A stretch of 22,230 nucleotides of DNA, from positions 1 through 22,230 of IMG/VR virus record IMGVR_UViG_2713896776_000007; one strand, given 5' to 3'. The position numbers and the translations under genes were made by a program. This stretch comes from a virus. Taxonomy: Duplodnaviria > Heunggongvirae > Uroviricota > Caudoviricetes. Every line of letters begins with the position of its first letter. Positions within the stretch are counted from its first letter, which is position 1. The notes under the pieces are model-generated. The model did no database searches. It was not told the origin of the DNA and worked only from the letters and a program-made list of their open reading frames with translations. Shown here piece after piece: positions 1-22,230 of this stretch.

Positions 1-270
1 ATGGAAAATCTACTTTTTGTGATGTGTTGGATTAAAGATCATCATGTGATGTCATTAGCTTTTGGCGTCTTATCTGCAATTTTATGGATTAAATCTGCTA
101 CAGCAAAAGTTGAGTTAGGCAAAAAAATTGTCATGGTTACGTATGAAGATCCCGAACTTAACGTGAATCTCCATGATTTCTTCGCCACTGCGCGGCTTCA
201 ATCTAAGTACAATTCATTTGCAGCATTGTCTGCAGCAGCAACCGCGCTATTCCAGATTATTGGTTTGTAA
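1..270 (+). CDS. hypothetical small membrane protein, possibly 5'-truncated by the window edge
   Basis: The ORF is open from base 1. It has two hydrophobic helices (VMSLAFGVLSAILWI and FAALSAAATALFQIIGL). It is AT-rich like the adjacent rnlAB genes and convergent with rnlB. I recognise no family. Confidence 0.3.
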   Translation: MENLLFVMCWIKDHHVMSLAFGVLSAILWIKSATAKVELGKKIVMVTYEDPELNVNLHDFFATARLQSKYNSFAALSAAATALFQIIGL

Positions 271-407
271 TGCTTACCAGCCCCAAATTAATCAATACCC
301 AGTGGTATTAGCAATGTCCATTTCAAGTACATACGTTCTTAAGACATTTGGGCACTGTCATGTCTGTCGGGGAGGAGGTTAAAATCCTCTCGTGCAAAAT
401 TTCTTAG

Positions 408-770
408 CTAGAGAATACAAAGAACATCATCTGGTGTTAACACAGAGTCTTCTACGTACTCAGGGTGGTTACGTAATACATCTCTCTGATGTCTCAAGAT
501 CTGCGCTGGAATTTCTTGCTCATCCACAATTTTGGCAGTATCCAGCAAAATACTGCCACACCTTATTTCCAGCGAAACAAAGCGATTCCACTCTGGACCA
601 TTAGAACACAAAAGGTCAAACAAAACCTCACCTGTAGCCTGTGAATTGCCCAGTATAACAGAAAGCCTCTTCTCGATTTCGTGAACTGAAGTCAAGGGGT
701 TCTCGTAGCCAGTCGCCATAACGACGGCAATGAGAGCCCCTGAGACGTTAACACCTGTTATTTCAAACAA
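408..770 (-). CDS. rnlB: RnlB-type antitoxin
   Basis: The 120-aa translation (MFEITGVNVSGALIAVVMATGYENPL...LFDLLCSNGPEWNRF...LRNHPEY) matches E. coli K-12 RnlB as I recall it. It overlaps the rnlA stop by 8 nt. The start is TTG, preceded by AAGGA. Confidence 0.85.
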   Translation of the reverse strand: MFEITGVNVSGALIAVVMATGYENPLTSVHEIEKRLSVILGNSQATGEVLFDLLCSNGPEWNRFVSLEIRCGSILLDTAKIVDEQEIPAQILRHQRDVLRNHPEYVEDSVLTPDDVLCIL

Positions 771-1833
771 TATACAAATCCTTAATAATTCCCCATGCCT
801 GTCTGGCCTTAGTCATCAGTCGTGCCATGTCAGAAACCATACGGCTTGTGTCGACAACTATCTCCATATGAAACAGGCCATGACGTTCTCTGTTAAAGAA
901 AGTATAGGCATCATTAATGGTCTTAACCTTAGCTGACGATAAATTGCATCCAAATTGTTGTTTCAGAATAAATTCACTCCCAATTTTATCAAAATAAGGC
1001 CCGAAACCATCCTGCGTGATTGGCATGCCATATCGGTACATTGTTGATTTAAGTACTCCCTCAACTGAACGTAATTCAGGATACAACAACATACAGTAAT
1101 CGGGTAAATCGGGGGCGGCGAGTTTAACACACAGCCCAGAAACGAGCAATTTTTCAACATTCTTATGCAATAGTGGGTACGCATCCCCCATTTCACACTC
1201 TAGATGTGAGCGAGCAACTTCTTTCTGAACTATATACGCTTTGCCATCATCCTGACGAATGAGAACTTTTTCCAGTCCTTGTAAATCGAGTAGCTCTGAC
1301 AAGTTGAATATAAACACTCTATAACATGACAATGGACGCCCTTGTATTTGTAGTGTTCCATTTCTGTGATGCAGACTAACTGTCAACTCATCCTGAAATT
1401 CTGGCGAATGAATTTTCCACACCGTTGTATGAGTGTTCCGTAAGTATTCGTAAAATTGTATATGTGGCTGCTCTGCTGAGAGCTGAAGTACAGATAAAAC
1501 GTTCGCTTCAACGAACCCTTGTAACACCATATTTACCTGTTCAAATTCTGCAGGATTGATGGTTTCATAGAGATCATCAGCCAACTCTTTTCCAAGATTA
1601 TGATTAGCTCCTGTTTGATACTGGACTGTAGACGTCCCTCCGTTATTATAGAAAATGTTAACAGTTGCCAAAGCTTCTCCTGGTTTAGCAAACACAACCC
1701 GAAGTCCTGCTCTTGCACCAGGCATTGGTCCAATTGAATGGACGGAATAGTTTTTATTTTCAATAAATGCCCTAGACGTAGCCTCAATAGTTGTCCGATC
1801 TAAATTTAAATTAGTGTAGTTCCTGACTGTCAT
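763..1833 (-). CDS. rnlA: RnlA (RNase LS) type II toxin endoribonuclease
   Basis: From M38 of the ORF (MTVRNYTNLNLD...) the 356-aa product is collinear with K-12 RnlA, which is 357 aa. Shared motifs include FIENKNYS.QSIGPMPG.RAGLRVVF, LQIQGRPLSCYRVF.FNL, LVSGLCVKLAAPDLPDYCMLLYPELR and AWGIIKDLYIV. The ATG is at 1831-1833. I treat the upstream 37 codons as read-through. Confidence 0.9.
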   Translation of the reverse strand: MTVRNYTNLNLDRTTIEATSRAFIENKNYSVHSIGPMPGARAGLRVVFAKPGEALATVNIFYNNGGTSTVQYQTGANHNLGKELADDLYETINPAEFEQVNMVLQGFVEANVLSVLQLSAEQPHIQFYEYLRNTHTTVWKIHSPEFQDELTVSLHHRNGTLQIQGRPLSCYRVFIFNLSELLDLQGLEKVLIRQDDGKAYIVQKEVARSHLECEMGDAYPLLHKNVEKLLVSGLCVKLAAPDLPDYCMLLYPELRSVEGVLKSTMYRYGMPITQDGFGPYFDKIGSEFILKQQFGCNLSSAKVKTINDAYTFFNRERHGLFHMEIVVDTSRMVSDMARLMTKARQAWGIIKDLYIV

Positions 1834-1967
1834 TTGCTTAACCCTATAAAAAACTTTAGCAAACTCTACAATATAGCCCCTCTTTAGTCTAATCAGGCGC
1901 TGTATCCTGAAATCGGGTACCGATAATATCCCTCCTGCAGCCATGTGTTGGTGTTAACAAGATACTG

Positions 1968-2255
1968 TGTATCAATTGAATCCGTCAGATTGCAAAAGTT
2001 GATGCCTCTTTCGCGCAGTTCCTCCACCAGCACGACAAGATGCCGCATACTGCGCCTCAGTCGATCCAGTTTCCAGACCACCAGCGTATCACCTGCCGAT
2101 AATGTCCTGAGCAGTTTTTTCAGTCCCGGCCTTTCGGACTTTGTACCGCTTATCTTGTCTTCAAAAATCAGCTCGCATCCTGCACAGTTCAGCGCATTAC
2201 GTTGTAGATCTGTGTTCTGGTCATTTGTTGACACACGTACATAGCCAATAAGCAT
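1968..2255 (-). pseudogene. pin: Pin/Gin/Cin-family serine DNA invertase, N-terminal 96 codons only (3' half deleted)
   Basis: MLIGYVRVSTNDQNTDLQRNALNCAGCELIFEDKISGTKSERPGLKKLLRTLSAGDTLVVWKLDRL.RSMRHLVVLVEELRERGINF..LTDSIDT is nearly identical to e14 Pin residues 1-96 as I recall them. After that the frame runs into unrelated AT-rich sequence (QYLVNTNTWLQEG...). The C-terminal dimer helix and HTH domain are absent. There is also a G-to-R change in the DRLGR motif. Confidence 0.9.
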
Positions 2256-2309
2256 GGTAGATCTCCCTGACAAAAGCAGGAATGATGCCATTTGCGCGTT
2301 ATTTCTGCA

Positions 2310-2335
2310 TTTTCATAAACGTTGGTTTGGGAGAA
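2310..2335. repeat. 26-bp Din-family crossover site (gix/pix-like), left
   Basis: The site is ttttcataaacgTTggtttgggagaa. Its reverse complement, ttctcccaaaccAAcgtttatgaaaa, shares the first 14 nt and the central AA core with the site at 4213-4238. It has the 12-2-12 layout of hix/gix/cix/pix sites. Confidence 0.85.
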
Positions 2336-2815
2336 GGCTCTGCATTACCGGTTGGGGTGCCTGTTCCGTGGCCTTCAGCCACTCCGCCAACAGGCTGGCT
2401 GAAATGCAATGGTGCGGCTTTTTCTGCTGAAGAATACCCGGAACTGGCAAAGGCTTACCCGACCAATAAATTGCCTGATTTACGCGGTGAATTTATTCGT
2501 GGCTGGGATGACGGACGTGGAGTGGATAACGGAAGGGGATTATTAACGCTTCAGGACGGTGCGATTGTCAGTCATAACCACTATTGGGGAATCTGGACTT
2601 CACGAACTAACGACCAGACTCTGGAAAGTTTTACAGGCACCACGATTTTAAAACAAATCACGCCCCTGTCTCCGGCCATTGACTTCGATAATTACCCAAT
2701 TCCCAACCCGGCTATTACAGAGGGTGGTGTTGTTGCGGCAACGACTAAACCTGCTGGTGCGAATGAAACACGCCCACGAAATGTCGCTTTTAACTATATT
2801 GTGAGGGCTGCATAA
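2321..2815 (+). CDS. silent alternative tail-fibre C-terminal cassette (Sv'-like, tail-collar domain), with no start of its own
   Basis: VGLGEGSALPVGVPVPWPSATPPTGWLKCNGAAFSAEEYPELAKAYPTNKLPDLRGEFIRGWDDGRG is a typical phage tail-collar motif. The frame begins inside the crossover site. The MMPFARYF... N-terminus in the ORF track is probably not real. Confidence 0.75.
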   Translation, partial: VGLGEGSALPVGVPVPWPSATPPTGWLKCNGAAFSAEEYPELAKAYPTNKLPDLRGEFIRGWDDGRGVDNGRGLLTLQDGAIVSHNHYWGIWTSRTNDQTLESFTGTTILKQITPLSPAIDFDNYPIPNPAITEGGVVAATTKPAGANETRPRNVAFNYIVRAA

Positions 2816-3417
2816 TGAATAACGCAGAATTAAACAGTGAATTAATTGCCACTATGGCAGGAGAAATTACTGTTTATAACTTTGATGTCATGAGTCGGGA
2901 ATATATTTCAGCTTCAACTGAATATCTTGCTATTGGTGTCGGCATTCCGGCATATTCCTGTTTAGATGCCCCAGGCGCATACAAAGCTGGTTATGCAATC
3001 TGCCGTTCTGCAGATTTTAACTCATGGGAATATGTGCCAGACCATCGCGGTGAAACGGTCTATAGCACCGAAACAGGAGAATCAAAAGAAATCACCGCTC
3101 CGGGTGATTACCCTGAAAATACAACCACTATCGCCCCATTAACGCCATATGATAAATGGGATGGTGAGAAATGGGTGACGGATACCGAGGCACAGCATAG
3201 CGCCGCAGTAGATGCAGCAGAAGCACAGCGCCAGTCGCTGATTGATACTGCAATGGCGTCCATCAGTCTGATTCAACTGAAATTGCGGGCCGGACGTAAA
3301 CTGACGCCGGCAGAAACAACCCGGCTTAACGCTGTGCTGGATTACATTGAGGCGGTGACGGCAACAGATACCAGCACCGCGCCGGATGTCATCTGGCCTG
3401 AACTGCCGGAGGCGTAG
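2815..3417 (+). CDS. tfa: tail fibre assembly protein (Tfa/U'-like), partner of the silent cassette
   Basis: The 200-aa product is nearly collinear with K-12 TfaE as I recall it (MNN.ELNSELIAT..G.ITVYN...CRSADFNSWEYVPDHRGETVYST.TGESKEI.APGDYPENTTTIAPL.PYDKWDGEKWVTDTEAQH...DTSTAPDVIWPELPE). Its ATG overlaps the cassette stop (TAATG). Confidence 0.85.
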   Translation: MNNAELNSELIATMAGEITVYNFDVMSREYISASTEYLAIGVGIPAYSCLDAPGAYKAGYAICRSADFNSWEYVPDHRGETVYSTETGESKEITAPGDYPENTTTIAPLTPYDKWDGEKWVTDTEAQHSAAVDAAEAQRQSLIDTAMASISLIQLKLRAGRKLTPAETTRLNAVLDYIEAVTATDTSTAPDVIWPELPEA

Positions 3418-3832
3418 GCCATTCAATATCTGGTGCACTGGAGGTATCAACCAGCTCCAGTGCATCCAGATAATCCAGCCACAAATTATATTGCGCCAGT
3501 TCCTCACCTTTCAGACGACCAATAGCGGCTTTACCGGGCCATTGCTTACTGTTCATGTATTCGTTGGCCTGGTTAATTAGTAGCTGTCTTTCTGATTCAG
3601 TAATTTCAATAAGCTCTTCATGCGTGGGTGGAGGAATATCTGCCCACGCAGGCAGCCCATCATCTCCGGCAATACGGATTTTTCCTTGTGGCGGTTCAGC
3701 CATAAACTCACTGATAATATTCTGATTTACTTCCTTAGCGTCTGATAAATCCCATCCCTCTGATTTATATTTATCAATCATATCCACAGGAAAAAAAGCA
3801 TTATGCCTTGCGCTATAAACATATTCGTTCAT
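3389..3832 (-). CDS. tfa: tail fibre assembly protein (Tfa/U-like), partner of the expressed fibre
   Basis: It has the C-terminal Tfa signature (NLWLDYLDALELVDTSSAPDIEWPTPP). I chose the ATG at 3830-3832 because GGGTGA lies 5 nt upstream. The ORF track starts at a GTG at 3841. Confidence 0.8.
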   Translation of the reverse strand: MNEYVYSARHNAFFPVDMIDKYKSEGWDLSDAKEVNQNIISEFMAEPPQGKIRIAGDDGLPAWADIPPPTHEELIEITESERQLLINQANEYMNSKQWPGKAAIGRLKGEELAQYNLWLDYLDALELVDTSSAPDIEWPTPPAVQAR

Positions 3833-3852
3833 ATAAATCACCCTGAATAAAA

Positions 3853-4515
3853 TTACTCACCAACAGCCCACCAACTGTAATTCATCGATACCGTGTCGCT
3901 GGTTGATGACGTTCTGTAAGCAGAATTAAAACCGGTTAACGTTGGGTCTTCTGCCGTCATCACGAACCCTCGCCCAGCGCCTAAAGGCGCACCGCCATCA
4001 CCAGAATGAGTAAGCATGGCGCAGTCCGCTTTTTTGGGGAAAGGGATGCTGAATGTAATTCTCATTGTTTGCGTCGATAATGTCGGCGTAACCGCACCTC
4101 GACCATATTGCAGGATTTTACCGTTGGGTAATTTCATCCATCCATCACCACTGGCAAAAGAAGCCATGTCCGGTATCTGATTTTCCCCTGTCCCCACATC
4201 CCGTTTTGCCGCTTCTCCCAAACCAAGGTTTTCGAGAGCCGTTTTCACCGTGCCGTCCGATTTGATATCGCCAAACGGATTCTTGCGGCTTAACAGCAGC
4301 GCGCGAAGTGCGGTAAGCAACTGGTCATGCCTCCCCTTCTCCAGGCTGGTACCGGATGCCTCCACCACGCTGCAAAGCTCCTCCTGCAACATGTCAAAGT
4401 AGTCATCATCCAGATCGGTGGCAGGTGTGCCGGTCTGGGGGTTACCACGGGTAAAACCGTTCTTACCCGCGCCGAACTTATCCTTCTGCGCGGTTTTCGT
4501 GTCTATACGATGCAT
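3853..4515 (-). CDS. tail fibre protein in the currently expressed configuration (constant N-terminus plus variable C-terminus)
   Basis: The N-terminus ([46 protein letters not shown]) is the conserved prophage tail-fibre N-terminal domain. ENLGLGE (aa 95-101) is encoded by the crossover site. The C-terminus has the GENQIPDM...[10 protein letters not shown] motif. Confidence 0.85.
4213..4238. repeat. 26-bp Din-family crossover site, right
   Basis: The site is ttctcccaaaccAAggttttcgagag. It is inverted relative to 2310-2335 and has the same AA core dinucleotide. Confidence 0.85.
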
Positions 4516-4518
4516 GGA

Positions 4519-5103
4519 TTACTCCGGATATTTAAAAATTACGTAGGTATGCGACGGGCAGAGTTTGTTAAGCACACACTCGACTACGGTGTCGCCCCAG
4601 ATACGCAGTGCGGAATCACAGGGATCGCCACATGTCATCCAGGTGGTGTTGGTGGCGGCTGGCATGTTGACCTGCCAGTAATACCGCCATTCCGGCGCAT
4701 TCACCGCGTCAGTACAGGCAGATGAGCAGGTGAACGTGCTTTTGTCGTATCGCGTGATGGTGGCGTCTGGTCTGCCCAGGGCAGCAAGCTGTGCAAGGTA
4801 AAAATCCTCATTGATGCCGCCCGCCAGATTAACCTTCGCATCCAGCCGTTGCTGACGCTGGCGAAGGGTCTGCGTCCCTGCCGGAATACATTCATCCGGC
4901 AGGCCGCACAGACGCTCCCAGCGATTTATCAGTTCGGTGGTGGTGCGCGGATCCAGCTCCCGCATCAGGGCATCCGCACGCTGATGAACACGGGTTAATG
5001 AAGGTGCCGCACCGGCAATCGCCGGATCGCTGGCTGACCACGCCGGACCGGGCGGCAACAGTGCCGATAACAGGCGGATGTAATCATCGTTTGTCACGTC
5101 CAT
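4519..5103 (-). CDS. Mu gp48 / YmfQ-like tail protein (DUF2313)
   Basis: [22 protein letters not shown]... is the typical DUF2313 N-terminus. Its position between baseplate J and the fibre gene matches Mu and e14. Confidence 0.8.
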
Positions 5104-6152
5104 GAAATCGTCCCCAGTACCGCCAGTTCGTTTTTCGCAATGGAAATATTGTCTGCCGGTGCAAGCAACTGATGGCTGTATTCCCCGTTCGCACCGGAAA
5201 TCGCCTCACTGATACGCGATACCTTCAGTTCTCCCTGCGGATAACCATCACGCAGCAGGAACGAACGCAACTCCGCGGTAATGGCAGCCCGTATTTCCGG
5301 TGTGTCCGGCGTCACGCGGATATGAAAATCCACCGTATGCGCCACCGGCCTGAACACATACAAATCAGAGCCTGCCACCGGGGCCAGAGGCCCGATATGT
5401 TGTCTTGCCGCCGTTTCCGTTGATTCTTCCGGAATGGGATTAATCAGGTCACTGCTGGCAATCATCACACCGACAGTTCCCGTTCCCATCCAGTGACGGT
5501 ATGTCCATGCGCGGGTAATGCCGGGCACTTCTTTAGCCCAGACGACATAGTCCCCGTCAGCCCCGCCCTGAAGCGTCCAGTAATACCGCTCAATGACGCG
5601 GGCGCGCCACGTTTCCAGATCTTCAGTATCGAATCCGCCAGTCAGGGTATCTGCAACACCGGAAGACGGCAGACCATTCACCGGCGTGACCAGGATTAAT
5701 GCCGTACCGTCGTCAGCGTTACCGACCGCGCCTGCACTTGAGCAAGTGATCGGCACGCGCAGGACACCACCGGAGCTGGTTGCATCAGCAGTTGCCGTGT
5801 ACTGAACCAGGTCAGCGCGCTGAATCACGCTCCCGGCGGTCACCTTCAGGCCATCGCTGACACCTTCCCAGCGCATATACCCGCTGGCAGCCGTGGCCCC
5901 CTTGCGCGGACACCGTTTCATCGCAGCATGTCGCGCCAGCCAGGACTCATCGCACAGGTCAGGCAGCATGTTCATTGCCAGATAATCGATGTAACCGTAA
6001 ACCGTATGCAGCGCCGCCGCATACACCTTTGCCCGCACGTCTTCATCCATGCGCCGGAGCGTGTCGCTGACGTCCAGCCTGGCGAATAAATCGTTACGGA
6101 GCATACTGATATTTTCTGCCAGCGTCGGGCGCTGAAATTCACTGTCCGCCAT
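5094..6152 (-). CDS. baseplate J-like protein (Mu gp47 / JayE-like)
   Basis: It is 352 aa. Its size and synteny fit, and it overlaps both neighbours. It resembles baseplate J-family sequences. Confidence 0.8.
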
Positions 6153-6567
6153 GCGTTATCGCACTCCACAGATCATCAAAAGAAATCATTACCGGTCCGT
6201 CACGACGCCAGAGGGTGATACTGTTACCCAGCTCATTAATCCCGGTGCGGCGGATATCCAGATCAATACGGGACACCACGCCGTCATCAATCATCCATTG
6301 CAGGCATTCGCGGATATACCCCCTTACCGTCTGCACCAGCTGATTGGTCAGTTTGCTGCGCTGAAGCAGCCACAGTCGGGAGCCGTAACGGTCATTCTGT
6401 ACCGCAGGCCAGGTATCCCCCCACCATCCCATCGGGACGTCGGCGTTGTCATCAGGCTCCGCCCGCCGCCAGGTAAACATGGAAATCACCACGGCGCGGG
6501 TCAGCGGATCCAGCGGTGCGCTGGCGCAGGTGCGTTTACCGTTCACCGTCAGCCACAGTTCCATCAT
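6139..6567 (-). CDS. Mu gp46-family baseplate protein
   Basis: It is 142 aa with a GWWGDTW...GSRLW motif typical of the GP46 family, and it is in the syntenic position. Confidence 0.75.
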   Translation of the reverse strand: MMELWLTVNGKRTCASAPLDPLTRAVVISMFTWRRAEPDDNADVPMGWWGDTWPAVQNDRYGSRLWLLQRSKLTNQLVQTVRGYIRECLQWMIDDGVVSRIDLDIRRTGINELGNSITLWRRDGPVMISFDDLWSAITHGGQ

Positions 6568-7112
6568 GCCTCCATCGCTTTATCAGGTTTGTCGGTGTTA
6601 CTGCCCTGACCGTTCTCTCTGTGACGATGCCCGTTATAGGCAAGCCGCATCGCTGACATGGTAGTGCCGCCGGAGTCGCACAGGTCTTTCACCTGTCCGG
6701 TCACTTCAAGGTCCATTTCAAAACGTGCTCTGGGCGCATTGCGAAACGTGATCGTTTTACCTGCACCGTCCACCACGATCCCCTCCCGGGTCAGCGTCAC
6801 AGACTGCCCCTGATCGTCATAGACAGCCACCTCACCCGTCTGCAGCCCTTTCAGGCGGTAGCGCCGGTCCGACACCGTAACAACCACCGCATGAGAACGG
6901 TCGCCATCCGGAAACAACACCACCGCTTCCGCACCGCTGTTTGCCCTTGCGGTAAAACCGTAGGGTTCAAGATGTTCAACCCCGGCTTTGGGTTCACCGG
7001 CAATCAGGGACACATCCACGGTCTGACATTTCGTGGCGGCGCTGATACTTTTCACCACTGCCCGCCCAATCAGGCCGAGAAGTTGTCGCTGCATGGCTTC
7101 AATCGTCCTCAT
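6564..7112 (-). CDS. Mu gp45-like baseplate assembly/spike protein
   Basis: It is 182 aa with an LEPYGFTARANSGAEAVVLFPDGDRSHAVVV motif typical of the Mu Gp45 / gpV family. Its start overlaps the upstream stop by 1 nt. Confidence 0.8.
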   Translation of the reverse strand: MRTIEAMQRQLLGLIGRAVVKSISAATKCQTVDVSLIAGEPKAGVEHLEPYGFTARANSGAEAVVLFPDGDRSHAVVVTVSDRRYRLKGLQTGEVAVYDDQGQSVTLTREGIVVDGAGKTITFRNAPRARFEMDLEVTGQVKDLCDSGGTTMSAMRLAYNGHRHRENGQGSNTDKPDKAMEA

Positions 7113-8191
7113 CAGAACGGGTCCTCCTGTACTCTGGCTTTTTTCTTTTTCTGCGCGCCGGGGGCATCGGGTTCAGGCAGATAAGCATCAGGCGGGCCGA
7201 CACGGATTTCCGTCAGGGTGCCGTTCTGGTCCTGAGTAAACGTGACTTCCGAAACAAGCAGTTCGGTATTGTCAAAACCACAGACCGGATCAAAGACAAT
7301 CACCCGCTGGTTGGGCTGCCACAGCGTACCGTTACCCTGTCGCCAGCCCTGCACCACATAGGTGGTTTCATCCGTCCGCGCCGCCCGTTGCCGGGCTTCA
7401 AAGTCAGCACGCGCAATACAGCCAGCCCCCGTGGCCTGCCCTGTCTGCCTGATATACATCGGACGGTAACGGGCAATAAATGCGTCCTCTGTGCGGGCCC
7501 GCAGCGCGGTGGTGGTGGCCTCACCGAAATCATCGTCGTTTCCGGCACGCTGCCCCGCCACCTGGTAAACTGAAAACCGCTCCCGGATACTCTTCTCCGT
7601 ATCGCAGGAAAGGATGTTTTCCCCAAGTACCAGCGCGGTATGTGCCCGCGTTGAGCCAATACCGCCAATCACCAGCCTGCCGTGCGGATCGTCGTAAGCC
7701 AGTGCCTGCTGCTGACCGAGTATTTTGTTGATTACCTCAATCACCGTTTCACCGTGATCAGGCTGAACATCAGGAATAACACCCGACGGCGCACCGCTGT
7801 TCACCACCTCAATGCCGAAAGGCGCAGCAAGCGCCTGCGCAATCTGCACCAGCGAGCGTCCGTTAAACTGTGTCGGTTCGGCTGCACAGTCAATCAGGTC
7901 AGCCGTCAGACTACGTCCGGCAATACCGGTGCTGACCGAACGGGCATCGTAACGAACGGGCGTCGCCTCCACCCAGCCGGTGATCACCAGCTCATCACCA
8001 ATCAGCACCTCCACTTTTGAACCGTTTTTAATGCGCGGCTGAAGCGTGGTGATACCCTCATCACCCGGCCACTGGCGGGTGATCTCCACACTGAAATCCC
8101 GCGCCAGCCGTTCAATACCGGCACCGATGCGCACCGATGTCCAGCCATTCCACTCCCGGCCATTTACCCGTAGCGTGACATTGTCGTTCAT
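7112..8191 (-). CDS. Mu P (gp44) / gpD-like baseplate hub protein
   Basis: It is 359 aa and sits between N and gp45 as in Mu. Its start overlaps the stop of the N gene. Confidence 0.75.
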   Translation of the reverse strand: MNDNVTLRVNGREWNGWTSVRIGAGIERLARDFSVEITRQWPGDEGITTLQPRIKNGSKVEVLIGDELVITGWVEATPVRYDARSVSTGIAGRSLTADLIDCAAEPTQFNGRSLVQIAQALAAPFGIEVVNSGAPSGVIPDVQPDHGETVIEVINKILGQQQALAYDDPHGRLVIGGIGSTRAHTALVLGENILSCDTEKSIRERFSVYQVAGQRAGNDDDFGEATTTALRARTEDAFIARYRPMYIRQTGQATGAGCIARADFEARQRAARTDETTYVVQGWRQGNGTLWQPNQRVIVFDPVCGFDNTELLVSEVTFTQDQNGTLTEIRVGPPDAYLPEPDAPGAQKKKKARVQEDPF

Positions 8192-9564
8192 TGCACTGGC
8201 ACCTTCAGAGGGATCACCGGCACAAAGCCGGGATGCGTAATGGCATTACGCCGGATAATGTCCGCGTCACGCGCCGCGTTATCAAACCAGGTCGCCGCCA
8301 GCACCAGCGCGGGTAAAACCTCATCCGGTGTGCGCTGAATGATCCGAGCAGACTGTTCAAGGCGCGTGTTGATATCCGCATTCAGATCTGCTTTCACCCG
8401 GCGCAGCGCCAGAAACAGCGCATCACTGGTTGTACGGGACAACTCCTTATCAATTGCCGTATTCAGTGTGTCGCGAATGTCGGTCAGTTCTTCCCACGTT
8501 GGCAGGTCAACCGTGTTTTTCACCGCCGGTGCATTGTTCAGTGCCGGATGCGTGACGGAAGGCCAGCCGGAGCTCTGCGCGGGTGTTGTTGACTGCCCCA
8601 CTGCGGCATTCTGCATCACCGCAGAAGTTGTTGGCGCAGGCAATCGGGTGACGGCATACGCCGCTTCGCTGATTGCGGTCGTACGAAGGATGCTGGCAAC
8701 CACGTTACGCTGCTGCGTCGCCGTGGCGGTGGTTTTACTGTCCGTTTTCCAGACGCCGCGCGGTTGCAGATCGCTGCCGAGGCTGACACCGGAAAGCGTT
8801 TTGATCATGGTGACCAGGTCGCTGGCGTTACCATAAAGGCGTTTCCCGGTACGCCACATTTTCTGCACCTGCTCAACGAAATTTTTTCCTGACGATGGCG
8901 GCGGCAGAAGTACCGAGATATCCCCCTGCAACAGCCTGGCAGCATCCGATACGGCAGAATCCACCACTTTCATCGCATCAGAAACATACCCCAGCATTGT
9001 GCTGGCATTACCGACGACGTCGTTCTGCACAAAATCCGCCACGCCATCGATACTGAAACCACTGAAACTGTCACTGATGCAGTCATCCAGTGCAGAACAG
9101 GATGACATCAGCGTCTGCGCCGTCGCCGCACCTGATGTGGGGTAAGAGAGTTCTCCCGCTTCGACAAACTTCAGGTCAAAGCGGACAATACGCCCTTCAC
9201 TTTTCGATGTGCTGACCCGAACTTCCCCGTCAACACAGACTTTCAGCTCACCGTATGTCGGATGGACAAGCGTGCCGGGACCGGGTTTATTCAGCGCATC
9301 AATCAGGCGATCGCGCTGGTCAAAGCAGTCATCTCCCACCACATAAGCCGTGATGGACGGGCGGAAAGTAACTTTTCCCAGATCTTCGGTATAGGGCTTG
9401 TCGCGGTTCGGGTATTCGTGTGTTTCCACACGGCGACCGGTTCCCGCACTTTCTTCTTCAACCTTAAACGATACGCCGCGAAATGACGCGTCCTGAAGTC
9501 TGTCACGCCAGCCTGAAGACGACGAAAGTAATGAAGGTCGGGTGGGAAATGAGGATAAATCCAT
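8188..9564 (-). CDS. DNA circularisation protein N (Mu gp43-like)
   Basis: The N-terminal motif ASFRGVSFKVEEESAGTGRRVETHEYPNRDKPYTEDLG is characteristic of the DNA_circ_N domain. It follows the tape measure gene as in Mu. Confidence 0.85.
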   Translation of the reverse strand: MDLSSFPTRPSLLSSSSGWRDRLQDASFRGVSFKVEEESAGTGRRVETHEYPNRDKPYTEDLGKVTFRPSITAYVVGDDCFDQRDRLIDALNKPGPGTLVHPTYGELKVCVDGEVRVSTSKSEGRIVRFDLKFVEAGELSYPTSGAATAQTLMSSCSALDDCISDSFSGFSIDGVADFVQNDVVGNASTMLGYVSDAMKVVDSAVSDAARLLQGDISVLLPPPSSGKNFVEQVQKMWRTGKRLYGNASDLVTMIKTLSGVSLGSDLQPRGVWKTDSKTTATATQQRNVVASILRTTAISEAAYAVTRLPAPTTSAVMQNAAVGQSTTPAQSSGWPSVTHPALNNAPAVKNTVDLPTWEELTDIRDTLNTAIDKELSRTTSDALFLALRRVKADLNADINTRLEQSARIIQRTPDEVLPALVLAATWFDNAARDADIIRRNAITHPGFVPVIPLKVPVQ

Positions 9565-9588
9565 AGACTGACCTCAAAAAGGACTGCG

Positions 9589-11496
9589 TTATCGTGGAAA
9601 ACGAAAAGGGGAATACCCCACATCGTGCGTGATTTTCATCAGGGGATCGGCTTTGTCCGGTACATCAATTATCTTCATACCTGGCGGAGCATTCTCGAAC
9701 GTGACTTTCAGCTCGCTGTGCTGTGTCATGGAAGAAGATGGATTCAACAGCGGAACATTGGGTTTGTACTGACTCAGGCTGGCCTGATATTGCTCGTACT
9801 CTTTACGATCAAAAAAAGGCGTCCAGTCTGAAGCCAGAAACAGCCCTTTATTATCCAGCCAGTTAACCGTATCTTCAGGAACAACACTTTCCAGAGTATC
9901 TTTAACCGGCTCATACATCAGGGTTCCCAGAAAACCATATACCCCGGCCTTCCCGATAAAGCCGCGGCCTTTCCCCATCAATCCCGTTTCTGCCGATACC
10001 TTCCCCAGCGTACGCATCTCTCTGGTCACTGCGGTAATGGATTTGGTAACGTCAGCAACCCATTTGGTTGCCATAAACAGGGCAATCGCTTTCAGAACAG
10101 TTTCCCATCCCCCCATCGCCTGCGCCGTTTCATCCATCACGTGCCAGACTTTTTTTATGACAGGACCTACGGTTTCCCAGTTATCAATAATGAGGTAAGC
10201 GCCACCAACCAGAAGAGCAATCAGCCCCTTAGCAGGCGTCATATTCATCACACCGCCGAGAACTTTCATAATTCTGGACAAAGAGCCTGCAGCGGCTCCC
10301 ACCGTCAGTAAGGCCAGACCGATTTTAGCAATGGTCTTAACGAGCTCCGGGTTTTCACGGACAAACGTTCTCACTTCCTCAAGGAGCGGTTTTACCGCTT
10401 CAAGACCATCATTAACCTCAGGAAGAAACGTTTCCCCCAGCGTGGAAGAAATGGCATCAAGTTGATTTTGCAGAAGTAAAAGCTGGTTTTCCGTCGTCGC
10501 TGCCCTCGAAGCATATTCCTTCTGCATCGAACTGCCATACTGCTGGGAATCCGCAACCCGCCTGAAGTTGGTACGCAACAAATCAAGGTTAGTCAGCAGA
10601 GGTGCTATCGCGCCCAGAGACTCTTTCCCGAACAGGGCATTCAGCACAGCTGCCCGTTTTTCTTTAGGCACTTTAGCCATCGCATCCAGTACAGATAGCA
10701 TGGTGCCCCGGGCATCTTTCTGCATATCAGCAGCTAATTTCTTCGGATTGATCCGCAGAAAACGCAATGCCTGTTTCTGCGATTTTGTCGCAGAATTTCC
10801 CGCGGTCAGGGAAAGCATGAAGTTCTTGATCCCTGTGGCGGCAATTTCTGACTCCACGCCCATCCCGGCAATGGTTGCCCCCATTGCCGCGATTTCGCCG
10901 GAAGCCACACCTGCAACACCACCTAAAGGACCAATACGCGTAACAATATCGGAGATTTTCTTCGCGTTCGCCGGGCCGGTATTACCAAGGTAGTTGATTT
11001 TGTCAGCCAGCCCGGCCACTTCATCCTGCGTCATATTAAACGCAGTACGCCACTGGGCCATCATCTGCCCGGACTCTTCAGCCGTGGTATCAAAGGCCAC
11101 GCCCATCTTCACCGCATCAGTGGCAAACTGCATCAGTTCATCACGTGCAATCCCGGCCTGACCACCCGCCGCCACGATTTCAGCGATACCTTCCGCCGAC
11201 ATAGGCAGTTCGGTTGACAGGTCACGCACCTGCTCCGTCATGGCCTTAAACGCATCCGGCGTATCCAGACCGTCCACCACTTTGCGGACATCAGCCATCT
11301 TCGATTCAAGGGTGATGGCTGATTTTACAGGGAGTACCAGTGCCCCCATTATTGCAGTACCCGCCCCGGCAGCGCCCAGAGCAAGGCTGGAGACTTCTTT
11401 CTGAAATCCCTTAAGCTGACGCTGCATACCTTTAAGCGGGCCGGATAGCCTGTCAACGGCGGTGATGATGGCTTTCAGCTGAAAATTATCAGCCAT
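9589..11496 (-). CDS. tail tape measure protein (635 aa), cognate to this tail module
   Basis: It has a TP901-type core (SAEGIAEIVAAGGQAGI...INYLGNTGPANAKKISD), hydrophobic central helices, and the expected position after the chaperone gene. Confidence 0.9.
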   Translation of the reverse strand: MADNFQLKAIITAVDRLSGPLKGMQRQLKGFQKEVSSLALGAAGAGTAIMGALVLPVKSAITLESKMADVRKVVDGLDTPDAFKAMTEQVRDLSTELPMSAEGIAEIVAAGGQAGIARDELMQFATDAVKMGVAFDTTAEESGQMMAQWRTAFNMTQDEVAGLADKINYLGNTGPANAKKISDIVTRIGPLGGVAGVASGEIAAMGATIAGMGVESEIAATGIKNFMLSLTAGNSATKSQKQALRFLRINPKKLAADMQKDARGTMLSVLDAMAKVPKEKRAAVLNALFGKESLGAIAPLLTNLDLLRTNFRRVADSQQYGSSMQKEYASRAATTENQLLLLQNQLDAISSTLGETFLPEVNDGLEAVKPLLEEVRTFVRENPELVKTIAKIGLALLTVGAAAGSLSRIMKVLGGVMNMTPAKGLIALLVGGAYLIIDNWETVGPVIKKVWHVMDETAQAMGGWETVLKAIALFMATKWVADVTKSITAVTREMRTLGKVSAETGLMGKGRGFIGKAGVYGFLGTLMYEPVKDTLESVVPEDTVNWLDNKGLFLASDWTPFFDRKEYEQYQASLSQYKPNVPLLNPSSSMTQHSELKVTFENAPPGMKIIDVPDKADPLMKITHDVGYSPFRFPR

Positions 11497-11904
11497 GCTT
11501 CATCTCCTCATTTATACGGACGGCCTCTGCCTCCAGATCAGCAAAGTGGGAAATAGCCGTCCGGCGAAGTTCAAGGGGGTTTAATTTCCAGAACCACGCG
11601 ACATTGTAGAATCGCTTCCGGAGGTCTCTTCCGTCTCCAAGCCGGTAAAAAAACGCATTACAATCATGCCTGCCTTGAAAATATCCAGCTTCGTCATCTG
11701 CGCTGCAGACGAGCGCGGGATCCCGGCCAGAAGCGGGATATATTTCAGCGCCACCTGACTGTCCATTTTCATACCACCATCAGGCGAAACAGAGAAAGGG
11801 AACCCCAGCGCCTCAATCTCGTCATACGTAGGCTCACGTATTTCCAGCACATGCAGTGTTTCTTTGTGGGCGATGATCGGTTTTTTAAGTACAAGCTCAA
11901 TCAC
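11489..11904 (-). CDS. tail assembly chaperone, predicted -1 frameshift product (G-T analogue)
   Basis: On the coding strand the zero frame reads CGT TTT TTT ACC. The -1 frame is open from the T7 run to a TGA that overlaps the tape-measure ATG (ATGGCTGA). It adds ...YRLGDGRDLRKRFYNVAWFWKLNPLELRRTAISHFADLEAEAVRINEEMKHG. Confidence 0.6.
11581..11904 (-). CDS. tail assembly chaperone (Mu gp41-like), zero-frame product
   Basis: It is 107 aa and sits between the tube and tape measure genes. It contains a slippery run near its 3' end. Confidence 0.7.
   Translation of the reverse strand: MIELVLKKPIIAHKETLHVLEIREPTYDEIEALGFPFSVSPDGGMKMDSQVALKYIPLLAGIPRSSAAQMTKLDIFKAGMIVMRFFTGLETEETSGSDSTMSRGSGN
11647..11653 (-). 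promoter_or_regulatory. slippery heptamer T TTT TTT for a programmed -1 frameshift
   Basis: There are seven A on the + strand, hence seven T on the coding strand, in X XXY YYZ register with the chaperone frame. Confidence 0.6.
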
Positions 11905-12257
11905 TGGTAATCCCCTTCTTCACCGTGGAACTCAAGATCGACCGTGCCTTCTTCGGCATTATGGTTCGCTTCGCCGTGCAGCCAGGCAGACGACAGTACA
12001 TAGACCTGACCGTTCGCCAGCTCGGCAGTGATGGTCATCTCATCAGACGAGGTGATTTTGCTCACCGGAAAATTCTTCGGCACCTTGAAGGTCCCTTTGA
12101 CATAAGGCGCACGGTGAGTTTCCTTGCGGTCCACTGAACCGTCCAGGCCGATGATGTCATCATTGACCGTCCTGTTCATGGGCACCTCAATGCCGCCGGT
12201 CAGCGATAGCTGCTGACCGTCAATTTTGAAATAACAGGTTCCCCCGATACGGGCCAT
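11901..12257 (-). CDS. tail tube protein (Mu M / gp40-like)
   Basis: It is 118 aa (MARIGGTCYFKIDGQQLSLTGG...) and directly follows the sheath gene with overlapping stop and start. Confidence 0.8.
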   Translation of the reverse strand: MARIGGTCYFKIDGQQLSLTGGIEVPMNRTVNDDIIGLDGSVDRKETHRAPYVKGTFKVPKNFPVSKITSSDEMTITAELANGQVYVLSSAWLHGEANHNAEEGTVDLEFHGEEGDYQ

Positions 12258-13753
12258 TATGCGGACTCCTCTGAATACTGAAGACGGAACTGGTTAACCA
12301 CGGCAAAGACACGCAACTGGTTAACATAGTCAGGCGGGAACAGCGTGTTCAGGCGGTTCGGATCGCTGGCATCACGCTCCACAACTAGGTACTGCTTAAA
12401 CAGTGCGTAGTTTTCCACGATCCCCGCACGCTCAAGCTGACGGTAGGTTGCCAGCAGTTCCCCTTTGATCACCGCCGGGGTGACAATCGCCTGACCGGGA
12501 CCAAAGCGGGTACCGTCACTGGCAAGCTTGTGACGCCCGTACTTACTGGTAATGACGGATTTCAGTTTGCGCAGTACATACGCGCTGGTATGCAGGGTCT
12601 CACTGTCTAGGTAGCTGTTATCCGCAACCCCGTAAGCGTTTTTCCTGTACGTGGTGACATCACGCTGAATGCGCAGTACCCCGCTTTCGACATACGCCGT
12701 TGCCACGCCATGAGACAGCAGGGTCTGTTGTTCGGTCATCGTGAACCGTTTCCCCTTCGGCGCAGGCAGCATACCCACCAGCTCACCGGTCTGCGTGGGA
12801 CGTGCCGGATCGTTGCGAATAAACACCGCTGCGCGGGCGGTACGGCTTGCCGCCAGTTCGTCGGCAGGCGTCTGGGTCTCTTTTTCGTACCCCGCCAGGG
12901 TAATGTGCTGCTGGTTAAACTGGTCACCTGCGGTCACCAGTTCTGACAGCGTGCCGATCTTTGCCGTATACACATGACCATACAGCTGACGCGCATAGCT
13001 CCAGCGACCGCTGGTATCGTTCATCTCGGTCACCAGCGTGTTAACGGAGGCCGTGTCGTTGAACGGCAGGCCGATATAATCAAACGGCTCATCCGCCATT
13101 GCAGCCACCGCGCCGGTGAGAACCGGAGCACCCGTTCCGGCGGTACCCGTCGCCACGGCAATCTGTACGCCCGCTGGCAGCACTTCGCCCCCACCAAAGC
13201 CGTAGTAATTGAGGCTGACAGGAATTTCATTCCCGCAAAGCCCCTTATGACGCGCGGTCAGTGTGACCACGCCTGCCGAAGATGAAGCCGTAAACGGCAG
13301 GGCCGGAACGGCATTGATGGCATCTTTGATACTGCTGGCAATCGTCGTGACGTTATCGCCGTTGGTCACCGGAGCCTGCACGCGGGTACGTCCCACATAG
13401 ACATTCACCGTGCCGGTTTCGGTTGCCGCCCCGGTCACCGTCAGCGTAACCGTTGCCGCCGCGCCTGTGGATTCAGGAACGGCAATCACATACAGCTCAC
13501 CAAACGGGTCGGTCTGGCGATAAGCCTCGACCATACGCGCCAGCTGACTTCCCGCACCACAAATCTGGCGTGCATAGTCTGCCGACGGCATCAGTACCAG
13601 ACTGTTGGCAACAATCTCTGCACCGTTATTGGCATGACCAATCAGCAGCGATGCTCCGCTGTCCTGTGCAGTATTCGCCGCCGAGTTATCCATTTCCGCA
13701 TAAAACAACGGAACCAGCGTATTCGACGGAATGGTGTTAAAGCTTATCGTCAT
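12257..13753 (-). CDS. contractile tail sheath protein (Mu L / gp39-like)
   Basis: It is 498 aa. Its size, position and sequence character match Mu-type sheath proteins. Confidence 0.85.
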   Translation of the reverse strand: MTISFNTIPSNTLVPLFYAEMDNSAANTAQDSGASLLIGHANNGAEIVANSLVLMPSADYARQICGAGSQLARMVEAYRQTDPFGELYVIAVPESTGAAATVTLTVTGAATETGTVNVYVGRTRVQAPVTNGDNVTTIASSIKDAINAVPALPFTASSSAGVVTLTARHKGLCGNEIPVSLNYYGFGGGEVLPAGVQIAVATGTAGTGAPVLTGAVAAMADEPFDYIGLPFNDTASVNTLVTEMNDTSGRWSYARQLYGHVYTAKIGTLSELVTAGDQFNQQHITLAGYEKETQTPADELAASRTARAAVFIRNDPARPTQTGELVGMLPAPKGKRFTMTEQQTLLSHGVATAYVESGVLRIQRDVTTYRKNAYGVADNSYLDSETLHTSAYVLRKLKSVITSKYGRHKLASDGTRFGPGQAIVTPAVIKGELLATYRQLERAGIVENYALFKQYLVVERDASDPNRLNTLFPPDYVNQLRVFAVVNQFRLQYSEESA

Positions 13754-13907
13754 CGGTATTCACCTTTTTATTCACGCGCCGGATATCACCCGCTGCTTCA
13801 CGGCGCAGCCAGTAGTTGTTCTCGTCAACATTTCGCCCTTCGGCGGGCAAAAGGTCGCCGCGGGCAGGGTCAGGAACTGACCGCCCTTTAACAGGTTTCA
13901 CAAACAT
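13737..13907 (-). CDS. DUF2635-like small tail-module protein (Mu gp38 position), not in the ORF track
   Basis: My manual translation is MFVKPVKGRSVPDPARGDLLPAEGRNVDENNYWLRREAAGDIRRVNKKVNTDDDKL (56 aa). The pattern VKP..G..V.DP....LP.EG..V....YW.RR...GD is the DUF2635 signature as I recall it. It overlaps the sheath start by 17 nt. Confidence 0.65.
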   Translation of the reverse strand: MFVKPVKGRSVPDPARGDLLPAEGRNVDENNYWLRREAAGDIRRVNKKVNTDDDKL

Positions 13908-13915
13908 GAAGATTC

Positions 13916-14476
13916 TCAGGAAGGAAGGGTTATTTCGGTGTGATGTTCGATATCGCCGTCAGGCCCGTTACCGGGATCGAGATAATCAACATCAATCGCC
14001 AGCGTTCGCAGTTCATCCAGACTGTTCAGGTCATCCTGCTGGCGGGTATCGTCTTCAGTCAGCTCGCTGATGACCGAAAAATCGAACTGATAAATCAGCT
14101 CATGACGATTCAGATCCAGCAGCGTGCCGCCGTCATAGGTAATCGGGTTACCGCACGCCTCCGGGTTCCAGCCCAGCAGAGCCTTAAAGAGCATCTGCCG
14201 GACATCGTCCACCACATCATACGAGGCAAACTGACCGCGCTCATCACGCCCGTTACTCAGTATGACAACCACGGAGAAACCCTCTTTCAGCTCCTGCCAG
14301 TAGTCGGTCTGGCTTTTGTTTTCTCCCGGAGAATCATCACCCGGTACAACATATGCCGCCGGGAGTTTCAGCTTTCCGACCTCCGGCAGATTTTTGAACT
14401 GGGCCGCGCCTGCAACCCGGTTTTCAAAATACGGACAGCGGGCACGCAGTGCAGCAATAACAGGCGTCAGTTTCAT
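13916..14476 (-). CDS. Mu gp37-like tail completion/terminator-region protein (DUF1834-like)
   Basis: It is 186 aa and lies upstream of DUF2635 and the sheath gene, as in Mu-type tail clusters. The family assignment is from memory of the general sequence character only. Confidence 0.6.
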   Translation of the reverse strand: MKLTPVIAALRARCPYFENRVAGAAQFKNLPEVGKLKLPAAYVVPGDDSPGENKSQTDYWQELKEGFSVVVILSNGRDERGQFASYDVVDDVRQMLFKALLGWNPEACGNPITYDGGTLLDLNRHELIYQFDFSVISELTEDDTRQQDDLNSLDELRTLAIDVDYLDPGNGPDGDIEHHTEITLPS

Positions 14477-14568
14477 CTGTGTCGTCGCTCCGGCTTCAGT
14501 GATTTACGCAATTCCCGCGCCAGAAAATAGCGTGTCCAGCTGCGGTTCTTTTCAAGAGTTTCCACCAT
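14473..14568 (-). pseudogene. 31-codon ORF, possibly the 3' remnant of a head-tail joining gene
   Basis: The ORF reads MVETLEKNRSWTRYFLARELRKSLKPERRHR and has an ATGA stop/start overlap with the gp37-like gene. The same frame stays open without an ATG up to about 14680. This suggests a truncated upstream gene at a mosaic joint. Confidence 0.3.
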
Positions 14569-14704
14569 GAAGTTATTACGTGGAGCCAGTCGCCAGCCGC
14601 TGCCACCGGATGCACCTGATCCACCGCGCGATAAATAAGCCGCAATCCGTGAGATAAATGGACACGGTGCGGCTTTTCAGATACTGCAAAGGAATTACAA
14701 ATTA

Positions 14705-17182
14705 TCAGTCGTAAGCAACCCGGCGCTTACGGGCAAGAATAGCTTCCAGCGCTCTTTCAATCTCAGGAATGGACAGCTTAAGCGCATTCGCTACATCCGG
14801 TGCTGGTGACTTGTTCTTGCCATCAATATAGATATGGTTAATGACGTTAATCCCTGCACCTGCCGGTGAATGTGAATCCCGGCCTCTGGATAAGGTAAGG
14901 TCGCCGCGCATATAGCGCTCTAATACGGGTGGTACTTTCGGTACATCCGGCACCATCATATCAGCCAGCCGCGAGGAGGCTTTTAGCGCCAGCGATGCAG
15001 ACTGACCGATACCAATCGCCGCCCCTTCTGCGATGTTTGAACCGAAGCCCATAAAGACCCGGCTTGGCGAGTGAATCCCCAGCTTTTCCTTGAACCACCC
15101 GCCGACGCTATCGCCCATCTCGGTAACGGTATTCTTGAGCGACTCCCACTTATTTTTGATACCGTTCACCAGTCCGTCAATCAGGTGACCGCCAAACTCG
15201 GTAAACTGGCCGGGAAGGTCGATGTTAAACCACTTCATGACCCCCGCAAACGCCTTGTAGAACAGCCCCAGCGGCGACCAGTTCAGGATTAGCTTACTGA
15301 CGCCGAGAACGCCGCCGTTAAAGGCCGTTTTGACTTCCTCCCATCGCTGTGAGAACCATCGACTTATTGCCCCCCAGTTGCGGTATATCAGGTATGCGCC
15401 CCCGGCGATGACGGTTATCGCAATGCCTAAGGGATTCATCATCAGCGCCCGGCCAAACCAGAGAAATGCTTTTGCAACGACCATGACGCCCCTGAACAGC
15501 CCACCTGCCAGCGCTTTACCCAGCGTCCCGGCTCCCTTCGCTACGGTACTGAATCCAGTAGCCAGCCAGCGCAACCTGCCACCAACACCAAGGGCGGCTT
15601 TCAGCTTCACCCAATGAGTGTGTACCAGAACAGCGTTTTTCCACATCCCAACAAAAGGTGAAAAAAGCAGATTAAGGCCGAGCTTCAGACCGACAGTGGC
15701 AATTTTCAGCCCCAGCAGTGCGCCCACGGTTTTTGCCACACCCTGAACAAGCGTCGGATGTTGCTCTATCCAGAGCTTCGTTGTCTGAATCATCGGGATT
15801 AATTGCCGGGTTGCTGACACAAATGTAGGGGACAACTGATCGCCGAGAGAGATAGATAAATCACGGGTGTTTATCATCAGGGCTTTGGTTGCTTCCAGCG
15901 GCGATTTGAGCCTTTCAGCATAGGATGCCGCCAGCAGGTCATTATCAGCCGCTTTAAGTGCACCAGAGCGGATTGCCCTGTATTTATCCATGTTAGCAAG
16001 CATAGGGCGAACGAACGCCATTACCTGCATATCGGTGAACATCTCACCCAGCCCAAAGTTTTTAGCCAGACTTTGTAAGGCCTCGTCCCGCGCTTTGTTG
16101 TCCTGAATTTGCATTGCGGATTTAAAACCAGCCAGAGCTTTCGGACTCGTTGCATTAAGGTATCTTTGGGTTACATCCAGCATACCTTCAATGGGGGAAA
16201 CTCCGGCTGCTTTATAATTCGCAAGAGACCCCATCAGGTCGATACCTAAATCGGCAAATCGCTTCTGCGTATCAGGCGCAAAAATCTTGGTGAGGAAGTT
16301 CCTGAAATTGTTTGCAGTCTCATCCGGTGAACCTGAACCAATCATAGCGACCTGCAAACTGGCCCCAATCTCCGCCACTGCATCCTTACCGTCTGCAATA
16401 CCCTGCATCATCGGCGCAAGCGACTGAATCCATTTCACCTGGTCAGGGATTTCAAAAGACCCCTGGTCACCTGCGTAGGCCATGATGTTCTGTACCGCGC
16501 CAAATTCTTTTGCGCTGCCTTTCAGCGAGTTTTGCCACACCGCCGCAACCTTTGCCCATTCCGTTCCTGCGGTACGGGTTGCCGTGGCTGCACGGGCGAT
16601 ATTCGGCATGTAGTTGCCAATATCTGAAAGCCCGTCAATGTTATCGCTGATAAGTGAACCAACGGCGTCCTGCATATCGCTCTGATACTGGTTGTATTTG
16701 AGCGACCACCCTTTGATTTGCTCTCCCAGAGTCTTACGGGTTTTATCGTCATATTTCGCTGTGATTGACATATCAATCATTTTATCTTCAAACGATGCCG
16801 ACTGTTCTATAGCCGGGGACACAAGACTGTAAGCAGCCCTGACTTGTGCATACGCCTCTACTCCCTGACCGTAGAGCGCCATGCGGTTAGATTTCAGGGC
16901 GTCAGAAGTGGCAGACGCTGCCGACAGGCGGGACTGCTGGCGGTTAAGCTGTTCCAGCGTTCTGCCGACCCGTTGCAGGTCATTGTTCAGGCGCGAGGCT
17001 ACGCCCGAACCAACCTGACCGTAACGCTGCATGGCGCGTGACAGGCTGCTTTGCTGCTCCGTCAGTCGGCGTGAGGTGTCGCCGAGAGAATCCAGAGTAC
17101 GCCGGGTACTGCTCATCGCGGAACGAAAACTGCTCCCGACAATGCCGCCAATCATCACGCCAACAGAAAAATTATTGCTCAT
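14705..17182 (-). CDS. second tape-measure-like protein (825 aa), out of normal tail-gene context
   Basis: It has a TP901-type core region, long predicted helices and hydrophobic glycine-rich central segments. Near the C-terminus is the IHSPSRVF motif, which is common in tape measure proteins. GGAG lies 6 nt upstream of the ATG. Confidence 0.8.
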   Translation of the reverse strand: MSNNFSVGVMIGGIVGSSFRSAMSSTRRTLDSLGDTSRRLTEQQSSLSRAMQRYGQVGSGVASRLNNDLQRVGRTLEQLNRQQSRLSAASATSDALKSNRMALYGQGVEAYAQVRAAYSLVSPAIEQSASFEDKMIDMSITAKYDDKTRKTLGEQIKGWSLKYNQYQSDMQDAVGSLISDNIDGLSDIGNYMPNIARAATATRTAGTEWAKVAAVWQNSLKGSAKEFGAVQNIMAYAGDQGSFEIPDQVKWIQSLAPMMQGIADGKDAVAEIGASLQVAMIGSGSPDETANNFRNFLTKIFAPDTQKRFADLGIDLMGSLANYKAAGVSPIEGMLDVTQRYLNATSPKALAGFKSAMQIQDNKARDEALQSLAKNFGLGEMFTDMQVMAFVRPMLANMDKYRAIRSGALKAADNDLLAASYAERLKSPLEATKALMINTRDLSISLGDQLSPTFVSATRQLIPMIQTTKLWIEQHPTLVQGVAKTVGALLGLKIATVGLKLGLNLLFSPFVGMWKNAVLVHTHWVKLKAALGVGGRLRWLATGFSTVAKGAGTLGKALAGGLFRGVMVVAKAFLWFGRALMMNPLGIAITVIAGGAYLIYRNWGAISRWFSQRWEEVKTAFNGGVLGVSKLILNWSPLGLFYKAFAGVMKWFNIDLPGQFTEFGGHLIDGLVNGIKNKWESLKNTVTEMGDSVGGWFKEKLGIHSPSRVFMGFGSNIAEGAAIGIGQSASLALKASSRLADMMVPDVPKVPPVLERYMRGDLTLSRGRDSHSPAGAGINVINHIYIDGKNKSPAPDVANALKLSIPEIERALEAILARKRRVAYD

Positions 17183-17214
17183 GGTTCACTCCGGTAATGA
17201 GTGGTTCGGTGGCG

Positions 17215-17808
17215 TCATTCGGTCAGGGACAGGCCGCTGATTCCGGTAATCCCGGCAATTTCCTCGCTGACAGCCATCAGTTCACTTTCAAGCCCGGTAC
17301 GTTCGCTGACCAGCGCCGCAACGGTCTTACGGCGTTCTGCCAGTGACGGAAGTTTGTCATTGCCCCACACCACGCTTTTATCCTTCTTAAGCGCTTCGGT
17401 CAGGCGGGTGGCGACCACATCCGGGAAGAAAAAGCAGAGCTTGCGCATAACCGCCATCCCGGTATCAGCCGGGGAGATGTTTCCACCCAACCCCACCAGA
17501 CGGAACAGGCCGGAAATATCGCCGCTCTCATTCTCCAGATTGCCCCAGCGTTCGGCGTTCCCTTCACTGCCGGAACTGTTGCAGAGGACACGCTTGAATG
17601 ACTGATATTCTTCCTGCCCGAATCGCTCAATATATTCAGGAATGAAAGAACAGTAATCATTAAGCGATAAAGGCATATCCTGTAATGTGGTTATTTCGCC
17701 GTTAATTTCACTAATGCGGCGAGAGAGTTTTTCTTTCTGCTCATTCAGGGAGGCAAGATTATTTTTAACGGCGTTCAGTGCTTCGATAAGGGAAATAACT
17801 GGTTTCAT
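17215..17808 (-). CDS. hypothetical protein with coiled-coil ends (197 aa)
   Basis: It is a clean ORF whose start is 1 nt from the upstream stop. It is heptad-like at the N-terminus (LNAVKNNLASLNEQKEKLSRRISEINGEITTLQ) and at the C-terminus. I recognise no family, but a scaffold-like role is conceivable. Confidence 0.45.
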   Translation of the reverse strand: MKPVISLIEALNAVKNNLASLNEQKEKLSRRISEINGEITTLQDMPLSLNDYCSFIPEYIERFGQEEYQSFKRVLCNSSGSEGNAERWGNLENESGDISGLFRLVGLGGNISPADTGMAVMRKLCFFFPDVVATRLTEALKKDKSVVWGNDKLPSLAERRKTVAALVSERTGLESELMAVSEEIAGITGISGLSLTE

Positions 17809-17809
17809 T

Positions 17810-18424
17810 TTAATAACTCCAGATAAAAGGCGTGGTGAGTGTGAGTGCTTCGGAATAGGAGACGTTACAGGCTTCGCTTACATCCTTTATTAAAAGGTGC
17901 TGCGCTGCTCTCTGGCTGTCAGCTATGCCGTCGAACTCTGAGAAATAAACGTGTGATTCATTGTGACCAAAACAGACCGGGTAAGCGCTTTCCATAAATT
18001 CCACCTGCTCCAGCCCTTTAACGGCTGGCGGCTGTGAGCCGAGAAAACCGATATGGCGTAGATACCAAGCTCCGGTGCCTGCCGGGTTGCTGGCCTCGCC
18101 GGGCTTATAGAATGACGCAGATACTTTCCTGTAACGCCCTGAGCGCACCAGCCCCAGCAGGGTATCATCCGGTTTTACCAGTGCGAAAAGCCTGCCGTTC
18201 TTGCTTATCAGTCCGGTGGTTTCGCCATAGGCCGGGCTGTTACTGGCCGGATGCCCCAGACACAGCGGCGCACCGTAACCCGCGCTGCGATAGCCGTTAT
18301 AGGCCGCTGCCATGTTGTCGATATCCTCGTCGGAAAAGCTGATTTCCTGTCCCGCCATCGCGGTATGCGTTCCCGCCCGGAATATCTCAATCGTTTTCCA
18401 GTTGCCCAAATTAAGATTTGTCAT
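17810..18424 (-). CDS. GPO / Mu-I-like capsid protease-scaffold N-terminal domain protein (204 aa)
   Basis: The pattern W..IEIFRAG.HT...G.EISFSDEDIDNMAAAY........APLCLGH......AYGE...L...GRLFA.V.P.D.L..LV..G.Y..VSASFY...YL.H.GFLG..PPAVKGL..V.F parallels the P2 gpO and Mu I N-terminal domains as I recall them. This is remote similarity only. Confidence 0.5.
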   Translation of the reverse strand: MTNLNLGNWKTIEIFRAGTHTAMAGQEISFSDEDIDNMAAAYNGYRSAGYGAPLCLGHPASNSPAYGETTGLISKNGRLFALVKPDDTLLGLVRSGRYRKVSASFYKPGEASNPAGTGAWYLRHIGFLGSQPPAVKGLEQVEFMESAYPVCFGHNESHVYFSEFDGIADSQRAAQHLLIKDVSEACNVSYSEALTLTTPFIWSY

Positions 18425-18466
18425 TTACCTGTTCTCGGTTGTGATGTGTAAACAGTGCTTTGCTGC

Positions 18467-18823
18467 TTAGTGTCTGGCAGCGCTATCTTTCAGGCTGTTT
18501 CTGTATTCACGGCGTTTTTGGGCGATAATGTTGTAAATCCATTGCAGGGAATAGCCGTATTTTTTCGCTATTTCAGCGATGGGAATACCTTCATTAAAGT
18601 CTGCAAAAACCAGATCATATTTCTCTTCATTCTGGTCTTTTGTTCCTTTTGGGAAGTAAAGGTTAAGCCCGCCGTATACATCTGACAGATACGCCATGAT
18701 GTCTACAGCGATAGATTCAGACTGACGTTTATCGACACCGTACATGACAAGGCGGCAGGAAATGTGCGTAGCCATATCACTAAGCACTTCGGCAGATTGA
18801 CGCATTTTTTGTTTGTTGGTCAT
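18467..18823 (-). CDS. Mor/C-family transcriptional activator
   Basis: The C-terminal HTH (EGIPIAEIAKKYGYSLQWIYNIIAQKRRE) and the length (118 aa from the ATG at 18821-18823) are typical of the Mu Mor/C family. Confidence 0.8.
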   Translation of the reverse strand: MTNKQKMRQSAEVLSDMATHISCRLVMYGVDKRQSESIAVDIMAYLSDVYGGLNLYFPKGTKDQNEEKYDLVFADFNEGIPIAEIAKKYGYSLQWIYNIIAQKRREYRNSLKDSAARH

Positions 18824-19022
18824 GACTATCACCCGTTGCAATATCAGTAATTCAGTCAGAAAAGGCTTTATAAAGCTTTACAGCGTGCGACTGGCGGTAA
18901 AGGCGAACCTTGACCGCAGCAAACCAGCCTGACGGCTTAGAAAGCGTTACAGCACCTTGTTAAAGTCAGTTAATAATATCGGGTGTGGGCGGGGATGTTT
19001 TTTAATGTACTTTAGATATGAA

Positions 19023-19046
19023 GAAGCCCCTCAGAGGAGGGGCTTC
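19023..19046 (-). terminator. hairpin terminator after the DUF3077-like gene
   Basis: It has a perfect 10-bp GC-rich stem (gaagcccctc / gaggggcttc) and a 4-nt loop, 17 nt after the stop. The downstream U-tract is weak (UUCAUAUCU). Confidence 0.5.
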
Positions 19047-19062
19047 GCGGGATTACGCCAGA

Positions 19063-19353
19063 TTATTGAGGCCGTCTGTCTTTCCTCAATCCATCAAGTA
19101 GCGCCATTGCATCAGTAACCAGTATGCCAGCAGCATCCGTAACCATAGAAACATCAGAGGATGCACATGATTTATCCGTACCTAATGTAGACGCAAAATC
19201 AAGTAGCTTACGAACTGCATCAAGTCGGTAGGTGGCAGAGTCGTAAATTAACTCCTGATTAGCATCAGTCTTTAAAAACATAATATCATCAGAGGCACCT
19301 TGTGAAAATGACGGCATCGCACGGAAAGTATTTTGAGTTTCAGCCTGTTTCAT
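19063..19353 (-). CDS. hypothetical protein (96 aa, possibly DUF3077-like)
   Basis: It has an ATGA overlap with the upstream gene. It is acidic and helical. The family guess is weak. Confidence 0.45.
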   Translation of the reverse strand: MKQAETQNTFRAMPSFSQGASDDIMFLKTDANQELIYDSATYRLDAVRKLLDFASTLGTDKSCASSDVSMVTDAAGILVTDAMALLDGLRKDRRPQ

Positions 19354-20093
19354 TGTGCAGCCCTCCGGCTAATAGCGAATTTATTATAAACTTCATAACT
19401 GGCAGCATTCAGTCCGGGGTTGTATTTATCAGCCAGAGCACAGGCAATCATATGTTCAATAAATTTTGTTATTGCGTTAAGTTCGGTTTCGTCTGAATAA
19501 CGCAATGCCACTTTGAGTAACTCGCGGCAATATTGCTTTTTATTCTCTTCGATTTGGCCTGATTGTTTTATTCCTGCCTTTTTATCTAACTCGTCCTCAA
19601 CAGGCAAAGATGAGATATCCTCTTTATTGGTTAGCGTTCTTTCGCAAATAATATCTTCACCAGATTGAATTACGCGCTGCAACTCTCTGGCGCTCATGCG
19701 AAGAATATCATCAAGCGTGTGGTCGTTATATGCCCCACCACTGGCAAGGAGATCCAGTGTCACTTCATCCAGCCGGGCAAGCAGATTTAACTTCGTTTTG
19801 CCGATATCTGTTTTGGCAATTGCGGCTCGTGGTGTGTCACCGCCGAACACATGAGCGATTCGCATCGCTTTACGTGCATCGGGCAAGTTTATGCGCCATC
19901 TGTGAAGAAAGTTCGTAAACTCACCATGTTGCAGTTCCTCTTTACAGGCAAATATTTTCTTTCCCAAAGAAACCAAGCCTTCGGCCTCCGATGTCGTTTT
20001 AGCGTGAGAACTGTGAATCACGCCACTGACCACCGCAGATAAAACACTTTCTTGGTTTGTTCCAAATGAATCGTTAGACTTATCATTAGCCAT
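19350..20093 (-). CDS. DUF3102-like protein
   Basis: The segment LGKKIFACKEELQHGEFTNFLHRWRINLPDARKAMRIAHVF resembles the DUF3102 core (HGEW/F..WL.....S.R.A...M.LA). I preferred the ATG at 20091-20093 because AGGA lies 8 nt upstream. The ORF track extends to 20111. Confidence 0.55.
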   Translation of the reverse strand: MANDKSNDSFGTNQESVLSAVVSGVIHSSHAKTTSEAEGLVSLGKKIFACKEELQHGEFTNFLHRWRINLPDARKAMRIAHVFGGDTPRAAIAKTDIGKTKLNLLARLDEVTLDLLASGGAYNDHTLDDILRMSARELQRVIQSGEDIICERTLTNKEDISSLPVEDELDKKAGIKQSGQIEENKKQYCRELLKVALRYSDETELNAITKFIEHMIACALADKYNPGLNAASYEVYNKFAISRRAAQ

Positions 20094-20167
20094 GACTGTT
20101 ATCCTACGCATAACGGTTTACTGGTTAGGCCATAGCAAGTGCTCGCAACATTTGTTATGGCCGTTTC

Positions 20168-20231
20168 TCTAGACCTTTCCCTGTGTTAAGGTATAGACCT
20201 AATAAGCAAACACTAAGCTATAGGTCTATAC
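20168..20231. promoter_or_regulatory. operator-like repeats T(C/A)TAGACCT x3 in a divergent control region
   Basis: The three copies are tctagacct (20168-20176), tatagacct (20192-20200) and an inverted aggtctata (20222-20230). The last two are part of a perfect 10-bp inverted repeat (gtatagacct-N21-aggtctatac). That repeat brackets a TAATAA -10-like hexamer (20201-20206) and abuts the ATG at 20232. Confidence 0.5.
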
Positions 20232-20423
20232 ATGTCAACTATCTTGCGAGATAAAAGCCCTAAAGGGGCAGGTAAAGCCCCGATGTTCAATGTCAGGATT
20301 TCACCAGAACTGAAAGAACAGTTTGAATCACAAGCAAAAAAAGAAGGTGTTAGCTTAGGGAATTGGCTCAAAGAGCTTGGGAGAGCAGAGCTTAAGCGCA
20401 ACGGAATTGACCCGAAGGCTTAA
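20232..20423 (+). CDS. ribbon-helix-helix (Arc/CopG/HicB-antitoxin-like) DNA-binding protein
   Basis: In the 63-aa product, FNVRISPELKEQFESQAKKEGVSLGNWLKELGRAEL fits the RHH beta-alpha-alpha pattern. Confidence 0.65.
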   Translation: MSTILRDKSPKGAGKAPMFNVRISPELKEQFESQAKKEGVSLGNWLKELGRAELKRNGIDPKA

Positions 20424-20459
20424 ATTTAGTTACTAAAAAACAATAGCTTAAGGTATTTT

Positions 20460-20545
20460 TGATAAATATTTATCACTTGTATTCGACATCATAGTGATAA
20501 ATATTTATCATTCACAGCGCATCGGCACATGATAAAATGTTATCA
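20460..20545. promoter_or_regulatory. three 16-bp palindromic operators at 35-bp spacing
   Basis: TGATAAATATTTATCA occurs at 20460-20475 and identically at 20495-20510. A degenerate copy, TGATAAAATGTTATCA, lies at 20530-20545. Confidence 0.6.
20511..20538 (+). promoter_or_regulatory. putative sigma70 promoter for the 114-aa gene
   Basis: The elements are TTCACA-16 nt-TAAAAT. The -10 lies inside the third operator. GAGG lies 7 nt before the ATG at 20561. Confidence 0.4.
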
Positions 20546-20560
20546 CTTTGAGGCTAGTTT

Positions 20561-20905
20561 ATGCGTATACATGTTACTCTTAATGGCAAAAAAACAACCA
20601 TATCGATAGATGACTTGCTCTTCGACTATCTTGGTGCATGGTTGGTTGAACAAAGACCCAAACTGCACTCAAAACCTAAAGAGCAGTATGACCAAGCTAA
20701 GTCTCAGATTCGTAAATATGTGCAAGATAACGCAGAAAAACTCCCATCTAAGAACCTTAGCCAGCACATACAAAATGCCATTTTAGAAATAATTATGCCG
20801 AAAGAATTAAATGAAATTCTAGAGAAAAGAGGGCCAAGATATGAGAAGAAAAAGTTTGATGTGACCACAATTTTCCCTGATTGGGAAAATTATCTGAGAA
20901 AGTAA
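20561..20905 (+). CDS. RHH_4-like (PF13467-type) ribbon-helix-helix domain protein
   Basis: IHVTLNGKKTTISIDDLLFDYLGAWL....NLSQHIQNAILEI parallels the RHH_4 pattern (v.l.G..TSisLE..FW..L...A...NLSSaiR..vL) as I recall it. Confidence 0.5.
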   Translation: MRIHVTLNGKKTTISIDDLLFDYLGAWLVEQRPKLHSKPKEQYDQAKSQIRKYVQDNAEKLPSKNLSQHIQNAILEIIMPKELNEILEKRGPRYEKKKFDVTTIFPDWENYLRK

Positions 20906-20924
20906 TTAAATCAATGGATTGTAT

Positions 20925-20944
20925 ACCGCTCAGCGCTGAGCGGT
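20925..20944 (+). terminator. palindromic hairpin after the 114-aa gene
   Basis: accgctcagcgctgagcggt is a perfect 20-bp palindrome 19 nt after the stop. The T-tract is poor (tctgtgg). Confidence 0.35.
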
Positions 20945-21157
20945 TCTGTGGCTCTAGATCTGCCAACGTTGGCAGATTTGCCAATACCGCATTTGATTGA
21001 TGGTATCGAATCGCAAATGTCCCAGCGCTGGGAATCATCCCCAAAGGCGCAGACATCTGCGCCTTTGAGAAGCACGGAACTAAAATCCGTTTCACTGTAT
21101 GACTGTATGGTATGAGGCTTTCAGATGCTTACTGAGGCTTAAATAAGCTAATGAAGT

Positions 21158-21186
21158 TTGCATCATCTGTTCCAAGTTAGTACACT
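21158..21186 (+). promoter_or_regulatory. putative sigma70 promoter of the antitoxin sRNA
   Basis: The elements are TTGCAT-17 nt-TACACT. The predicted start at about 21193-21194 coincides with the first base of the left inverted-repeat arm. Confidence 0.45.
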
Positions 21187-21193
21187 TATCCCT

Positions 21194-21226
21194 GTTAGTG
21201 GATGCGTGACGCGCTCTGGTTGAGGC
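21194..21226. repeat. left arm of a perfect 33-bp inverted repeat
   Basis: gttagtggatgcgtgacgcgctctggttgaggc is the exact reverse complement of 21444-21476. Confidence 0.95.
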
Positions 21227-21272
21227 TCATTACCTTGAACAGAGATTCATCACCTTAAGCACCCAAAGAAAA

Positions 21273-21302
21273 AAGCCTGACCTCACCAGTCGGGCTTTTT
21301 TT
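21273..21302 (+). terminator. rho-independent terminator
   Basis: The 9-bp stem is aagccugac / gucgggcuu with one G-U pair and a 7-nt loop. It is followed by a T7 run. An A6 run upstream could allow bidirectional use. Confidence 0.75.
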
Positions 21303-21324
21303 GTCCGTTATTTACTCCAGTCCT

Positions 21325-21352
21325 TTGAATACACTGCTGATGCCTTTATAAT
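21325..21352 (+). promoter_or_regulatory. strong sigma70-like promoter of the toxin mRNA
   Basis: The elements are TTGAAT-16 nt-TATAAT. The predicted start is at about G21359. Confidence 0.55.
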
Positions 21353-21443
21353 CACAGCGTTAGTGGGTGTCCCGTTCTGACACAACGCAGGCATGTGAAA
21401 CGTGTTCAAGCCCTGGCTGGATTACGGGTGGTGCCGCTCCAGT

Positions 21444-21476
21444 GCCTCAACCAGAGCGCGTCACGCATCCACTAAC
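21444..21476. repeat. right arm of the perfect 33-bp inverted repeat (predicted sRNA target in the toxin leader)
   Basis: gcctcaaccagagcgcgtcacgcatccactaac lies 73-105 nt upstream of the toxin ATG. Confidence 0.95.
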
Positions 21477-21548
21477 AATGCAACACCGTTAACCAGGCAG
21501 TGGAAGGGCTTTAATGGTGATGCCGCGCTCCTGTAGTGGAGCAAACGG

Positions 21549-21632
21549 ATGAAGGGATTTCTTCAAATCGCTGTCATCGCTCTTAAGGCAATTGTCGCCT
21601 TTATTGAGCTGATTCTGGCCTGCTTACCGTAA
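21549..21632 (+). CDS. 27-aa hydrophobic TisB/DinQ-like type I toxin candidate, not in the ORF track
   Basis: My manual translation is MKGFLQIAVIALKAIVAFIELILACLP. From memory, TisB is MNLVDIAILILKLIVAALQLLDAVLKYLK and DinQ is MIDKAIIVLGALIALLELIRFLLQLLN. GGAG lies 7 nt upstream of the ATG, and a strong hairpin follows the stop. Confidence 0.55.
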   Translation: MKGFLQIAVIALKAIVAFIELILACLP

Positions 21633-21651
21633 GCAACCGGGAAACGTAAGT

Positions 21652-21680
21652 AAGGCCACCGGCTCACCCCCGGTGGCCTT
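21652..21680 (+). terminator. hairpin terminator of the toxin mRNA
   Basis: It has a perfect 11-bp stem (aaggccaccgg / ccggtggcctt) and a 7-nt loop, 19 nt after the stop. The U-tract is weak. Confidence 0.55.
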
Positions 21681-21885
21681 TAACATTTTAAGTCTGCCTC
21701 GCCGCTCTACCGGCCATTCATTTTTGAAGCTGGCTGAGTGTTAAGGCTAAATTTAAGGTGGCACTGACGGCTTAAATTCCTGCGATATCCTGGCATGTCG
21801 TTATGATTAAAGCGCATTAGAAACAAATTTCATCGTTCTGATTAAACATGTTTACCTGACTATTCAAAGTAAGGTAAATCTCAAT

Positions 21886-22230
21886 ATGGCACGACCTCAG
21901 ACGGTTAATCAGTTACCCGACTCTATCAAGAAGAAACTGAATAAAAAGCTGACGGAAAGTTCATTCAGCGGCTACGTTCAGCTTACTGAGTGGTTAAACT
22001 CGTTGGGATACCCGGTTTCAAAATCATCAGTGCATCGCTATGCTGAACGTCGCCGCCTGTCACTTATAGCAGGGAGCGATACTCCCGGCGCAACAGCTAA
22101 CATTGTGGATACGAAACTTCGCTGTCTGGAGCTTGCCTCGCTCTCTTTAAAAACGGACGAGAAGTTGTCAGCAGATGAAGTAAAAAAATATGCTGAAAAT
22201 TTGATGGGGTGGCTTTACGACCAGAAATAA
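21886..22230 (+). CDS. Mu gp27-like protein (DUF3486, terminase small subunit candidate)
   Basis: QLPDSIKKKLNKKLTESSFSGYVQLTEWLNSLGYPVSKSSVHRYAERRR matches the DUF3486 N-terminal pattern (LP.E.r..Ld..L.d..fsGY..L.eWLne.G..iSKSAvHRYg). The stop is at the last bases of the window. At 114 aa it is short for the family. Confidence 0.75.
   Translation: MARPQTVNQLPDSIKKKLNKKLTESSFSGYVQLTEWLNSLGYPVSKSSVHRYAERRRLSLIAGSDTPGATANIVDTKLRCLELASLSLKTDEKLSADEVKKYAENLMGWLYDQK

Follow-up and report, generated by a model that had tools for sequence, protein, structure and literature searches.

The closest described relative of this locus is RnlA/RnlB of Escherichia coli K-12, an already known anti-phage toxin-antitoxin pair that is located in the CP4-57 prophage at ssrA, as a preliminary description of this DNA had stated, with yfjM and yfjP as its neighbours. 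LsoA/LsoB of plasmid pO157 belongs to the same toxin fold family but is far more distant. The surroundings of the locus resemble the P segment of e14 (stfP/tfaP/tfaE/stfE, pinE and mcrA) and the G segment of Mu (gin, followed by com/mom), which share with it the order of fibre genes, invertible segment, invertase, defence or modification cargo and prophage end. The ends of P2/P4-type prophages are hotspots for defence and moron cargo. With these hotspots and with the gtr slot of SfV the locus shares a fixed place between the last tail gene and the attachment site as well as interchangeable cargo; it differs in that exchange here demonstrably uses homology within the invertase gene as one arm. 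A further parallel is offered by K-12, in which PinQ and PinR, encoded in other prophages, flip the P segment of e14 at a repeat that has the same sequence as the one found here (PMC12529663, Kirigo et al. 2025). In both cases the fibre segment of one prophage is, or would be, flipped by the invertases of others, but the cis pinE of K-12 is intact whereas the invertase gene described here is truncated, yet both orientations of its segment occur.

The window, which is the whole 22,230-nucleotide stretch analysed, begins with that end of an SfV/e14-type myovirus prophage which lies towards ssrA (positions 1–2255). The tail module of this prophage is SfV-like (97% identical over ~10 kb), and the prophage is interrupted at 14616/14617 by a 7.7-kb insertion. 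Its end carries a 2.3-kb, AT-rich module in which orf89, rnlB and rnlA are fused to a 5' stub of pin. It is probable, and held here with good confidence, that this is a known type of RnlAB cargo module seated on a pin stub, that it spread by homologous recombination, and that the adjoining tail-fibre segment is still inverted, most likely in trans. The features of this end are as follows.

1–270, plus strand: orf89, a small hydrophobic protein matching PHROG phrog_14357 of unknown function (E=4.6e-33)
408–770, minus strand: rnlB antitoxin gene, 120 aa, TTG start (Pfam RnlB_antitoxin PF15933, E=3.5e-24)
763–1833, minus strand: rnlA toxin gene, 356 aa, an RNase LS family HEPN endoribonuclease recognised by four Pfam RnlA/HEPN models
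1834–1880, minus strand: rnlA leader and promoter-proximal DNA, in which homology to the K-12 rnlA upstream region persists
1881–1962: spacer between the cassette and the pin breakpoint, identical across all module-bearing genomes
1963–1969: breakpoint of pin homology after codon 96, from alignment to intact pinE genes (megablast limits 1963/1965)
1893–2255, minus strand: truncated invertase ORF starting at 2255, with 96 Pin codons followed by 24 foreign codons to the stop
2061–2115: crossover interval inside the pin stub, where informative sites switch from the module to the e14-type allele
2146–2211: predicted Fis-dependent recombinational enhancer, placed by position only from the Hin spacing

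The two-gene layout of the cassette agrees with that of K-12 down to the TTG start of rnlB and the 8-nt overlap of the two genes (ATTGTTTGA). RnlA is 71% identical to K-12 RnlA from end to end (357 aa) and RnlB is 69% identical to K-12 RnlB over its full length. All four RnlA models (PF19417, PF15935, PF19034 and PF18869, covering the N-terminal, N-repeat and Dmd-binding/HEPN domains) score above the cut-off. The motifs ELRSVEG and RERHGLFH align with R255/E258 and R318/H323 of K-12 RnlA, which we take to be the HEPN catalytic residues in K-12 numbering, and these residues are kept. Comparison with solved structures gives E=8e-167 for RnlA (PDB 4i8o and 6y2p) and 1e-13 for LsoA (PDB 5hy3), so that membership of the LsoAB group is rejected and the pair is placed in the RnlAB branch. 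The allele is nevertheless divergent from that of K-12, and the nucleotide match of 72.9% is confined to 424–1880; it includes a motif in the rnlA leader (TATTGTAGAGTTT) that is conserved with K-12. By these comparisons the predicted proteins are true, orthologue-level relatives of RnlA and RnlB. PADLOC gave no match for RnlA, RnlB or orf89, which for the RnlAB pair is read as a gap in the library and not as counter-evidence because the Pfam, PDB and K-12 comparisons are unambiguous. No Pfam match was obtained for orf89 (WP_000429347.1) either, and this gene adjoins rnlB in all module-bearing genomes inspected, where K-12 has a different neighbour. The spacer at 1881–1962 showed no homology to the K-12 rnlA flanks or to pinE, and a sigma-70 and terminator scan of 1–2400 returned no more sites than shuffled controls and none upstream of rnlA. 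The GC content is 40.9% at 1–1968, 48.1% in the pin stub and 54.5% in the tail genes (2256–14616).

By homology with K-12 RnlAB, the RnlA encoded here would be a HEPN endoribonuclease kept inactive by a labile RnlB. Once a T4-like phage has shut off the expression of host genes, RnlB would decay, and the freed RnlA would degrade mRNA and abort the infection, except where a Dmd-type inhibitor is made by the phage. For an allele with 71% identity, such anti-phage activity is expected by analogy.

To the right of the breakpoint, codons 1–96 of the stub (2255–1968) encode a product that is 96.9% identical to residues 1–96 of PinE. A 1-nt indel and 5 nt of microhomology leave the exact breakpoint ambiguous over 1963–1969. 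The Pfam Resolvase match of the stub covers only profile positions 2–106 of 145; the catalytic Ser9 is kept, and helix E and the C-terminal helix-turn-helix DNA-binding domain are absent. Three substitutions (G67R, R88C and S89N) come from the module, of which G67R falls within the conserved DRLGR motif. Residues 97–184 of PinE were not found in any frame of the 22-kb window by tblastn with full-length PinE, and the stub is marked as a pseudogene in RefSeq genomes. The cis invertase gene is accordingly non-functional, and the 120-aa stub protein was rejected as the inversion catalyst since it is without helix E and the DNA-binding domain. The preliminary description had been right on these points: the sizes, start codon and overlap of rnlA and rnlB, their identity, the AT-rich DNA left of the breakpoint, the end of Pin homology after codon 96 at about 1968, the replacement of the 3' half of pin by the cassette and the lack of a continuation of the invertase in another frame all agree with the present analysis.

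In contigs with the identical stub, the gene order is stub, rnlA, rnlB, orf89, ~300 bp, ssrA and smpB. The cassette therefore occupies the att-proximal slot between the last tail gene and the attachment site. The idea of a cargo slot shared with relatives, also put forward in the preliminary description, is borne out by the comparison of related prophages, which carry alternative cargo at this junction. In strain 81EVA the syntenic slot holds PDC-S15 as well as Septu, represented by PtuA (E=1e-170) and PtuB; in CH458 and 7784 it is filled by PD-T4-3 (E=2e-140), and in NWU_1 by genes of unknown function. In e14 the equivalent place is taken by mcrA, in Mu by com/mom and in SfV by gtr genes. The closer relatives with other cargo retain an intact pinE. 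The RnlAB type found here belongs to the tail-fibre end of SfV/e14-type and lambdoid prophages, unlike the CP4-57 setting, and megablast of the window against phages gives matches only from 2317 rightwards.

The module is widely shared. Positions 1–1962 of the window are present at ≥99% identity in 74 of 5426 complete E. coli genomes, and the pin/rnlA junction itself is present at ≥99% identity in ~72 of them. The junction lies mostly where unrelated lambdoid prophages end, at several places in the chromosome; examples with the identical junction are the prophages of JJ1886 (at ssrA), VE-F5 (at the pao/yagU locus) and 5CRE51 (near the lsr genes). Within the stub of the window, eight consecutive informative sites (1990–2061) carry the module allele, and 13 of the 14 informative sites at 2115–2299 carry the e14-type allele of CH458/NWU_1. 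The region 1970–2063 has 0/94 mismatches to the module allele versus 8/94 to the e14-type alleles, and 2064–2316 has 6/253 mismatches to the e14-type allele versus 18/253 to the module allele of 5CRE51. The stub is thus chimeric with a crossover at 2061–2115, which argues that a ready-made truncated junction was imported by homologous recombination inside pin.

The fibre region that adjoins the stub contains the following features.

2310–2335: left 26-bp crossover site (TTTTCATAAACG TT GGTTTGGGAGAA), inverted repeat I1
4213–4238: right 26-bp crossover site (TTCTCCCAAACC AA GGTTTTCGAGAG)
2324–4224: invertible tail-fibre segment with two alternative fibre C-termini and two tfa genes (Pfam)
2282–2815, plus strand: silent fibre C-terminus of the Collar type (Pfam)
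2815–3417, plus strand, and 3389–3841, minus strand: tfa genes (Pfam)
3853–4515, minus strand: expressed fibre C-terminus of the gp53-like type (Pfam)

The crossover sites lie in inverted orientation, have identical central dinucleotides (TT and AA centres) and are the same in sequence as, or practically identical to, the sites of e14. The left site contains the e14 P-segment site TTGGTTTGGGAGAAGG (PMC12529663). The window differs from e14 and Mu in that its invertase is without codons 97–184 and its cargo is RnlAB. Two other contigs, L010 and L013, match the window with 100.000% identity over 1–2336 and 4212–12255, and 2317–4231 is inverted in them. Their only differences from the window are at 2321 and 4227, outer half-site bases which exchange at the central dinucleotide leaves in place; the left end-point of the inversion lies between 2321 and 2324, and the half-site mismatch at 4227 stays put on inversion. 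Opposite orientations are likewise found between L012 and L011/L014, in a prophage that is 97% related to that of the window. With opposite orientations and 100% identical flanks occurring in two prophage lineages, the segment evidently still inverts, presumably through a Pin-family invertase acting in trans.

Three other explanations were weighed. The preliminary description had held that the acquisition event seen here inactivated the host-range switch, that is, that the cassette was inserted illegitimately into the window prophage's own pin, truncating it and freezing the fibre switch. The missing 3' half of pin, for which the window holds no substitute, and the foreign composition of the cassette fit such an event, but the identical junction in ~72 other genomes with unrelated prophages, the recombinant nature of the stub, built from module and local alleles, and the presence of the segment in either orientation between identical flanks, seen in two lineages, make it very unlikely. 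The junction appears instead to be an old, shared module and not a local accident, and of the claimed inactivation only the loss of the cis invertase stands; the switch itself is not dead. A slightly less improbable view, although still an unlikely one, is that the cassette is chromosomal or island DNA beside ssrA, or the remnant of an older element, which the prophage merely abuts at the pin breakpoint. K-12 rnlAB lies in CP4-57, likewise at ssrA, the 153 bp adjoining ssrA match the K-12 chromosomal flank to the right of CP4-57, AHM8C212RI holds the module at ssrA without any prophage, and tblastn against 50,697 sequenced phage genomes found no RnlA homologue. Against this, the module, whose left end resembles an att core, also occurs on lambdoid tails at sites other than ssrA (VE-F5 and 5CRE51), the stub consists of phage DNA that runs on into the inversion module, and the related prophage of NWU_1, with its intact pinE, shares the outer junction at 153 bp from ssrA and holds different cargo inside it. 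The absence of RnlA from the phage genomes, together with the 7.7-kb interruption of the prophage, may mean that the cassette is mostly carried by defective prophages.

The third explanation concerns inversion alone and holds that the two orientations predate the truncation, the module having recombined into each, or that they result from faulty assembly or from RecA activity. The demonstrated movement of the module through homologous recombination lends this some weight, yet the flanks are identical over 2.3 kb and 8.0 kb, down to the private bases of the chimeric stub, and the pattern is repeated in the second lineage. The perfect inverted repeat is only ~15 nt long and is judged too short for short-read misassembly or efficient RecA recombination, the exchange falls at the central dinucleotide of canonical 26-bp sites, and each orientation is backed by several independent samples. 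The explanation is improbable on this evidence. Under the preferred account of a shared module and continuing inversion, the pin/rnlA junction would have been born once by illegitimate recombination and then passed between unrelated prophages by homologous recombination, with homology provided on the right by the pin stub and on the left by the att/ssrA flank. The window prophage would have gained the module through the crossover at 2061–2115.

As for the source of inversion, the segment keeps both crossover sites and, by position, a putative Fis enhancer within the stub, and its inversion is most likely the work of a Pin-family invertase from another part of the genome. Of the 5426 complete E. 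coli genomes, 1561 contain a pinE-type 3' half, and a second pin-like place exists in 5CRE51. Two points weigh against this account: the window holds no intact invertase, and complete deletion of pinE in K-12 locks the P segment despite the presence of PinQ and PinR (PMC12529663). Trans service is therefore not automatic; this lock may reflect loss of the enhancer inside the gene. The 65-bp enhancer of Hin lies inside the invertase gene, 99 bp from hixL (PMC3798978), and the corresponding stretch at ~2146–2211 is retained in the stub and differs very little from pinE of K-12 and gin of Mu. It may be, although this is held with rather less than even confidence, that the pin stub has two working roles, one as a portable homology arm by which the cassette hops between Pin-type prophages and the other as the carrier of a retained Fis enhancer, through which the orphaned segment would stay a working switch for the invertases of other prophages. 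If true, this would explain why 3'-truncated pin alleles flip whereas complete deletion of pinE locks the segment.

With this locus, the known defence cargo of prophage ends gains a divergent RnlAB allele that is shared by many genomes. It also provides a sequence-level example of how such cargo spreads, through homologous recombination via a conserved phage gene with the crossover visible in the stub. Loss of the cis invertase evidently does not freeze the tail-fibre switch in nature, which fits recent evidence that the invertases of cryptic prophages serve each other's segments. Current understanding is thereby refined and not overturned, and the biology of this prophage end is ordinary with a modest twist.

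The left end of the window holds an AT-rich block of three genes joined to the remaining 5' part of the tail-fibre invertase gene pin, and an intact invertible segment lies to its right:

1-270, plus strand: orf89, 89 aa, which closes the cassette block
408-770, minus strand: rnlB, 120 aa with a TTG start, identified by ORF call and the Pfam RnlB_antitoxin model
763-1833, minus strand: rnlA, 356 aa, matching all four Pfam RnlA/HEPN models
1893-2255, minus strand: pin stub of 120 codons, the first 96 from a Pin-type serine recombinase and the last 24 unrelated
2310-2335: left crossover site, TTTTCATAAACG-TT-GGTTTGGGAGAA
4213-4238: right crossover site, TTCTCCCAAACC-AA-GGTTTTCGAGAG

ORF calls, Pfam and GC content confirm the preliminary description of rnlA and rnlB in coordinates, sizes, TTG start, 8-nt overlap (ATTGTTTGA) and AT-richness, with a GC content of 40.9% left of 1968 vs 54.5% across the tail genes on the other side. 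The overlap and the TTG start are identical in K-12, and the assignment of both proteins holds at 71% identity to K-12 RnlA, end to end, and 69% to K-12 RnlB. A search of solved structures places the rnlA product with RnlA (E=8e-167) rather than LsoA (only 1e-13). Both of its HEPN motifs line up with the catalytic residues R255/E258 and R318/H323 of K-12 RnlA. Approximately 47 nt of K-12-like leader is kept upstream of rnlA; a simple promoter scan found no promoter there, and read-through from the co-oriented stub could contribute to expression. The orf89 product is small and hydrophobic, matches PHROG phrog_14357 and is encoded beside rnlBA in all inspected genomes that have the module; it may be a third member of the cassette or a separate moron. 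A tblastn search of 50,697 phage genomes on deposit, at an E cut-off of 1e-10, gave no RnlA homologue, though prophages with the cassette occur in about 1.4% of the complete E. coli genomes.

When the stub is aligned to intact pinE genes, the homology ends at 1963-1969, after codon 96 as first described, and the Pfam Resolvase match to the stub is N-terminal only (profile positions 2-106 of 145). Full-length PinE recovers residues 1-96 by tblastn (E=7e-59), while no frame of the 22-kb window gives a match to residues 97-184, in agreement with the earlier statement that no intact invertase continues in another frame. The preliminary observation thus holds in every detail, and neither of the conditions named as refuting it applies. 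In its module-derived part, the stub has the substitutions G67R, which falls within the conserved DRLGR motif (codon 67, 2055-2057), R88C and S89N (codons 88/89, 1989-1994), changes consistent with relaxed constraint on a pseudogene decaying after truncation. A terminator-like hairpin of 13 pairs with a T-rich run behind it (2276-2308, plus strand) separates the left crossover site from the pin start codon.

From about 2800 to 14616 the window holds a tail module like that of Shigella phages SfV/SfI/SfII/SfIV (~97% identity), with an e14-type inversion module at its end. Public contigs encoding the identical 120-aa stub read leftward as stub, rnlA, rnlB, orf89, approximately 300 bp, ssrA and smpB, and RefSeq annotation of JJ1886 and AHM8C212RI places ssrA 300 bp from orf89. 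The related NWU_1 prophage, which has an intact pinE, shares the outer junction 153 bp from ssrA, with two unrelated genes in place of the cassette. Because of this gene order and this shared junction, the cassette is att-proximal prophage cargo. The preliminary description had proposed a slot filled by different systems in relatives, and this is well supported. Among close relatives of this tail module, beyond the intact pinE, 81EVA encodes Septu (PtuA, E=1e-170; PtuB, E=8e-33) and a PDC-S15 protein (L002:1770-5403), and CH458 and 7784 encode the GIY-YIG protein PD-T4-3 (E=2e-140; L007:5907-6680 and L008:5904-6677). The equivalent position is occupied by mcrA in e14, com/mom in Mu and gtrA/B/V adjoining int in SfV. 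The position beyond pinE is thus a defence hotspot of SfV/e14-type prophages. The PDC-S15 protein is an FRG-domain protein. In the related contig L010, the stretch 12400-12583, at 145-328 bp beyond the left end of the window, holds the 153 bp that separate ssrA from the cargo; these match K-12 DNA just right of the cryptic prophage CP4-57, are also present in the NWU_1 prophage, and represent either a phage arm or chromosomal backbone.

Acquisition of the cassette had been read as a local event that itself inactivated the host-range switch. Of 5426 complete E. coli genomes, 74 contain positions 1-1962 at ≥99% identity, and in 72 of these the match is nearly full length. The module-bearing genomes inspected have the same pin/rnlA junction, but it is attached to a lambdoid prophage (with gpJ, Lom and a side tail fibre) whose location differs: ssrA in JJ1886, the pao/yagU locus in VE-F5 and beside the lsr genes in 5CRE51. 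This speaks against a local origin. At its non-ssrA locus, the 5CRE51 module retains at its left end approximately 27 nt from the 3' terminus of ssrA. The 5' stub is present whole, with a crossover site, in five genomes, and the others have only an internal pin fragment, to about 2178. Site by site, 1970-2063 has 0/94 mismatches to the module allele vs 8/94 to e14-type pinE alleles, and 2064-2316 has 6/253 to the e14-type allele of CH458/NWU_1 vs 18/253 to the 5CRE51 module allele. Informative sites follow the module allele at eight consecutive positions (1990-2061), then the e14-type at 13 of 14 (2115-2299). On this comparison the stub is a chimera of the two alleles, and one module is joined to three different pin 5' alleles (window, 5CRE51 and JJ1886). 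From these observations we conclude that the truncated junction arose once and has since spread through homologous recombination inside pin. Import of this ready-made junction brought RnlAB and removed the pin 3' half of the window prophage in the same step, so that the loss of the 3' half on RnlAB arrival stands and creation of the junction in place does not.

The host-range switch had also been considered dead. The crossover sites match the inversion repeats of the e14 P segment (PMC12529663). Two contigs, L010 (Logan SRR25518317, four samples) and L013 (ENA ERZ27238074), agree with the window at 100.000% identity across 1-2336 and 4212-12255, including the private bases of the stub, and carry 2317-4231 in the opposite orientation. 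The sole two differences, 2321 and 4227, are the outer half-site bases, which exchange at the central dinucleotide leaves in place. Both orientations yield complete ORFs, with a gp53-like C-terminus fused to the constant fibre part in the window (220 aa) and a Collar-type C-terminus in L010 (260 aa). The window orientation is also present in three further contigs, including GCA_001309555.1. In a second prophage lineage (97% related, same stub), an 1848-bp segment is inverted between L012 and L011/L014, with 100% identical flanks. As both orientations share identical flanks and the same stub in two lineages, inversion post-dates the truncation of pin. To take the event as local and the switch as dead is therefore wrong or, at best, incomplete.

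The stub protein is ruled out as the inverting enzyme because it lacks helix E and the DNA-binding domain. The simplest agent would be a Pin-family invertase encoded elsewhere and acting in trans; in classical work e14 Pin reportedly complements Mu gin mutants, and a pinE-type 3' half is found in 1561 of 5426 complete genomes. PinQ of Qin and PinR of rac act in trans to invert the P segment of e14, and complete deletion of pinE in K-12 locks the segment although both are present (PMC12529663). Din invertases require a Fis-bound enhancer in cis, without which wild-type Hin is inactive; the Hin enhancer is a 65-bp element within the invertase gene, 99 bp from hixL (PMC3798978). Its predicted positional equivalent, approximately 2146-2211, is inside the kept stub, where the sequence is almost the same as in K-12 pinE and Mu gin. 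Retention of this putative enhancer may explain why the segment beside the 3'-truncated allele flips whereas full pinE deletion locks the segment in K-12.

An insertion of 7.7 kb within the orf8 homologue splits the SfV-like prophage at 14616/14617, and the prophage is probably defective. The block (14617-22230, extending ~140 bp past the window; also L023:9004-16750 in a related sequence) encodes an 825-aa tape-measure-like protein, a Mor activator, HicB-like and Mu Gp27-family proteins and several more, with no MuA/MuB-like transposase encoded within it. In E. coli AW1.7 a 100% identical block disrupts the major capsid gene of a lambdoid prophage, and the same block is present at at least six different chromosomal sites in other genomes (L026-L031). 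With TG...CA termini and a flanking 5-6 bp direct repeat (AAGACA) in AW1.7, it resembles a non-autonomous transposable element of the Mu type.

The RnlAB allele, the prophage-end defence slot and the Din inversion module are all of known kinds, each with a further member here. Since the prophage is probably defective, "host-range switch" may no longer be apt for what the inversion does for the cell. Two modestly interesting refinements are the spread of the cassette via homology in the invertase stub and an orphaned segment that continues to invert.

Follow-up and report, generated by a model that had tools for sequence, protein, structure and literature searches.

An e14-type tail-fibre inversion switch with a truncated pin gene, found in both orientations in Escherichia coli prophages and probably inverted in trans

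Known inversion switches and the prophage locus

The closest described systems to the locus reported here are the P segment of the e14 prophage of Escherichia coli K-12, the G/Gin and C/Cin switches of phages Mu and P1, and the H/Hin switch of Salmonella. The Mu and P1 switches have a fibre gene split into a constant (Sc) and a variable (Sv) part with alternative Sv′-U′ pairs; their 26-bp sites carry a central dinucleotide, and their enhancer is located in the 5′ portion of the invertase gene. Both are complete and self-sufficient switches of viable phages with fibres of 505-988 aa, and they differ in the direction of the invertase gene, P1 cin being directed towards cixL whereas gin, like pin, is directed away from the segment. 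Salmonella H/Hin is likewise a Fis/enhancer-dependent serine invertase system, although it governs a flagellin promoter instead of exchanging fibre tips and its own hin is intact. Action in trans is well described among these systems. Kirigo et al. (NAR 2025, PMC12529663) describe inversion of the e14 P segment by PinQ and PinR, encoded by the prophages Qin and Rac, and the same paper cites trans action of PinE on Mu G and of Fin, encoded by Fels-2, on the Salmonella H segment, the latter a precedent for a second prophage-borne invertase.

We analysed a stretch of 22,230 nucleotides (IMG/VR record IMGVR_UViG_2713896776_000007), hereafter the window, in which an E. coli prophage combining an HK97-like head with a Mu-like contractile tail carries a switch of this kind at its ssrA-proximal end. 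The e14 gene order ymfQ-stfP-tfaP-tfaE-stfE-pinE-mcrA recurs in the window, with a cargo or defence gene beyond pin in both (mcrA in e14, rnlAB in the window). The collar-tip side is ~93 % identical between the two and e14 likewise has a short fibre (StfP, 209 aa), whereas the gp53-like tip and its Tfa chaperone belong to another allele with no K-12 nucleotide match over 3545-4202, and the segments measure 1,797 bp in e14 and 1,903 bp in the window. The e14 prophage resides at icd and that of the window at ssrA, where it has kept a full Mu-like tail module. The split fibre, alternative tip pairs and 26-bp sites with a central dinucleotide are shared with Mu and P1, as would be the location of the enhancer, to which a homologous stretch of the window corresponds, although the Mu and P1 fibres are far longer than those found here. 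Unlike in e14, pin is truncated at codon 96 in the window. Trans action is thus redundant in K-12, where pinE is intact, but would be obligatory in the window; PinQ and PinR act in e14 on the same exact repeats with an invertase from another prophage, which is the mode that we propose for the window.

Taken together with inversion in trans, which we judge jointly with it, assignment of the locus to the e14-type Din-family (Pin/Gin/Cin/Hin) tail-fibre host-range switches is highly likely. Paired 26-bp sites, a split fibre with two tip-Tfa pairs and both orientations of the segment were all found. A complete adjacent serine invertase, comprising catalytic domain, helix E and C-terminal helix-turn-helix (~184-193 aa), is missing and codons 1-96 only are left, which makes the locus a family orphan and not a full member. 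The kind of system, an e14 P segment open to trans-complementation, is already well known and the gain is incremental.

Crossover sites, fibre tips and chaperones

The two 26-bp crossover sites recognised in an earlier note on this DNA were confirmed at 2310-2335 and 4213-4238. The pin-proximal site TTCTCCCAAACCAACGTTTATGAAAA reads from 2335 to 2310 on the reverse strand with its core dinucleotide at 2322-2323, while the fibre-side site TTCTCCCAAACCAAGGTTTTCGAGAG lies on the forward strand inside the fibre coding sequence with its core at 4225-4226. They agree in the first 14 nt, a stretch that contains the central AA, and are letter-for-letter equal to the pinE-proximal and stfP-side sites, respectively, of the K-12 e14 P segment. 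The sites overlap a 20-nt inverted repeat (2317-2336 and 4212-4231) that is 95 % complementary, and the window holds exactly two copies of the motif TTCTCCCAAACCAA with up to two mismatches allowed, against a chance expectation of 0.16.

Between these sites lies an invertible segment of the P-segment type (2323-4225, 1,903 bp), its breakpoints taken from in-silico inversion against an assembled contig of opposite orientation. Both fibre tips and both Tfa chaperones have open frames, as had been claimed earlier and as the ORF list and Pfam verify. A collar tip (Sv′, 2324-2815, forward strand; Pfam Collar, E=8.7e-16) that is at present not joined to the constant part is followed by its partner Tfa chaperone of 200 aa (2815-3417, forward strand; Caudo_TAP, E=2.6e-32). 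On the reverse strand a fibre ORF of 220 aa (4515 to 3853) comprises a constant N-terminus (Sc) of ~96 codons (4226-4515), downstream of a Mu gp48-like baseplate gene, and a tip with a gp53-like C-terminal domain (Sv, 3853-4225; Gp53-like_C, E=3.1e-12), whose partner Tfa of 147 aa extends from 3832 to 3389 (Caudo_TAP, E=1.9e-31). Outside the segment, an ORF starting at 2282 runs through the pin-proximal site into the collar tip and encodes a StfE-like product of 177 aa. All four frames, of both tips and both Tfa chaperones, are equal in length to those of strain 81EVA, a relative with an intact pin.

In this arrangement the crossover site divides the fibre gene such that the constant part is joined to either tip, and a separate Tfa accompanies each of them. 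In the orientation of the window the gp53-like tip is expressed as a fibre of 220 aa, and inversion substitutes the collar tip; the earlier note had foreseen such a fibre, although the computed in-frame product is 260 aa in length and not ~258 aa. The 220-aa and 260-aa proteins have each been deposited independently in public databases, the latter labelled ‘tail fiber protein’. The view that 220 aa is unusually short did not hold, with relatives of 194, 209, 216, 220, 241, 260 and 275 aa; such a length is normal for the e14-type fibre family, which ranges from 194 to 275 aa.

The pin remnant and its rnlAB neighbour

Searching with K-12 PinE (tblastn) matched aa 1-96 only, at 96.9 % identity, and delimited a 288-bp pin stub on the reverse strand (2255 to 1968) with 271/288 nucleotides identical to K-12 pinE; no further resolvase-like stretch was found by this search in the 22-kb window. 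The stub of codons 1-96 and the G-to-R change in its DRLGR motif had both been described in the earlier note and both stand, although at 1968-2255 the stub falls just outside the range of 2256-4515 given there. The motif reads DRLRR (G67R), and R88C and S89N likewise alter residues that are invariant in an alignment of PinE, Gin and Cin. The ORF extends into unrelated sequence as far as a stop at 1893, giving a product of 120 aa, and the stub product shares 70-74 % identity with Gin and Cin. Pfam detects a partial Resolvase domain (model positions 2-106 of 145) and no HTH domain in the stub; the stub keeps YVRVST, the catalytic serine region, along with most of the catalytic domain, while helix E and the entire helix-turn-helix DNA-binding domain are absent. 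In strain 5CRE51 RefSeq gives this 288-bp piece the label ‘recombinase family protein, incomplete, missing C-terminus’.

That the 96-codon stub, or its 120-aa product, is still an active invertase flipping the segment itself is extremely unlikely. The retained YVRVST region and a frame open over 120 codons would be in keeping with such activity, but helix E and the DNA-binding domain are gone, three residues that PinE, Gin and Cin all have in common are replaced, and serine invertases require their C-terminal domain for site binding. Because of the loss of helix E and the DNA-binding domain the resident enzyme is presumably unable to act, and the segment would be locked in cis.

We aligned the stub to the Fis-dependent recombinational enhancer of Cin, which is annotated at cin nt 19-90 in the P1 record. 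The homologous stretch (2166-2237, read from 2237 to 2166) is identical at 55/72 positions to the annotated enhancer and at 70/72 to K-12 pinE. It corresponds to codons 7-30, far within the 96-codon stub and not beyond codon 96, which supports the earlier proposal that the enhancer is retained in the 288-bp remnant. There are no indels between this stretch and the left site, and the spacing to the site is as in K-12 e14; in the Hin system the hixL-enhancer spacing is ~100 bp (PMC3798978). By homology, the putative enhancer of the stub may be used during inversion. Repeated retention of the enhancer-bearing 5′ part of pin was rejected as evidence of selection, cargo-side deletions necessarily leaving 5′ stubs. 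Moreover the same stub persists in ~66 complete genomes that have lost both the entire segment and the left site, and since it persists where the switch is gone its retention need not reflect selection for the enhancer.

In place of the 3′ part of pin stands an rnlA-rnlB toxin-antitoxin cassette adjoining ssrA (408-1833, reverse strand), a neighbour of the switch and not part of it. The products of rnlA (763-1833; Pfam RnlA_toxin_N, RnlA_toxin, RnlA-toxin_DBD and HEPN_RnaseLS) and rnlB (408-770; RnlB_antitoxin) are those of a type II RnlA/RnlB system, in agreement with RefSeq annotation, and the two genes overlap at 763-770. A rearrangement joined pin codon 96 to the region upstream of this cassette. 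The resulting module of orf89, rnlBA and stub occurs in 5CRE51, JJ1886 and ETEC4088, in each case in a lambdoid prophage at ssrA, and in a prophage remnant (L009) beside proBA-like genes. In total the rnlA::pin junction was present in 71 complete genomes, all in lambdoid contexts, five of which are of the 5CRE51 type with a single orientation and a degenerate right site, the remaining junction genomes among those seen being of the JJ1886 type in which the left site and the segment are deleted.

Segment orientation and inversion in trans

A search of public assemblies recovered both orientations in two stub-carrying lineages, on contigs with an identical 120-aa stub product. Stub-carrying isolates are represented by GCA_001309555.1, GCA_002521955.1, SRR25518317 and ERR13990626, among others. 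The window is 100 % identical over 14,515 bp to contig L016 (GCA_001309555.1), which is itself identical to contig L003 across flanks of 8,044 and 8,484 bp spanning ssrA, smpB, recN, nadK and part of grpE, the flip of the segment being the sole difference; the window and L016 differ from L003 and a further contig, L006, by the inversion only. In a second lineage, with a different tip allele, contigs L004 and L005 differ by a flipped 1,848-bp segment between flanks of 5,949 and 10,445 bp at 100 % identity. No complete RefSeq E. coli genome carries the exact combination of prophage and stub, and none of 5,426 complete E. coli genomes covers at least 80 % of window positions 1-4600. The end of one additional contig (L012), considered as a sign of mixed orientation, lies 40 nt past the repeat and not at a branch point and is uninformative.

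Most of the contigs are short-read assemblies, which would be a reason to suspect assembly artefacts. The 20-bp repeat is however shorter than assembler k-mers, so that each of the junctions must be spanned by real reads; both orientations recur across assemblies from NCBI, ENA and Logan that are independent of one another and cover several samples, and the orientation-specific fibres of 220 and 260 aa were deposited independently. An artefactual origin of the opposite orientations is accordingly exceedingly improbable.

When 2323-4225 is inverted in silico, the result matches the L003 contig over 12,255 bp without a single mismatch. An exact match is obtained with breakpoints placed anywhere in 2322-2337 and 4211-4226, and mismatches arise one base further out, confining the exchange to an interval of 15-16 bp that includes the core dinucleotide. 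Homologous recombination by RecA acting on the 20-bp inverted repeats would yield the same product as site-specific inversion, with breakpoints within the same 15-16 identical bases. Efficient recombination by RecA has however a minimum homology requirement that 20 bp with a single mismatch would at best just reach. The flip has nevertheless occurred in both lineages, between DNAs showing 0 differences over 16.5 kb and 16.4 kb, which implies a high rate of inversion, and the repeats are exactly the functional e14 crossover sites. We consider this origin very improbable.

The inversion could also be older than the truncation, with the rnlAB-stub module having recombined separately into each fixed orientation and the switch now being dead. 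Consistent with this, the orf89-rnlBA-stub module has demonstrably been shuffled among prophage backgrounds, and homology to 5CRE51 stops exactly at the left site, at 2335. Such a history would however require each lineage to have acquired the identical junction twice, independently, with 0 differences left in 16 kb of prophage and chromosome backbone, whereas one inversion per lineage is far more parsimonious; we regard this history as very improbable.

We therefore favour continued inversion in trans, which opposite orientations between 100 %-identical flanks, with the stub in all of the contigs, strongly support, as the earlier note had anticipated. The parts that survived the rearrangement are both crossover sites and the 5′ 288 bp of pin with the enhancer homologue, and because these survive the segment would continue to be inverted by another serine invertase in the same cell, of the PinE or the PinQ/PinR type and encoded by a prophage or plasmid. 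A full-length pinE-like gene is present in 1,179 of 5,426 complete E. coli genomes at megablast level, a count that leaves aside PinQ/PinR types. A trans-acting invertase is thus the presumed cause of both orientations, and we hold this explanation as a whole, class assignment included, with considerable though not full confidence.

An extension of this proposal would see the stub and sites as a maintained ‘slave’ switch, run by invertases of the host or other prophages such as the phage-inducible PinQ/PinR. In a prophage that probably no longer makes virions, these invertases would toggle the fibre tips together with the StfE/StfE2-like ORFs that start at 2282 on the stub side, providing a receptor-masking defence against phages beside RnlAB. 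An anti-T2 function has been reported for StfE2, the stub-side chimeric ORF (PMC12529663), which reportedly alters T-even phage adsorption. We consider this extension unlikely.

The locus would represent a natural example of a Din-family switch wholly dependent on an invertase encoded elsewhere, the evidence being orientation polymorphism in clonal DNA and not experiment. The stub, which keeps pin nt 1-288, also offers a clean natural setting in which to test whether the enhancer is required in cis. The K-12 segment is reportedly locked in the Keio pinE deletion, which presumably, from our reading of the Keio design, takes out the enhancer together with the coding sequence. For annotation the lesson is that an adjacent recombinase pseudogene is not on its own a ground for scoring such loci as dead.

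Organization of the fibre switch and its invertase stub

A complete Mu-like contractile tail module lies above the fibre gene on the minus strand, encoding, from high to low coordinates, a tail terminator, sheath, tube, tape measure, DNA-circularisation protein and gp44/45/46/47/48-like baseplate proteins. It is followed by a 220-aa fibre gene with a C-terminal gp53-like domain (4515->3853, -) and a 147-aa Tfa chaperone (3832->3389, -), then on the opposite strand by a tail-collar tip (2324-2815, +; ORF extending back to an ATG at 2282) upstream of a 200-aa Tfa (2815-3417, +), and finally by a resolvase-type ORF (2255->1893, -), rnlA (1833->763, -), rnlB (770->408, -) and an 89-aa ORF (1-270). 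This is the order of the K-12 cryptic prophage e14, ymfQ-stfP-tfaP-tfaE-stfE-pinE-mcrA, although rnlAB replaces mcrA and the tail module is complete in the window. The four ORFs of the invertible segment (2323-4225) equal in length those of a relative with intact pin, strain 81EVA. The fibre, which an earlier note considered unusually short, is of normal size, as fibres in this prophage family measure 194-275 aa.

The convergent Tfa genes share 29 nt at their 3' ends (3389-3417), and their C-terminal regions contain a weak inverted repeat (3336-3353 / 3462-3479). The ORF whose ATG lies outside the segment, in the gap separating the left site from the stub, crosses the site into the facing tip (2282-2815, +). 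It spans 177 aa with the collar tip present in the window, and inversion shortens it to 136 aa by bringing in the gp53-like tip (9561-9971, -, in contig L003). It is the equivalent of K-12 StfE/StfE2, for which a block of T2 adsorption was reported in 2025 (PMC12529663).

The sole strong inverted repeat within 1800-4700 (2317-2336 / 4212-4231) marks two 26-bp crossover sites, 2310-2335 and 4213-4238, in which TTCTCCCAAACCAA is followed by CGTTTATGAAAA in one and GGTTTTCGAGAG in the other. A search of the window for their common 14-mer, allowing 2 mismatches, returned these two copies and no others (chance expectation 0.16), confirming the sites described from the sequence, and both are identical to those of e14. 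K-12 PinE aligned over residues 1-96 only (2255->1968, 96.9 % identity), with no other resolvase-like sequence in the window; by Pfam the Resolvase domain is truncated and the stub ORF has no HTH domain. Aligned with two PinE proteins, Gin and Cin, the stub carries G67R in DRLGR and two further changes, R88C and S89N, where the others are invariant. The earlier account of a switch with open frames and an invertase reduced to codons 1-96 with a G-to-R change in DRLGR thus holds, except that the stub lies just outside the interval assigned to the switch. Residual activity of the stub itself is extremely improbable, as helix E and the DNA-binding domain are missing.

Both segment orientations between identical flanks

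An exact look-up of the 120-aa stub product returned at least 24 contigs (NCBI, ENA and Logan assemblies) carrying the same prophage adjoining smpB/ssrA, and both orientations of the segment occur among them. Contig L016 (GCA_001309555.1), probably the source of the window, matches it at 100 % for 14,515 bp, whereas L003 and L006 are 100 % identical over 1-2336 and 4212-12255 with 2317-4231 inverted. In silico inversion of the window with breakpoints anywhere in 2322-2337 / 4211-4226 gave L003 with 0 mismatches in 12,255 bp, while shifting them one base outward introduced mismatches. On the other flank L016 and L003 share 8,484 bp at 100 %, through ssrA, smpB, ratA, bamE, recN and nadK into grpE. 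Given identical flanks on both sides, these DNAs are clonal and their sole difference is inversion at the crossover sites. A second lineage, a 97 %-diverged prophage with a different tip allele, repeats the pattern: contigs L004 and L005 are 100 % identical in flanks of 5,949 bp and 10,445 bp, and the 1,848-bp segment is inverted in one relative to the other. For the inverted state, the predicted fusion fibre exists as a database entry ('tail fiber protein [Escherichia coli]') of 260 aa, not about 258 aa as first estimated; the 220-aa form is deposited as WP_054622898.1.

The opposite orientations could hardly be an assembly artefact, since assembler k-mers exceed the 20-bp repeat in length and independent assemblies concur. 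Homologous recombination across the 20-bp repeats would yield the same product as site-specific inversion, but its recurrence in two lineages with zero other differences makes it very unlikely. Because the stub junction is common by descent, the inversions postdate invertase loss, and the proposal that the segment can still be flipped despite the truncated pin is strongly supported by two lineages with the stub.

The stub module and a 7.76-kb unit in other genomes

The rnlA::pin junction, present in 71 of 5,426 complete E. coli genomes, is old and widespread; the combination of the window's prophage with the stub is absent from those 5,426. The orf89-rnlB-rnlA-pin stub module (window 1-1967) occurs at 99 % identity in different prophages (contigs L001, L009, L027 and L028), its hosts comprising the window's myovirus-tailed prophage, lambdoid prophages at ssrA in JJ1886, ETEC4088 and 5CRE51, and a heavily deleted remnant beside proBA-like genes (L009). 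As the module demonstrably moves among prophage backgrounds, prophages already fixed in each orientation might have acquired it separately; this would require duplicate identical events within clones and is very unlikely.

Five of the 71 junction genomes are of 5CRE51 type: theirs is a lambdoid prophage with a degenerate right site, in which another gp53-like tip borders the stub and left site. In 5CRE51 (L001) the stub-side site (10310-10335) has one mismatch, the fibre-side site (11844-11869) reads TTCTCCCAATTGAAGGTATGCGAGAA, and the Stf gene is annotated without a C-terminus. With one orientation in all five complete genomes, this locus is probably a truly locked derivative. Homology between the window and 5CRE51 ends exactly at the left crossover site, 2335, which hints that prophage ends were exchanged at or near it. 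The remaining junction genomes seen, such as ST131 strain JJ1886, retain only pin nt 78-288; nt 1-77 are gone, together with the left site and the segment. The stub thus persists even where no switch is left, and nothing we saw indicates that its enhancer is the reason for its retention.

A 7.76-kb unit at the window's far end (14617-22230 and ~140 bp beyond) also occurs at 99-100 % identity at unrelated chromosomal sites in other assemblies (contigs L018-L020), including between serS and dmsC and inside a split dmsA-like gene; a third copy, adjoining a DUF808 gene, differs in its left part. It encodes an 825-aa PhageMin_Tail protein, proteins of 197 and 204 aa, a Mor activator, proteins of 96 and 253 aa (the latter DUF3102), a HicB-like protein, a 114-aa protein and a Mu Gp27-like protein, with no transposase among them. 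Two copies have 5-bp direct repeats on either side (CATAT, CCGAT), the last two bases at the right end are CA, and GAGATAA motifs recur near both ends. By sequence the unit resembles a non-autonomous Mu-like transposable element. In the window it interrupts a 168-aa gene upstream of the tail terminator, 144 nt short of its end, and the prophage is therefore probably unable to form virions.

A candidate enhancer and probable inversion in trans

The P1 GenBank record places the 'enhancer of Cin-mediated C-segment inversion' at 31678-31749, or cin nt 19-90, the counterpart of which is window 2237->2166 when the stub is aligned with pinE, gin and cin. This putative enhancer is identical at 55/72 positions to cin and 70/72 to K-12 pinE, and homology thus supports the suggestion that the enhancer is kept in the 288-bp remnant, the candidate stretch lying inside the stub and not beyond codon 96. 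From the stub through the collar tip the alignment to e14 is gap-free, so the geometry of enhancer and left site would be that of the working K-12 system; the candidate starts 85 bp from the site centre, compared with ~100 bp from hixL for the Hin enhancer (PMC3798978). Other, apparently independent pin remnants occur in E. coli, including S88 and UM146 (genome matches H94, H95, H103 and H144-H146), where the match is limited to roughly the initial 120 nt of pin and the left site (735-936 of the query, window 1400-2335). They would represent additional orphan switches with a stub just long enough for nt 19-90.

Pin-type fibre switches and their trans-complementation are textbook matter. All defining features of the Din family appear to be present here bar a resident invertase, the enhancer being assigned by homology, and the locus is most likely an orphan member of the e14 P / Mu G / P1 C type, driven in trans. 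The late operon would be transcribed through the constant N-terminal part of the fibre into the tip-chaperone pair then facing it; a serine invertase from another element would bind both sites, and Fis on the stub enhancer would assemble the invertasome, upon which the segment would rotate. In K-12 the e14 P segment, with repeats TTGGTTTGGGAGAAGG, is flipped by PinQ and PinR of Qin and Rac, and the same work cites action of Fin on the H segment of Salmonella and of PinE on Mu G (PMC12529663). The Keio pinE deletion is reported to lock the P segment though pinQ and pinR are still there (PMC12529663), which in our reading, not that of its authors, could fit loss of the cis enhancer with the coding sequence; dominance of PinE at native expression is equally possible. 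Potential invertase donors are common, as megablast finds a full-length pinE-like gene in 1,179 of the 5,426 complete genomes. Trans-complementation was already known and was extended experimentally in 2025; what is new here is a natural switch without its own recombinase that is still flipping.

Follow-up and report, generated by a model that had tools for sequence, protein, structure and literature searches.

The part of the window from position 14617 onward is very probably a non-autonomous transposable element derived from BcepMu-type phages, which entered orf8 of an SfV-like prophage by DDE-type transposition; apart from this insertion, the prophage is complete. The window is the whole 22,230-nucleotide stretch of Caudoviricetes DNA that was analysed (IMG/VR record IMGVR_UViG_2713896776_000007). 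Three of its genes, which encode an 825-aa tape measure, a 197-aa coiled-coil protein and a 204-aa protease, would form the element's own Mor-linked operon. The original prediction had placed a sharp joint just beyond these genes and had regarded them as foreign to the adjacent SfV/Mu-type tail module. Both points were borne out, in that SfV-type identity ends at 14616, the element starts at 14617, and the three genes are part of the inserted DNA (Table 1).

The joint is a clean transposition: a 7,754-bp element with Mu-type terminal repeats is flanked at each end by a copy of TGCACC. The window block 3389-14616 is 96-99% identical to SfV-type prophages, and mapping of the breakpoint against phages SfI, SfII and SfV, as had been proposed, showed that their DNA identity (97-98%) stops at 14616. 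The end of this block, from 14476 to 14616, matches SfV orf8 at residues 122-168 with 98% identity. The 5' half of orf8 (aa 1-123) is found on the opposite side of the element in the IMG/VR contig L019, which shares 100% identity with the window across the element. There, the far junction reads …TCTAATCA followed immediately by TGCACC, and then by orf8 aa 1-123 and head genes. A 31-codon ORF at this joint had been described as the stump of a deleted gene. It is indeed a truncated gene end, but orf8 was interrupted by an insertion that both of its halves flank, and the open frame between 14616 and about 14680 is element DNA that is unrelated to orf8. Inactivation of the SfV-like prophage would be a side effect of this insertion.

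The break in composition and identity at 14616/14617 and the truncated ORF could also reflect a deletion or illegitimate recombination, in which a P2-like remnant (O'…T) was fused to an SfV/Mu-type tail module and the head genes were lost. However, this alternative, raised by the original prediction, is very improbable, given the perfect 6-bp duplication around a 7,754-bp unit with inverted terminal repeats, the presence of both orf8 halves and a full head module, the occurrence of almost the same unit, with 1 mismatch in 7,614 nt, in an unrelated gene of Escherichia coli AW1.7, and the fact that the relatives of the foreign DNA are BcepMu-like and not P2-like. A second alternative from the same source is a head-less, tailocin-like particle cluster. 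The window does have a complete contractile-tail module, and the stated absence of portal and capsid genes upstream of the gp37-like gene is correct from 14476 to the window end. However, genes for TerL, portal, S78 protease, HK97-type capsid, connector and head completion lie right past the element in L019, and the tail block shares 96-99% identity with SfV-type prophages and with phages SfI, SfII and SfV, so the tailocin reading is refuted and retains next to no probability. Because the other half of orf8 and the terminase, portal, protease and capsid genes are beyond the element, the locus is neither a deletion product nor a head-less tailocin.

Table 1. Features at the insertion site and within the element (window coordinates; aa, amino acids)
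Feature	Position	Strand	Evidence or remark
Resident 635-aa tape measure of SfV-like tail module	9589..11496	-	PF10145 E 3.2e-43; outside element
SfV orf8 homologue 3' stump, aa 122-168 (tail completion/Neck1)	14476..14616	-	Holds 31-codon ORF
Target-site duplication TGCACC (6 bp), left copy	14611..14616		Same hexamer abuts other element end in L019
Non-autonomous Bcepmuvirus-derived transposable element (probable)	14617..22230		Full length 7,754 bp; far end 140 bp past window
Terminal repeat arm, tape-measure side, TGATCCACCGCGCGATAAATAAGCCGCAATCCGTGAGATAAATGG…	14617..14704		Two …GATAAAT repeats, putative transposase-binding sites
825-aa tape measure of element	14705..17182	-	PF10145, TIGR01760, phrog_28, phrog_5690
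197-aa coiled-coil partner protein	17215..17808	-	Helical prediction; no family match
204-aa short prohead protease	17810..18424	-	phrog_976 'head maturation protease' E 1.8e-45
Mor-family transcription activator	18467..18841	-	PF08765 E 1.7e-21; phrog_532 'late transcriptional activator'
96-aa ORF and 253-aa DUF3102 protein, leftward operon start	19063..20111	-	PF11300 E 3.2e-5; phrog_1748
63-aa HicB/ribbon-helix-helix-type DNA-binding protein and 114-aa ORF, divergent	20232..20905	+	PF05534 HicB E 3.5e-6; weak Arc/RHH
Conserved ORF-free region	20906..21885		No ORF of at least 60 aa
114-aa protein with N-terminal (DNA-binding) part of Mu gp27/DUF3486, small-terminase-like	21886..22230	+	PF11985 Phage_Mu_Gp27 E 3.6e-14

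The element has moved repeatedly and recently. Nine independent insertions in E. coli, Salmonella and Yersinia all have perfect 6-bp duplications and TGAT…ATCA termini, and the AW1.7 copy that is nearly identical to the window copy lies within a lambdoid gpE (capsid) gene. A second match to the element in AW1.7 was also reported. An IMG/VR contig of 7,799 nt covers the element from arm to arm, and among 5,426 complete E. coli genomes, 33 carry a copy. Of seven independent E. coli insertions, three have hit morphogenesis genes that belong to other prophages (lambdoid gpE, lambdoid M/L and SfV orf8), and such insertions may be a mechanism of prophage decay. The element is conserved in Escherichia, Salmonella, Yersinia, Citrobacter, Enterobacter and Dickeya, and its gene order is kept across genera. 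Its proteins are 29-70% identical to those of the potential helper phage described below, and dN/dS values of 0.05-0.27 for the protease, partner and tape measure genes, at dS up to ~1, indicate long-term purifying selection. Because of these identities, these dN/dS values and the shared gene order, the element is not a recent deletion remnant.

The terminal arms of the element resemble those of a Bcepmuvirus prophage in E. coli EC958 (ST131), which is located between aroA and ycaL. This prophage is 37,048 bp long, is flanked by the duplication GAAGAA and has the same termini as the element; 6-bp duplications also flank PhiKM/EC958-type prophages. The first 60 nucleotides of the tape-measure-side arm match the fibre/invertase-side end of the EC958 prophage at 48 positions and the non-cognate end at 35. 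When both arms are compared with the two EC958 arms, cognate pairs match at 48/60 and 46/60 positions, and non-cognate pairs at 35-39/60. Within the element, the tape-measure-side arm and the far arm form an imperfect inverted repeat. Prophages of the EC958 family occur in 640 of the 5,426 complete E. coli genomes, and strain ZH063, the one genome in which co-occurrence was looked at, has a helper-type prophage as well as the element.

Like the Bcepmuviruses (BcepMu, phiE255, PhiKM and the EC958 prophage), the element has TGAT…ATCA ends, …GATAAAT repeats and 6-bp duplications, and encodes a homologous tape measure, Mor, DUF3102 protein, gp27 and prohead protease. However, it is 7.75 kb long compared with 37 kb, and it lacks the DDE transposase, MuB-like ATPase, Gam, lysis, terminase, portal, capsid, sheath, tube, chaperone, baseplate and fibre genes. 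Pfam and PHROG scans and tblastn searches with all EC958 prophage ORFs revealed no ORF or pseudogene for a DDE transposase or MuB-like ATPase in the 7,754 bp. By the same searches, the element has no complete head, tail or lysis set, and the corresponding parts that it does encode are a protease domain, a tape measure and a gp27 N-terminal domain. The layout also differs, in that the central segment is inverted relative to Bcepmuvirus and Mor is directly upstream of the protease, partner and tape measure genes.

The 825-aa protein had been called a tape measure, and profile searches support this assignment above curated cut-offs with PF10145 (PhageMin_Tail; E 4e-19, 69.7 bits, cut-off 33.2) and TIGR01760 (E 1.3e-17, 63.9 bits, cut-off 28.8). 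It also matches phrog_28 (TMP; E 5.7e-121) and phrog_5690 (E 1e-194). The protein is alignable end to end with BcepMu gp44 and phiE255 gp18 (100% coverage, 32-34% identity), and its residues 1-699 are 70% identical to the 983-aa EC958 tape measure, from which it differs in length by 158 aa through the lack of one ~85-aa repeat and of more residues near the C terminus. Its gene, which has a dN/dS of 0.08-0.12, is found after the 197-aa gene and before the terminal repeat, and not in the order tube/chaperone, tape measure, baseplate. This agrees with the earlier observation that the 197-aa and 204-aa ORFs occupy the upstream positions, in place of sheath, tube or chaperone genes. The element tape measure would need helper chaperones, as the element has no chaperone genes. 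In an ST131/ETEC variant of the element, the tape measure gene is cleanly deleted. Because this variant still moved to at least two sites, the tape measure is dispensable for transposition and persistence.

The resident 635-aa tape measure gene has a chaperone-like gene on one side (11581-11904) and a DNA-circulation gene on the other (8188-9564). As originally predicted, the window carries two tape-measure-type genes in one direction: both are on the minus strand, and both products match PF10145. However, it is misleading to describe them as paralogues within one operon. The proteins are 20% identical, with the similarity limited to the PhageMin_Tail core, and their genes come from two mobile elements that point the same way and are not close paralogues. 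Genes annotated as a second tape measure or an orphan protease within prophages may therefore flag nested mobile elements rather than odd operons.

In the 204-aa protein, a flexible linker joins a protease domain to a two-helix motif at the C terminus, and the long scaffold segment of its full-length homologues, including those of Bcepmuvirus, is missing. Its assignment as protease-like stands and can be narrowed to a prohead protease by its phrog_976 match; an origin in a P2-like remnant, one of the alternatives proposed, is not supported, because the foreign DNA is BcepMu-like. The protein has the fold of assemblin and T4 gp21, and shares 41% identity with the 371-aa PhiKM protein over the N-terminal 140 aa of the latter. 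The putative catalytic residues H58, S102 and H124 do not vary among 28 short homologues, nor among full-length ones. A possible loss of a catalytic Asp (GTHTDMHG in PhiKM, GTHTAMAG in the element) was considered and rejected, as this position is variable in full-length homologues whereas His58, Ser102 and His124 are invariant. The C-terminal motif, of ~35 aa, matches the extreme C terminus of full-length protease-scaffolds, although weakly (E ~4e-5 in an eight-sequence search). A Pfam search of the short protease family gave just two faint matches, to Mu-like_Pro. The dN/dS of the gene is 0.05-0.14.

The 197-aa partner protein has no Bcepmuvirus counterpart, matches no family in Pfam, NCBIfam or PADLOC, and its gene was found in none of 50,697 phage records searched. 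An AF2 model (pLDDT 77.6) has long N- and C-terminal helices, and a fold search with it returned generic coiled-coil matches, none of them informative. The family comprises 140 clusters at 50% identity among 1.84 billion representatives, and the dN/dS is 0.09-0.27. The idea that the partner is the split-off scaffold half of a protease-scaffold was discarded, as comparison with the C-terminal half of the 371-aa PhiKM protein showed no similarity.

The Mor gene is 42 nt upstream of the protease gene. The 96-aa ORF and the DUF3102 protein, which is 34% identical to that of EC958, are counterparts of the helper's pair of DUF3102 gene and small ORF, and this pair precedes the transposase gene there. 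The divergent genes are conserved in other element copies; the 63-aa HicB/RHH-type protein is possibly a regulator, judging by its family match, and the accompanying 114-aa ORF has no matches. The gp27-like protein, whose gene adjoins the far end of the element, matches positions 1-50 of the 173 positions in the PF11985 profile only, and shares 45% identity with residues 1-56 of the DUF3486 protein from EC958. The ORF-free region is 96% identical between E. coli and Yersinia copies and contains a perfect 34-bp inverted repeat (21193-21226 and 21444-21477) with 217 nt between its arms. Inversion of the 217-nt segment was not seen in six copies, all of which have one orientation. Neither the element nor this region has an Rfam match at the gathering score, and weaker matches look like chance. 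A scan for promoters and terminators gave no excess over shuffled sequences.

The succession of Mor, short protease and partner genes recurs in other small Mu-like elements, namely a 7.8-kb Salmonella mini-Mu (L015/L016) and metagenomic elements in which a major capsid gene is sometimes adjacent. The Salmonella mini-Mu has these three genes at one end, with a protease that is 49% identical and a partner that is 40% identical to those of the element (hhalign probability of homology for the partner, 99.9%), and it too is small and found at several insertion sites. However, it is autonomous, with its own MuA-like transposase, MuB-like ATPase, GemA, Gam and repressor, and it differs in having 5-bp duplications, other terminal repeats (CAAATTAATCCGGA) and no tape measure.

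Several observations are suggestive of a phage satellite: most virion and replication genes are absent, the arms match the cognate helper arms, and the tape measure, protease, gp27 and Mor proteins are homologues of helper proteins. We give an even chance to the reading that the element is a satellite of PhiKM/EC958-type transposable phages and is mobilised by the helper transposase. Hints of helper-dependent replication and packaging are the near-identical copy at another site and the 7,799-nt contig that covers the element from arm to arm. Counting against this reading are the continued movement of the variant that has lost its tape measure, the need for helper chaperones, and the absence of informative matches for the 197-aa protein. 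More tentatively, it may belong to an undescribed class of satellites of BcepMu and Mu-like phages that mimic the ends of their helpers and reprogram the virion through a scaffold-less protease, a partner and a shorter tape measure, with relatives that have their own MuA/MuB or a capsid gene. Full-text searches of the open-access literature turned up no account of a satellite that uses Mu-like or Bcepmu phages.

Alternately, the element might be a passive mini-Mu, or a decayed Bcepmuvirus prophage with both ends, that is occasionally moved in trans and whose genes are kept for a benefit to the bacterium, such as exclusion of Bcepmu-type phages. We consider this rather unlikely. It fits with the lack of a transposase and of replication or packaging enzymes, and with the persistence of a tape-measure-less derivative in an ST131 genome group that shares one insertion site; a tape measure or protease with a dominant-negative effect could plausibly interfere with assembly of the helper, and purifying selection is compatible with any function. 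However, scans with PADLOC defence-system and NCBIfam profiles returned nothing relevant to defence for the element proteins, and the inverted central segment that brings Mor next to the protease, partner and tape measure genes is in an order kept across genera. Moreover, the protease-partner module occurs in other small Mu-like elements, some with their own transposase or capsid gene, which points to particle hijacking over host defence. The two readings also overlap, as interference with the helper is typical of true satellites too.

If the element is a satellite, it would rely on the transposase and MuB-like ATPase of the helper for replication by transposition, and on its own Mor protein for activation of the protease-partner-tape measure operon. 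With a catalytic domain and a putative capsid-targeting C-terminal motif but no scaffold, the short protease might then redirect helper procapsid assembly together with the partner, while the shorter tape measure might enter helper tails and the gp27 N-terminal-domain protein might act on packaging. The satellite model predicts a helper-dependent rise in copy number, new 6-bp-duplicated junctions, and small capsids and/or tails that are ~24 nm shorter. The last value follows from 158 fewer residues at the usual tape measure ratio of ~0.15 nm per residue. A satellite riding on Mu-type transposition would represent a new mobilisation mechanism, the first for transposable phages, and apparently also the first satellite that carries a tape measure.

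Laboratory mini-Mu elements are deletion derivatives of Mu that retain its two ends and depend on helper Mu for movement and packaging. Similarly, the element keeps both ends, has no transposase and would be mobilised in trans. In contrast, it is natural, evolutionarily old and present in multiple genera, and it carries morphogenetic genes that are under selection. Its ends are of the BcepMu type, with 6-bp duplications, whereas target duplications of Mu are 5 bp.

Phage satellite families include the P4-like, PICI/SaPI, cfPICI, PLE and PICMI elements (PMC11389934). Like these, the element is small, lacks most virion genes, and encodes capsid-assembly-related proteins and a small-terminase-like DNA-binding protein, and it presumably relies on one helper family. 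However, the element has no integrase, replicon or att site, and would move by transposition via ends that mimic those of the helper. To our knowledge, all described families (P4-like, PICI, cfPICI, PLE and PICMI) have integrases and their own or hijacked replicons, and we know of none with a full tape measure gene, which the element has. Redirection of capsid size is achieved by SaPI CpmB, which competes with the phage 80alpha scaffold and shares the capsid-binding C terminus of that scaffold, and by P4 Sid. The 204-aa protein, as far as its sequence tells, is unlike CpmB and Sid in that its motif is attached to a protease domain that is predicted to be catalytically competent. It is like CpmB in that its two-helix end resembles, in a weak match, the C terminus of full-length protease-scaffolds.

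The window carries two tape measure genes on one strand, of 825 and 635 aa, and a PhageMin_Tail domain in both products confirms the original prediction on this point. The two proteins share 20% identity, in the core domain only. The 635-aa gene stands in the canonical series of sheath, tube, chaperone, tape measure, DNA circulation and baseplate genes. The 825-aa gene is preceded by a 197-aa ORF, a 204-aa ORF and a gene for a Mor-family activator, all on the minus strand. As foreseen, the 204-aa ORF is protease-like, matching PHROG 976 'head maturation protease' (E 1.8e-45); a family search with the 197-aa ORF gave no match. The earlier sequence description of the locus was thus accurate.

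Features of the tail module, the insertion joint and the ORF-free stretch, in window coordinates
Feature	Position	Strand	Basis or remark
RnlB antitoxin	408-770
RnlA toxin	763-1944
Truncated Gin/Pin-type invertase	1893-2291		N-terminal resolvase domain only
Alternative tail-fibre tip and assembly gene	2282-3417	+
Fibre and assembly genes	3389-4515	-
Tape measure, 635 aa	9589-11496	-	PhageMin_Tail domain
SfV orf8 stump, residues 122-168	14476-14616		orf8 homology
Tape measure, 825 aa	14705-17182	-	PhageMin_Tail domain
ORF-free stretch, 980 nt	20906-21885		within element
Perfect 34-bp inverted repeat	21193-21226 / 21444-21477		217-nt spacer
Strong GC hairpin	21652-21680		within ORF-free stretch

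SfI, SfII, SfV and hundreds of SfV-type E. coli prophages match the window at 96-99% DNA identity, ending exactly at 14616, so the suggested breakpoint mapping against such relatives places the joint at 14616/14617. From 14617 onward, the window differs by 1 mismatch in 7,614 nt from a block in E. coli AW1.7, where it forms a 7,754-bp insert between the two halves of a lambdoid major capsid gene. The far junction was read from L019, an IMG/VR contig 100% identical to the window across the element, as …TCTAATCA/TGCACC; the near junction is TGCACC/TGATCC…, and the hexamer is therefore duplicated. At the far end of the element, the adjoining ORF corresponds to SfV orf8 residues 1-123, with TerL, portal, S78 protease, HK97-type capsid, connector and head-completion genes upstream of it. 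Because the hexamer is duplicated and both orf8 parts and the head genes are present, nothing was deleted. A mobile element that entered orf8 by transposition has split this neck gene in an otherwise complete SfV-like prophage; that this is a transposable element inserted in orf8 we hold to be very likely. The short ORF at the joint is indeed a stump, as predicted, but not that of a deleted gene, since the rest of orf8 lies beyond the element. The proposal that deletion or illegitimate recombination fused two prophage remnants is refuted by TGCACC at both ends of the element, and that of a head-less tailocin by the TerL, portal, protease and capsid genes just beyond it.

At its termini the element has inverted repeats (TGAT…ATCA) that are imperfect and contain the motif …GATAAAT in repeated copies. 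Perfect 6-bp duplications flank nine independent insertions, seven in E. coli (AAGACA, GCCGAA, ACTCAT, GTAATT, TACATC, GTGAGG and TGCACC), one in Salmonella (GCATTT) and one in Yersinia (GCATCC). Targets in prophages include a lambdoid gpE gene, the lambdoid M/L junction and SfV orf8; further insertions lie in a glv PTS gene, in ybhJ, in intergenic DNA and in a conjugative-element region. The element, found in 33 of 5,426 complete E. coli genomes, has moved recently. Neither a transposase nor a MuB-like gene, nor a pseudogene of either, was found within it; it is thus no autonomous Bcepmuvirus, and it depends on transposase supplied in trans. Three of the seven E. coli sites (AW1.7, ETEC L3_E36 and the window) are morphogenesis genes of other prophages, namely lambdoid gpE, the lambdoid M/L junction and SfV orf8, which could reflect target bias or survivorship. 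An element-only query also gave a second matching place in AW1.7 (NZ_CP073624.1), where either a further copy or a related element may lie. A metagenome-derived 'viral' contig (IMGVR_UViG_3300029165_000015, 7,799 nt) spans an element variant arm to arm and has hardly any flanking sequence, as would be expected of an element that occupies multiple sites or has heterogeneous flanks.

Among phages, Escherichia phage PhiKM (Bcepmuvirus) is the closest; its gene order is canonical, and PhiKM-family prophages occur in 640 of the 5,426 genomes. The EC958 prophage (37,048 bp, 6-bp duplication GAAGAA) has the same termini as the element. The tape-measure-side arm of the element matches the fibre-side arm of this likely helper at 48/60 positions and the gp27-side arm matches the Mor-side arm at 46/60, compared with 35-39/60 for non-cognate arms. 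As judged from these alignments, the element ends mimic their cognate helper ends. Compared with the helper, the layout of the element corresponds to one in which the central gp27…Mor segment has been inverted and large parts deleted, so that the genes for DUF3102, a 96-aa product and Mor come to stand immediately upstream of those for the protease, the 197-aa partner and the tape measure. E. coli ZH063 holds both an element and a helper-type Bcepmuvirus prophage. That prophage lies in ssuB, its tape measure (43442-46207 of L022) is annotated as a pseudogene lacking the C-terminus, and the co-resident element is tape-measure-less.

The 825-aa tape measure is collinear with the 983-aa helper protein (70% identical over aa 1-699), but is shorter by 158 aa in total: one ~85-aa tandem repeat is missing, as are further residues close to the C-terminus. 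Element and helper proteins are 29-70% identical, so the element is not a recent deletion derivative. In comparisons between copies, where dS reaches about 1, the tape measure gives dN/dS values of 0.08-0.12, the protease 0.05-0.14 and the partner 0.09-0.27; these cargo genes are under selection. The order Mor, 204-aa protease, 197-aa partner, tape measure (825-829 aa) and element end is kept in Escherichia, Salmonella and Yersinia, and in degraded form in Dickeya. In an ST131/ETEC variant, which still occupies two sites, the tape measure is cleanly deleted internally. The copy in E. coli KCJ3K291 (L005, 8081-11161 and 14194-15633) encodes a 1,026-aa tape measure, 87.6% identical over aa 1-740 and then different; its right arm has 58-, 67- and 318-aa ORFs without matches in place of HicB and gp27-N, and this same arm also occurs in Salmonella and one Yersinia copy.

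In the predicted model, the partner is an antiparallel coiled coil that carries a conserved insert marked by the motifs MPLSLxDYCSFIPEY and CFFFPD; sequence and fold searches with the protein gave no informative match. A 314-aa protease homologue, P0070, has three N-terminal tandem 'VSYxEAL' motifs, the motif that forms the C-terminal tail of short proteases. The ORF-free stretch is 96% identical between E. coli and Yersinia copies, and six copies agree in the orientation of its 217-nt spacer. No Rfam match to the stretch reached the gathering score; it may act as an enhancer, as a pac-type DNA site or as an RNA.

We give roughly even odds to the element being a satellite of the helper. The helper transposase would replicate it and Mor would drive its cargo operon; the short protease and partner might redirect procapsid assembly, the shorter tape measure might enter helper tails, and the gp27 N-terminal domain might act on packaging. 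Since packaging is a presumed step, the element is a candidate satellite only, one whose workings combine those of a laboratory mini-Mu with those of satellites that remodel capsids. A host-beneficial or passive mini-Mu remnant is a less probable account, and the two readings partly coincide, since a true satellite may also interfere with its helper. A 2024 review of satellites lists no transposition-based family (PMC11389934), and full-text searches of an open-access library gave no satellites of Mu-like or Bcepmu phages.

Other small Mu-like elements also carry short proteases of about 200 aa. A 7.8-kb autonomous mini-Mu of Salmonella enterica, present as identical copies at two loci (L015 and L016, 2586-10413) with 5-bp duplications (CCATT and TTGTT), encodes repressor, MuA, MuB, GemA, Mor and Gam. 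Next come the genes for a short protease and for a 201-aa protein homologous to the partner (hhalign 99.9%), and the element has no other virion genes. A metagenomic element has the order MuA-MuB-…-Mor-short protease-175-aa ORF. At 50% identity, the partner family falls into about 140 clusters in a set of 1.84 billion representatives, with Mor or a capsid gene adjoining in sampled contexts. Among the small elements of ENA contig ERZ1426514 and L023, Mor and a short protease are in one case succeeded by a cement gene, two small ORFs and a Phage_cap_E major capsid gene, beyond which host genes begin; in another, the partner homologue directly follows a capsid gene. Such elements are possibly capsid-forming relatives.

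At the other end of the tail module, SfV-type identity starts at about 1963, which marks a second mosaic joint. There the RnlA/RnlB pair abuts the truncated invertase (408-2291). The opposed fibre gene sets at 2282-4515 are arranged like an invertible host-range segment, the invertase of which is truncated.

Follow-up and report, generated by a model that had tools for sequence, protein, structure and literature searches.

The three 16-bp palindromes located directly upstream of p114, a gene encoding a 114-amino acid protein, are probably the operator set of p114 itself, through which the protein would regulate its own synthesis by promoter occlusion. The palindromes were found in a 22,230-nucleotide stretch of tailed-phage DNA, the whole of which was analyzed and is referred to here as the window. 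The array is real, conserved and constrained, and its function as an operator is predicted from sequence comparisons. We infer DNA binding by p114, its stoichiometry, the cooperativity among the sites, the sign of the regulation and the transcription start. The regulatory logic proposed here is of an ordinary kind; novelty lies in the protein family, in the fixed 34-bp phasing and in the mobile element that carries them.

An earlier, sequence-only reading of this DNA had described two perfect palindromes and one degenerate copy with centers 35 bp apart, and these coordinates were confirmed; the centers fall at 20467.5, 20502.5 and 20537.5, which makes the 35-bp phasing exact. The sites, designated O1, O2 and O3 from the distal to the promoter-proximal copy (Table 1), lie far above chance expectation. 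When up to three mismatches to TGATAAATATTTATCA were allowed, the number by which O3 differs from this palindrome over its 16 bp, four matches were observed in the whole window against 0.10 expected, and none of 100 shuffles reached four. A weight matrix trained exclusively on sites from other loci and then run over the window scored all three sites (Table 1) above the maximum of 18.9 bits found in 200 window shuffles. The next best match, at position 3761, scored 16.7 bits and all others scored 6 bits or less. This fourth match, which has two mismatches and lies outside the mobile element described below, is probably due to chance, since its GATA core is broken, it is found inside an open reading frame of the tail module and its score is within the range of the shuffles. 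In the search for further copies that had been suggested in the earlier reading, the weight matrix identified no p114 site in the element beyond the three of the array. On their facing sides O1 and O2 are really 18 nt long (TGATAAATATTTATCACT / AGTGATAAATATTTATCA). The site consensus is tGATAAaw.wtTTATCa, each site spans 16 to 20 bp, and all 21 independent sites have the form GATA-N6-TATC. No paper containing the 16-mer was found in the literature, and a search of Rfam returned nothing at gathering score.

Table 1. Positions of the array, its promoter and the neighboring features in the window
Feature	Position	Strand	Remarks
Mobile element without a transposase (left ~7.6 kb of 7.6-8.0 kb)	14617..22230		Left terminus TGATCCACCGCGCGATAAAT at 14617; right terminus beyond the window
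Inverted repeat GTATAGACCTA-N19-TAGGTCTATAC	20191..20231		Extends to the RHH start codon; probable operator of the 63-aa protein
63-aa RHH (Arc/HicB-like) gene	20232..20423	+	Directly upstream of the array, 36 bp from O1; Pfam HicB; PHROG "Arc-like repressor"
O1, distal perfect palindrome TGATAAATATTTATCA	20460..20475		Center about -77.5 from the predicted transcription start; 27.4 bits
Second promoter-like match (TCGACA, 17 nt, TATCAT)	20483..20511	+	-10 in O2; consensus match only
O2, middle perfect palindrome TGATAAATATTTATCA	20495..20510		Adjoins the -35 hexamer; center about -42.5 from the predicted start; 27.4 bits
Predicted sigma-70 promoter of the p114 gene	20511..20538	+	TTCACA (20511-20516), 16 nt, TAAAAT (20533-20538), TG extension; 10/12 consensus matches plus TG
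O3, proximal weaker palindrome TGATAAAATGTTATCA	20530..20545		Extended -10 (TGaTAAAAT) inside; center about -7.5 from the predicted start; 23.9 bits
GAGG ribosome-binding site	20550..20553	+	7 nt before the ATG; read from the sequence
114-aa gene p114	20561..20905	+	Proposed cognate DNA-binding autoregulator of an uncharacterised family; co-occurrence with the array

The evidence that carries the assignment to p114 is the strict association between array and gene. Homologues of p114 with 43-51% full-length identity were found in Gamma- and Betaproteobacteria, and in every independent locus that could be placed on DNA the array was located directly upstream of the ATG; the motif check in homologous elements that the earlier reading had called for thus showed the array to be conserved in the p114-bearing relatives. 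While the window carries three sites (spaced 35 and 35 bp), the independent homologue loci carry two to four: L005/L006 (49% identity) has four sites (34, 33 and 34 bp), L008 (Dechloromonas) three (34 and 34 bp), L009 (Paracidovorax) two (35 bp), L010 (Dactylopiibacterium) three (34 and 34 bp), L012 three (33 and 34 bp) and L013 three (34 and 34 bp). The spacing was therefore 33-35 bp in all 14 adjacent pairs, and the center of the proximal site was 23.5-41.5 bp before the ATG in all loci. No GATA-N6-TATC was found elsewhere in the loci of the p114 homologues.

The association also holds in the other direction within the Proteobacteria. The DNA pattern alone, compared with 2.9 million viral contigs, gave four matches, and a p114 homologue adjoined the array in each of them. 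A search with an alignment of eight p114 sequences found three genome loci only. A scan of the viral contigs for helper targets with the single 16-mer gave at least 120 matches and was uninformative, since chance alone should produce a single AT-rich 16-mer in so large a collection. In metagenomes, 15 of the 16 matches to a double site were found without a p114 homologue. Two of these unrelated, AT-rich metagenome contigs, L018 and L025, carry triplets of the same 14-bp core (AGATAAATATTTATCT and similar; 33 and 30 bp apart), which are flanked on both sides by divergent XRE cI/cro-like genes. The same AGATA...TATCT pattern is seen in most of the remaining metagenome matches. The core alone is thus not specific to p114, and, by analogy, the XRE-associated triplets show that such arrays serve as operators elsewhere.

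Comparison of alleles indicated that the sites are under constraint. Across five distinct Enterobacteriaceae alleles the 14-bp cores of O1, O2 and O3 are unchanged, and the 36 bp between the stop codon of the neighboring RHH gene and O1 are heavily substituted among the same alleles. Substitutions inside the 16-mers are confined to the outermost bases: all 16 positions of O1 are invariant, and the single allelic difference in O2 is an outermost T>C, in L002. The "degenerate" O3 is kept in its degenerate form, with its first 15 bases (TGATAAAATGTTATC) identical in all five alleles and shared by the third copy of L005. The conserved form of the promoter-proximal copy is TGATAAAAT, an extended -10, and the proximal-site variant GATAAAAT, which creates an extended -10 (TGnTAAAAT), was also found in L002, L005, L008 and L012, with L010 carrying TGATAAGAT instead.

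The earlier proposal that the third copy overlaps the -10 of a promoter for the 114-aa gene agrees with the sequence, in that the two hexamers with their 16-nt spacing are present, the -10 lies inside O3 and the first bases of O3 form a TG extension two bases upstream of the -10; the consensus match by itself is at chance level. Transcription of p114 would start near position 20545, upstream of the ATG at 20561. The same promoter layout is repeated in the window, L002, L008 and L010, where a -35-like hexamer (TTCACA, TTGCGC or TTGTCT) begins at, or inside the final two bases of, the penultimate site and is followed by a 16-nt spacer and a -10 inside the last site; this layout could not be recognized in L009 or L013. 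In the relatives, scans for a leftward promoter beneath the distal site did not exceed chance level. Taken as a prediction from sequence, an operator array over a promoter, as originally suggested, agrees with sites that score above shuffles and with an array that is conserved in relatives.

The p114 protein itself is rare, with 27 cluster representatives at E <= 1e-3 among 1.84 billion, and it is named "hypothetical protein" in every source. No family was found for it in Pfam (even at E <= 1), PHROG, NCBIfam or PADLOC, a profile search of PDB sequences with the p114 family found nothing, and a fold search gave no match in PDB or BFVD. The gene had previously been described as "RHH_4-like", a description that the comparisons do not support: only one of 26 family members matches RHH_4 (PF13467), at E = 0.016, and hhalign of p114 against the neighboring true RHH protein gave a probability of 0.2%. 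Membership of p114 in the RHH superfamily is therefore not established. The AlphaFold2 model (pLDDT 89.8) begins with a beta-hairpin at residues 2-15 (strands 2-7 and 10-15), after which come the main helices (18-28, 39-56, 66-78 and 81-90) and a pair of short helices at the C-terminus. The model thus has an intramolecular hairpin and four main helices in place of a beta-alpha-alpha unit. In the family, M1 and L20 never vary, and of the six positions that are nearly invariant three (H4, T12 and S15) are in the hairpin, which is confidently modelled and in which the consensus, MRIHVT..GK.TTISVDD, is mostly shared. Since the conserved positions cluster in the N-terminal hairpin, it is a reasonable guess from the model that this hairpin is a beta-ribbon reading head.

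The sequence-only reading had attributed the array to one of the two adjacent proteins, which the strict co-occurrence supports for p114 but not for the other candidate, the 63-aa protein encoded upstream. This protein is a genuine RHH protein, as had been recognized from its sequence (Pfam HicB at 27.3 bits against a cut-off of 21; PHROG "Arc-like repressor"), its gene is only 36 bp from O1, and RHH proteins bind arrayed repeats, so that it could be considered to bind the array alone or together with p114. In six loci (L005/L006, L008, L009, L010, L012 and L013) the array is nevertheless present and the RHH gene absent, and the reverse is seen in two variants of the element, L003 (CX21) and L004 (SK1144), which have the RHH gene and lack both p114 and the sites. 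Moreover, the 63-aa protein appears to have a site of its own, as the inverted repeat at 20191-20231 is likely its operator. In L004 the arms of this repeat are retained with an altered spacer, and L003 has GTACGTACCATTG...CAATGGTACGTA in place of these arms, a change that goes along with a change in the RHH beta-strand from FNVRIS to FQIRIT. The 63-aa RHH protein is thus probably not the binder of the array, and its involvement, alone or with p114, appears extremely unlikely.

The RefSeq name of the 63-aa gene is of the HicAB type, and the HicB profile match is limited to the RHH part of the protein. A HicAB type II toxin-antitoxin system was considered and rejected, as no HicA-like open reading frame is found beside the gene, its neighbors being a DUF3102 gene and p114.

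A host global regulator, either Fur or another protein that prefers AT-rich DNA, could also bind the array, in which case p114 would merely be a regulated gene. The sites share with the Fur box an AT-rich palindrome and the half-site TGATAA, a resemblance that had been noted from the start, and the conservation of Fur across all host taxa would be compatible with conservation of the motif across taxa. The details of the sites fit Fur poorly, however, and the resemblance was largely dismissed. All 21 independent sites have N6 between GATA and TATC, compared to the N5 implied by the 7-1-7 arrangement of Fur. The best match in the array to the 19-bp consensus GATAATGATAATCATTATC is 12 of 19 (at 20490 and 20497), while unrelated places in the window match at 13-14 of 19, and none of the ten best 7-1-7 matches of the window is in the array. 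Fur sites are contiguous hexamer arrays, unlike the discrete palindromes 34 bp apart that were found here. As the motif is furthermore tied to one rare gene family on mobile elements, binding by a host regulator is very unlikely. The co-occurrence of array and gene is also compatible with a second, unlinked binder of the array, which may exist beside p114.

The repeats might, finally, have no role as transcriptional operators, but act as an 18-bp O1:O2 hairpin in a read-through transcript, as the iterons of an origin or as a partition centromere. The RNA fold of positions 20450-20565 (-28.2 kcal/mol, z = -4.35) pairs O1 with O2, and arrays of repeats in front of a small DNA-binding gene are a typical feature of ParR/ParG centromeres. 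A low folding energy is, however, automatic when one palindrome is repeated; in L008, L009 and L013 neighboring copies differ at positions that would need to pair, and no U-tract follows the hairpin. The copy number varies from two to four, and the origin and centromere readings are further weakened by the palindromic nature of the repeats, by the lack of a ParA/ParM or Rep gene among the genes found in the element and by the fact that the element is chromosomal and moves by transposition. The probability of a structural or other non-transcriptional role was therefore judged to be close to negligible.

The array had been placed in a prophage context, but the genes around it belong to a small mobile element without a transposase that is inserted in the tail module of an SfV-like prophage. 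Positions 1963-14616 of the window represent an SfV/SfIV-like myovirus tail module, which is interrupted by the element from 14617 onward. The element has the termini 5'-TGATCCACCGCGCGATAAAT...ATTTATCTCAYGTCTAATCA-3' (TGAT...ATCA) and is flanked by perfect 6-bp target duplications at each of ten independent sites, which were found in E. coli, Enterobacter and further genome assemblies. Among the targets are a lambdoid capsid gene, a PTS gene, the interval between dacD and sbmC, the gap between prlF and yhaV and a second SfV-like prophage. Neither a transposase nor an integrase was found in the element, which also lacks capsid, portal and replication-integration enzymes. The proteins encoded are a tape-measure protein, one of 197 aa, one of 204 aa with a match to the N-terminal part of a head protease, Mor, one of 96 aa, a DUF3102 protein, the RHH protein and p114. 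After p114 come approximately 1 kb of non-coding DNA rich in hairpins and a Gp27-like N-terminal domain.

Several of these genes are related to Escherichia phage PhiKM (Bcepmuvirus). The tape-measure proteins are 71% identical, and the PhiKM homologues of the DUF3102, Mor/C, protease N-terminal and small-terminase N-terminal proteins show 29-45% identity. In addition, the 50 bp at the right end of the element are 82% identical to the PhiKM terminus (TGATTAGACTTGAGATAAAT...). BcepMu-type phages are described as having TG...CA termini and Tn552-related transposases (PMC2628397). Because the element has no mobility enzyme of its own and its genes and one of its ends are related to PhiKM, it is a candidate satellite of, or hitch-hiker on, BcepMu-like transposable phages. 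No description of satellites of transposable phages was found in the literature.

If the element is such a satellite, a regulator of the helper phage could bind the array, so that expression of p114 would sense the state of the helper and p114 would be an effector rather than the binder. Satellites such as SaPI and P4 commonly wire their control regions to helper proteins, and the cassette of array and p114 gene occurs in elements with genes related to BcepMu-type phages, the family of elements in the window having one matching end as well. On the other hand, no GATA-N6-TATC site was found in the genome of PhiKM, the one related phage examined, so that the repressor of this phage does not appear to use the motif. 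The presence of the cassette is also independent of the remainder of the element, which is better explained by a self-contained pair of protein and sites, and control by a helper regulator is consequently unlikely.

Autoregulation by p114 would proceed as follows. The protein would bind each 16-20 bp site as a symmetric oligomer, most simply a dimer, and the perfect distal sites O1 and O2 would be occupied first. Occupancy of O3, aided by O1 and O2, would then exclude RNA polymerase, since O3 is embedded in the extended -10 and O2 adjoins the -35, and p114 would thereby repress its own synthesis. As the center of O2 is at -42.5, activation at low occupancy, similar to that at lambda PRM, can be speculated on by analogy. 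The 33-35 bp spacing represents approximately 3.2-3.3 helical turns, which would place adjacent sites on different faces of the DNA, so that simple side-by-side cooperativity is not obvious. The fixed spacing could be set either by promoter geometry, with a site over the -10 and its neighbor immediately upstream of the -35, or by wrapping of the DNA.

The array and its gene would thus constitute a self-contained regulatory cassette, for which the only targets predicted in the element are its own sites. In L005, L012 and L013 the p114 gene is divergent from a leftward operon, which has DUF3102-, Mor- and protease-like genes in common with the element in the window, and a comparable divergent arrangement surrounds the array of L010. 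In most relatives the cassette would therefore probably also be the main switch of the element. In the window, it is the RHH gene, together with its own inverted repeat, that occupies the divergent position, and p114 is located behind this gene. The role as an immunity or decision switch proposed in the sequence-only reading is thus plausible only through the divergent position that the cassette has in relatives; in the window itself the RHH gene takes that position and the weight matrix identified no further p114 site in the element.

The proposed cassette shares features with several known systems. As in lambda-type OR1-OR3 (CI/Cro) and in the L018/L025 triplets, two to four copies of one palindrome lie beside the gene for the regulator, the strongest copies are distal and the weakest is over the regulator's own promoter, which for p114 is a predicted one. 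The likeness to the XRE triplets extends to the 14-bp core, GATAAATATTTATC, and to the spacing, which is 30-33 bp in these triplets. In contrast to lambda-type switches, p114 does not belong to the HTH/XRE proteins and no relative with a known fold was detected, the sites are 33-35 bp apart rather than 23-24 bp, and the array in the window is not located between divergent genes and has no evident second, Cro-like partner. Arc and Mnt of P22 immI are small phage-borne repressors with short palindromic operators over promoters, as p114 would be, and for all three proteins the presumed reading head is a beta-ribbon; however, p114 fails every sequence comparison with RHH proteins that was run, and Arc and Mnt use single operators as compared to the phased array found here.

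The three operator regions O1-O3 of the Mu repressor c also invite comparison, as they govern early transcription of a transposable phage genome and as the cassette in the relatives occupies the corresponding position, with a leftward regulator facing an early operon. Unlike Mu c, p114 has no relation to that repressor in sequence or fold, the Mu operators are not simple phased palindromes, and the element has no transposase and has ends of the BcepMu type. At the level of the whole element, the resemblance is to the satellites P4, PICI/SaPI and PLE, which are likewise small and carry homologues of helper genes (here the small-terminase N-terminal, protease/scaffold N-terminal, tape-measure and Mor proteins) as well as their own divergent regulators. 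The element differs from these satellites in that it has no integrase and that it has transposase-type ends and 6-bp duplications at many sites; it would therefore be moved by the transposase of its helper.

A more far-reaching reading is possible but doubtful. Under it, p114 would represent a new DNA-binding family with a fold absent from the PDB and a beta-hairpin that reads DNA, and the 34-bp-phased array would be the master switch of an undescribed class of satellites, which are 8 kb long, have no transposase, copy BcepMu-like ends, are moved by the helper transposase and re-tool the small terminase, scaffold/protease and tape measure of the helper.

The pairing of a compact operator (tGATAAATATTTATCa, in 2-4 copies at 34 +/- 1 bp) with a protein family that lacks both annotation and a structural relative is of interest in several respects. 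If a function can be assigned to it, the p114-operator pair would add an orthogonal repressor-operator part, and the fixed spacing of approximately 3.25 helical turns presents a structural puzzle. The cassette furthermore marks the control region of elements that apparently hitch-hike on transposable phages of the BcepMu type. Across Enterobacteriaceae the element was found inserted in structural genes of prophages, in a toxin-antitoxin operon and in metabolic genes, and it is therefore also a source of insertional mutation.

The mobile element that begins within the SfV-like prophage tail module is 7.6-8.0 kb in size, has the termini TGAT...ATCA and is flanked by perfect 6-bp target duplications at ten independent sites. 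No transposase gene was found in the 7.6-8.0 kb of the element. Its insertions disrupt functional units; the element splits a lambdoid (Qin-like) prophage of E. coli AW1.7 within its major capsid gene, and the prlF antitoxin gene and the yhaV toxin gene are parted by it in several genomes. Homologues of genes from BcepMu-type phages found in the element include the tape measure, Mor and DUF3102 genes as well as the N-terminal parts of the protease and Gp27 genes, and one end of the element shares 82% identity with the terminus of the Bcepmuvirus PhiKM, an Escherichia phage. The element may be a satellite of transposable phages, a type of satellite for which a literature search found no published description.

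Two of the phage-protein homologues encoded by the element are shortened. The 204-aa protein matches PHROG 976 (head maturation protease) over just 173 of 415 positions, all of them N-terminal, and it shares approximately 41% identity with the N-terminal region of a 371-aa PhiKM protein (PhiKM 5114-6229). As judged from these alignments, the 204-aa protein is a truncated homologue, a form known from capsid-remodelling satellite proteins. The Gp27 family protein matches the small-terminase profile over its first ~55 residues only (profile positions 1-50 of 173) and shares 45% identity with the N-terminal end of the small terminase of PhiKM. This protein looks like a DNA-binding N-terminal domain retained without the remainder of the terminase subunit.

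Coordinates of the features described (window positions unless a compared locus, L, is named)
Feature	Location	Remarks
Element, left part	14617-22230	right end outside window
Element, complete copies	L001 15318-23071; L002 4271-12123; L003 4270-11882; L007 4057-11811; in L148-L155	
Functional units disrupted by the element	L001 14388-15317 and 23075-23173; L148-L151 2559-2894 and 10650-11114	
204-aa protein gene	17810-18424	minus strand; PHROG 976 match
Gp27 family gene	21886-22230	114 aa
Inverted repeat	20191-20231	11 bp, GTATAGACCTA-N19-TAGGTCTATAC; 3' limit, start codon of 63-aa RHH gene
Palindrome-rich non-coding stretch	20906-21885	~1 kb
Its counterparts	L004 9373-10240; L008 and L010	in L008 and L010, upstream of arrays
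GC-rich palindromes, examples	20925-20944; 20958-20977; 21020-33; 21042-21067	
AGATAAATATTTATCT-like triplets	L018 1723-1800; L025 3690-3770	
Further contigs with AGATAAATATTTATCT-like triplets	L015, L019, L023, L024, L026, L030	

In the CX21-type element (L003), the arms of the inverted repeat that ends at the RHH gene change together with residues of the RHH beta-strand. This repeat is likely the RHH operator, and it is probably the actual divergent control point of the element in the window.

The stretch between the gene for p114, the 114-aa protein downstream of the palindrome array, and the Gp27 family gene contains no convincing ORF across ~1 kb and is dense in short palindromes that are rich in GC and follow the pattern NNNN-AGCGCT/AACGTT-NNNN. 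Distant relatives carry similar palindromes (e.g., CAAAGGCGCAGACATCTGCGCCTTTG in the window and AAAAGCACAGACATCTGCGC in L008). These palindromes, for which Rfam gave no match at gathering score, could be bound by proteins, mark a site of packaging or form structured RNA.

Palindromes resembling AGATAAATATTTATCT were also seen as triplets, 33 and 30 bp apart, in AT-rich metagenome contigs from gut and other sources. Divergent XRE-type cI/cro-like genes flank the triplets in both contigs examined (L018 and L025); these triplets are a switch unrelated to the p114 array, with the same 14-bp core. Within the window, TGATTTATATTTATCA (3761-3776), located inside an ORF of the SfV-like tail module, has two mismatches to the array palindrome; this match is probably due to chance because its GATA core is broken and its score, 16.7 bits, is inside the shuffle range.

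The leftward operon with the DUF3102 gene has in its leader a hairpin with a 14-bp stem (20128-20162), which lies within a below-threshold Rfam match (20086-20163, minus strand) to the R1162-like plasmid antisense RNA (RF00043; 32 bits, where the gathering score is 55; E = 0.005).

Follow-up and report, generated by a model that had tools for sequence, protein, structure and literature searches.

The DinQ/AgrB pair of E. coli, reportedly the subject of work by Weel-Sneve in 2013, is a type I toxin-antitoxin system. In TisB/IstR-1, another system of this type, tisB is controlled by LexA and istR is divergent; to our knowledge, the standby mechanism has been demonstrated for tisB alone. DinQ/AgrB is encoded in the arsR-gor region of E. 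coli K-12 (Kristiansen 2016; PMC5066626), and the AgrB site in the dinQ mRNA is G88-A119 (PMC5066626). The dql genes have already been named as a family (PMC5066626), and within it the DqlB-agrB pair has been validated experimentally: DqlB proved toxic, its effect was rescued by agrB, and together they behave as an addiction module (PMC12365149; PMC12317039).

Here we analyzed a locus in a stretch of viral DNA of 22,230 nucleotides (the window). Judged by its sequence, the locus is an unannotated relative of E. coli DinQ/AgrB, and its main difference is an antitoxin gene flipped onto the toxin strand. We consider it probable that the locus belongs, as a diverged member, to the dinQ/agrB ("dinQ-like", dql) family of type I toxin-antitoxin systems. 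An earlier note had described it as a TisB/DinQ-class type I module with a tandem antitoxin gene, a description that survived all the computational tests run. PGAP placed no annotation over the 980-bp gap holding the locus.

Architecture of the locus

The features of the locus, all on the + strand, are as follows.

21158-21186, +: predicted sRNA promoter, -35 TTGCAT (21158-21163), 17-nt spacer, -10 TACACT (21181-21186) (sequence reading)
21193-21226, +: left arm, the predicted sRNA 5' end, antisense to the toxin mRNA leader (34/34 against 21444-21477)
21194-21303, +: predicted AgrB-like antitoxin sRNA of ~110 nt, with 5' targeting tail, middle hairpin and terminator (MFE fold)
21269-21303, +: predicted intrinsic terminator ending the sRNA, with a stem of 13 bp, a T7 tail and an A-run on the opposite side (fold)
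21325-21352, +: predicted toxin promoter TTGAAT-16-TATAAT, without a LexA box (promoter scan, 10/12 matches)
21359-21690, +: predicted dinQ-like toxin mRNA of ~332 nt, comprising a 190-nt 5' UTR, the ORF, a 3' block and a terminator (nhmmer, block alignments)
21359-21370, +: mRNA 5' end, GUUAGUGGGUGU, nearly identical to the 5' end of the sRNA; in the full-length transcript its predicted partner is 21465-21476 (MFE)
21444-21477, +: right arm, the predicted sRNA target in the 5' UTR (+86..+119), holding switch element 2, GAGCGCG, at 21454-21460 (complementarity)
21524-21542, +: putative switch elements 3 and 4, with CGCGCUC (21524-21530) pairable with element 2 (folds, 16-locus alignment)
21549-21632, +: candidate toxin ORF of 27 aa, MKGFLQIAVIALKAIVAFIELILACLP, with SD GGAG at 21538-21541 (ORF translation)
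21640-21689, +: 3' block GGAAACGTAAGTAAGG (21640-21655) and terminator hairpin (21652-21680), with tail TAACATTTT (alignment)

The two arms form an inverted repeat of 34/34 positions (21193-21226 and 21444-21477) with a spacer of 217 nt. The repeat had been described as 33/33 (21194-21226 and 21444-21476); its exactness held, and its length proved to be one base greater. By our own estimate, the chance expectation of a perfect 34-mer inverted repeat with arms at most 300 nt apart in 22 kb is ~1e-14. Its inverted orientation follows from that of the antitoxin gene, which is itself inverted relative to dinQ/dqlB. Only some strains have all 34 bp matched; elsewhere one mismatch or some wobbles occur, and in several natural variants a mismatch at 21217/21453 is left uncompensated.

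The TTGCAT-17-TACACT promoter, proposed earlier to start transcription at the left arm, is present and places the +1 of the sRNA at 21193-21195. It is weak, with 7/12 consensus matches, and is absent from the promoter-scan list. The same geometry recurs with other sequence in relatives (TTGCCA-17-TAAACT in locus L008 and TTGTGG-17-TAAACT in L024), L010 keeps the hexamers and varies the spacer, and the K-12 agrB promoter has the same layout (TTGCAA-17-TAGTAT). The strong intrinsic terminator expected after the left arm was found as a stem of 21269-21281 with 21289-21301 followed by a T7 run, 100% paired over 16 loci, giving a predicted RNA of ~110 nt (~109 nt had been suggested). Since an A-run lies on one side of it and a T-run on the other, this terminator looks bidirectional.

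Downstream, the promoter scan recovered the TTGAAT-16-TATAAT promoter for which a start near 21359 had been proposed, with 10/12 matches. The predicted toxin mRNA +1 at 21359 is the G of GTTAG, a motif identical to the mapped dinQ +1. Both the SD-preceded 27-codon ORF (21549-21632) and the 11-bp GC hairpin (21652-21680) noted before are present, and the sRNA target lies 72-105 nt upstream of the toxin ATG, next to the 73-105 nt given previously. No CTG-N10-CAG LexA box was found near either promoter, in line with the first reading of the sequence, and the dinQ control was positive in the same check (CTGTATGATTATCCAG). LexA regulation is thus ruled out by the missing box at both promoters.

Relationship to the dinQ/agrB family

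Homology to dinQ and dqlB was visible only through direct alignment and profile search. An nhmmer profile of 70 DinQ/DqlB mRNAs, built without the candidate's clade, matched 21390-21684 at E=3.4e-27 over profile positions 36-349 of 350. In direct alignments against dinQ and dqlB the conserved blocks were colinear. The SD and the sRNA target (+86..+119), like the predicted +1 at GTTAG, fall at the positions mapped for dinQ (PMC5066626). With the locus as query, blastn in "distant" mode did not reach dinQ or dqlB, and blastn recovered 0 of ~3,000 dqlB plasmids.

The blocks shared with the dinQ mRNA are GTTAG (+1), ACGGGTGGTGCCG, CTAACAAT, CAGGCAG, AAACGGRTGA, GGAAACGTAAnTAAGG and the terminator, and the 3' block GGAAACGTAAGTAAGG is common to dinQ, dqlB and the candidate. 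Both systems have a 27-aa peptide with the pattern A..I.L.A..A..ELI, a complementarity of 34 nt between the sRNA 5' end and about +88..+119, and an SD within a 3:4 hairpin (predicted in the candidate), with 2:3 complementarity that would allow an alternative pairing. The sRNA MFE fold has three parts, as in AgrB, and its terminator loop CCUCACCAG and its 3' part can be aligned to agrB from plasmids and from K-12. Unlike DinQ/AgrB, the candidate has an sRNA gene that shares the toxin's strand, giving an inverted repeat where dinQ has a divergent gene and a direct repeat, lacks a LexA box and an agrA paralogue, has an sRNA ~28 nt longer, has a peptide missed by NCBIfam toxin_DinQ, and lies on a prophage or mini-element whereas dinQ is on the core chromosome; the targeting sequences of the two are predicted to be orthogonal.

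With the DqlB/AgrB plasmids (pOXA-48, pOXA-484) the locus shares membership of the dinQ-like family, a mobile carrier, constitutive-type promoters and a complementarity between sRNA and 5' UTR of ~35 nt. By contrast, DqlB (MINLLIIVLRAV...) is 31-32 aa long and contains an insertion of 4 residues that the candidate peptide lacks, and plasmid agrB is divergent with a direct repeat and passes the Rfam threshold. The candidate sRNA scored 19.2 bits (E=2) against Rfam AgrB (RF02891), over the full model length on the + strand, compared to a gathering score of 40. The scores were graded, from 47.8 bits for the plasmid agrB control through 26 for the sister-clade sRNA to 19.2 for the candidate. The OrzO-P model gave sub-threshold full-length matches to both the candidate and the sister sRNAs, and the ohsC model to the sister sRNA alone; no IstR match was returned in the Rfam scan. 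The ZorO/OrzO and ShoB/OhsC systems resemble the locus in an upstream sRNA that pairs within a long 5' UTR, but their sRNA genes are divergent, the complementarity is 18-19 nt and the peptides are different.

Scans of the 27-aa peptide against Pfam and NCBIfam returned no match. In particular, there was none at E<=10 to toxin_DinQ (NF041472) or DinQ_rel/DqlB (NF041473), and none to TisB_toxin (PF13939) or TIGR04459, for which the TisB control scored 37-70 bits. The sister peptide, 56% identical to the candidate by our count, scored 25.4 bits (E=1.3e-5) against NCBIfam toxin_DinQ, under the 30-bit cut-off. In composition-preserving shuffle tests the candidate peptide scored 44 against 23±4 for TisB and 41 against 23±4 for DinQ; its similarity to DinQ exceeded that of the shuffles at p ~8e-4, and the ELI motif occurs in both. 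Because no curated model matched, and notwithstanding the pairwise similarity and ELI, the candidate peptide appears to be neither DinQ nor DqlB proper. Its subfamily would be new relative to the curated DinQ, DqlB and TisB models, a comparison outside which stand 14 published Dql peptides, the "dqlA" group included. The sequences relevant to a comparison with those peptides are MKGFLQIAVIALKAIVAFIELILACLP and MKAILDIAIIALKALTALLELIRAIWF. By tblastn, the peptide had no match in phages and matched one Citrobacter plasmid.

Orientation of the antitoxin gene

We then took a census of gene orientation. The tandem layout was observed in 17/17 loci of the candidate's clade. Among DinQ, DqlB and ShoB-like loci, the last of which also fit the family pattern used in the census, 0 were tandem, 90 were divergent with a direct repeat and 15 were unclear. 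The earlier statement that dinQ-type loci are divergent with direct repeats was verified in K-12 dinQ/agrA/agrB, in four plasmid dqlB loci (IncX3, IncX1, IncI/K and pESI) and in pOXA-48. Every trans-encoded type I antitoxin checked in enterobacteria outside this clade is divergent. RalR/RalA was considered as a same-strand precedent and ruled out, as its genes are oppositely oriented.

The arrangement had been presented as one not known from a described system. This holds for the tandem layout, which was unmatched among the compared loci, and does not hold for the family, which already has a name. Beside the peptide subfamily, the new points are the missing LexA box and the same-strand antitoxin gene.

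Conservation of the pairing and of the peptide

Over the 34 pairs of the arm helix in 16 loci we counted 4 compensatory and 11 one-sided (wobble-only) changes, with 95.6% of cells paired compared to 33-42% for slid controls. For the 59-pair structure made of the arms, the two terminators and the SD hairpin, 0/500 shuffles reached the observed pairing values. Covariation events were few because most of the 16 loci are closely related. The stem of the mRNA terminator hairpin carries 2 compensatory positions in the same comparison, and the pairing of the mRNA 5' end with the target was retained in 98.9% of cells with 0 double changes. The duplex between the two RNAs, proposed earlier as a computation, was predicted at -73.6 kcal/mol for the cognate pair versus -31.8 for the sRNA with dinQ mRNA. 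Selection on the sRNA-mRNA pairing is visible in these alignments.

The peptide is also under purifying selection. The 14 distinct ORF sequences vary at 11 sites, 8 of which are third codon positions and none a second position; the changes are almost all synonymous, and the only peptide-changing variants were I15L and V16I.

Where only one arm has changed, the substitution is overwhelmingly of a kind that leaves a G·U pair possible in the + strand RNA, a pattern specific to RNA. The exceptions are the 21217/21453 mismatch intermediates, arm position 1, which is likely outside the transcript, and the sister clade past its 18-nt seed. This pattern bears on whether the repeat could be a DNA-level feature, either an invertible promoter switch or a MITE-like mobile unit. 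Two perfect 34-bp arms in inverted orientation, separated by 217 bp, would invite such a reading, and occasional RecA-mediated inversion is feasible. Against it, the substitutions are of the RNA type, and carriers are few (9/5,426 E. coli genomes) with one copy each, bar one extra match in strain AW1.7. The segment between the arms occurs in one place per genome in 7/9 carriers, so the unit is not the multicopy MITE-like repeat named at the outset as a possible refutation; the one extra match place in two AW1.7 assemblies was sought by BLAST and its position was not located. The homology to dinQ and dqlB continues through and past the arms, and this together with the copy number rules out a MITE. 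Finding the segment in both orientations had been named in the same way; the 16/16 variants compared share one orientation, and since all are colinear and no recombinase gene lies beside the locus within the element, the invertible switch is likewise ruled out. Overall, we regard a DNA-level role of the repeat as extremely improbable.

A separate reading keeps the RNA and denies the antitoxin: the upstream "sRNA" would not be a separate molecule, and the arms would act mainly in cis as the 34-bp stem of one long transcript that is cleaved or blocked in translation. The tandem layout permits read-through transcripts, and one covering 21194-21690 is predicted to form the full stem. However, the compared loci retain a strong terminator (stem of 13 bp, T7 tail) between the arms, an independent near-consensus promoter with 10/12 matches comes after it, the upstream unit is homologous to free-standing AgrB sRNAs, and the sister clade has just 18 nt of sRNA/mRNA complementarity, which is typical of a trans seed. 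We therefore hold a mainly cis-acting stem to be very unlikely and retain the reading as a trans-acting, AgrB-like antitoxin.

Predicted control of the toxin

What the comparisons above show is homology, complementarity, the orientation of the antitoxin gene and selection on both the pairing and the peptide. We infer from them that the two RNAs are made and processed, that the peptide is toxic, that a switch and RNase III take part, and what the locus does for its carrier. The toxin promoter would produce a 332-nt mRNA for a hydrophobic peptide of 27 residues, which presumably acts as a toxin of the inner membrane, as DinQ and DqlB do. The ~110-nt AgrB-like sRNA would come from its own promoter on that strand, 165 bp further upstream, and its nucleotides 1-34 are the antisense of leader positions +86..+119 in the mRNA. 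As long as the mRNA is full-length, its SD would be locked in the 3:4 hairpin and its own 5' end would cover the target region. If the analogy to dinQ holds, processing at the 5' end would free element 2 (GAGCGCG), which would pair with element 3 (CGCGCUC) and open the SD; binding of the sRNA to its target would recapture element 2, and the SD hairpin would reclose. The long sRNA-mRNA duplex is likely an RNase III substrate. In the tandem layout, read-through from the sRNA promoter may in addition yield a self-silencing transcript through the 34-bp stem.

The SD hairpin, GCUCC (21527-21531) with GGAGC (21538-21542), was present in all folds and 100% paired over 16 loci. The complementarity of elements 2 and 3 is conserved among the compared loci, and two compensatory changes separate it from dinQ (GAGUGAG/CUCACUC there, GAGCGCG/CGCGCUC here). 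Folding of 5'-truncated mRNAs (MFE and partition) gave no open-SD conformer at any truncation, so the case for the proposed switch comes from homology and from conservation of the 2:3 complementarity.

The same parts could instead be controlled in the manner of TisB/IstR-1, with the sRNA occupying a ribosome standby site ~100 nt upstream of the start. The two systems are alike in a small hydrophobic peptide of depolarising type and similar length, in an sRNA 5' end that pairs ~100 nt before the start and in an inactive primary transcript, all of these being predictions for the candidate. The distance from target to ATG fits, the peptide is as TisB-like as DinQ-like in the shuffle tests, and the SD is sequestered in every fold, which is the situation that requires standby sites (PMC7708055). 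In contrast, the mRNA is homologous to dinQ while nucleotide homology to tisB is not detectable, dinQ switch elements 2, 3 and 4 are conserved with compensatory changes relative to dinQ, and there were zero matches to TisB models or the IstR RNA family. Of the earlier proposal that the sRNA pairs in a standby region ~100 nt upstream of the start, the geometry was retained, and blocking of a standby site became less likely by homology. We consider TisB-type control unlikely, and the four-element dinQ switch with RNase III likelier because of the homology to dinQ. Standby and switch mechanisms are not mutually exclusive.

Carrier element and significance

The locus had been assigned to a prophage regulatory island. 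We found instead that its carrier is a 7.75-kb non-autonomous element of the Mu type, inserted in a lambdoid capsid gene. Members of the clade were found in prophages, including prophage ends, and in the 7.75-kb Mu-type element. When the neighbouring Gp27 was used as a handle in species-representative genomes, it yielded one useful locus.

The likeliest role of the locus on these carriers, prophages and the Mu-type mini-element, is in retention (addiction) or conflict. For an integrated element, addiction is a less obvious role than it is for a plasmid. A further reading, which we hold to be doubtful, gives the same-strand layout a distinct control logic, with self-silencing read-through and possible promoter occlusion, and places the phage-borne DinQ-like clade in phage-phage or satellite-helper conflict. 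If it were true, antitoxin transcription would run into the toxin promoter and may occlude it, and the clade would serve, for example, abortive infection or retention of the Mu-type mini-element, not SOS persistence or plasmid addiction.

Taken together, these comparisons point to a phage-associated branch of DinQ/AgrB that is entirely missed by the NCBIfam, Pfam and Rfam models. Search procedures such as T1TAdb (PMC8594479) would miss the tandem branch because they assume a divergent asRNA. The natural compensatory variants, together with the predicted orthogonality to the resident dinQ/agrB, would constitute ready-made specificity mutants. The sister clade offers natural states of this kind at 21203 and 21205 in the sRNA and at 21467 and 21465 in the mRNA, and K-12 agrB is predicted to give no cross-protection. 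The siting on a 7.75-kb Mu-type element and at prophage ends raises the question of element retention versus phage conflict, and the orientation of the antitoxin gene is not fixed in the DinQ/AgrB family.

Architecture and distribution of the locus

The two promoters, the terminator behind the left arm, the 27-codon ORF preceded by an SD and the 11-bp GC hairpin described in the earlier note were all located in the candidate locus, as follows (all on the + strand):

21158-21186, sRNA promoter, TTGCAT (21158-21163), 17 nt, TACACT (21181-21186); read from sequence
21193-21226, left arm of the inverted repeat, at the sRNA 5' end; repeat search
21269-21301, sRNA terminator, 13-bp stem and T7 run; read from sequence
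21325-21352, toxin promoter, TTGAAT-16-TATAAT; promoter scan, 10/12 matches
21444-21477, right arm of the inverted repeat, sRNA target in the toxin mRNA leader; repeat search
21538-21541, SD GGAG; read from sequence
21549-21632, toxin ORF, 27 codons
21652-21680, GC hairpin, 11 bp

The exact complementarity claimed for the inverted repeat stood (100%, arms 217 nt apart), but the arms are 34 nt long, one base more than the 33/33 first described. The sRNA promoter, which matches the consensus at 7/12 positions, was absent from the promoter-scan list. As already stated in the note, no LexA box was found at the locus. PGAP placed no annotation beneath it.

The window sequence is that of the E. coli AW1.7 chromosome. 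We detected the locus in 9 of 5,426 complete E. coli genomes, and further in one Citrobacter IncFIC plasmid, in Intestinirhabdus alba and in several contigs from IMG/VR and metagenomes; none of the GenBank phage records carried it. Any query containing 21228-21442 gave, in each of the two AW1.7 assemblies, one extra BLAST place outside the window, which was absent from the other seven carrier genomes.

The toxin mRNA and the sRNA are related to dinQ/dqlB and agrB

Neither Pfam nor NCBIfam contained a model that matched the peptide. Its scores against K-12 TisB (44, p=6e-4) and K-12 DinQ (41, p=8e-4) nevertheless lay far higher than those of composition-preserving shuffles (23±4 for each). Aligned directly to the K-12 dinQ transcript, 21320-21690 displayed identical and colinear blocks: GTTAG at +1, then TACGGGTGGTGCCG, CTAACAATG and CAGGCAGTGGA in this order, TGGAGnAAACGGnTGA comprising the SD and the start codon, GGAAACGTAAnTAAGG 3' of the stop codon, and the terminator. 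These blocks were also present in four plasmid dqlB loci. A DinQ/DqlB mRNA profile made from 70 distinct mRNAs, the clade of the candidate being left out, matched the window at 21390-21684 (E=3.4e-27); a second match at 4005-4069 (+), in the prophage lysis-gene region (E=0.006, 7.9 bits), is probably spurious. Taking the G of GTTAG as +1 recovered the dinQ coordinates given in the dinQ study (SD 184-187, AgrB site 88-119; PMC5066626), and in the same numbering the candidate has its target at +86..+119 and its SD at +180..+183. In addition, a sister subfamily of tandem modules (contigs L024, 1041-1590 (-), and L143) encodes the toxin MKAILDIAIIALKALTALLELIRAIWF, together with a same-strand sRNA of ~85 nt and 18 nt of perfect complementarity. 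This sister peptide matched toxin_DinQ (E=1.3e-5) and links the candidate peptide to that model. Separately, loci for ShoB-like peptides (MMDARHLIKQVIEIIIAVLQLILLFL; L021, L022 and L023) fit the dinQ-family pattern AAACGGRTGA...GGAAACGTAAnTAAGG, which suggests a common nucleotide-level ancestry of the shoB/ohsC and dinQ/agrB mRNAs.

Rfam gave no match at gathering thresholds; at relaxed thresholds, the sRNA region showed full-length, weak matches to OrzO-P (E=0.21) and AgrB (E=2). Like AgrB, the sRNA begins with (U)GUUAG and possesses a 34-nt targeting segment, a hairpin in its middle part and a terminator; the terminator loop, CCUCACCAG, exactly matches those of plasmid agrBs. Judged by these features, it is an AgrB homologue, and the Rfam AgrB score falls from plasmid agrB (47.8 bits) to the sister clade (26) and the candidate (19.2). 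In a natural variant at L069 433-982, 20 nt are missing from the middle hairpin, but the targeting tail and the terminator are retained.

The antitoxin gene lies in tandem

In K-12 dinQ/agrA/agrB, and in the dqlB loci of IncX3, IncX1, pESI, IncK and pOXA-48, the complementary segment occurs as a direct repeat and agrB is divergent, whereas in the candidate this segment is an inverted repeat and the sRNA gene lies on the toxin strand. We counted orientations over viral and metagenome contigs with a family-specific pattern, which sees only the loci that keep it.

Table. Orientation of the antitoxin gene in pattern-matching loci
Divergent: at least 90 loci, all DinQ, DqlB or ShoB-like
Tandem: at least 17 loci, 15 of the MKGF type and 2 of the sister type
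Unclear arrangement: at least 15 loci, all of DinQ or DqlB type
Upstream sequence too short to classify: at least 16 loci

Among the matches listed, no DinQ, DqlB or ShoB-like locus was tandem. According to the T1TAdb paper (PMC8594479), loci of the ShoB, TisB, Zor and DinQ families have an asRNA that lies 5' of the mRNA without overlap; the search behind that database was limited to the pair orientation expected for each family. The text of the accessible literature contained no account of a trans-encoded antitoxin on the toxin strand; RalR/RalA was ruled out as a precedent, its genes being in opposite orientation.

Conservation and specificity of the pairing

To evaluate selection on the pairing, we scored the 34-pair sRNA-mRNA helix in an alignment of 16 distinct tandem-type modules.

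Table. Variation of the 34 sRNA-mRNA pairs among 16 modules
Invariant: 15/34
One-sided variation, nearly all still G·U-compatible on + strand RNA: 11/34
Compensatory double changes (21203/21467, 21205/21465, 21217/21453, 21223/21447): 4/34
Departing only via unpaired cells: 4/34

Overall, 95.6% of the helix cells were paired. For the whole 59-pair structure, slid controls gave 33-42% of cells paired and 0/500 shuffles equalled the observed values; the pairs of both terminators and of the SD hairpin were likewise conserved. Among the nine variants first compared, four had a perfect 34/34 match: AW1.7, Intestinirhabdus L005, and IMG/VR contigs L014 and, if two wobbles are allowed, L013. The pair 21217/21453 was a U·U mismatch in CX21 and the Citrobacter plasmid and U·C in VREC0864, and perfect pairing went down to 18 nt in the sister clade. 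The ORF contained 11 variable sites, of which eight fell on third codon positions and none on second ones, and its variants differed in amino acids only by I15L and V16I.

Table. Predicted duplex energies
Candidate sRNA with its own mRNA: -73.6 kcal/mol
Candidate sRNA with dinQ mRNA: -31.8 kcal/mol
agrB sRNA with dinQ mRNA: -62.7 kcal/mol
agrB sRNA with candidate mRNA: -25.6 kcal/mol

The predicted energies favour the cognate pairs. For the sister module, moderate binding of its sRNA to the candidate mRNA was predicted (-39 kcal/mol). Since the sister mRNA is predicted to bind the candidate sRNA (-46) no less strongly than its cognate sRNA (-45.5), cross-talk between these modules is possible.

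By homology, the mechanism would follow that of dinQ (PMC5066626). GCUCC/GGAGC sequesters the SD in every fold. Element 2 (GAGCGCG, 21454-21460), inside the sRNA target, can pair with element 3 (CGCGCUC, 21524-21530); compared with GAGUGAG/CUCACUC in dinQ, both sides are changed at two positions, and the pairing is kept in both tandem subclades. The mRNA 5' end GUUAGUGGGUGU nearly duplicates that of the sRNA, and folding predicts that it covers the sRNA target in the primary transcript. Because folding of truncated mRNAs revealed no open-SD state, the processing and switch steps are putative. Read-through from the sRNA promoter would place a 34-bp stem in cis.

The locus is carried by a Mu-type element

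The candidate sits close to an end of a discrete element of 7,754 bp, which extends from window position 14617 to ~140 bp beyond the window end (L001 13518-21271). Its TG...CA termini (TGATCC...TAATCA) bear imperfect 42-bp terminal inverted repeats, which hold two (C)GTGAGATAA-like sites, and its target duplications are of 6 bp (AAGACA in the window, CCACGG in Intestinirhabdus). The insertion site differs in every host. The copies in E. coli, Citrobacter and Intestinirhabdus are 84-92% identical, and the 7,799-nt IMG/VR contig L013 is exactly one element. Its genes encode a tape-measure-like protein, a fragment-like head-protease homologue, Mor, DUF3102, an Arc/HicB-like repressor and an N-terminal Gp27-like protein, with neither transposase nor integrase among them. 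The ends are 79% identical to those of Escherichia phage Phi06_2974 B, an E. coli phage lacking annotation; genes for a gin-type invertase, tail fibres and baseplate lie at its homologous end, as at the Mu right end. This non-autonomous Mu-type element looks like a satellite or mini-Mu lineage. Here it is inserted in a lambdoid (Qin-like) prophage, whose major capsid gene it splits (window ~13687-14616 and downstream of the element), and this leaves the prophage defective for head assembly.

Directly upstream of the sRNA promoter, we also observed an array of perfect loop-less palindromes (20925-20944, 20958-20977, ~21019-21034 and 21042-21067), three of them with a central CA(G/A)CG(C/T)TG; all three CARCGYTG sites of the 22-kb window fall within this array (20925-21067). 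Related elements have 5-7 such palindromes of differing sequences.

Outside the 7.75-kb element, modules of either subclade (L008 1-560, L010 8757-9306 and L024) lie near a prophage end, directly downstream of the baseplate gene phrog_2258, a moron-like position. Since its modules ride on a Mu-type element or adjoin a phage baseplate gene, the tandem clade is phage-associated, and a putative retention or conflict role is plausible.

Placement in the dinQ-like superfamily

Relatives of dinQ were named dql genes by Kristiansen et al. (PMC5066626), and DqlB-agrB is a plasmid addiction module in which DqlB is toxic and agrB rescues (PMC12365149, PMC12317039). Because its mRNA and sRNA are homologous to dinQ/dqlB and agrB, we assign the candidate locus to this known superfamily; curated peptide models fail to match, which sets it apart from DinQ and DqlB proper. 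Homology and orientation bear out the initial reading of a type I toxin-antitoxin module of the TisB/DinQ class with a tandem antitoxin. The system itself falls within a family that is known and experimentally validated (PMC12365149, PMC12317039). What is new here is a peptide and sRNA subfamily not recognised before, in which SOS control is lost, the module is carried by phage and the antitoxin gene is inverted.

Follow-up and report, generated by a model that had tools for sequence, protein, structure and literature searches.

Here we identify the fold-back of a predicted toxin mRNA 5' end onto the target of its antitoxin sRNA as the "S1 lock", a feature already known from the DinQ/AgrB family, and not as a new device. 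The host of this lock is a divergent, unannotated DinQ/AgrB member on a Mu-like mobile element of E. coli, found in a stretch of 22,230 nucleotides (the window; all features below lie on its plus strand). In our judgement, the locus is probably a type I toxin-antitoxin system of this family with a dinQ-like switch between inert, processed and sRNA-silenced states. For dinQ itself, an inert primary transcript, a 5'-processed active mRNA and an sRNA-silenced mRNA have been demonstrated experimentally (PMC5066626, PMC3567139), and because the locus is homologous to dinQ, the three-state logic is supported by homology. A preliminary description of this DNA had suggested the same logic on the model of tisAB; the fold-back is real, conserved and co-evolving, but tisAB is not its model.

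Results

The toxin promoter (21325..21352; TTGAAT-16-TATAAT, 10/12 consensus matches) ends 6 nt upstream of 21359 and would yield an mRNA of ~330 nt (21359..21688; dinQ is 331 nt) with G21359 as the predicted +1. This start is plausible from the position of the promoter and from family conservation: a -10-like hexamer lies 4-8 nt before +1 in 50/50 non-redundant family members (mostly TATAAT at 6 nt), and GTT[AG][AG] follows the -10 in 49/50, the exception being locus L058 with GTCAA. Primer extension has placed dinQ mRNA ends at +1, +44 and +125 (PMC3567139), and the published numbering agrees with the G of GUUAG as +1. LexA (SOS) control of the toxin promoter was considered and ruled out, as CTG-N10-CAG is lacking from -60 to +15 relative to the toxin +1; among the family, this motif occurs only in Escherichia/Shigella dinQ.

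Downstream of the start, the leader carries two stem-loops whose sequences fit their stems. SL2 (21416..21443, around ACGGGUGGUGCCG) belongs to the RNAalifold consensus and has compensatory changes (columns 115/141, UA:29 CG:11; columns 124/133, AU:31 GC:15), and SL4 (approximate boundaries 21484..21519, around CAGGCAGUG) is present in the MFE, with many compensatory changes in its stem (RNAalifold columns 199-203/224-228). The putative toxin ORF encodes a small, single-helix hydrophobic peptide of 27 aa (21549..21632; MKGFLQIAVIALKAIVAFIELILACLP) and is followed by an 11-bp terminator hairpin (21652..21688, then UUUAACAUUU), identified as an inverted repeat and in the MFE; dinQ and dqlB share the terminator region GGAAACGUAA.UAAGG...CCUUUAACAUUU.

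At the 5' end of this transcript, the preliminary description had claimed an 11-bp pairing of GUUAGUGGGUG (21359-21369) with CAUCCACUAAC (21466-21476). Its coordinates and letters are exact, the inverted repeat (GTTAGTGGGTG/CATCCACTAAC, 11 nt) comprising 10 Watson-Crick pairs and one G-U, and so is its reading of 21359-21369 as a degenerate "third copy" of the left repeat arm (GTTAGTGGATG, 21194-21204; 91% identical). The lower helix is longer than had been said, with U12-G107 as a 12th pair; the 5' strand of the S1 lower stem (segment a plus this extension; 21359..21370, GUUAGUGGGUGU) pairs with 21465-21476. Beyond a 4-nt loop lies a second helix, made of C13-G102, a C.C mismatch and then 15-21/94-100 (21373-21379/21452-21458), which brings the S1 pairs in mRNA numbering to 1-12:107-118, 13:102 and 15-21:94-100. 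The 5' strand of this upper stem is element 1 (21371..21379, CCCGUUCUG), whose partner is element 2 (21452-21460). Owing to the second helix, the mRNA 5' end resembles the sRNA over ~21 nt, not 11.

When 21359-21688 is folded (-124.4 kcal/mol, z = -3.26), the lower helix appears in both the MFE and the centroid; its 12 contiguous bp, at -19.3 kcal/mol, are the strongest of 37 family types, and the duplex of the 5' end with the target as a whole reaches -29.1 kcal/mol. An 11-bp partner for the first 11 nt (at most one G-U) arose in only 3/20,000 dinucleotide-preserving shuffles of the remaining 5' UTR. S1 buries 21/34 target nucleotides, the 3' two-thirds of the sRNA target.

The antitoxin itself is a predicted AgrB-like sRNA of ~109 nt (21194..21302; terminator 21269-21301 plus a U run), with 33-34 nt of antisense to the toxin leader at its 5' end and with a gene on the same strand, 133-166 nt upstream of the toxin +1. 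A perfect 34-nt inverted repeat (21193-21226/21444-21477) makes sRNA and target complementary at 34/34 positions, and the target site (21444..21477) holds both element 2 (CAGAGCGCG, 21452-21460) and the lower 3' strand of S1 (GCAUCCACUAAC, 21465-21476). Within the subgroup, sRNA and target have undergone compensatory changes, from T:A to A:T at position 24 and to G:C at position 30. The sRNA folds at -37.8 kcal/mol (z = -3.3) including its terminator hairpin, the loop of which (CCUCACCAG) is common to Photorhabdus/Xenorhabdus sRNAs. Its putative promoter is read from sequence (21158..21186; -35 TTGCAT at 21158-21163, 17-nt spacer, -10 TACACT at 21181-21186) and is too weak to be picked up by a consensus promoter scan; relatives of the same-strand (tandem) class carry TTGATA-17-TAGACT at the equivalent position, before GTTAG. 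Among Rfam models, AgrB (RF02891) scored 19.2 bits on the sRNA against a gathering score of 40, and OrzO-P (RF02083) scored 24.5 bits on its 3' half against a gathering score of 60; matches to Thr_leader and STnc40 were rejected as terminator-like hairpins. By calculated duplex energies, the pair appears orthogonal to AgrB/dinQ: the cognate sRNA:target duplex has -73 kcal/mol and AgrB on the same target -8, with the present sRNA on the dinQ target at -27 kcal/mol vs -62 for cognate AgrB/dinQ. Cross-regulation by chromosomal AgrB was ruled out on these energies.

The S1 pairing co-varies across the family. In the family alignment, the pairs between a and its partner a' are retained in 98-99% of cells, with compensatory changes from A-U to G-C at the 4th S1 pair and from G-C to A-U at the 5th, and the 1:2 helix is 83.8% paired, with both sides changed in 5/9 pairs. 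S1 columns are 79% paired vs 41-51% when slid, with a covariation score of 0.32 vs 0.10-0.16 that was reached by 0/500 shuffles, and cognate S1 duplexes average -30.4 kcal/mol vs -19.7 for non-cognate ones (46 family UTRs, 0/2000 re-pairings); these shuffle and permutation statistics, like those for 2:3 below, ignore phylogeny and refer to loci collected with a motif pattern derived from dinQ and the present locus (ascertainment). Among subgroup members, a single A to G that retains a U-G pair is the only change in this lower helix of 11-12 bp, and because of this scarcity of variation the covariation evidence for it comes from more distant relatives. In the tandem class the sRNA 5' end, mRNA 5' end and a' change jointly as GUUAG/GUUAG/CUAAC, GUUGG/GUUGG/CCAAC and GUUAA/GUUAA/UUAAC, and S1 pairing is preserved in divergent-type relatives despite an sRNA gene on the opposite strand.

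Element 2 is in turn one of two alternative partners of the anti-SD, element 3 (21524..21531, CGCGCUCC), which can pair either with 21454-21460 of element 2 or with the Shine-Dalgarno (SD) sequence GGAG(C), element 4 (21538..21542), 7 nt before the AUG; the latter forms a hairpin with 21527-21531. The two helices, 2:3 (7 bp, GAGCGCG/CGCGCUC) and 3:4 (5 bp, GCUCC/GGAGC), are mutually exclusive. In a column-wise count for 2:3, slide -2 scored equal to slide 0, reflecting a 2-nt register shift between classes, and on account of this shift an alignment-free comparison of cognate and non-cognate energies was used in place of column counting. Cognate 2:3 duplexes across the family average -15.5 kcal/mol vs -11.1 for non-cognate ones (0/2000 re-pairings), and the duplex at this locus (-14.9 kcal/mol vs a non-cognate mean of -10.6) ranks 1/38. 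Elements 1, 2 and 3 appear from their sequences to switch together between classes, from UUCACUC, GAGUGAG and CUCACUC in DinQ to CGCGUUC, GAGCGCG and CGCGCUC here.

Each of the four elements of the dinQ switch is found at this locus. In dinQ, SHAPE, compensatory mutants and in vitro translation established the 1:2, 2:3 and 3:4 pairings, and experiments demonstrated that S1 (G1-C28 with G94-C120), described as a 'double lock', keeps the primary transcript locked (PMC5066626). It is this lock that determines in dinQ whether element 2 can draw element 3 away from the SD (element 4). Cleavage at +44 activates the mRNA, with SD opening observed directly by SHAPE, and AgrB, which 'effectively replaces' element 1, re-imposes the closed SD hairpin (PMC5066626).

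We folded the mRNA with and without its 5' end, a check put forward in the preliminary description for the first 40 nt: the lock disappears upon truncation, as expected, yet none of the constructs opens the SD. The SD hairpin is present in the MFE, and its local form (CCG.CGCUCC...GGAGC...CGG) has -12.6 kcal/mol vs -7.3 in dinQ. For starts from +1 to +60, ViennaRNA gave P(SD unpaired) ~0 and an opening cost of ~8.4 kcal/mol; enforcing 2:3 costs 4.3 kcal/mol, or 9.5 with the SD open. SD opening upon 5' truncation was thus not reproduced by folding, in a test that is low in power according to its dinQ positive control, where a proven switch is barely visible as a weak shift from 0.08 to 0.22; we read the outcome neither as help for the model nor as its refutation. 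The mean P(unpaired) of the target rises from 0.31 in the full-length mRNA to 0.52 after removal of 45 nt.

These folds are also what would be expected of a TisB-type standby mechanism, the model favoured in the preliminary description, in which the SD would always be closed and 21444-21477, freed by 5' processing, would act as a standby site blocked by the sRNA or, in the primary transcript, by the mRNA 5' end. We regard this reading as unlikely. The target opens while the SD remains closed in every truncation folded, and this locus has a clearly more stable SD hairpin than dinQ; however, the locus is homologous to dinQ and not to tisB, and the conserved, co-evolving 2:3 complementarity would be superfluous under a pure standby model. 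To our knowledge, no standby site has been shown for the dinQ family. The dinQ authors do not exclude a standby mechanism, but it is their SHAPE data that show the SD opening at +44 (PMC5066626). Neither a TisB peptide match nor a LexA box over the toxin promoter was found at the locus. The tisAB standby-site model is an analogy, and it is the SD-hairpin switch of the homologous dinQ/agrB that the locus fits.

Less probable still is that the fold-back is a lock on stability only, shielding the mRNA from the sRNA, RNase III and 5'-end-dependent decay while translation is set by the SD hairpin alone. The burial of 21/34 target nucleotides in S1 would suit such a role, as would the fully paired 5' end, a poor substrate for RppH/RNase E. 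The co-evolving 2:3 pairing, on the other hand, ties target occupancy to the SD. In dinQ, AgrB binding and RNase III cleavage are poor on the +1 compared with the +44 transcript, as a stability lock would have it, but weakening element 1 by mutation raises translation of the +1 transcript (PMC5066626), which argues against a lock on stability only. That the pairing has no role at all, through shared descent from a duplicated promoter/+1 segment or because the copy in strain AW1.7 is a decaying relic, is highly improbable. In its favour, the mRNA and sRNA 5' ends form direct repeats, a G to C change at 21372 in the AW1.7 allele leaves a C.C mismatch in 1:2, and the locus is rare. Against it, the sRNA 5' end, the mRNA 5' end and a' have changed together along independent lineages, chance would give such a pairing at a rate of 1.5e-4, the pairing is retained in divergent-type relatives with the sRNA on the other strand, and ORF, promoters and terminators all remain intact under apparent purifying selection.

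Homology to the DinQ/AgrB family extends well beyond the lock. An nhmmer profile of the family 5' UTR built without this subgroup matched 21363-21551 (E = 8e-29, 94 bits), a profile of the divergent-type classes only matched 21357-21551 (E = 4.9e-20), and in alignments the blocks common to the locus and K-12 dinQ span from the -10 through the terminator. The locus has the homologous 5' UTR, S1, the 2:3 and 3:4 pairings, SL2/SL4, the antisense sRNA and the homologous peptide; the divergent sRNA gene is missing, its sRNA being encoded on the toxin strand. T1TAdb assumes an upstream, divergently transcribed sRNA gene for the family (PMC8594479). Among the loci collected here, the sRNA is divergent in all DinQ, DqlB and Serratia-type loci and on the same strand in the Photorhabdus/Xenorhabdus/Symbiopectobacterium class.

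The peptide is 14/27 identical (52%, ungapped, pairwise E = 3e-8) to MKAFIDTAIIVLKALIALLELIRAFLK of the Photorhabdus/Xenorhabdus class, which NCBIfam names DinQ, and tblastn gave 50-56% identity to L035, L039 and L044 of the tandem class. Against NCBIfam toxin_DinQ (NF041472) and DinQ_rel/DqlB (NF041473) it had no match at E <= 10, nor did it match any model in Pfam and NCBIfam, TisB (PRK14754) included; 6/6 other family peptides pass an NCBIfam cut-off (5 toxin_DinQ, with DqlB passing DinQ_rel). Because the NCBIfam DinQ models do not cover the peptide, toxin and sRNA are absent from the RefSeq annotations of the carriers. The locus is present in 9/5426 E. coli genomes, the ORF being unannotated in 9/9. 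Relatives differ in the 27-codon ORF by synonymous or conservative substitutions (V/I; I/L in L045), a pattern that points to purifying selection and bears out the earlier view of a genuine regulated toxin mRNA and not a chance ORF.

In distant mode, blastn of the locus against plasmids gave a single match, to a Citrobacter plasmid carrying the same element, and the phage GenBank collection gave no match, distant mode included. A search of IMG/VR with the neighbouring Gp27 recovered a 72%-identical Gp27 (L009) in the ordinary Mu-like gemA-mor-gp27 layout, without the toxin cassette; a further candidate from this search, L010, was rejected as too distant.

Discussion

In the mechanism that we propose, a constitutive sigma-70 promoter would drive the ~330-nt mRNA for the 27-aa hydrophobic peptide, with the ~109-nt sRNA made from the same strand upstream; the start site, processing, toxicity and sRNA expression at the locus we infer from its sequence. 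In the inert state, the first ~21 nt of the primary transcript would fold onto the sRNA target as S1 and occupy element 2, a fold-back shown by sequence, folding and family co-variation. With element 2 tied up, the anti-SD (element 3) would close a hairpin over the SD GGAG (element 4), and since S1 hides most of the sRNA site, the primary transcript would constitute a stable, silent store. Loss of ~45 nt at the 5' end would then free element 2, and 2:3 pairing would expose the SD; we draw both processing and activation from homology to dinQ +44. Finally, the sRNA, whose complementarity to the freed target is perfect, would bind and stand in for the 5' end that was removed, the SD hairpin would presumably re-form, and RNase III would probably cleave the 34-bp sRNA:target duplex. 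In effect, the mRNA carries at its 5' end a weaker copy of the antitoxin that acts in cis.

The locus shares with dinQ/agrB (plus agrA; E. coli K-12, arsR-gor) a homologous ~330-nt mRNA with +1 at GUUAG, the layout of S1 onto the sRNA site, SL2, SL4 and an anti-SD/SD hairpin, a 27-aa hydrophobic peptide with an ...A..A..ELI... core, and the terminator ...CCUUUAACAUUU; AgrB and the present sRNA both start with GUUAG and have 33-34 nt of 5' antisense ending on CUAAC. In contrast to dinQ, the sRNA is tandem on the same strand and not divergent, it is a single sRNA without an agrA paralogue, and there is no LexA box. Furthermore, the lower S1 has 12 contiguous bp here and 5 bp plus loops in dinQ, the SD hairpin is more stable and the targeting sequences are orthogonal. 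The peptide has an AUG start, an N-terminus 3 aa longer than that of DinQ and no Arg after ELI, and the locus sits on a mobile element, whereas dinQ occupies a fixed chromosomal site. DinQ and DqlB peptides are toxic and located at the inner membrane (PMC3567139; PMC12365149).

The same tandem arrangement, with a same-strand sRNA at -134 to -184, is found in loci of Photorhabdus, Xenorhabdus and Ca. Symbiopectobacterium (L035, L037, L039, L041, L044, L055, L073, L089 and others), which share element 1 GCGUUCUG, element 2 CAGAGCGCG and element 3 CG(C/U)GCUCC. Their peptides are 50-56% identical to the present one, yet pass NCBIfam toxin_DinQ; the lower S1 helix is interrupted in these loci, which are chromosomal, belong to other genera and often occur as two copies ~0.85 kb apart. 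They may correspond to the 'dqlA' of Kristiansen et al. (2016); 14 dql genes have been published (PMC5066626). A literature search on the tandem class and on AW1.7 returned nothing relevant.

On conjugative plasmids (e.g., pOXA-48), dqlB/agrB belongs to the same RNA family and follows the same trans sRNA logic; toxicity, antitoxin base pairing (by compensatory mutants) and post-segregational killing have been shown for it (PMC12365149). Like the present locus, dqlB is carried on mobile elements and lacks a LexA box; it differs in its 31-aa peptide (MINLLIIVLRAV...), its divergent sRNA and a DNA similarity below the blastn 'distant' threshold. With tisB/istR-1, the locus shares a trans-encoded sRNA gene upstream, an sRNA that acts far upstream of the SD, and a primary transcript inert by 5' structure and activated by 5' processing (+42 in tisB), but tisB/istR-1 is non-homologous, its SD stays closed, it needs a standby site, it is LexA-regulated and its sRNA is divergent. 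In zorO and shoB, the full-length leader, and in hok the 5'-3' fold-back involving fbi, likewise holds the unprocessed primary transcript inert and unresponsive to the sRNA; zorO/orzO, shoB/ohsC and hok/sok have other peptides and other pairing partners, hok uses 3' processing, and we claim no membership of these systems. Published work points to similar leaders in zor and plasmid dinQ (PMC11264685).

More tentatively, and with considerable doubt on our part, the observations may be read jointly as an undescribed 'tandem' DinQ branch, with an inverted antitoxin gene, a tighter cis lock, a role as a mobile-element module and standby-type activation. If so, this locus and the Photorhabdus/Xenorhabdus loci would form one branch in which the antitoxin gene was inverted onto the toxin strand, where read-through of the sRNA terminator would join antitoxin and target on a single transcript. 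The cis lock, with its 12-bp lower S1 and SD hairpin of -12.6 kcal/mol, would be much tighter than that of dinQ, and activation might use a standby-type route and not SD opening. The E. coli cassette would be an addiction/exclusion module of a transposase-less Mu-like element that moves among prophages, chromosomes and plasmids.

Current understanding of the DinQ/AgrB family is not overturned by the locus. Judged by the three-way co-variation of sRNA, mRNA 5' end and target, the dinQ-type double lock and four-element switch have been kept across much of Enterobacterales, surviving both a strand change of the sRNA gene and the absence of SOS control, and the unusually strong lock found here offers a natural variant for weighing SD opening against standby loading in the family. 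Among the carriers in which an intact toxin under apparent selection and its sRNA have gone unannotated are AW1.7, a heat-resistant food isolate, and MS 115-1, a model strain.

A 5' fold-back helix in the toxin mRNA

The predicted toxin mRNA of this DinQ-like cassette (21359-21688) opens with GTTAGTGGGTG (21359-21369), which a repeat search of the window found to be complementary to CATCCACTAAC (21466-21476) over 11 nt with one G-U pair and, additionally, to be a direct repeat of the sRNA start at 21194-21204 (10/11 identical). Both the fold-back pairing and the copy of the sRNA start had been proposed in the preliminary description, and both are borne out to the base. A promoter-like TTGAAT-16-TATAAT has its last base at 21352, with G21359 six bases on. 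When 21359-21688 is folded (-124.4 kcal/mol, z = -3.26), the 5' end is paired with 21465-21476 in the MFE and centroid structures alike; furthermore, when the remainder of the leader was shuffled 20,000 times with dinucleotides preserved, the first 11 nt found an 11-bp partner in just 3 shuffles. The confirmed fold-back is also more extensive than first described. The lower helix (a/a') of this stem, S1, has a twelfth pair, U12-G107, and beyond a 4-nt loop a second helix joins 21371 to 21460 and, past a C.C mismatch, 21373-21379 to 21452-21458. The likeness between mRNA and sRNA 5' ends reaches ~21 nt if a 4-nt deletion is allowed.

The locus belongs to the DinQ/AgrB family

Weak Rfam matches to AgrB and OrzO-P turned the search to enterobacterial trans-encoded type I toxin-antitoxin systems, and direct sequence comparison uncovered homology to K-12 dinQ-agrAB across the entire toxin transcript, each mRNA being ~330 nt. 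The two loci have in common the -10 element and +1 GUUAG, the block of stem-loop SL2 (UUCAAG.CCUGG...ACGGGUGGUGCCG), an sRNA target ending in CUAACAAUG, the block of stem-loop SL4 (CAGGCAGUGGA), the anti-Shine-Dalgarno/Shine-Dalgarno (anti-SD/SD) hairpin with GGAG.AAACGG.UG, and the 3' end GGAAACGUAA.UAAGG...CCUUUAACAUUU. Scanning GTDB (one genome per species) with three motifs common to dinQ and the window locus, together with plasmid matches to dinQ as query, yielded 50 non-redundant family leaders, 46 of which were aligned. A leader profile made without the subgroup of the window locus detects the window at E = 8e-29, and a profile of DinQ, DqlB and Serratia-type leaders alone does so at E = 4.9e-20, from 21357 to the start codon. 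The locus adds an unannotated, divergent member to the known DinQ/AgrB family, for which the S1 lock is already published.

The mechanism in dinQ was worked out by Kristiansen et al. (RNA 2016, PMC5066626), who combined SHAPE with compensatory mutants, RNase III assays and in vitro translation. In the primary transcript, G1-C28 pairs with G94-C120 as a long stem, S1, that takes in the 13-bp sequence 1/sequence 2 duplex and the greater part of the 34-nt AgrB site; while sequence 2 is held in this way, sequence 3 hairpins onto the SD (sequence 4) and closes it, and upon loss of 44 nt the freed sequence 2 pairs with sequence 3, opening the SD (PMC5066626). S1 was named a double lock, barring both translation and AgrB/RNase III, and the same study drew attention to an a/a' duplex at the foot of S1, conserved across the phylogeny, and defined the dinQ-like (dql) genes (PMC5066626). 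Primer extension placed the dinQ 5' ends at +1, +44 and +125 (PMC3567139), and when dinQ is numbered from the G of GUUAG all nucleotide identities quoted in PMC5066626 match. Because a/a' was already known at the base of dinQ S1, the preliminary description had in effect rediscovered it in an unannotated homologue, from sequence alone; its view that this is a genuine regulated toxin mRNA holds by homology to dinQ/agrB.

The peptide encoded at 21549-21632 on the plus strand, MKGFLQIAVIALKAIVAFIELILACLP, aligns gap-free with the Photorhabdus/Xenorhabdus peptide MKAFIDTAIIVLKALIALLELIRAFLK at 52% identity. The latter and every other family class tested pass an NCBIfam DinQ-family model, whereas the window peptide lies outside them, with no match to toxin_DinQ or DinQ_rel even at E <= 10, which is why PGAP never calls it. 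In relatives at 90-96% DNA identity, the changes in the ORF are synonymous or V/I and I/L exchanges.

Co-variation of the switch elements

The upper S1 helix pairs element 1 (21371-21379, CCCGUUCUG; CGCGUUCUG in all other alleles) with element 2 (21452-21460, CAGAGCGCG), which lies within the sRNA target; element 3, the anti-SD, is CGCGCUCC at 21524-21531, and element 4, the SD, is GGAG at 21538-21541. Pairing 2:3 is a perfect 7 bp (GAGCGCG/CGCGCUC), and pairing 3:4 is GCUCC/GGAGC. From the DinQ class to the window locus, element 1 goes from UUCACUC to CGCGUUC, element 2 from GAGUGAG to GAGCGCG and element 3 from CUCACUC to CGCGCUC; judged from the leader alignment, the three have changed jointly.

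Among the aligned leaders, which were collected by motif pattern, S1 columns form standard pairs in 79% of cells versus 41-51% with the partner slid, and their covariation score of 0.32 (0.10-0.16 when slid) was matched by 0 of 500 shuffles that ignore phylogeny. The a/a' helix is 98-99% paired, its fourth pair being AU in 40 leaders and GC in 4, and the 1:2 helix is 84% paired, with both sides changed in 5/9 pairs. RNAalifold independently recovered a/a', SL2 and SL4 with compensatory changes. Because the variable 5' region aligns poorly, duplex energies were compared as an alignment-free test, using permutations that likewise ignore phylogeny: the 5' 32 nt on their own target average -30.4 kcal/mol versus -19.7 on targets <70% identical (0/2000 re-pairings as good as cognate), cognate 2:3 duplexes -15.5 versus -11.1 (0/2000; -14.9 versus -10.6 for the window locus), and the first 13 nt on the 3' part of the target -9.4 versus -7.3 (0/5000).

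The lower helix of the window locus, with 12 contiguous bp and -19.3 kcal/mol, is tighter than that of dinQ and the strongest among 37 distinct types; within its own subgroup the only variation is one A to G substitution, after which a U-G pair still forms. In the nearest class, sRNA, mRNA and a' co-vary over their first five bases, the three sets being GUUAG/GUUAG/CUAAC, GUUGG/GUUGG/CCAAC (locus L089) and GUUAA/GUUAA/UUAAC (L073).

Folding and the activation step

The preliminary description had proposed comparing folds of the mRNA that keep or lack its first 40 nt; without them the lock is gone, yet the SD is closed throughout, and such truncation tests have little power. Removing the 5' end opens the target, whose unpaired probability goes from a mean of 0.31 to 0.52. 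The SD is closed in every construct from +1 to +60, with opening costing ~8.4 kcal/mol throughout; forcing 2:3 costs 4.3 kcal/mol, or 9.5 with the SD open too. The SD hairpin itself is -12.6 kcal/mol, versus -7.3 in dinQ. In the dinQ control, the same folding moves the SD unpaired probability only from 0.08 to 0.22 (0.02 with the AgrB site blocked), and so small a shift where the switch is proven indicates that the method has little power. The basis for inferring activation at the window locus is homology together with the conserved complementarity of elements 2 and 3, rather than folding.

As folding does not reproduce SD opening, even if by a low-power method, there is real room for a standby-site mechanism of the tisB type, which the authors of the dinQ study also left possible for dinQ (PMC5066626). 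Against it, the relevant precedent is dinQ/agrB with its SD-hairpin switch, and the 2:3 complementarity on which that switch depends is conserved here. The three-state logic first drawn from tisAB/IstR-1 is partly supported: it holds by homology to dinQ/agrB, with predicted 5' processing and with the SD-hairpin switch in place of the standby precedent.

The sRNA and a tandem class

The sRNA 5' end and leader target form a perfect 34-nt inverted repeat in AW1.7 (21193-21226/21444-21477). Among relatives, sRNA position 24 occurs as T:A and as A:T, both fully complementary, as well as in one-mismatch intermediates, and position 30 has a compensatory G:C in one locus (L011). The predicted sRNA:target duplex reaches -73 kcal/mol, versus -8 for AgrB on the window target and -27 for the window sRNA on dinQ, so the two systems are predicted not to cross-talk. 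The sRNA terminator, including its loop CCUCACCAG, is common to Photorhabdus/Xenorhabdus sRNAs. The weak OrzO-P match (24.5 bits) falls on the sRNA 3' half (21228-21301); zor leaders and plasmid dinQ leaders were noted in 2024 to resemble each other, a likeness left unexplained (PMC11264685).

The strand of the sRNA gene splits the DinQ family cleanly in two. In DinQ, DqlB and Serratia-type loci (L016-L022, L026, L034, L036 and others) the antisense segment is always on the opposite strand, 63-144 nt upstream (310-343 nt for K-12 agrB), whereas in the window locus and all Photorhabdus, Xenorhabdus and Symbiopectobacterium loci it is on the toxin strand, 134-184 nt upstream (tandem loci L035, L037, L039, L041, L044, L055, L067, L072, L073, L089). 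T1TAdb took a single defined organisation for the family (PMC8594479), and we found no description of the tandem class in the literature, the figures of the 2016 paper (PMC5066626) aside. In Photorhabdus luminescens and P. caribbeanensis the tandem-type locus is present twice, with about 0.85-0.9 kb between the copies (L067, L072). A LexA box is absent at the window locus and, among family loci, limited to Escherichia/Shigella dinQ.

The AW1.7 allele has C at 21372, where all relatives have G, creating the C.C mismatch in the 1:2 helix, and A at 21453, giving 34/34 sRNA pairing, against one mismatch in several relatives from E. coli and plasmids. Perhaps a weaker cis lock could here be offset by stronger trans control.

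Genomic setting

The toxin-antitoxin segment is 100% identical to the E. coli AW1.7 chromosome and occurs in just 9 of 5,426 complete E. coli genomes plus one Citrobacter IncFIC plasmid, with no match in the phage collection; neither toxin ORF nor sRNA is annotated in any of the nine E. coli RefSeq genomes. A hypothetical gene of 114 aa and a Mu Gp27-family gene flank the ~1-kb gap that holds the cassette; the two genes are part of a small Mu-like element whose host site is the capsid gene of a lambdoid prophage.

This element, inserted in the major capsid gene, spans ~7.7 kb (window ~14617-22230 plus ~140 nt beyond; 13468-21222 in comparison locus L001). Its right boundary, ...TATTTATCTCA(T/C)GTCTAATCA, is the same in AW1.7, VREC0864 and CX21/MS 115-1, followed by unrelated DNA, and the copy on the Citrobacter plasmid lies in different surroundings again. 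Both ends begin TGAT and bear GTGAGATAAAT-like repeats, and AAGACA is duplicated, one copy at each flank. Its genes encode a tape-measure-like protein, Mor, DUF3102, a HicB-like protein and a short Gp27; no transposase gene was found among them. It looks like a non-autonomous Mu-like transposable element or satellite.

In some elements the cassette is at least 95% identical beside a Gp27-family protein down to 36-40% identity (L005, L015 and L031 against L002, L003, L008 and L086), a pattern suggestive of cassette exchange among related elements. The carriers include a MAG labelled Advenella kashmirensis (Betaproteobacteria; L031), which may reflect contamination or transfer. Just upstream of the cassette, a HicB-family antitoxin gene is annotated at ~20232-20423 (L001 19083-19274), with no HicA toxin gene annotated beside it. 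The 114-aa ORF is followed by a perfect palindrome of 12 bp, CAAAGGCGCAGA-ca-TCTGCGCCTTTG (21042-21067). Its sub-threshold matches to Rfam STnc40, found on both strands, are confined to the 3' hairpin of that family, and it is probably a bidirectional terminator.
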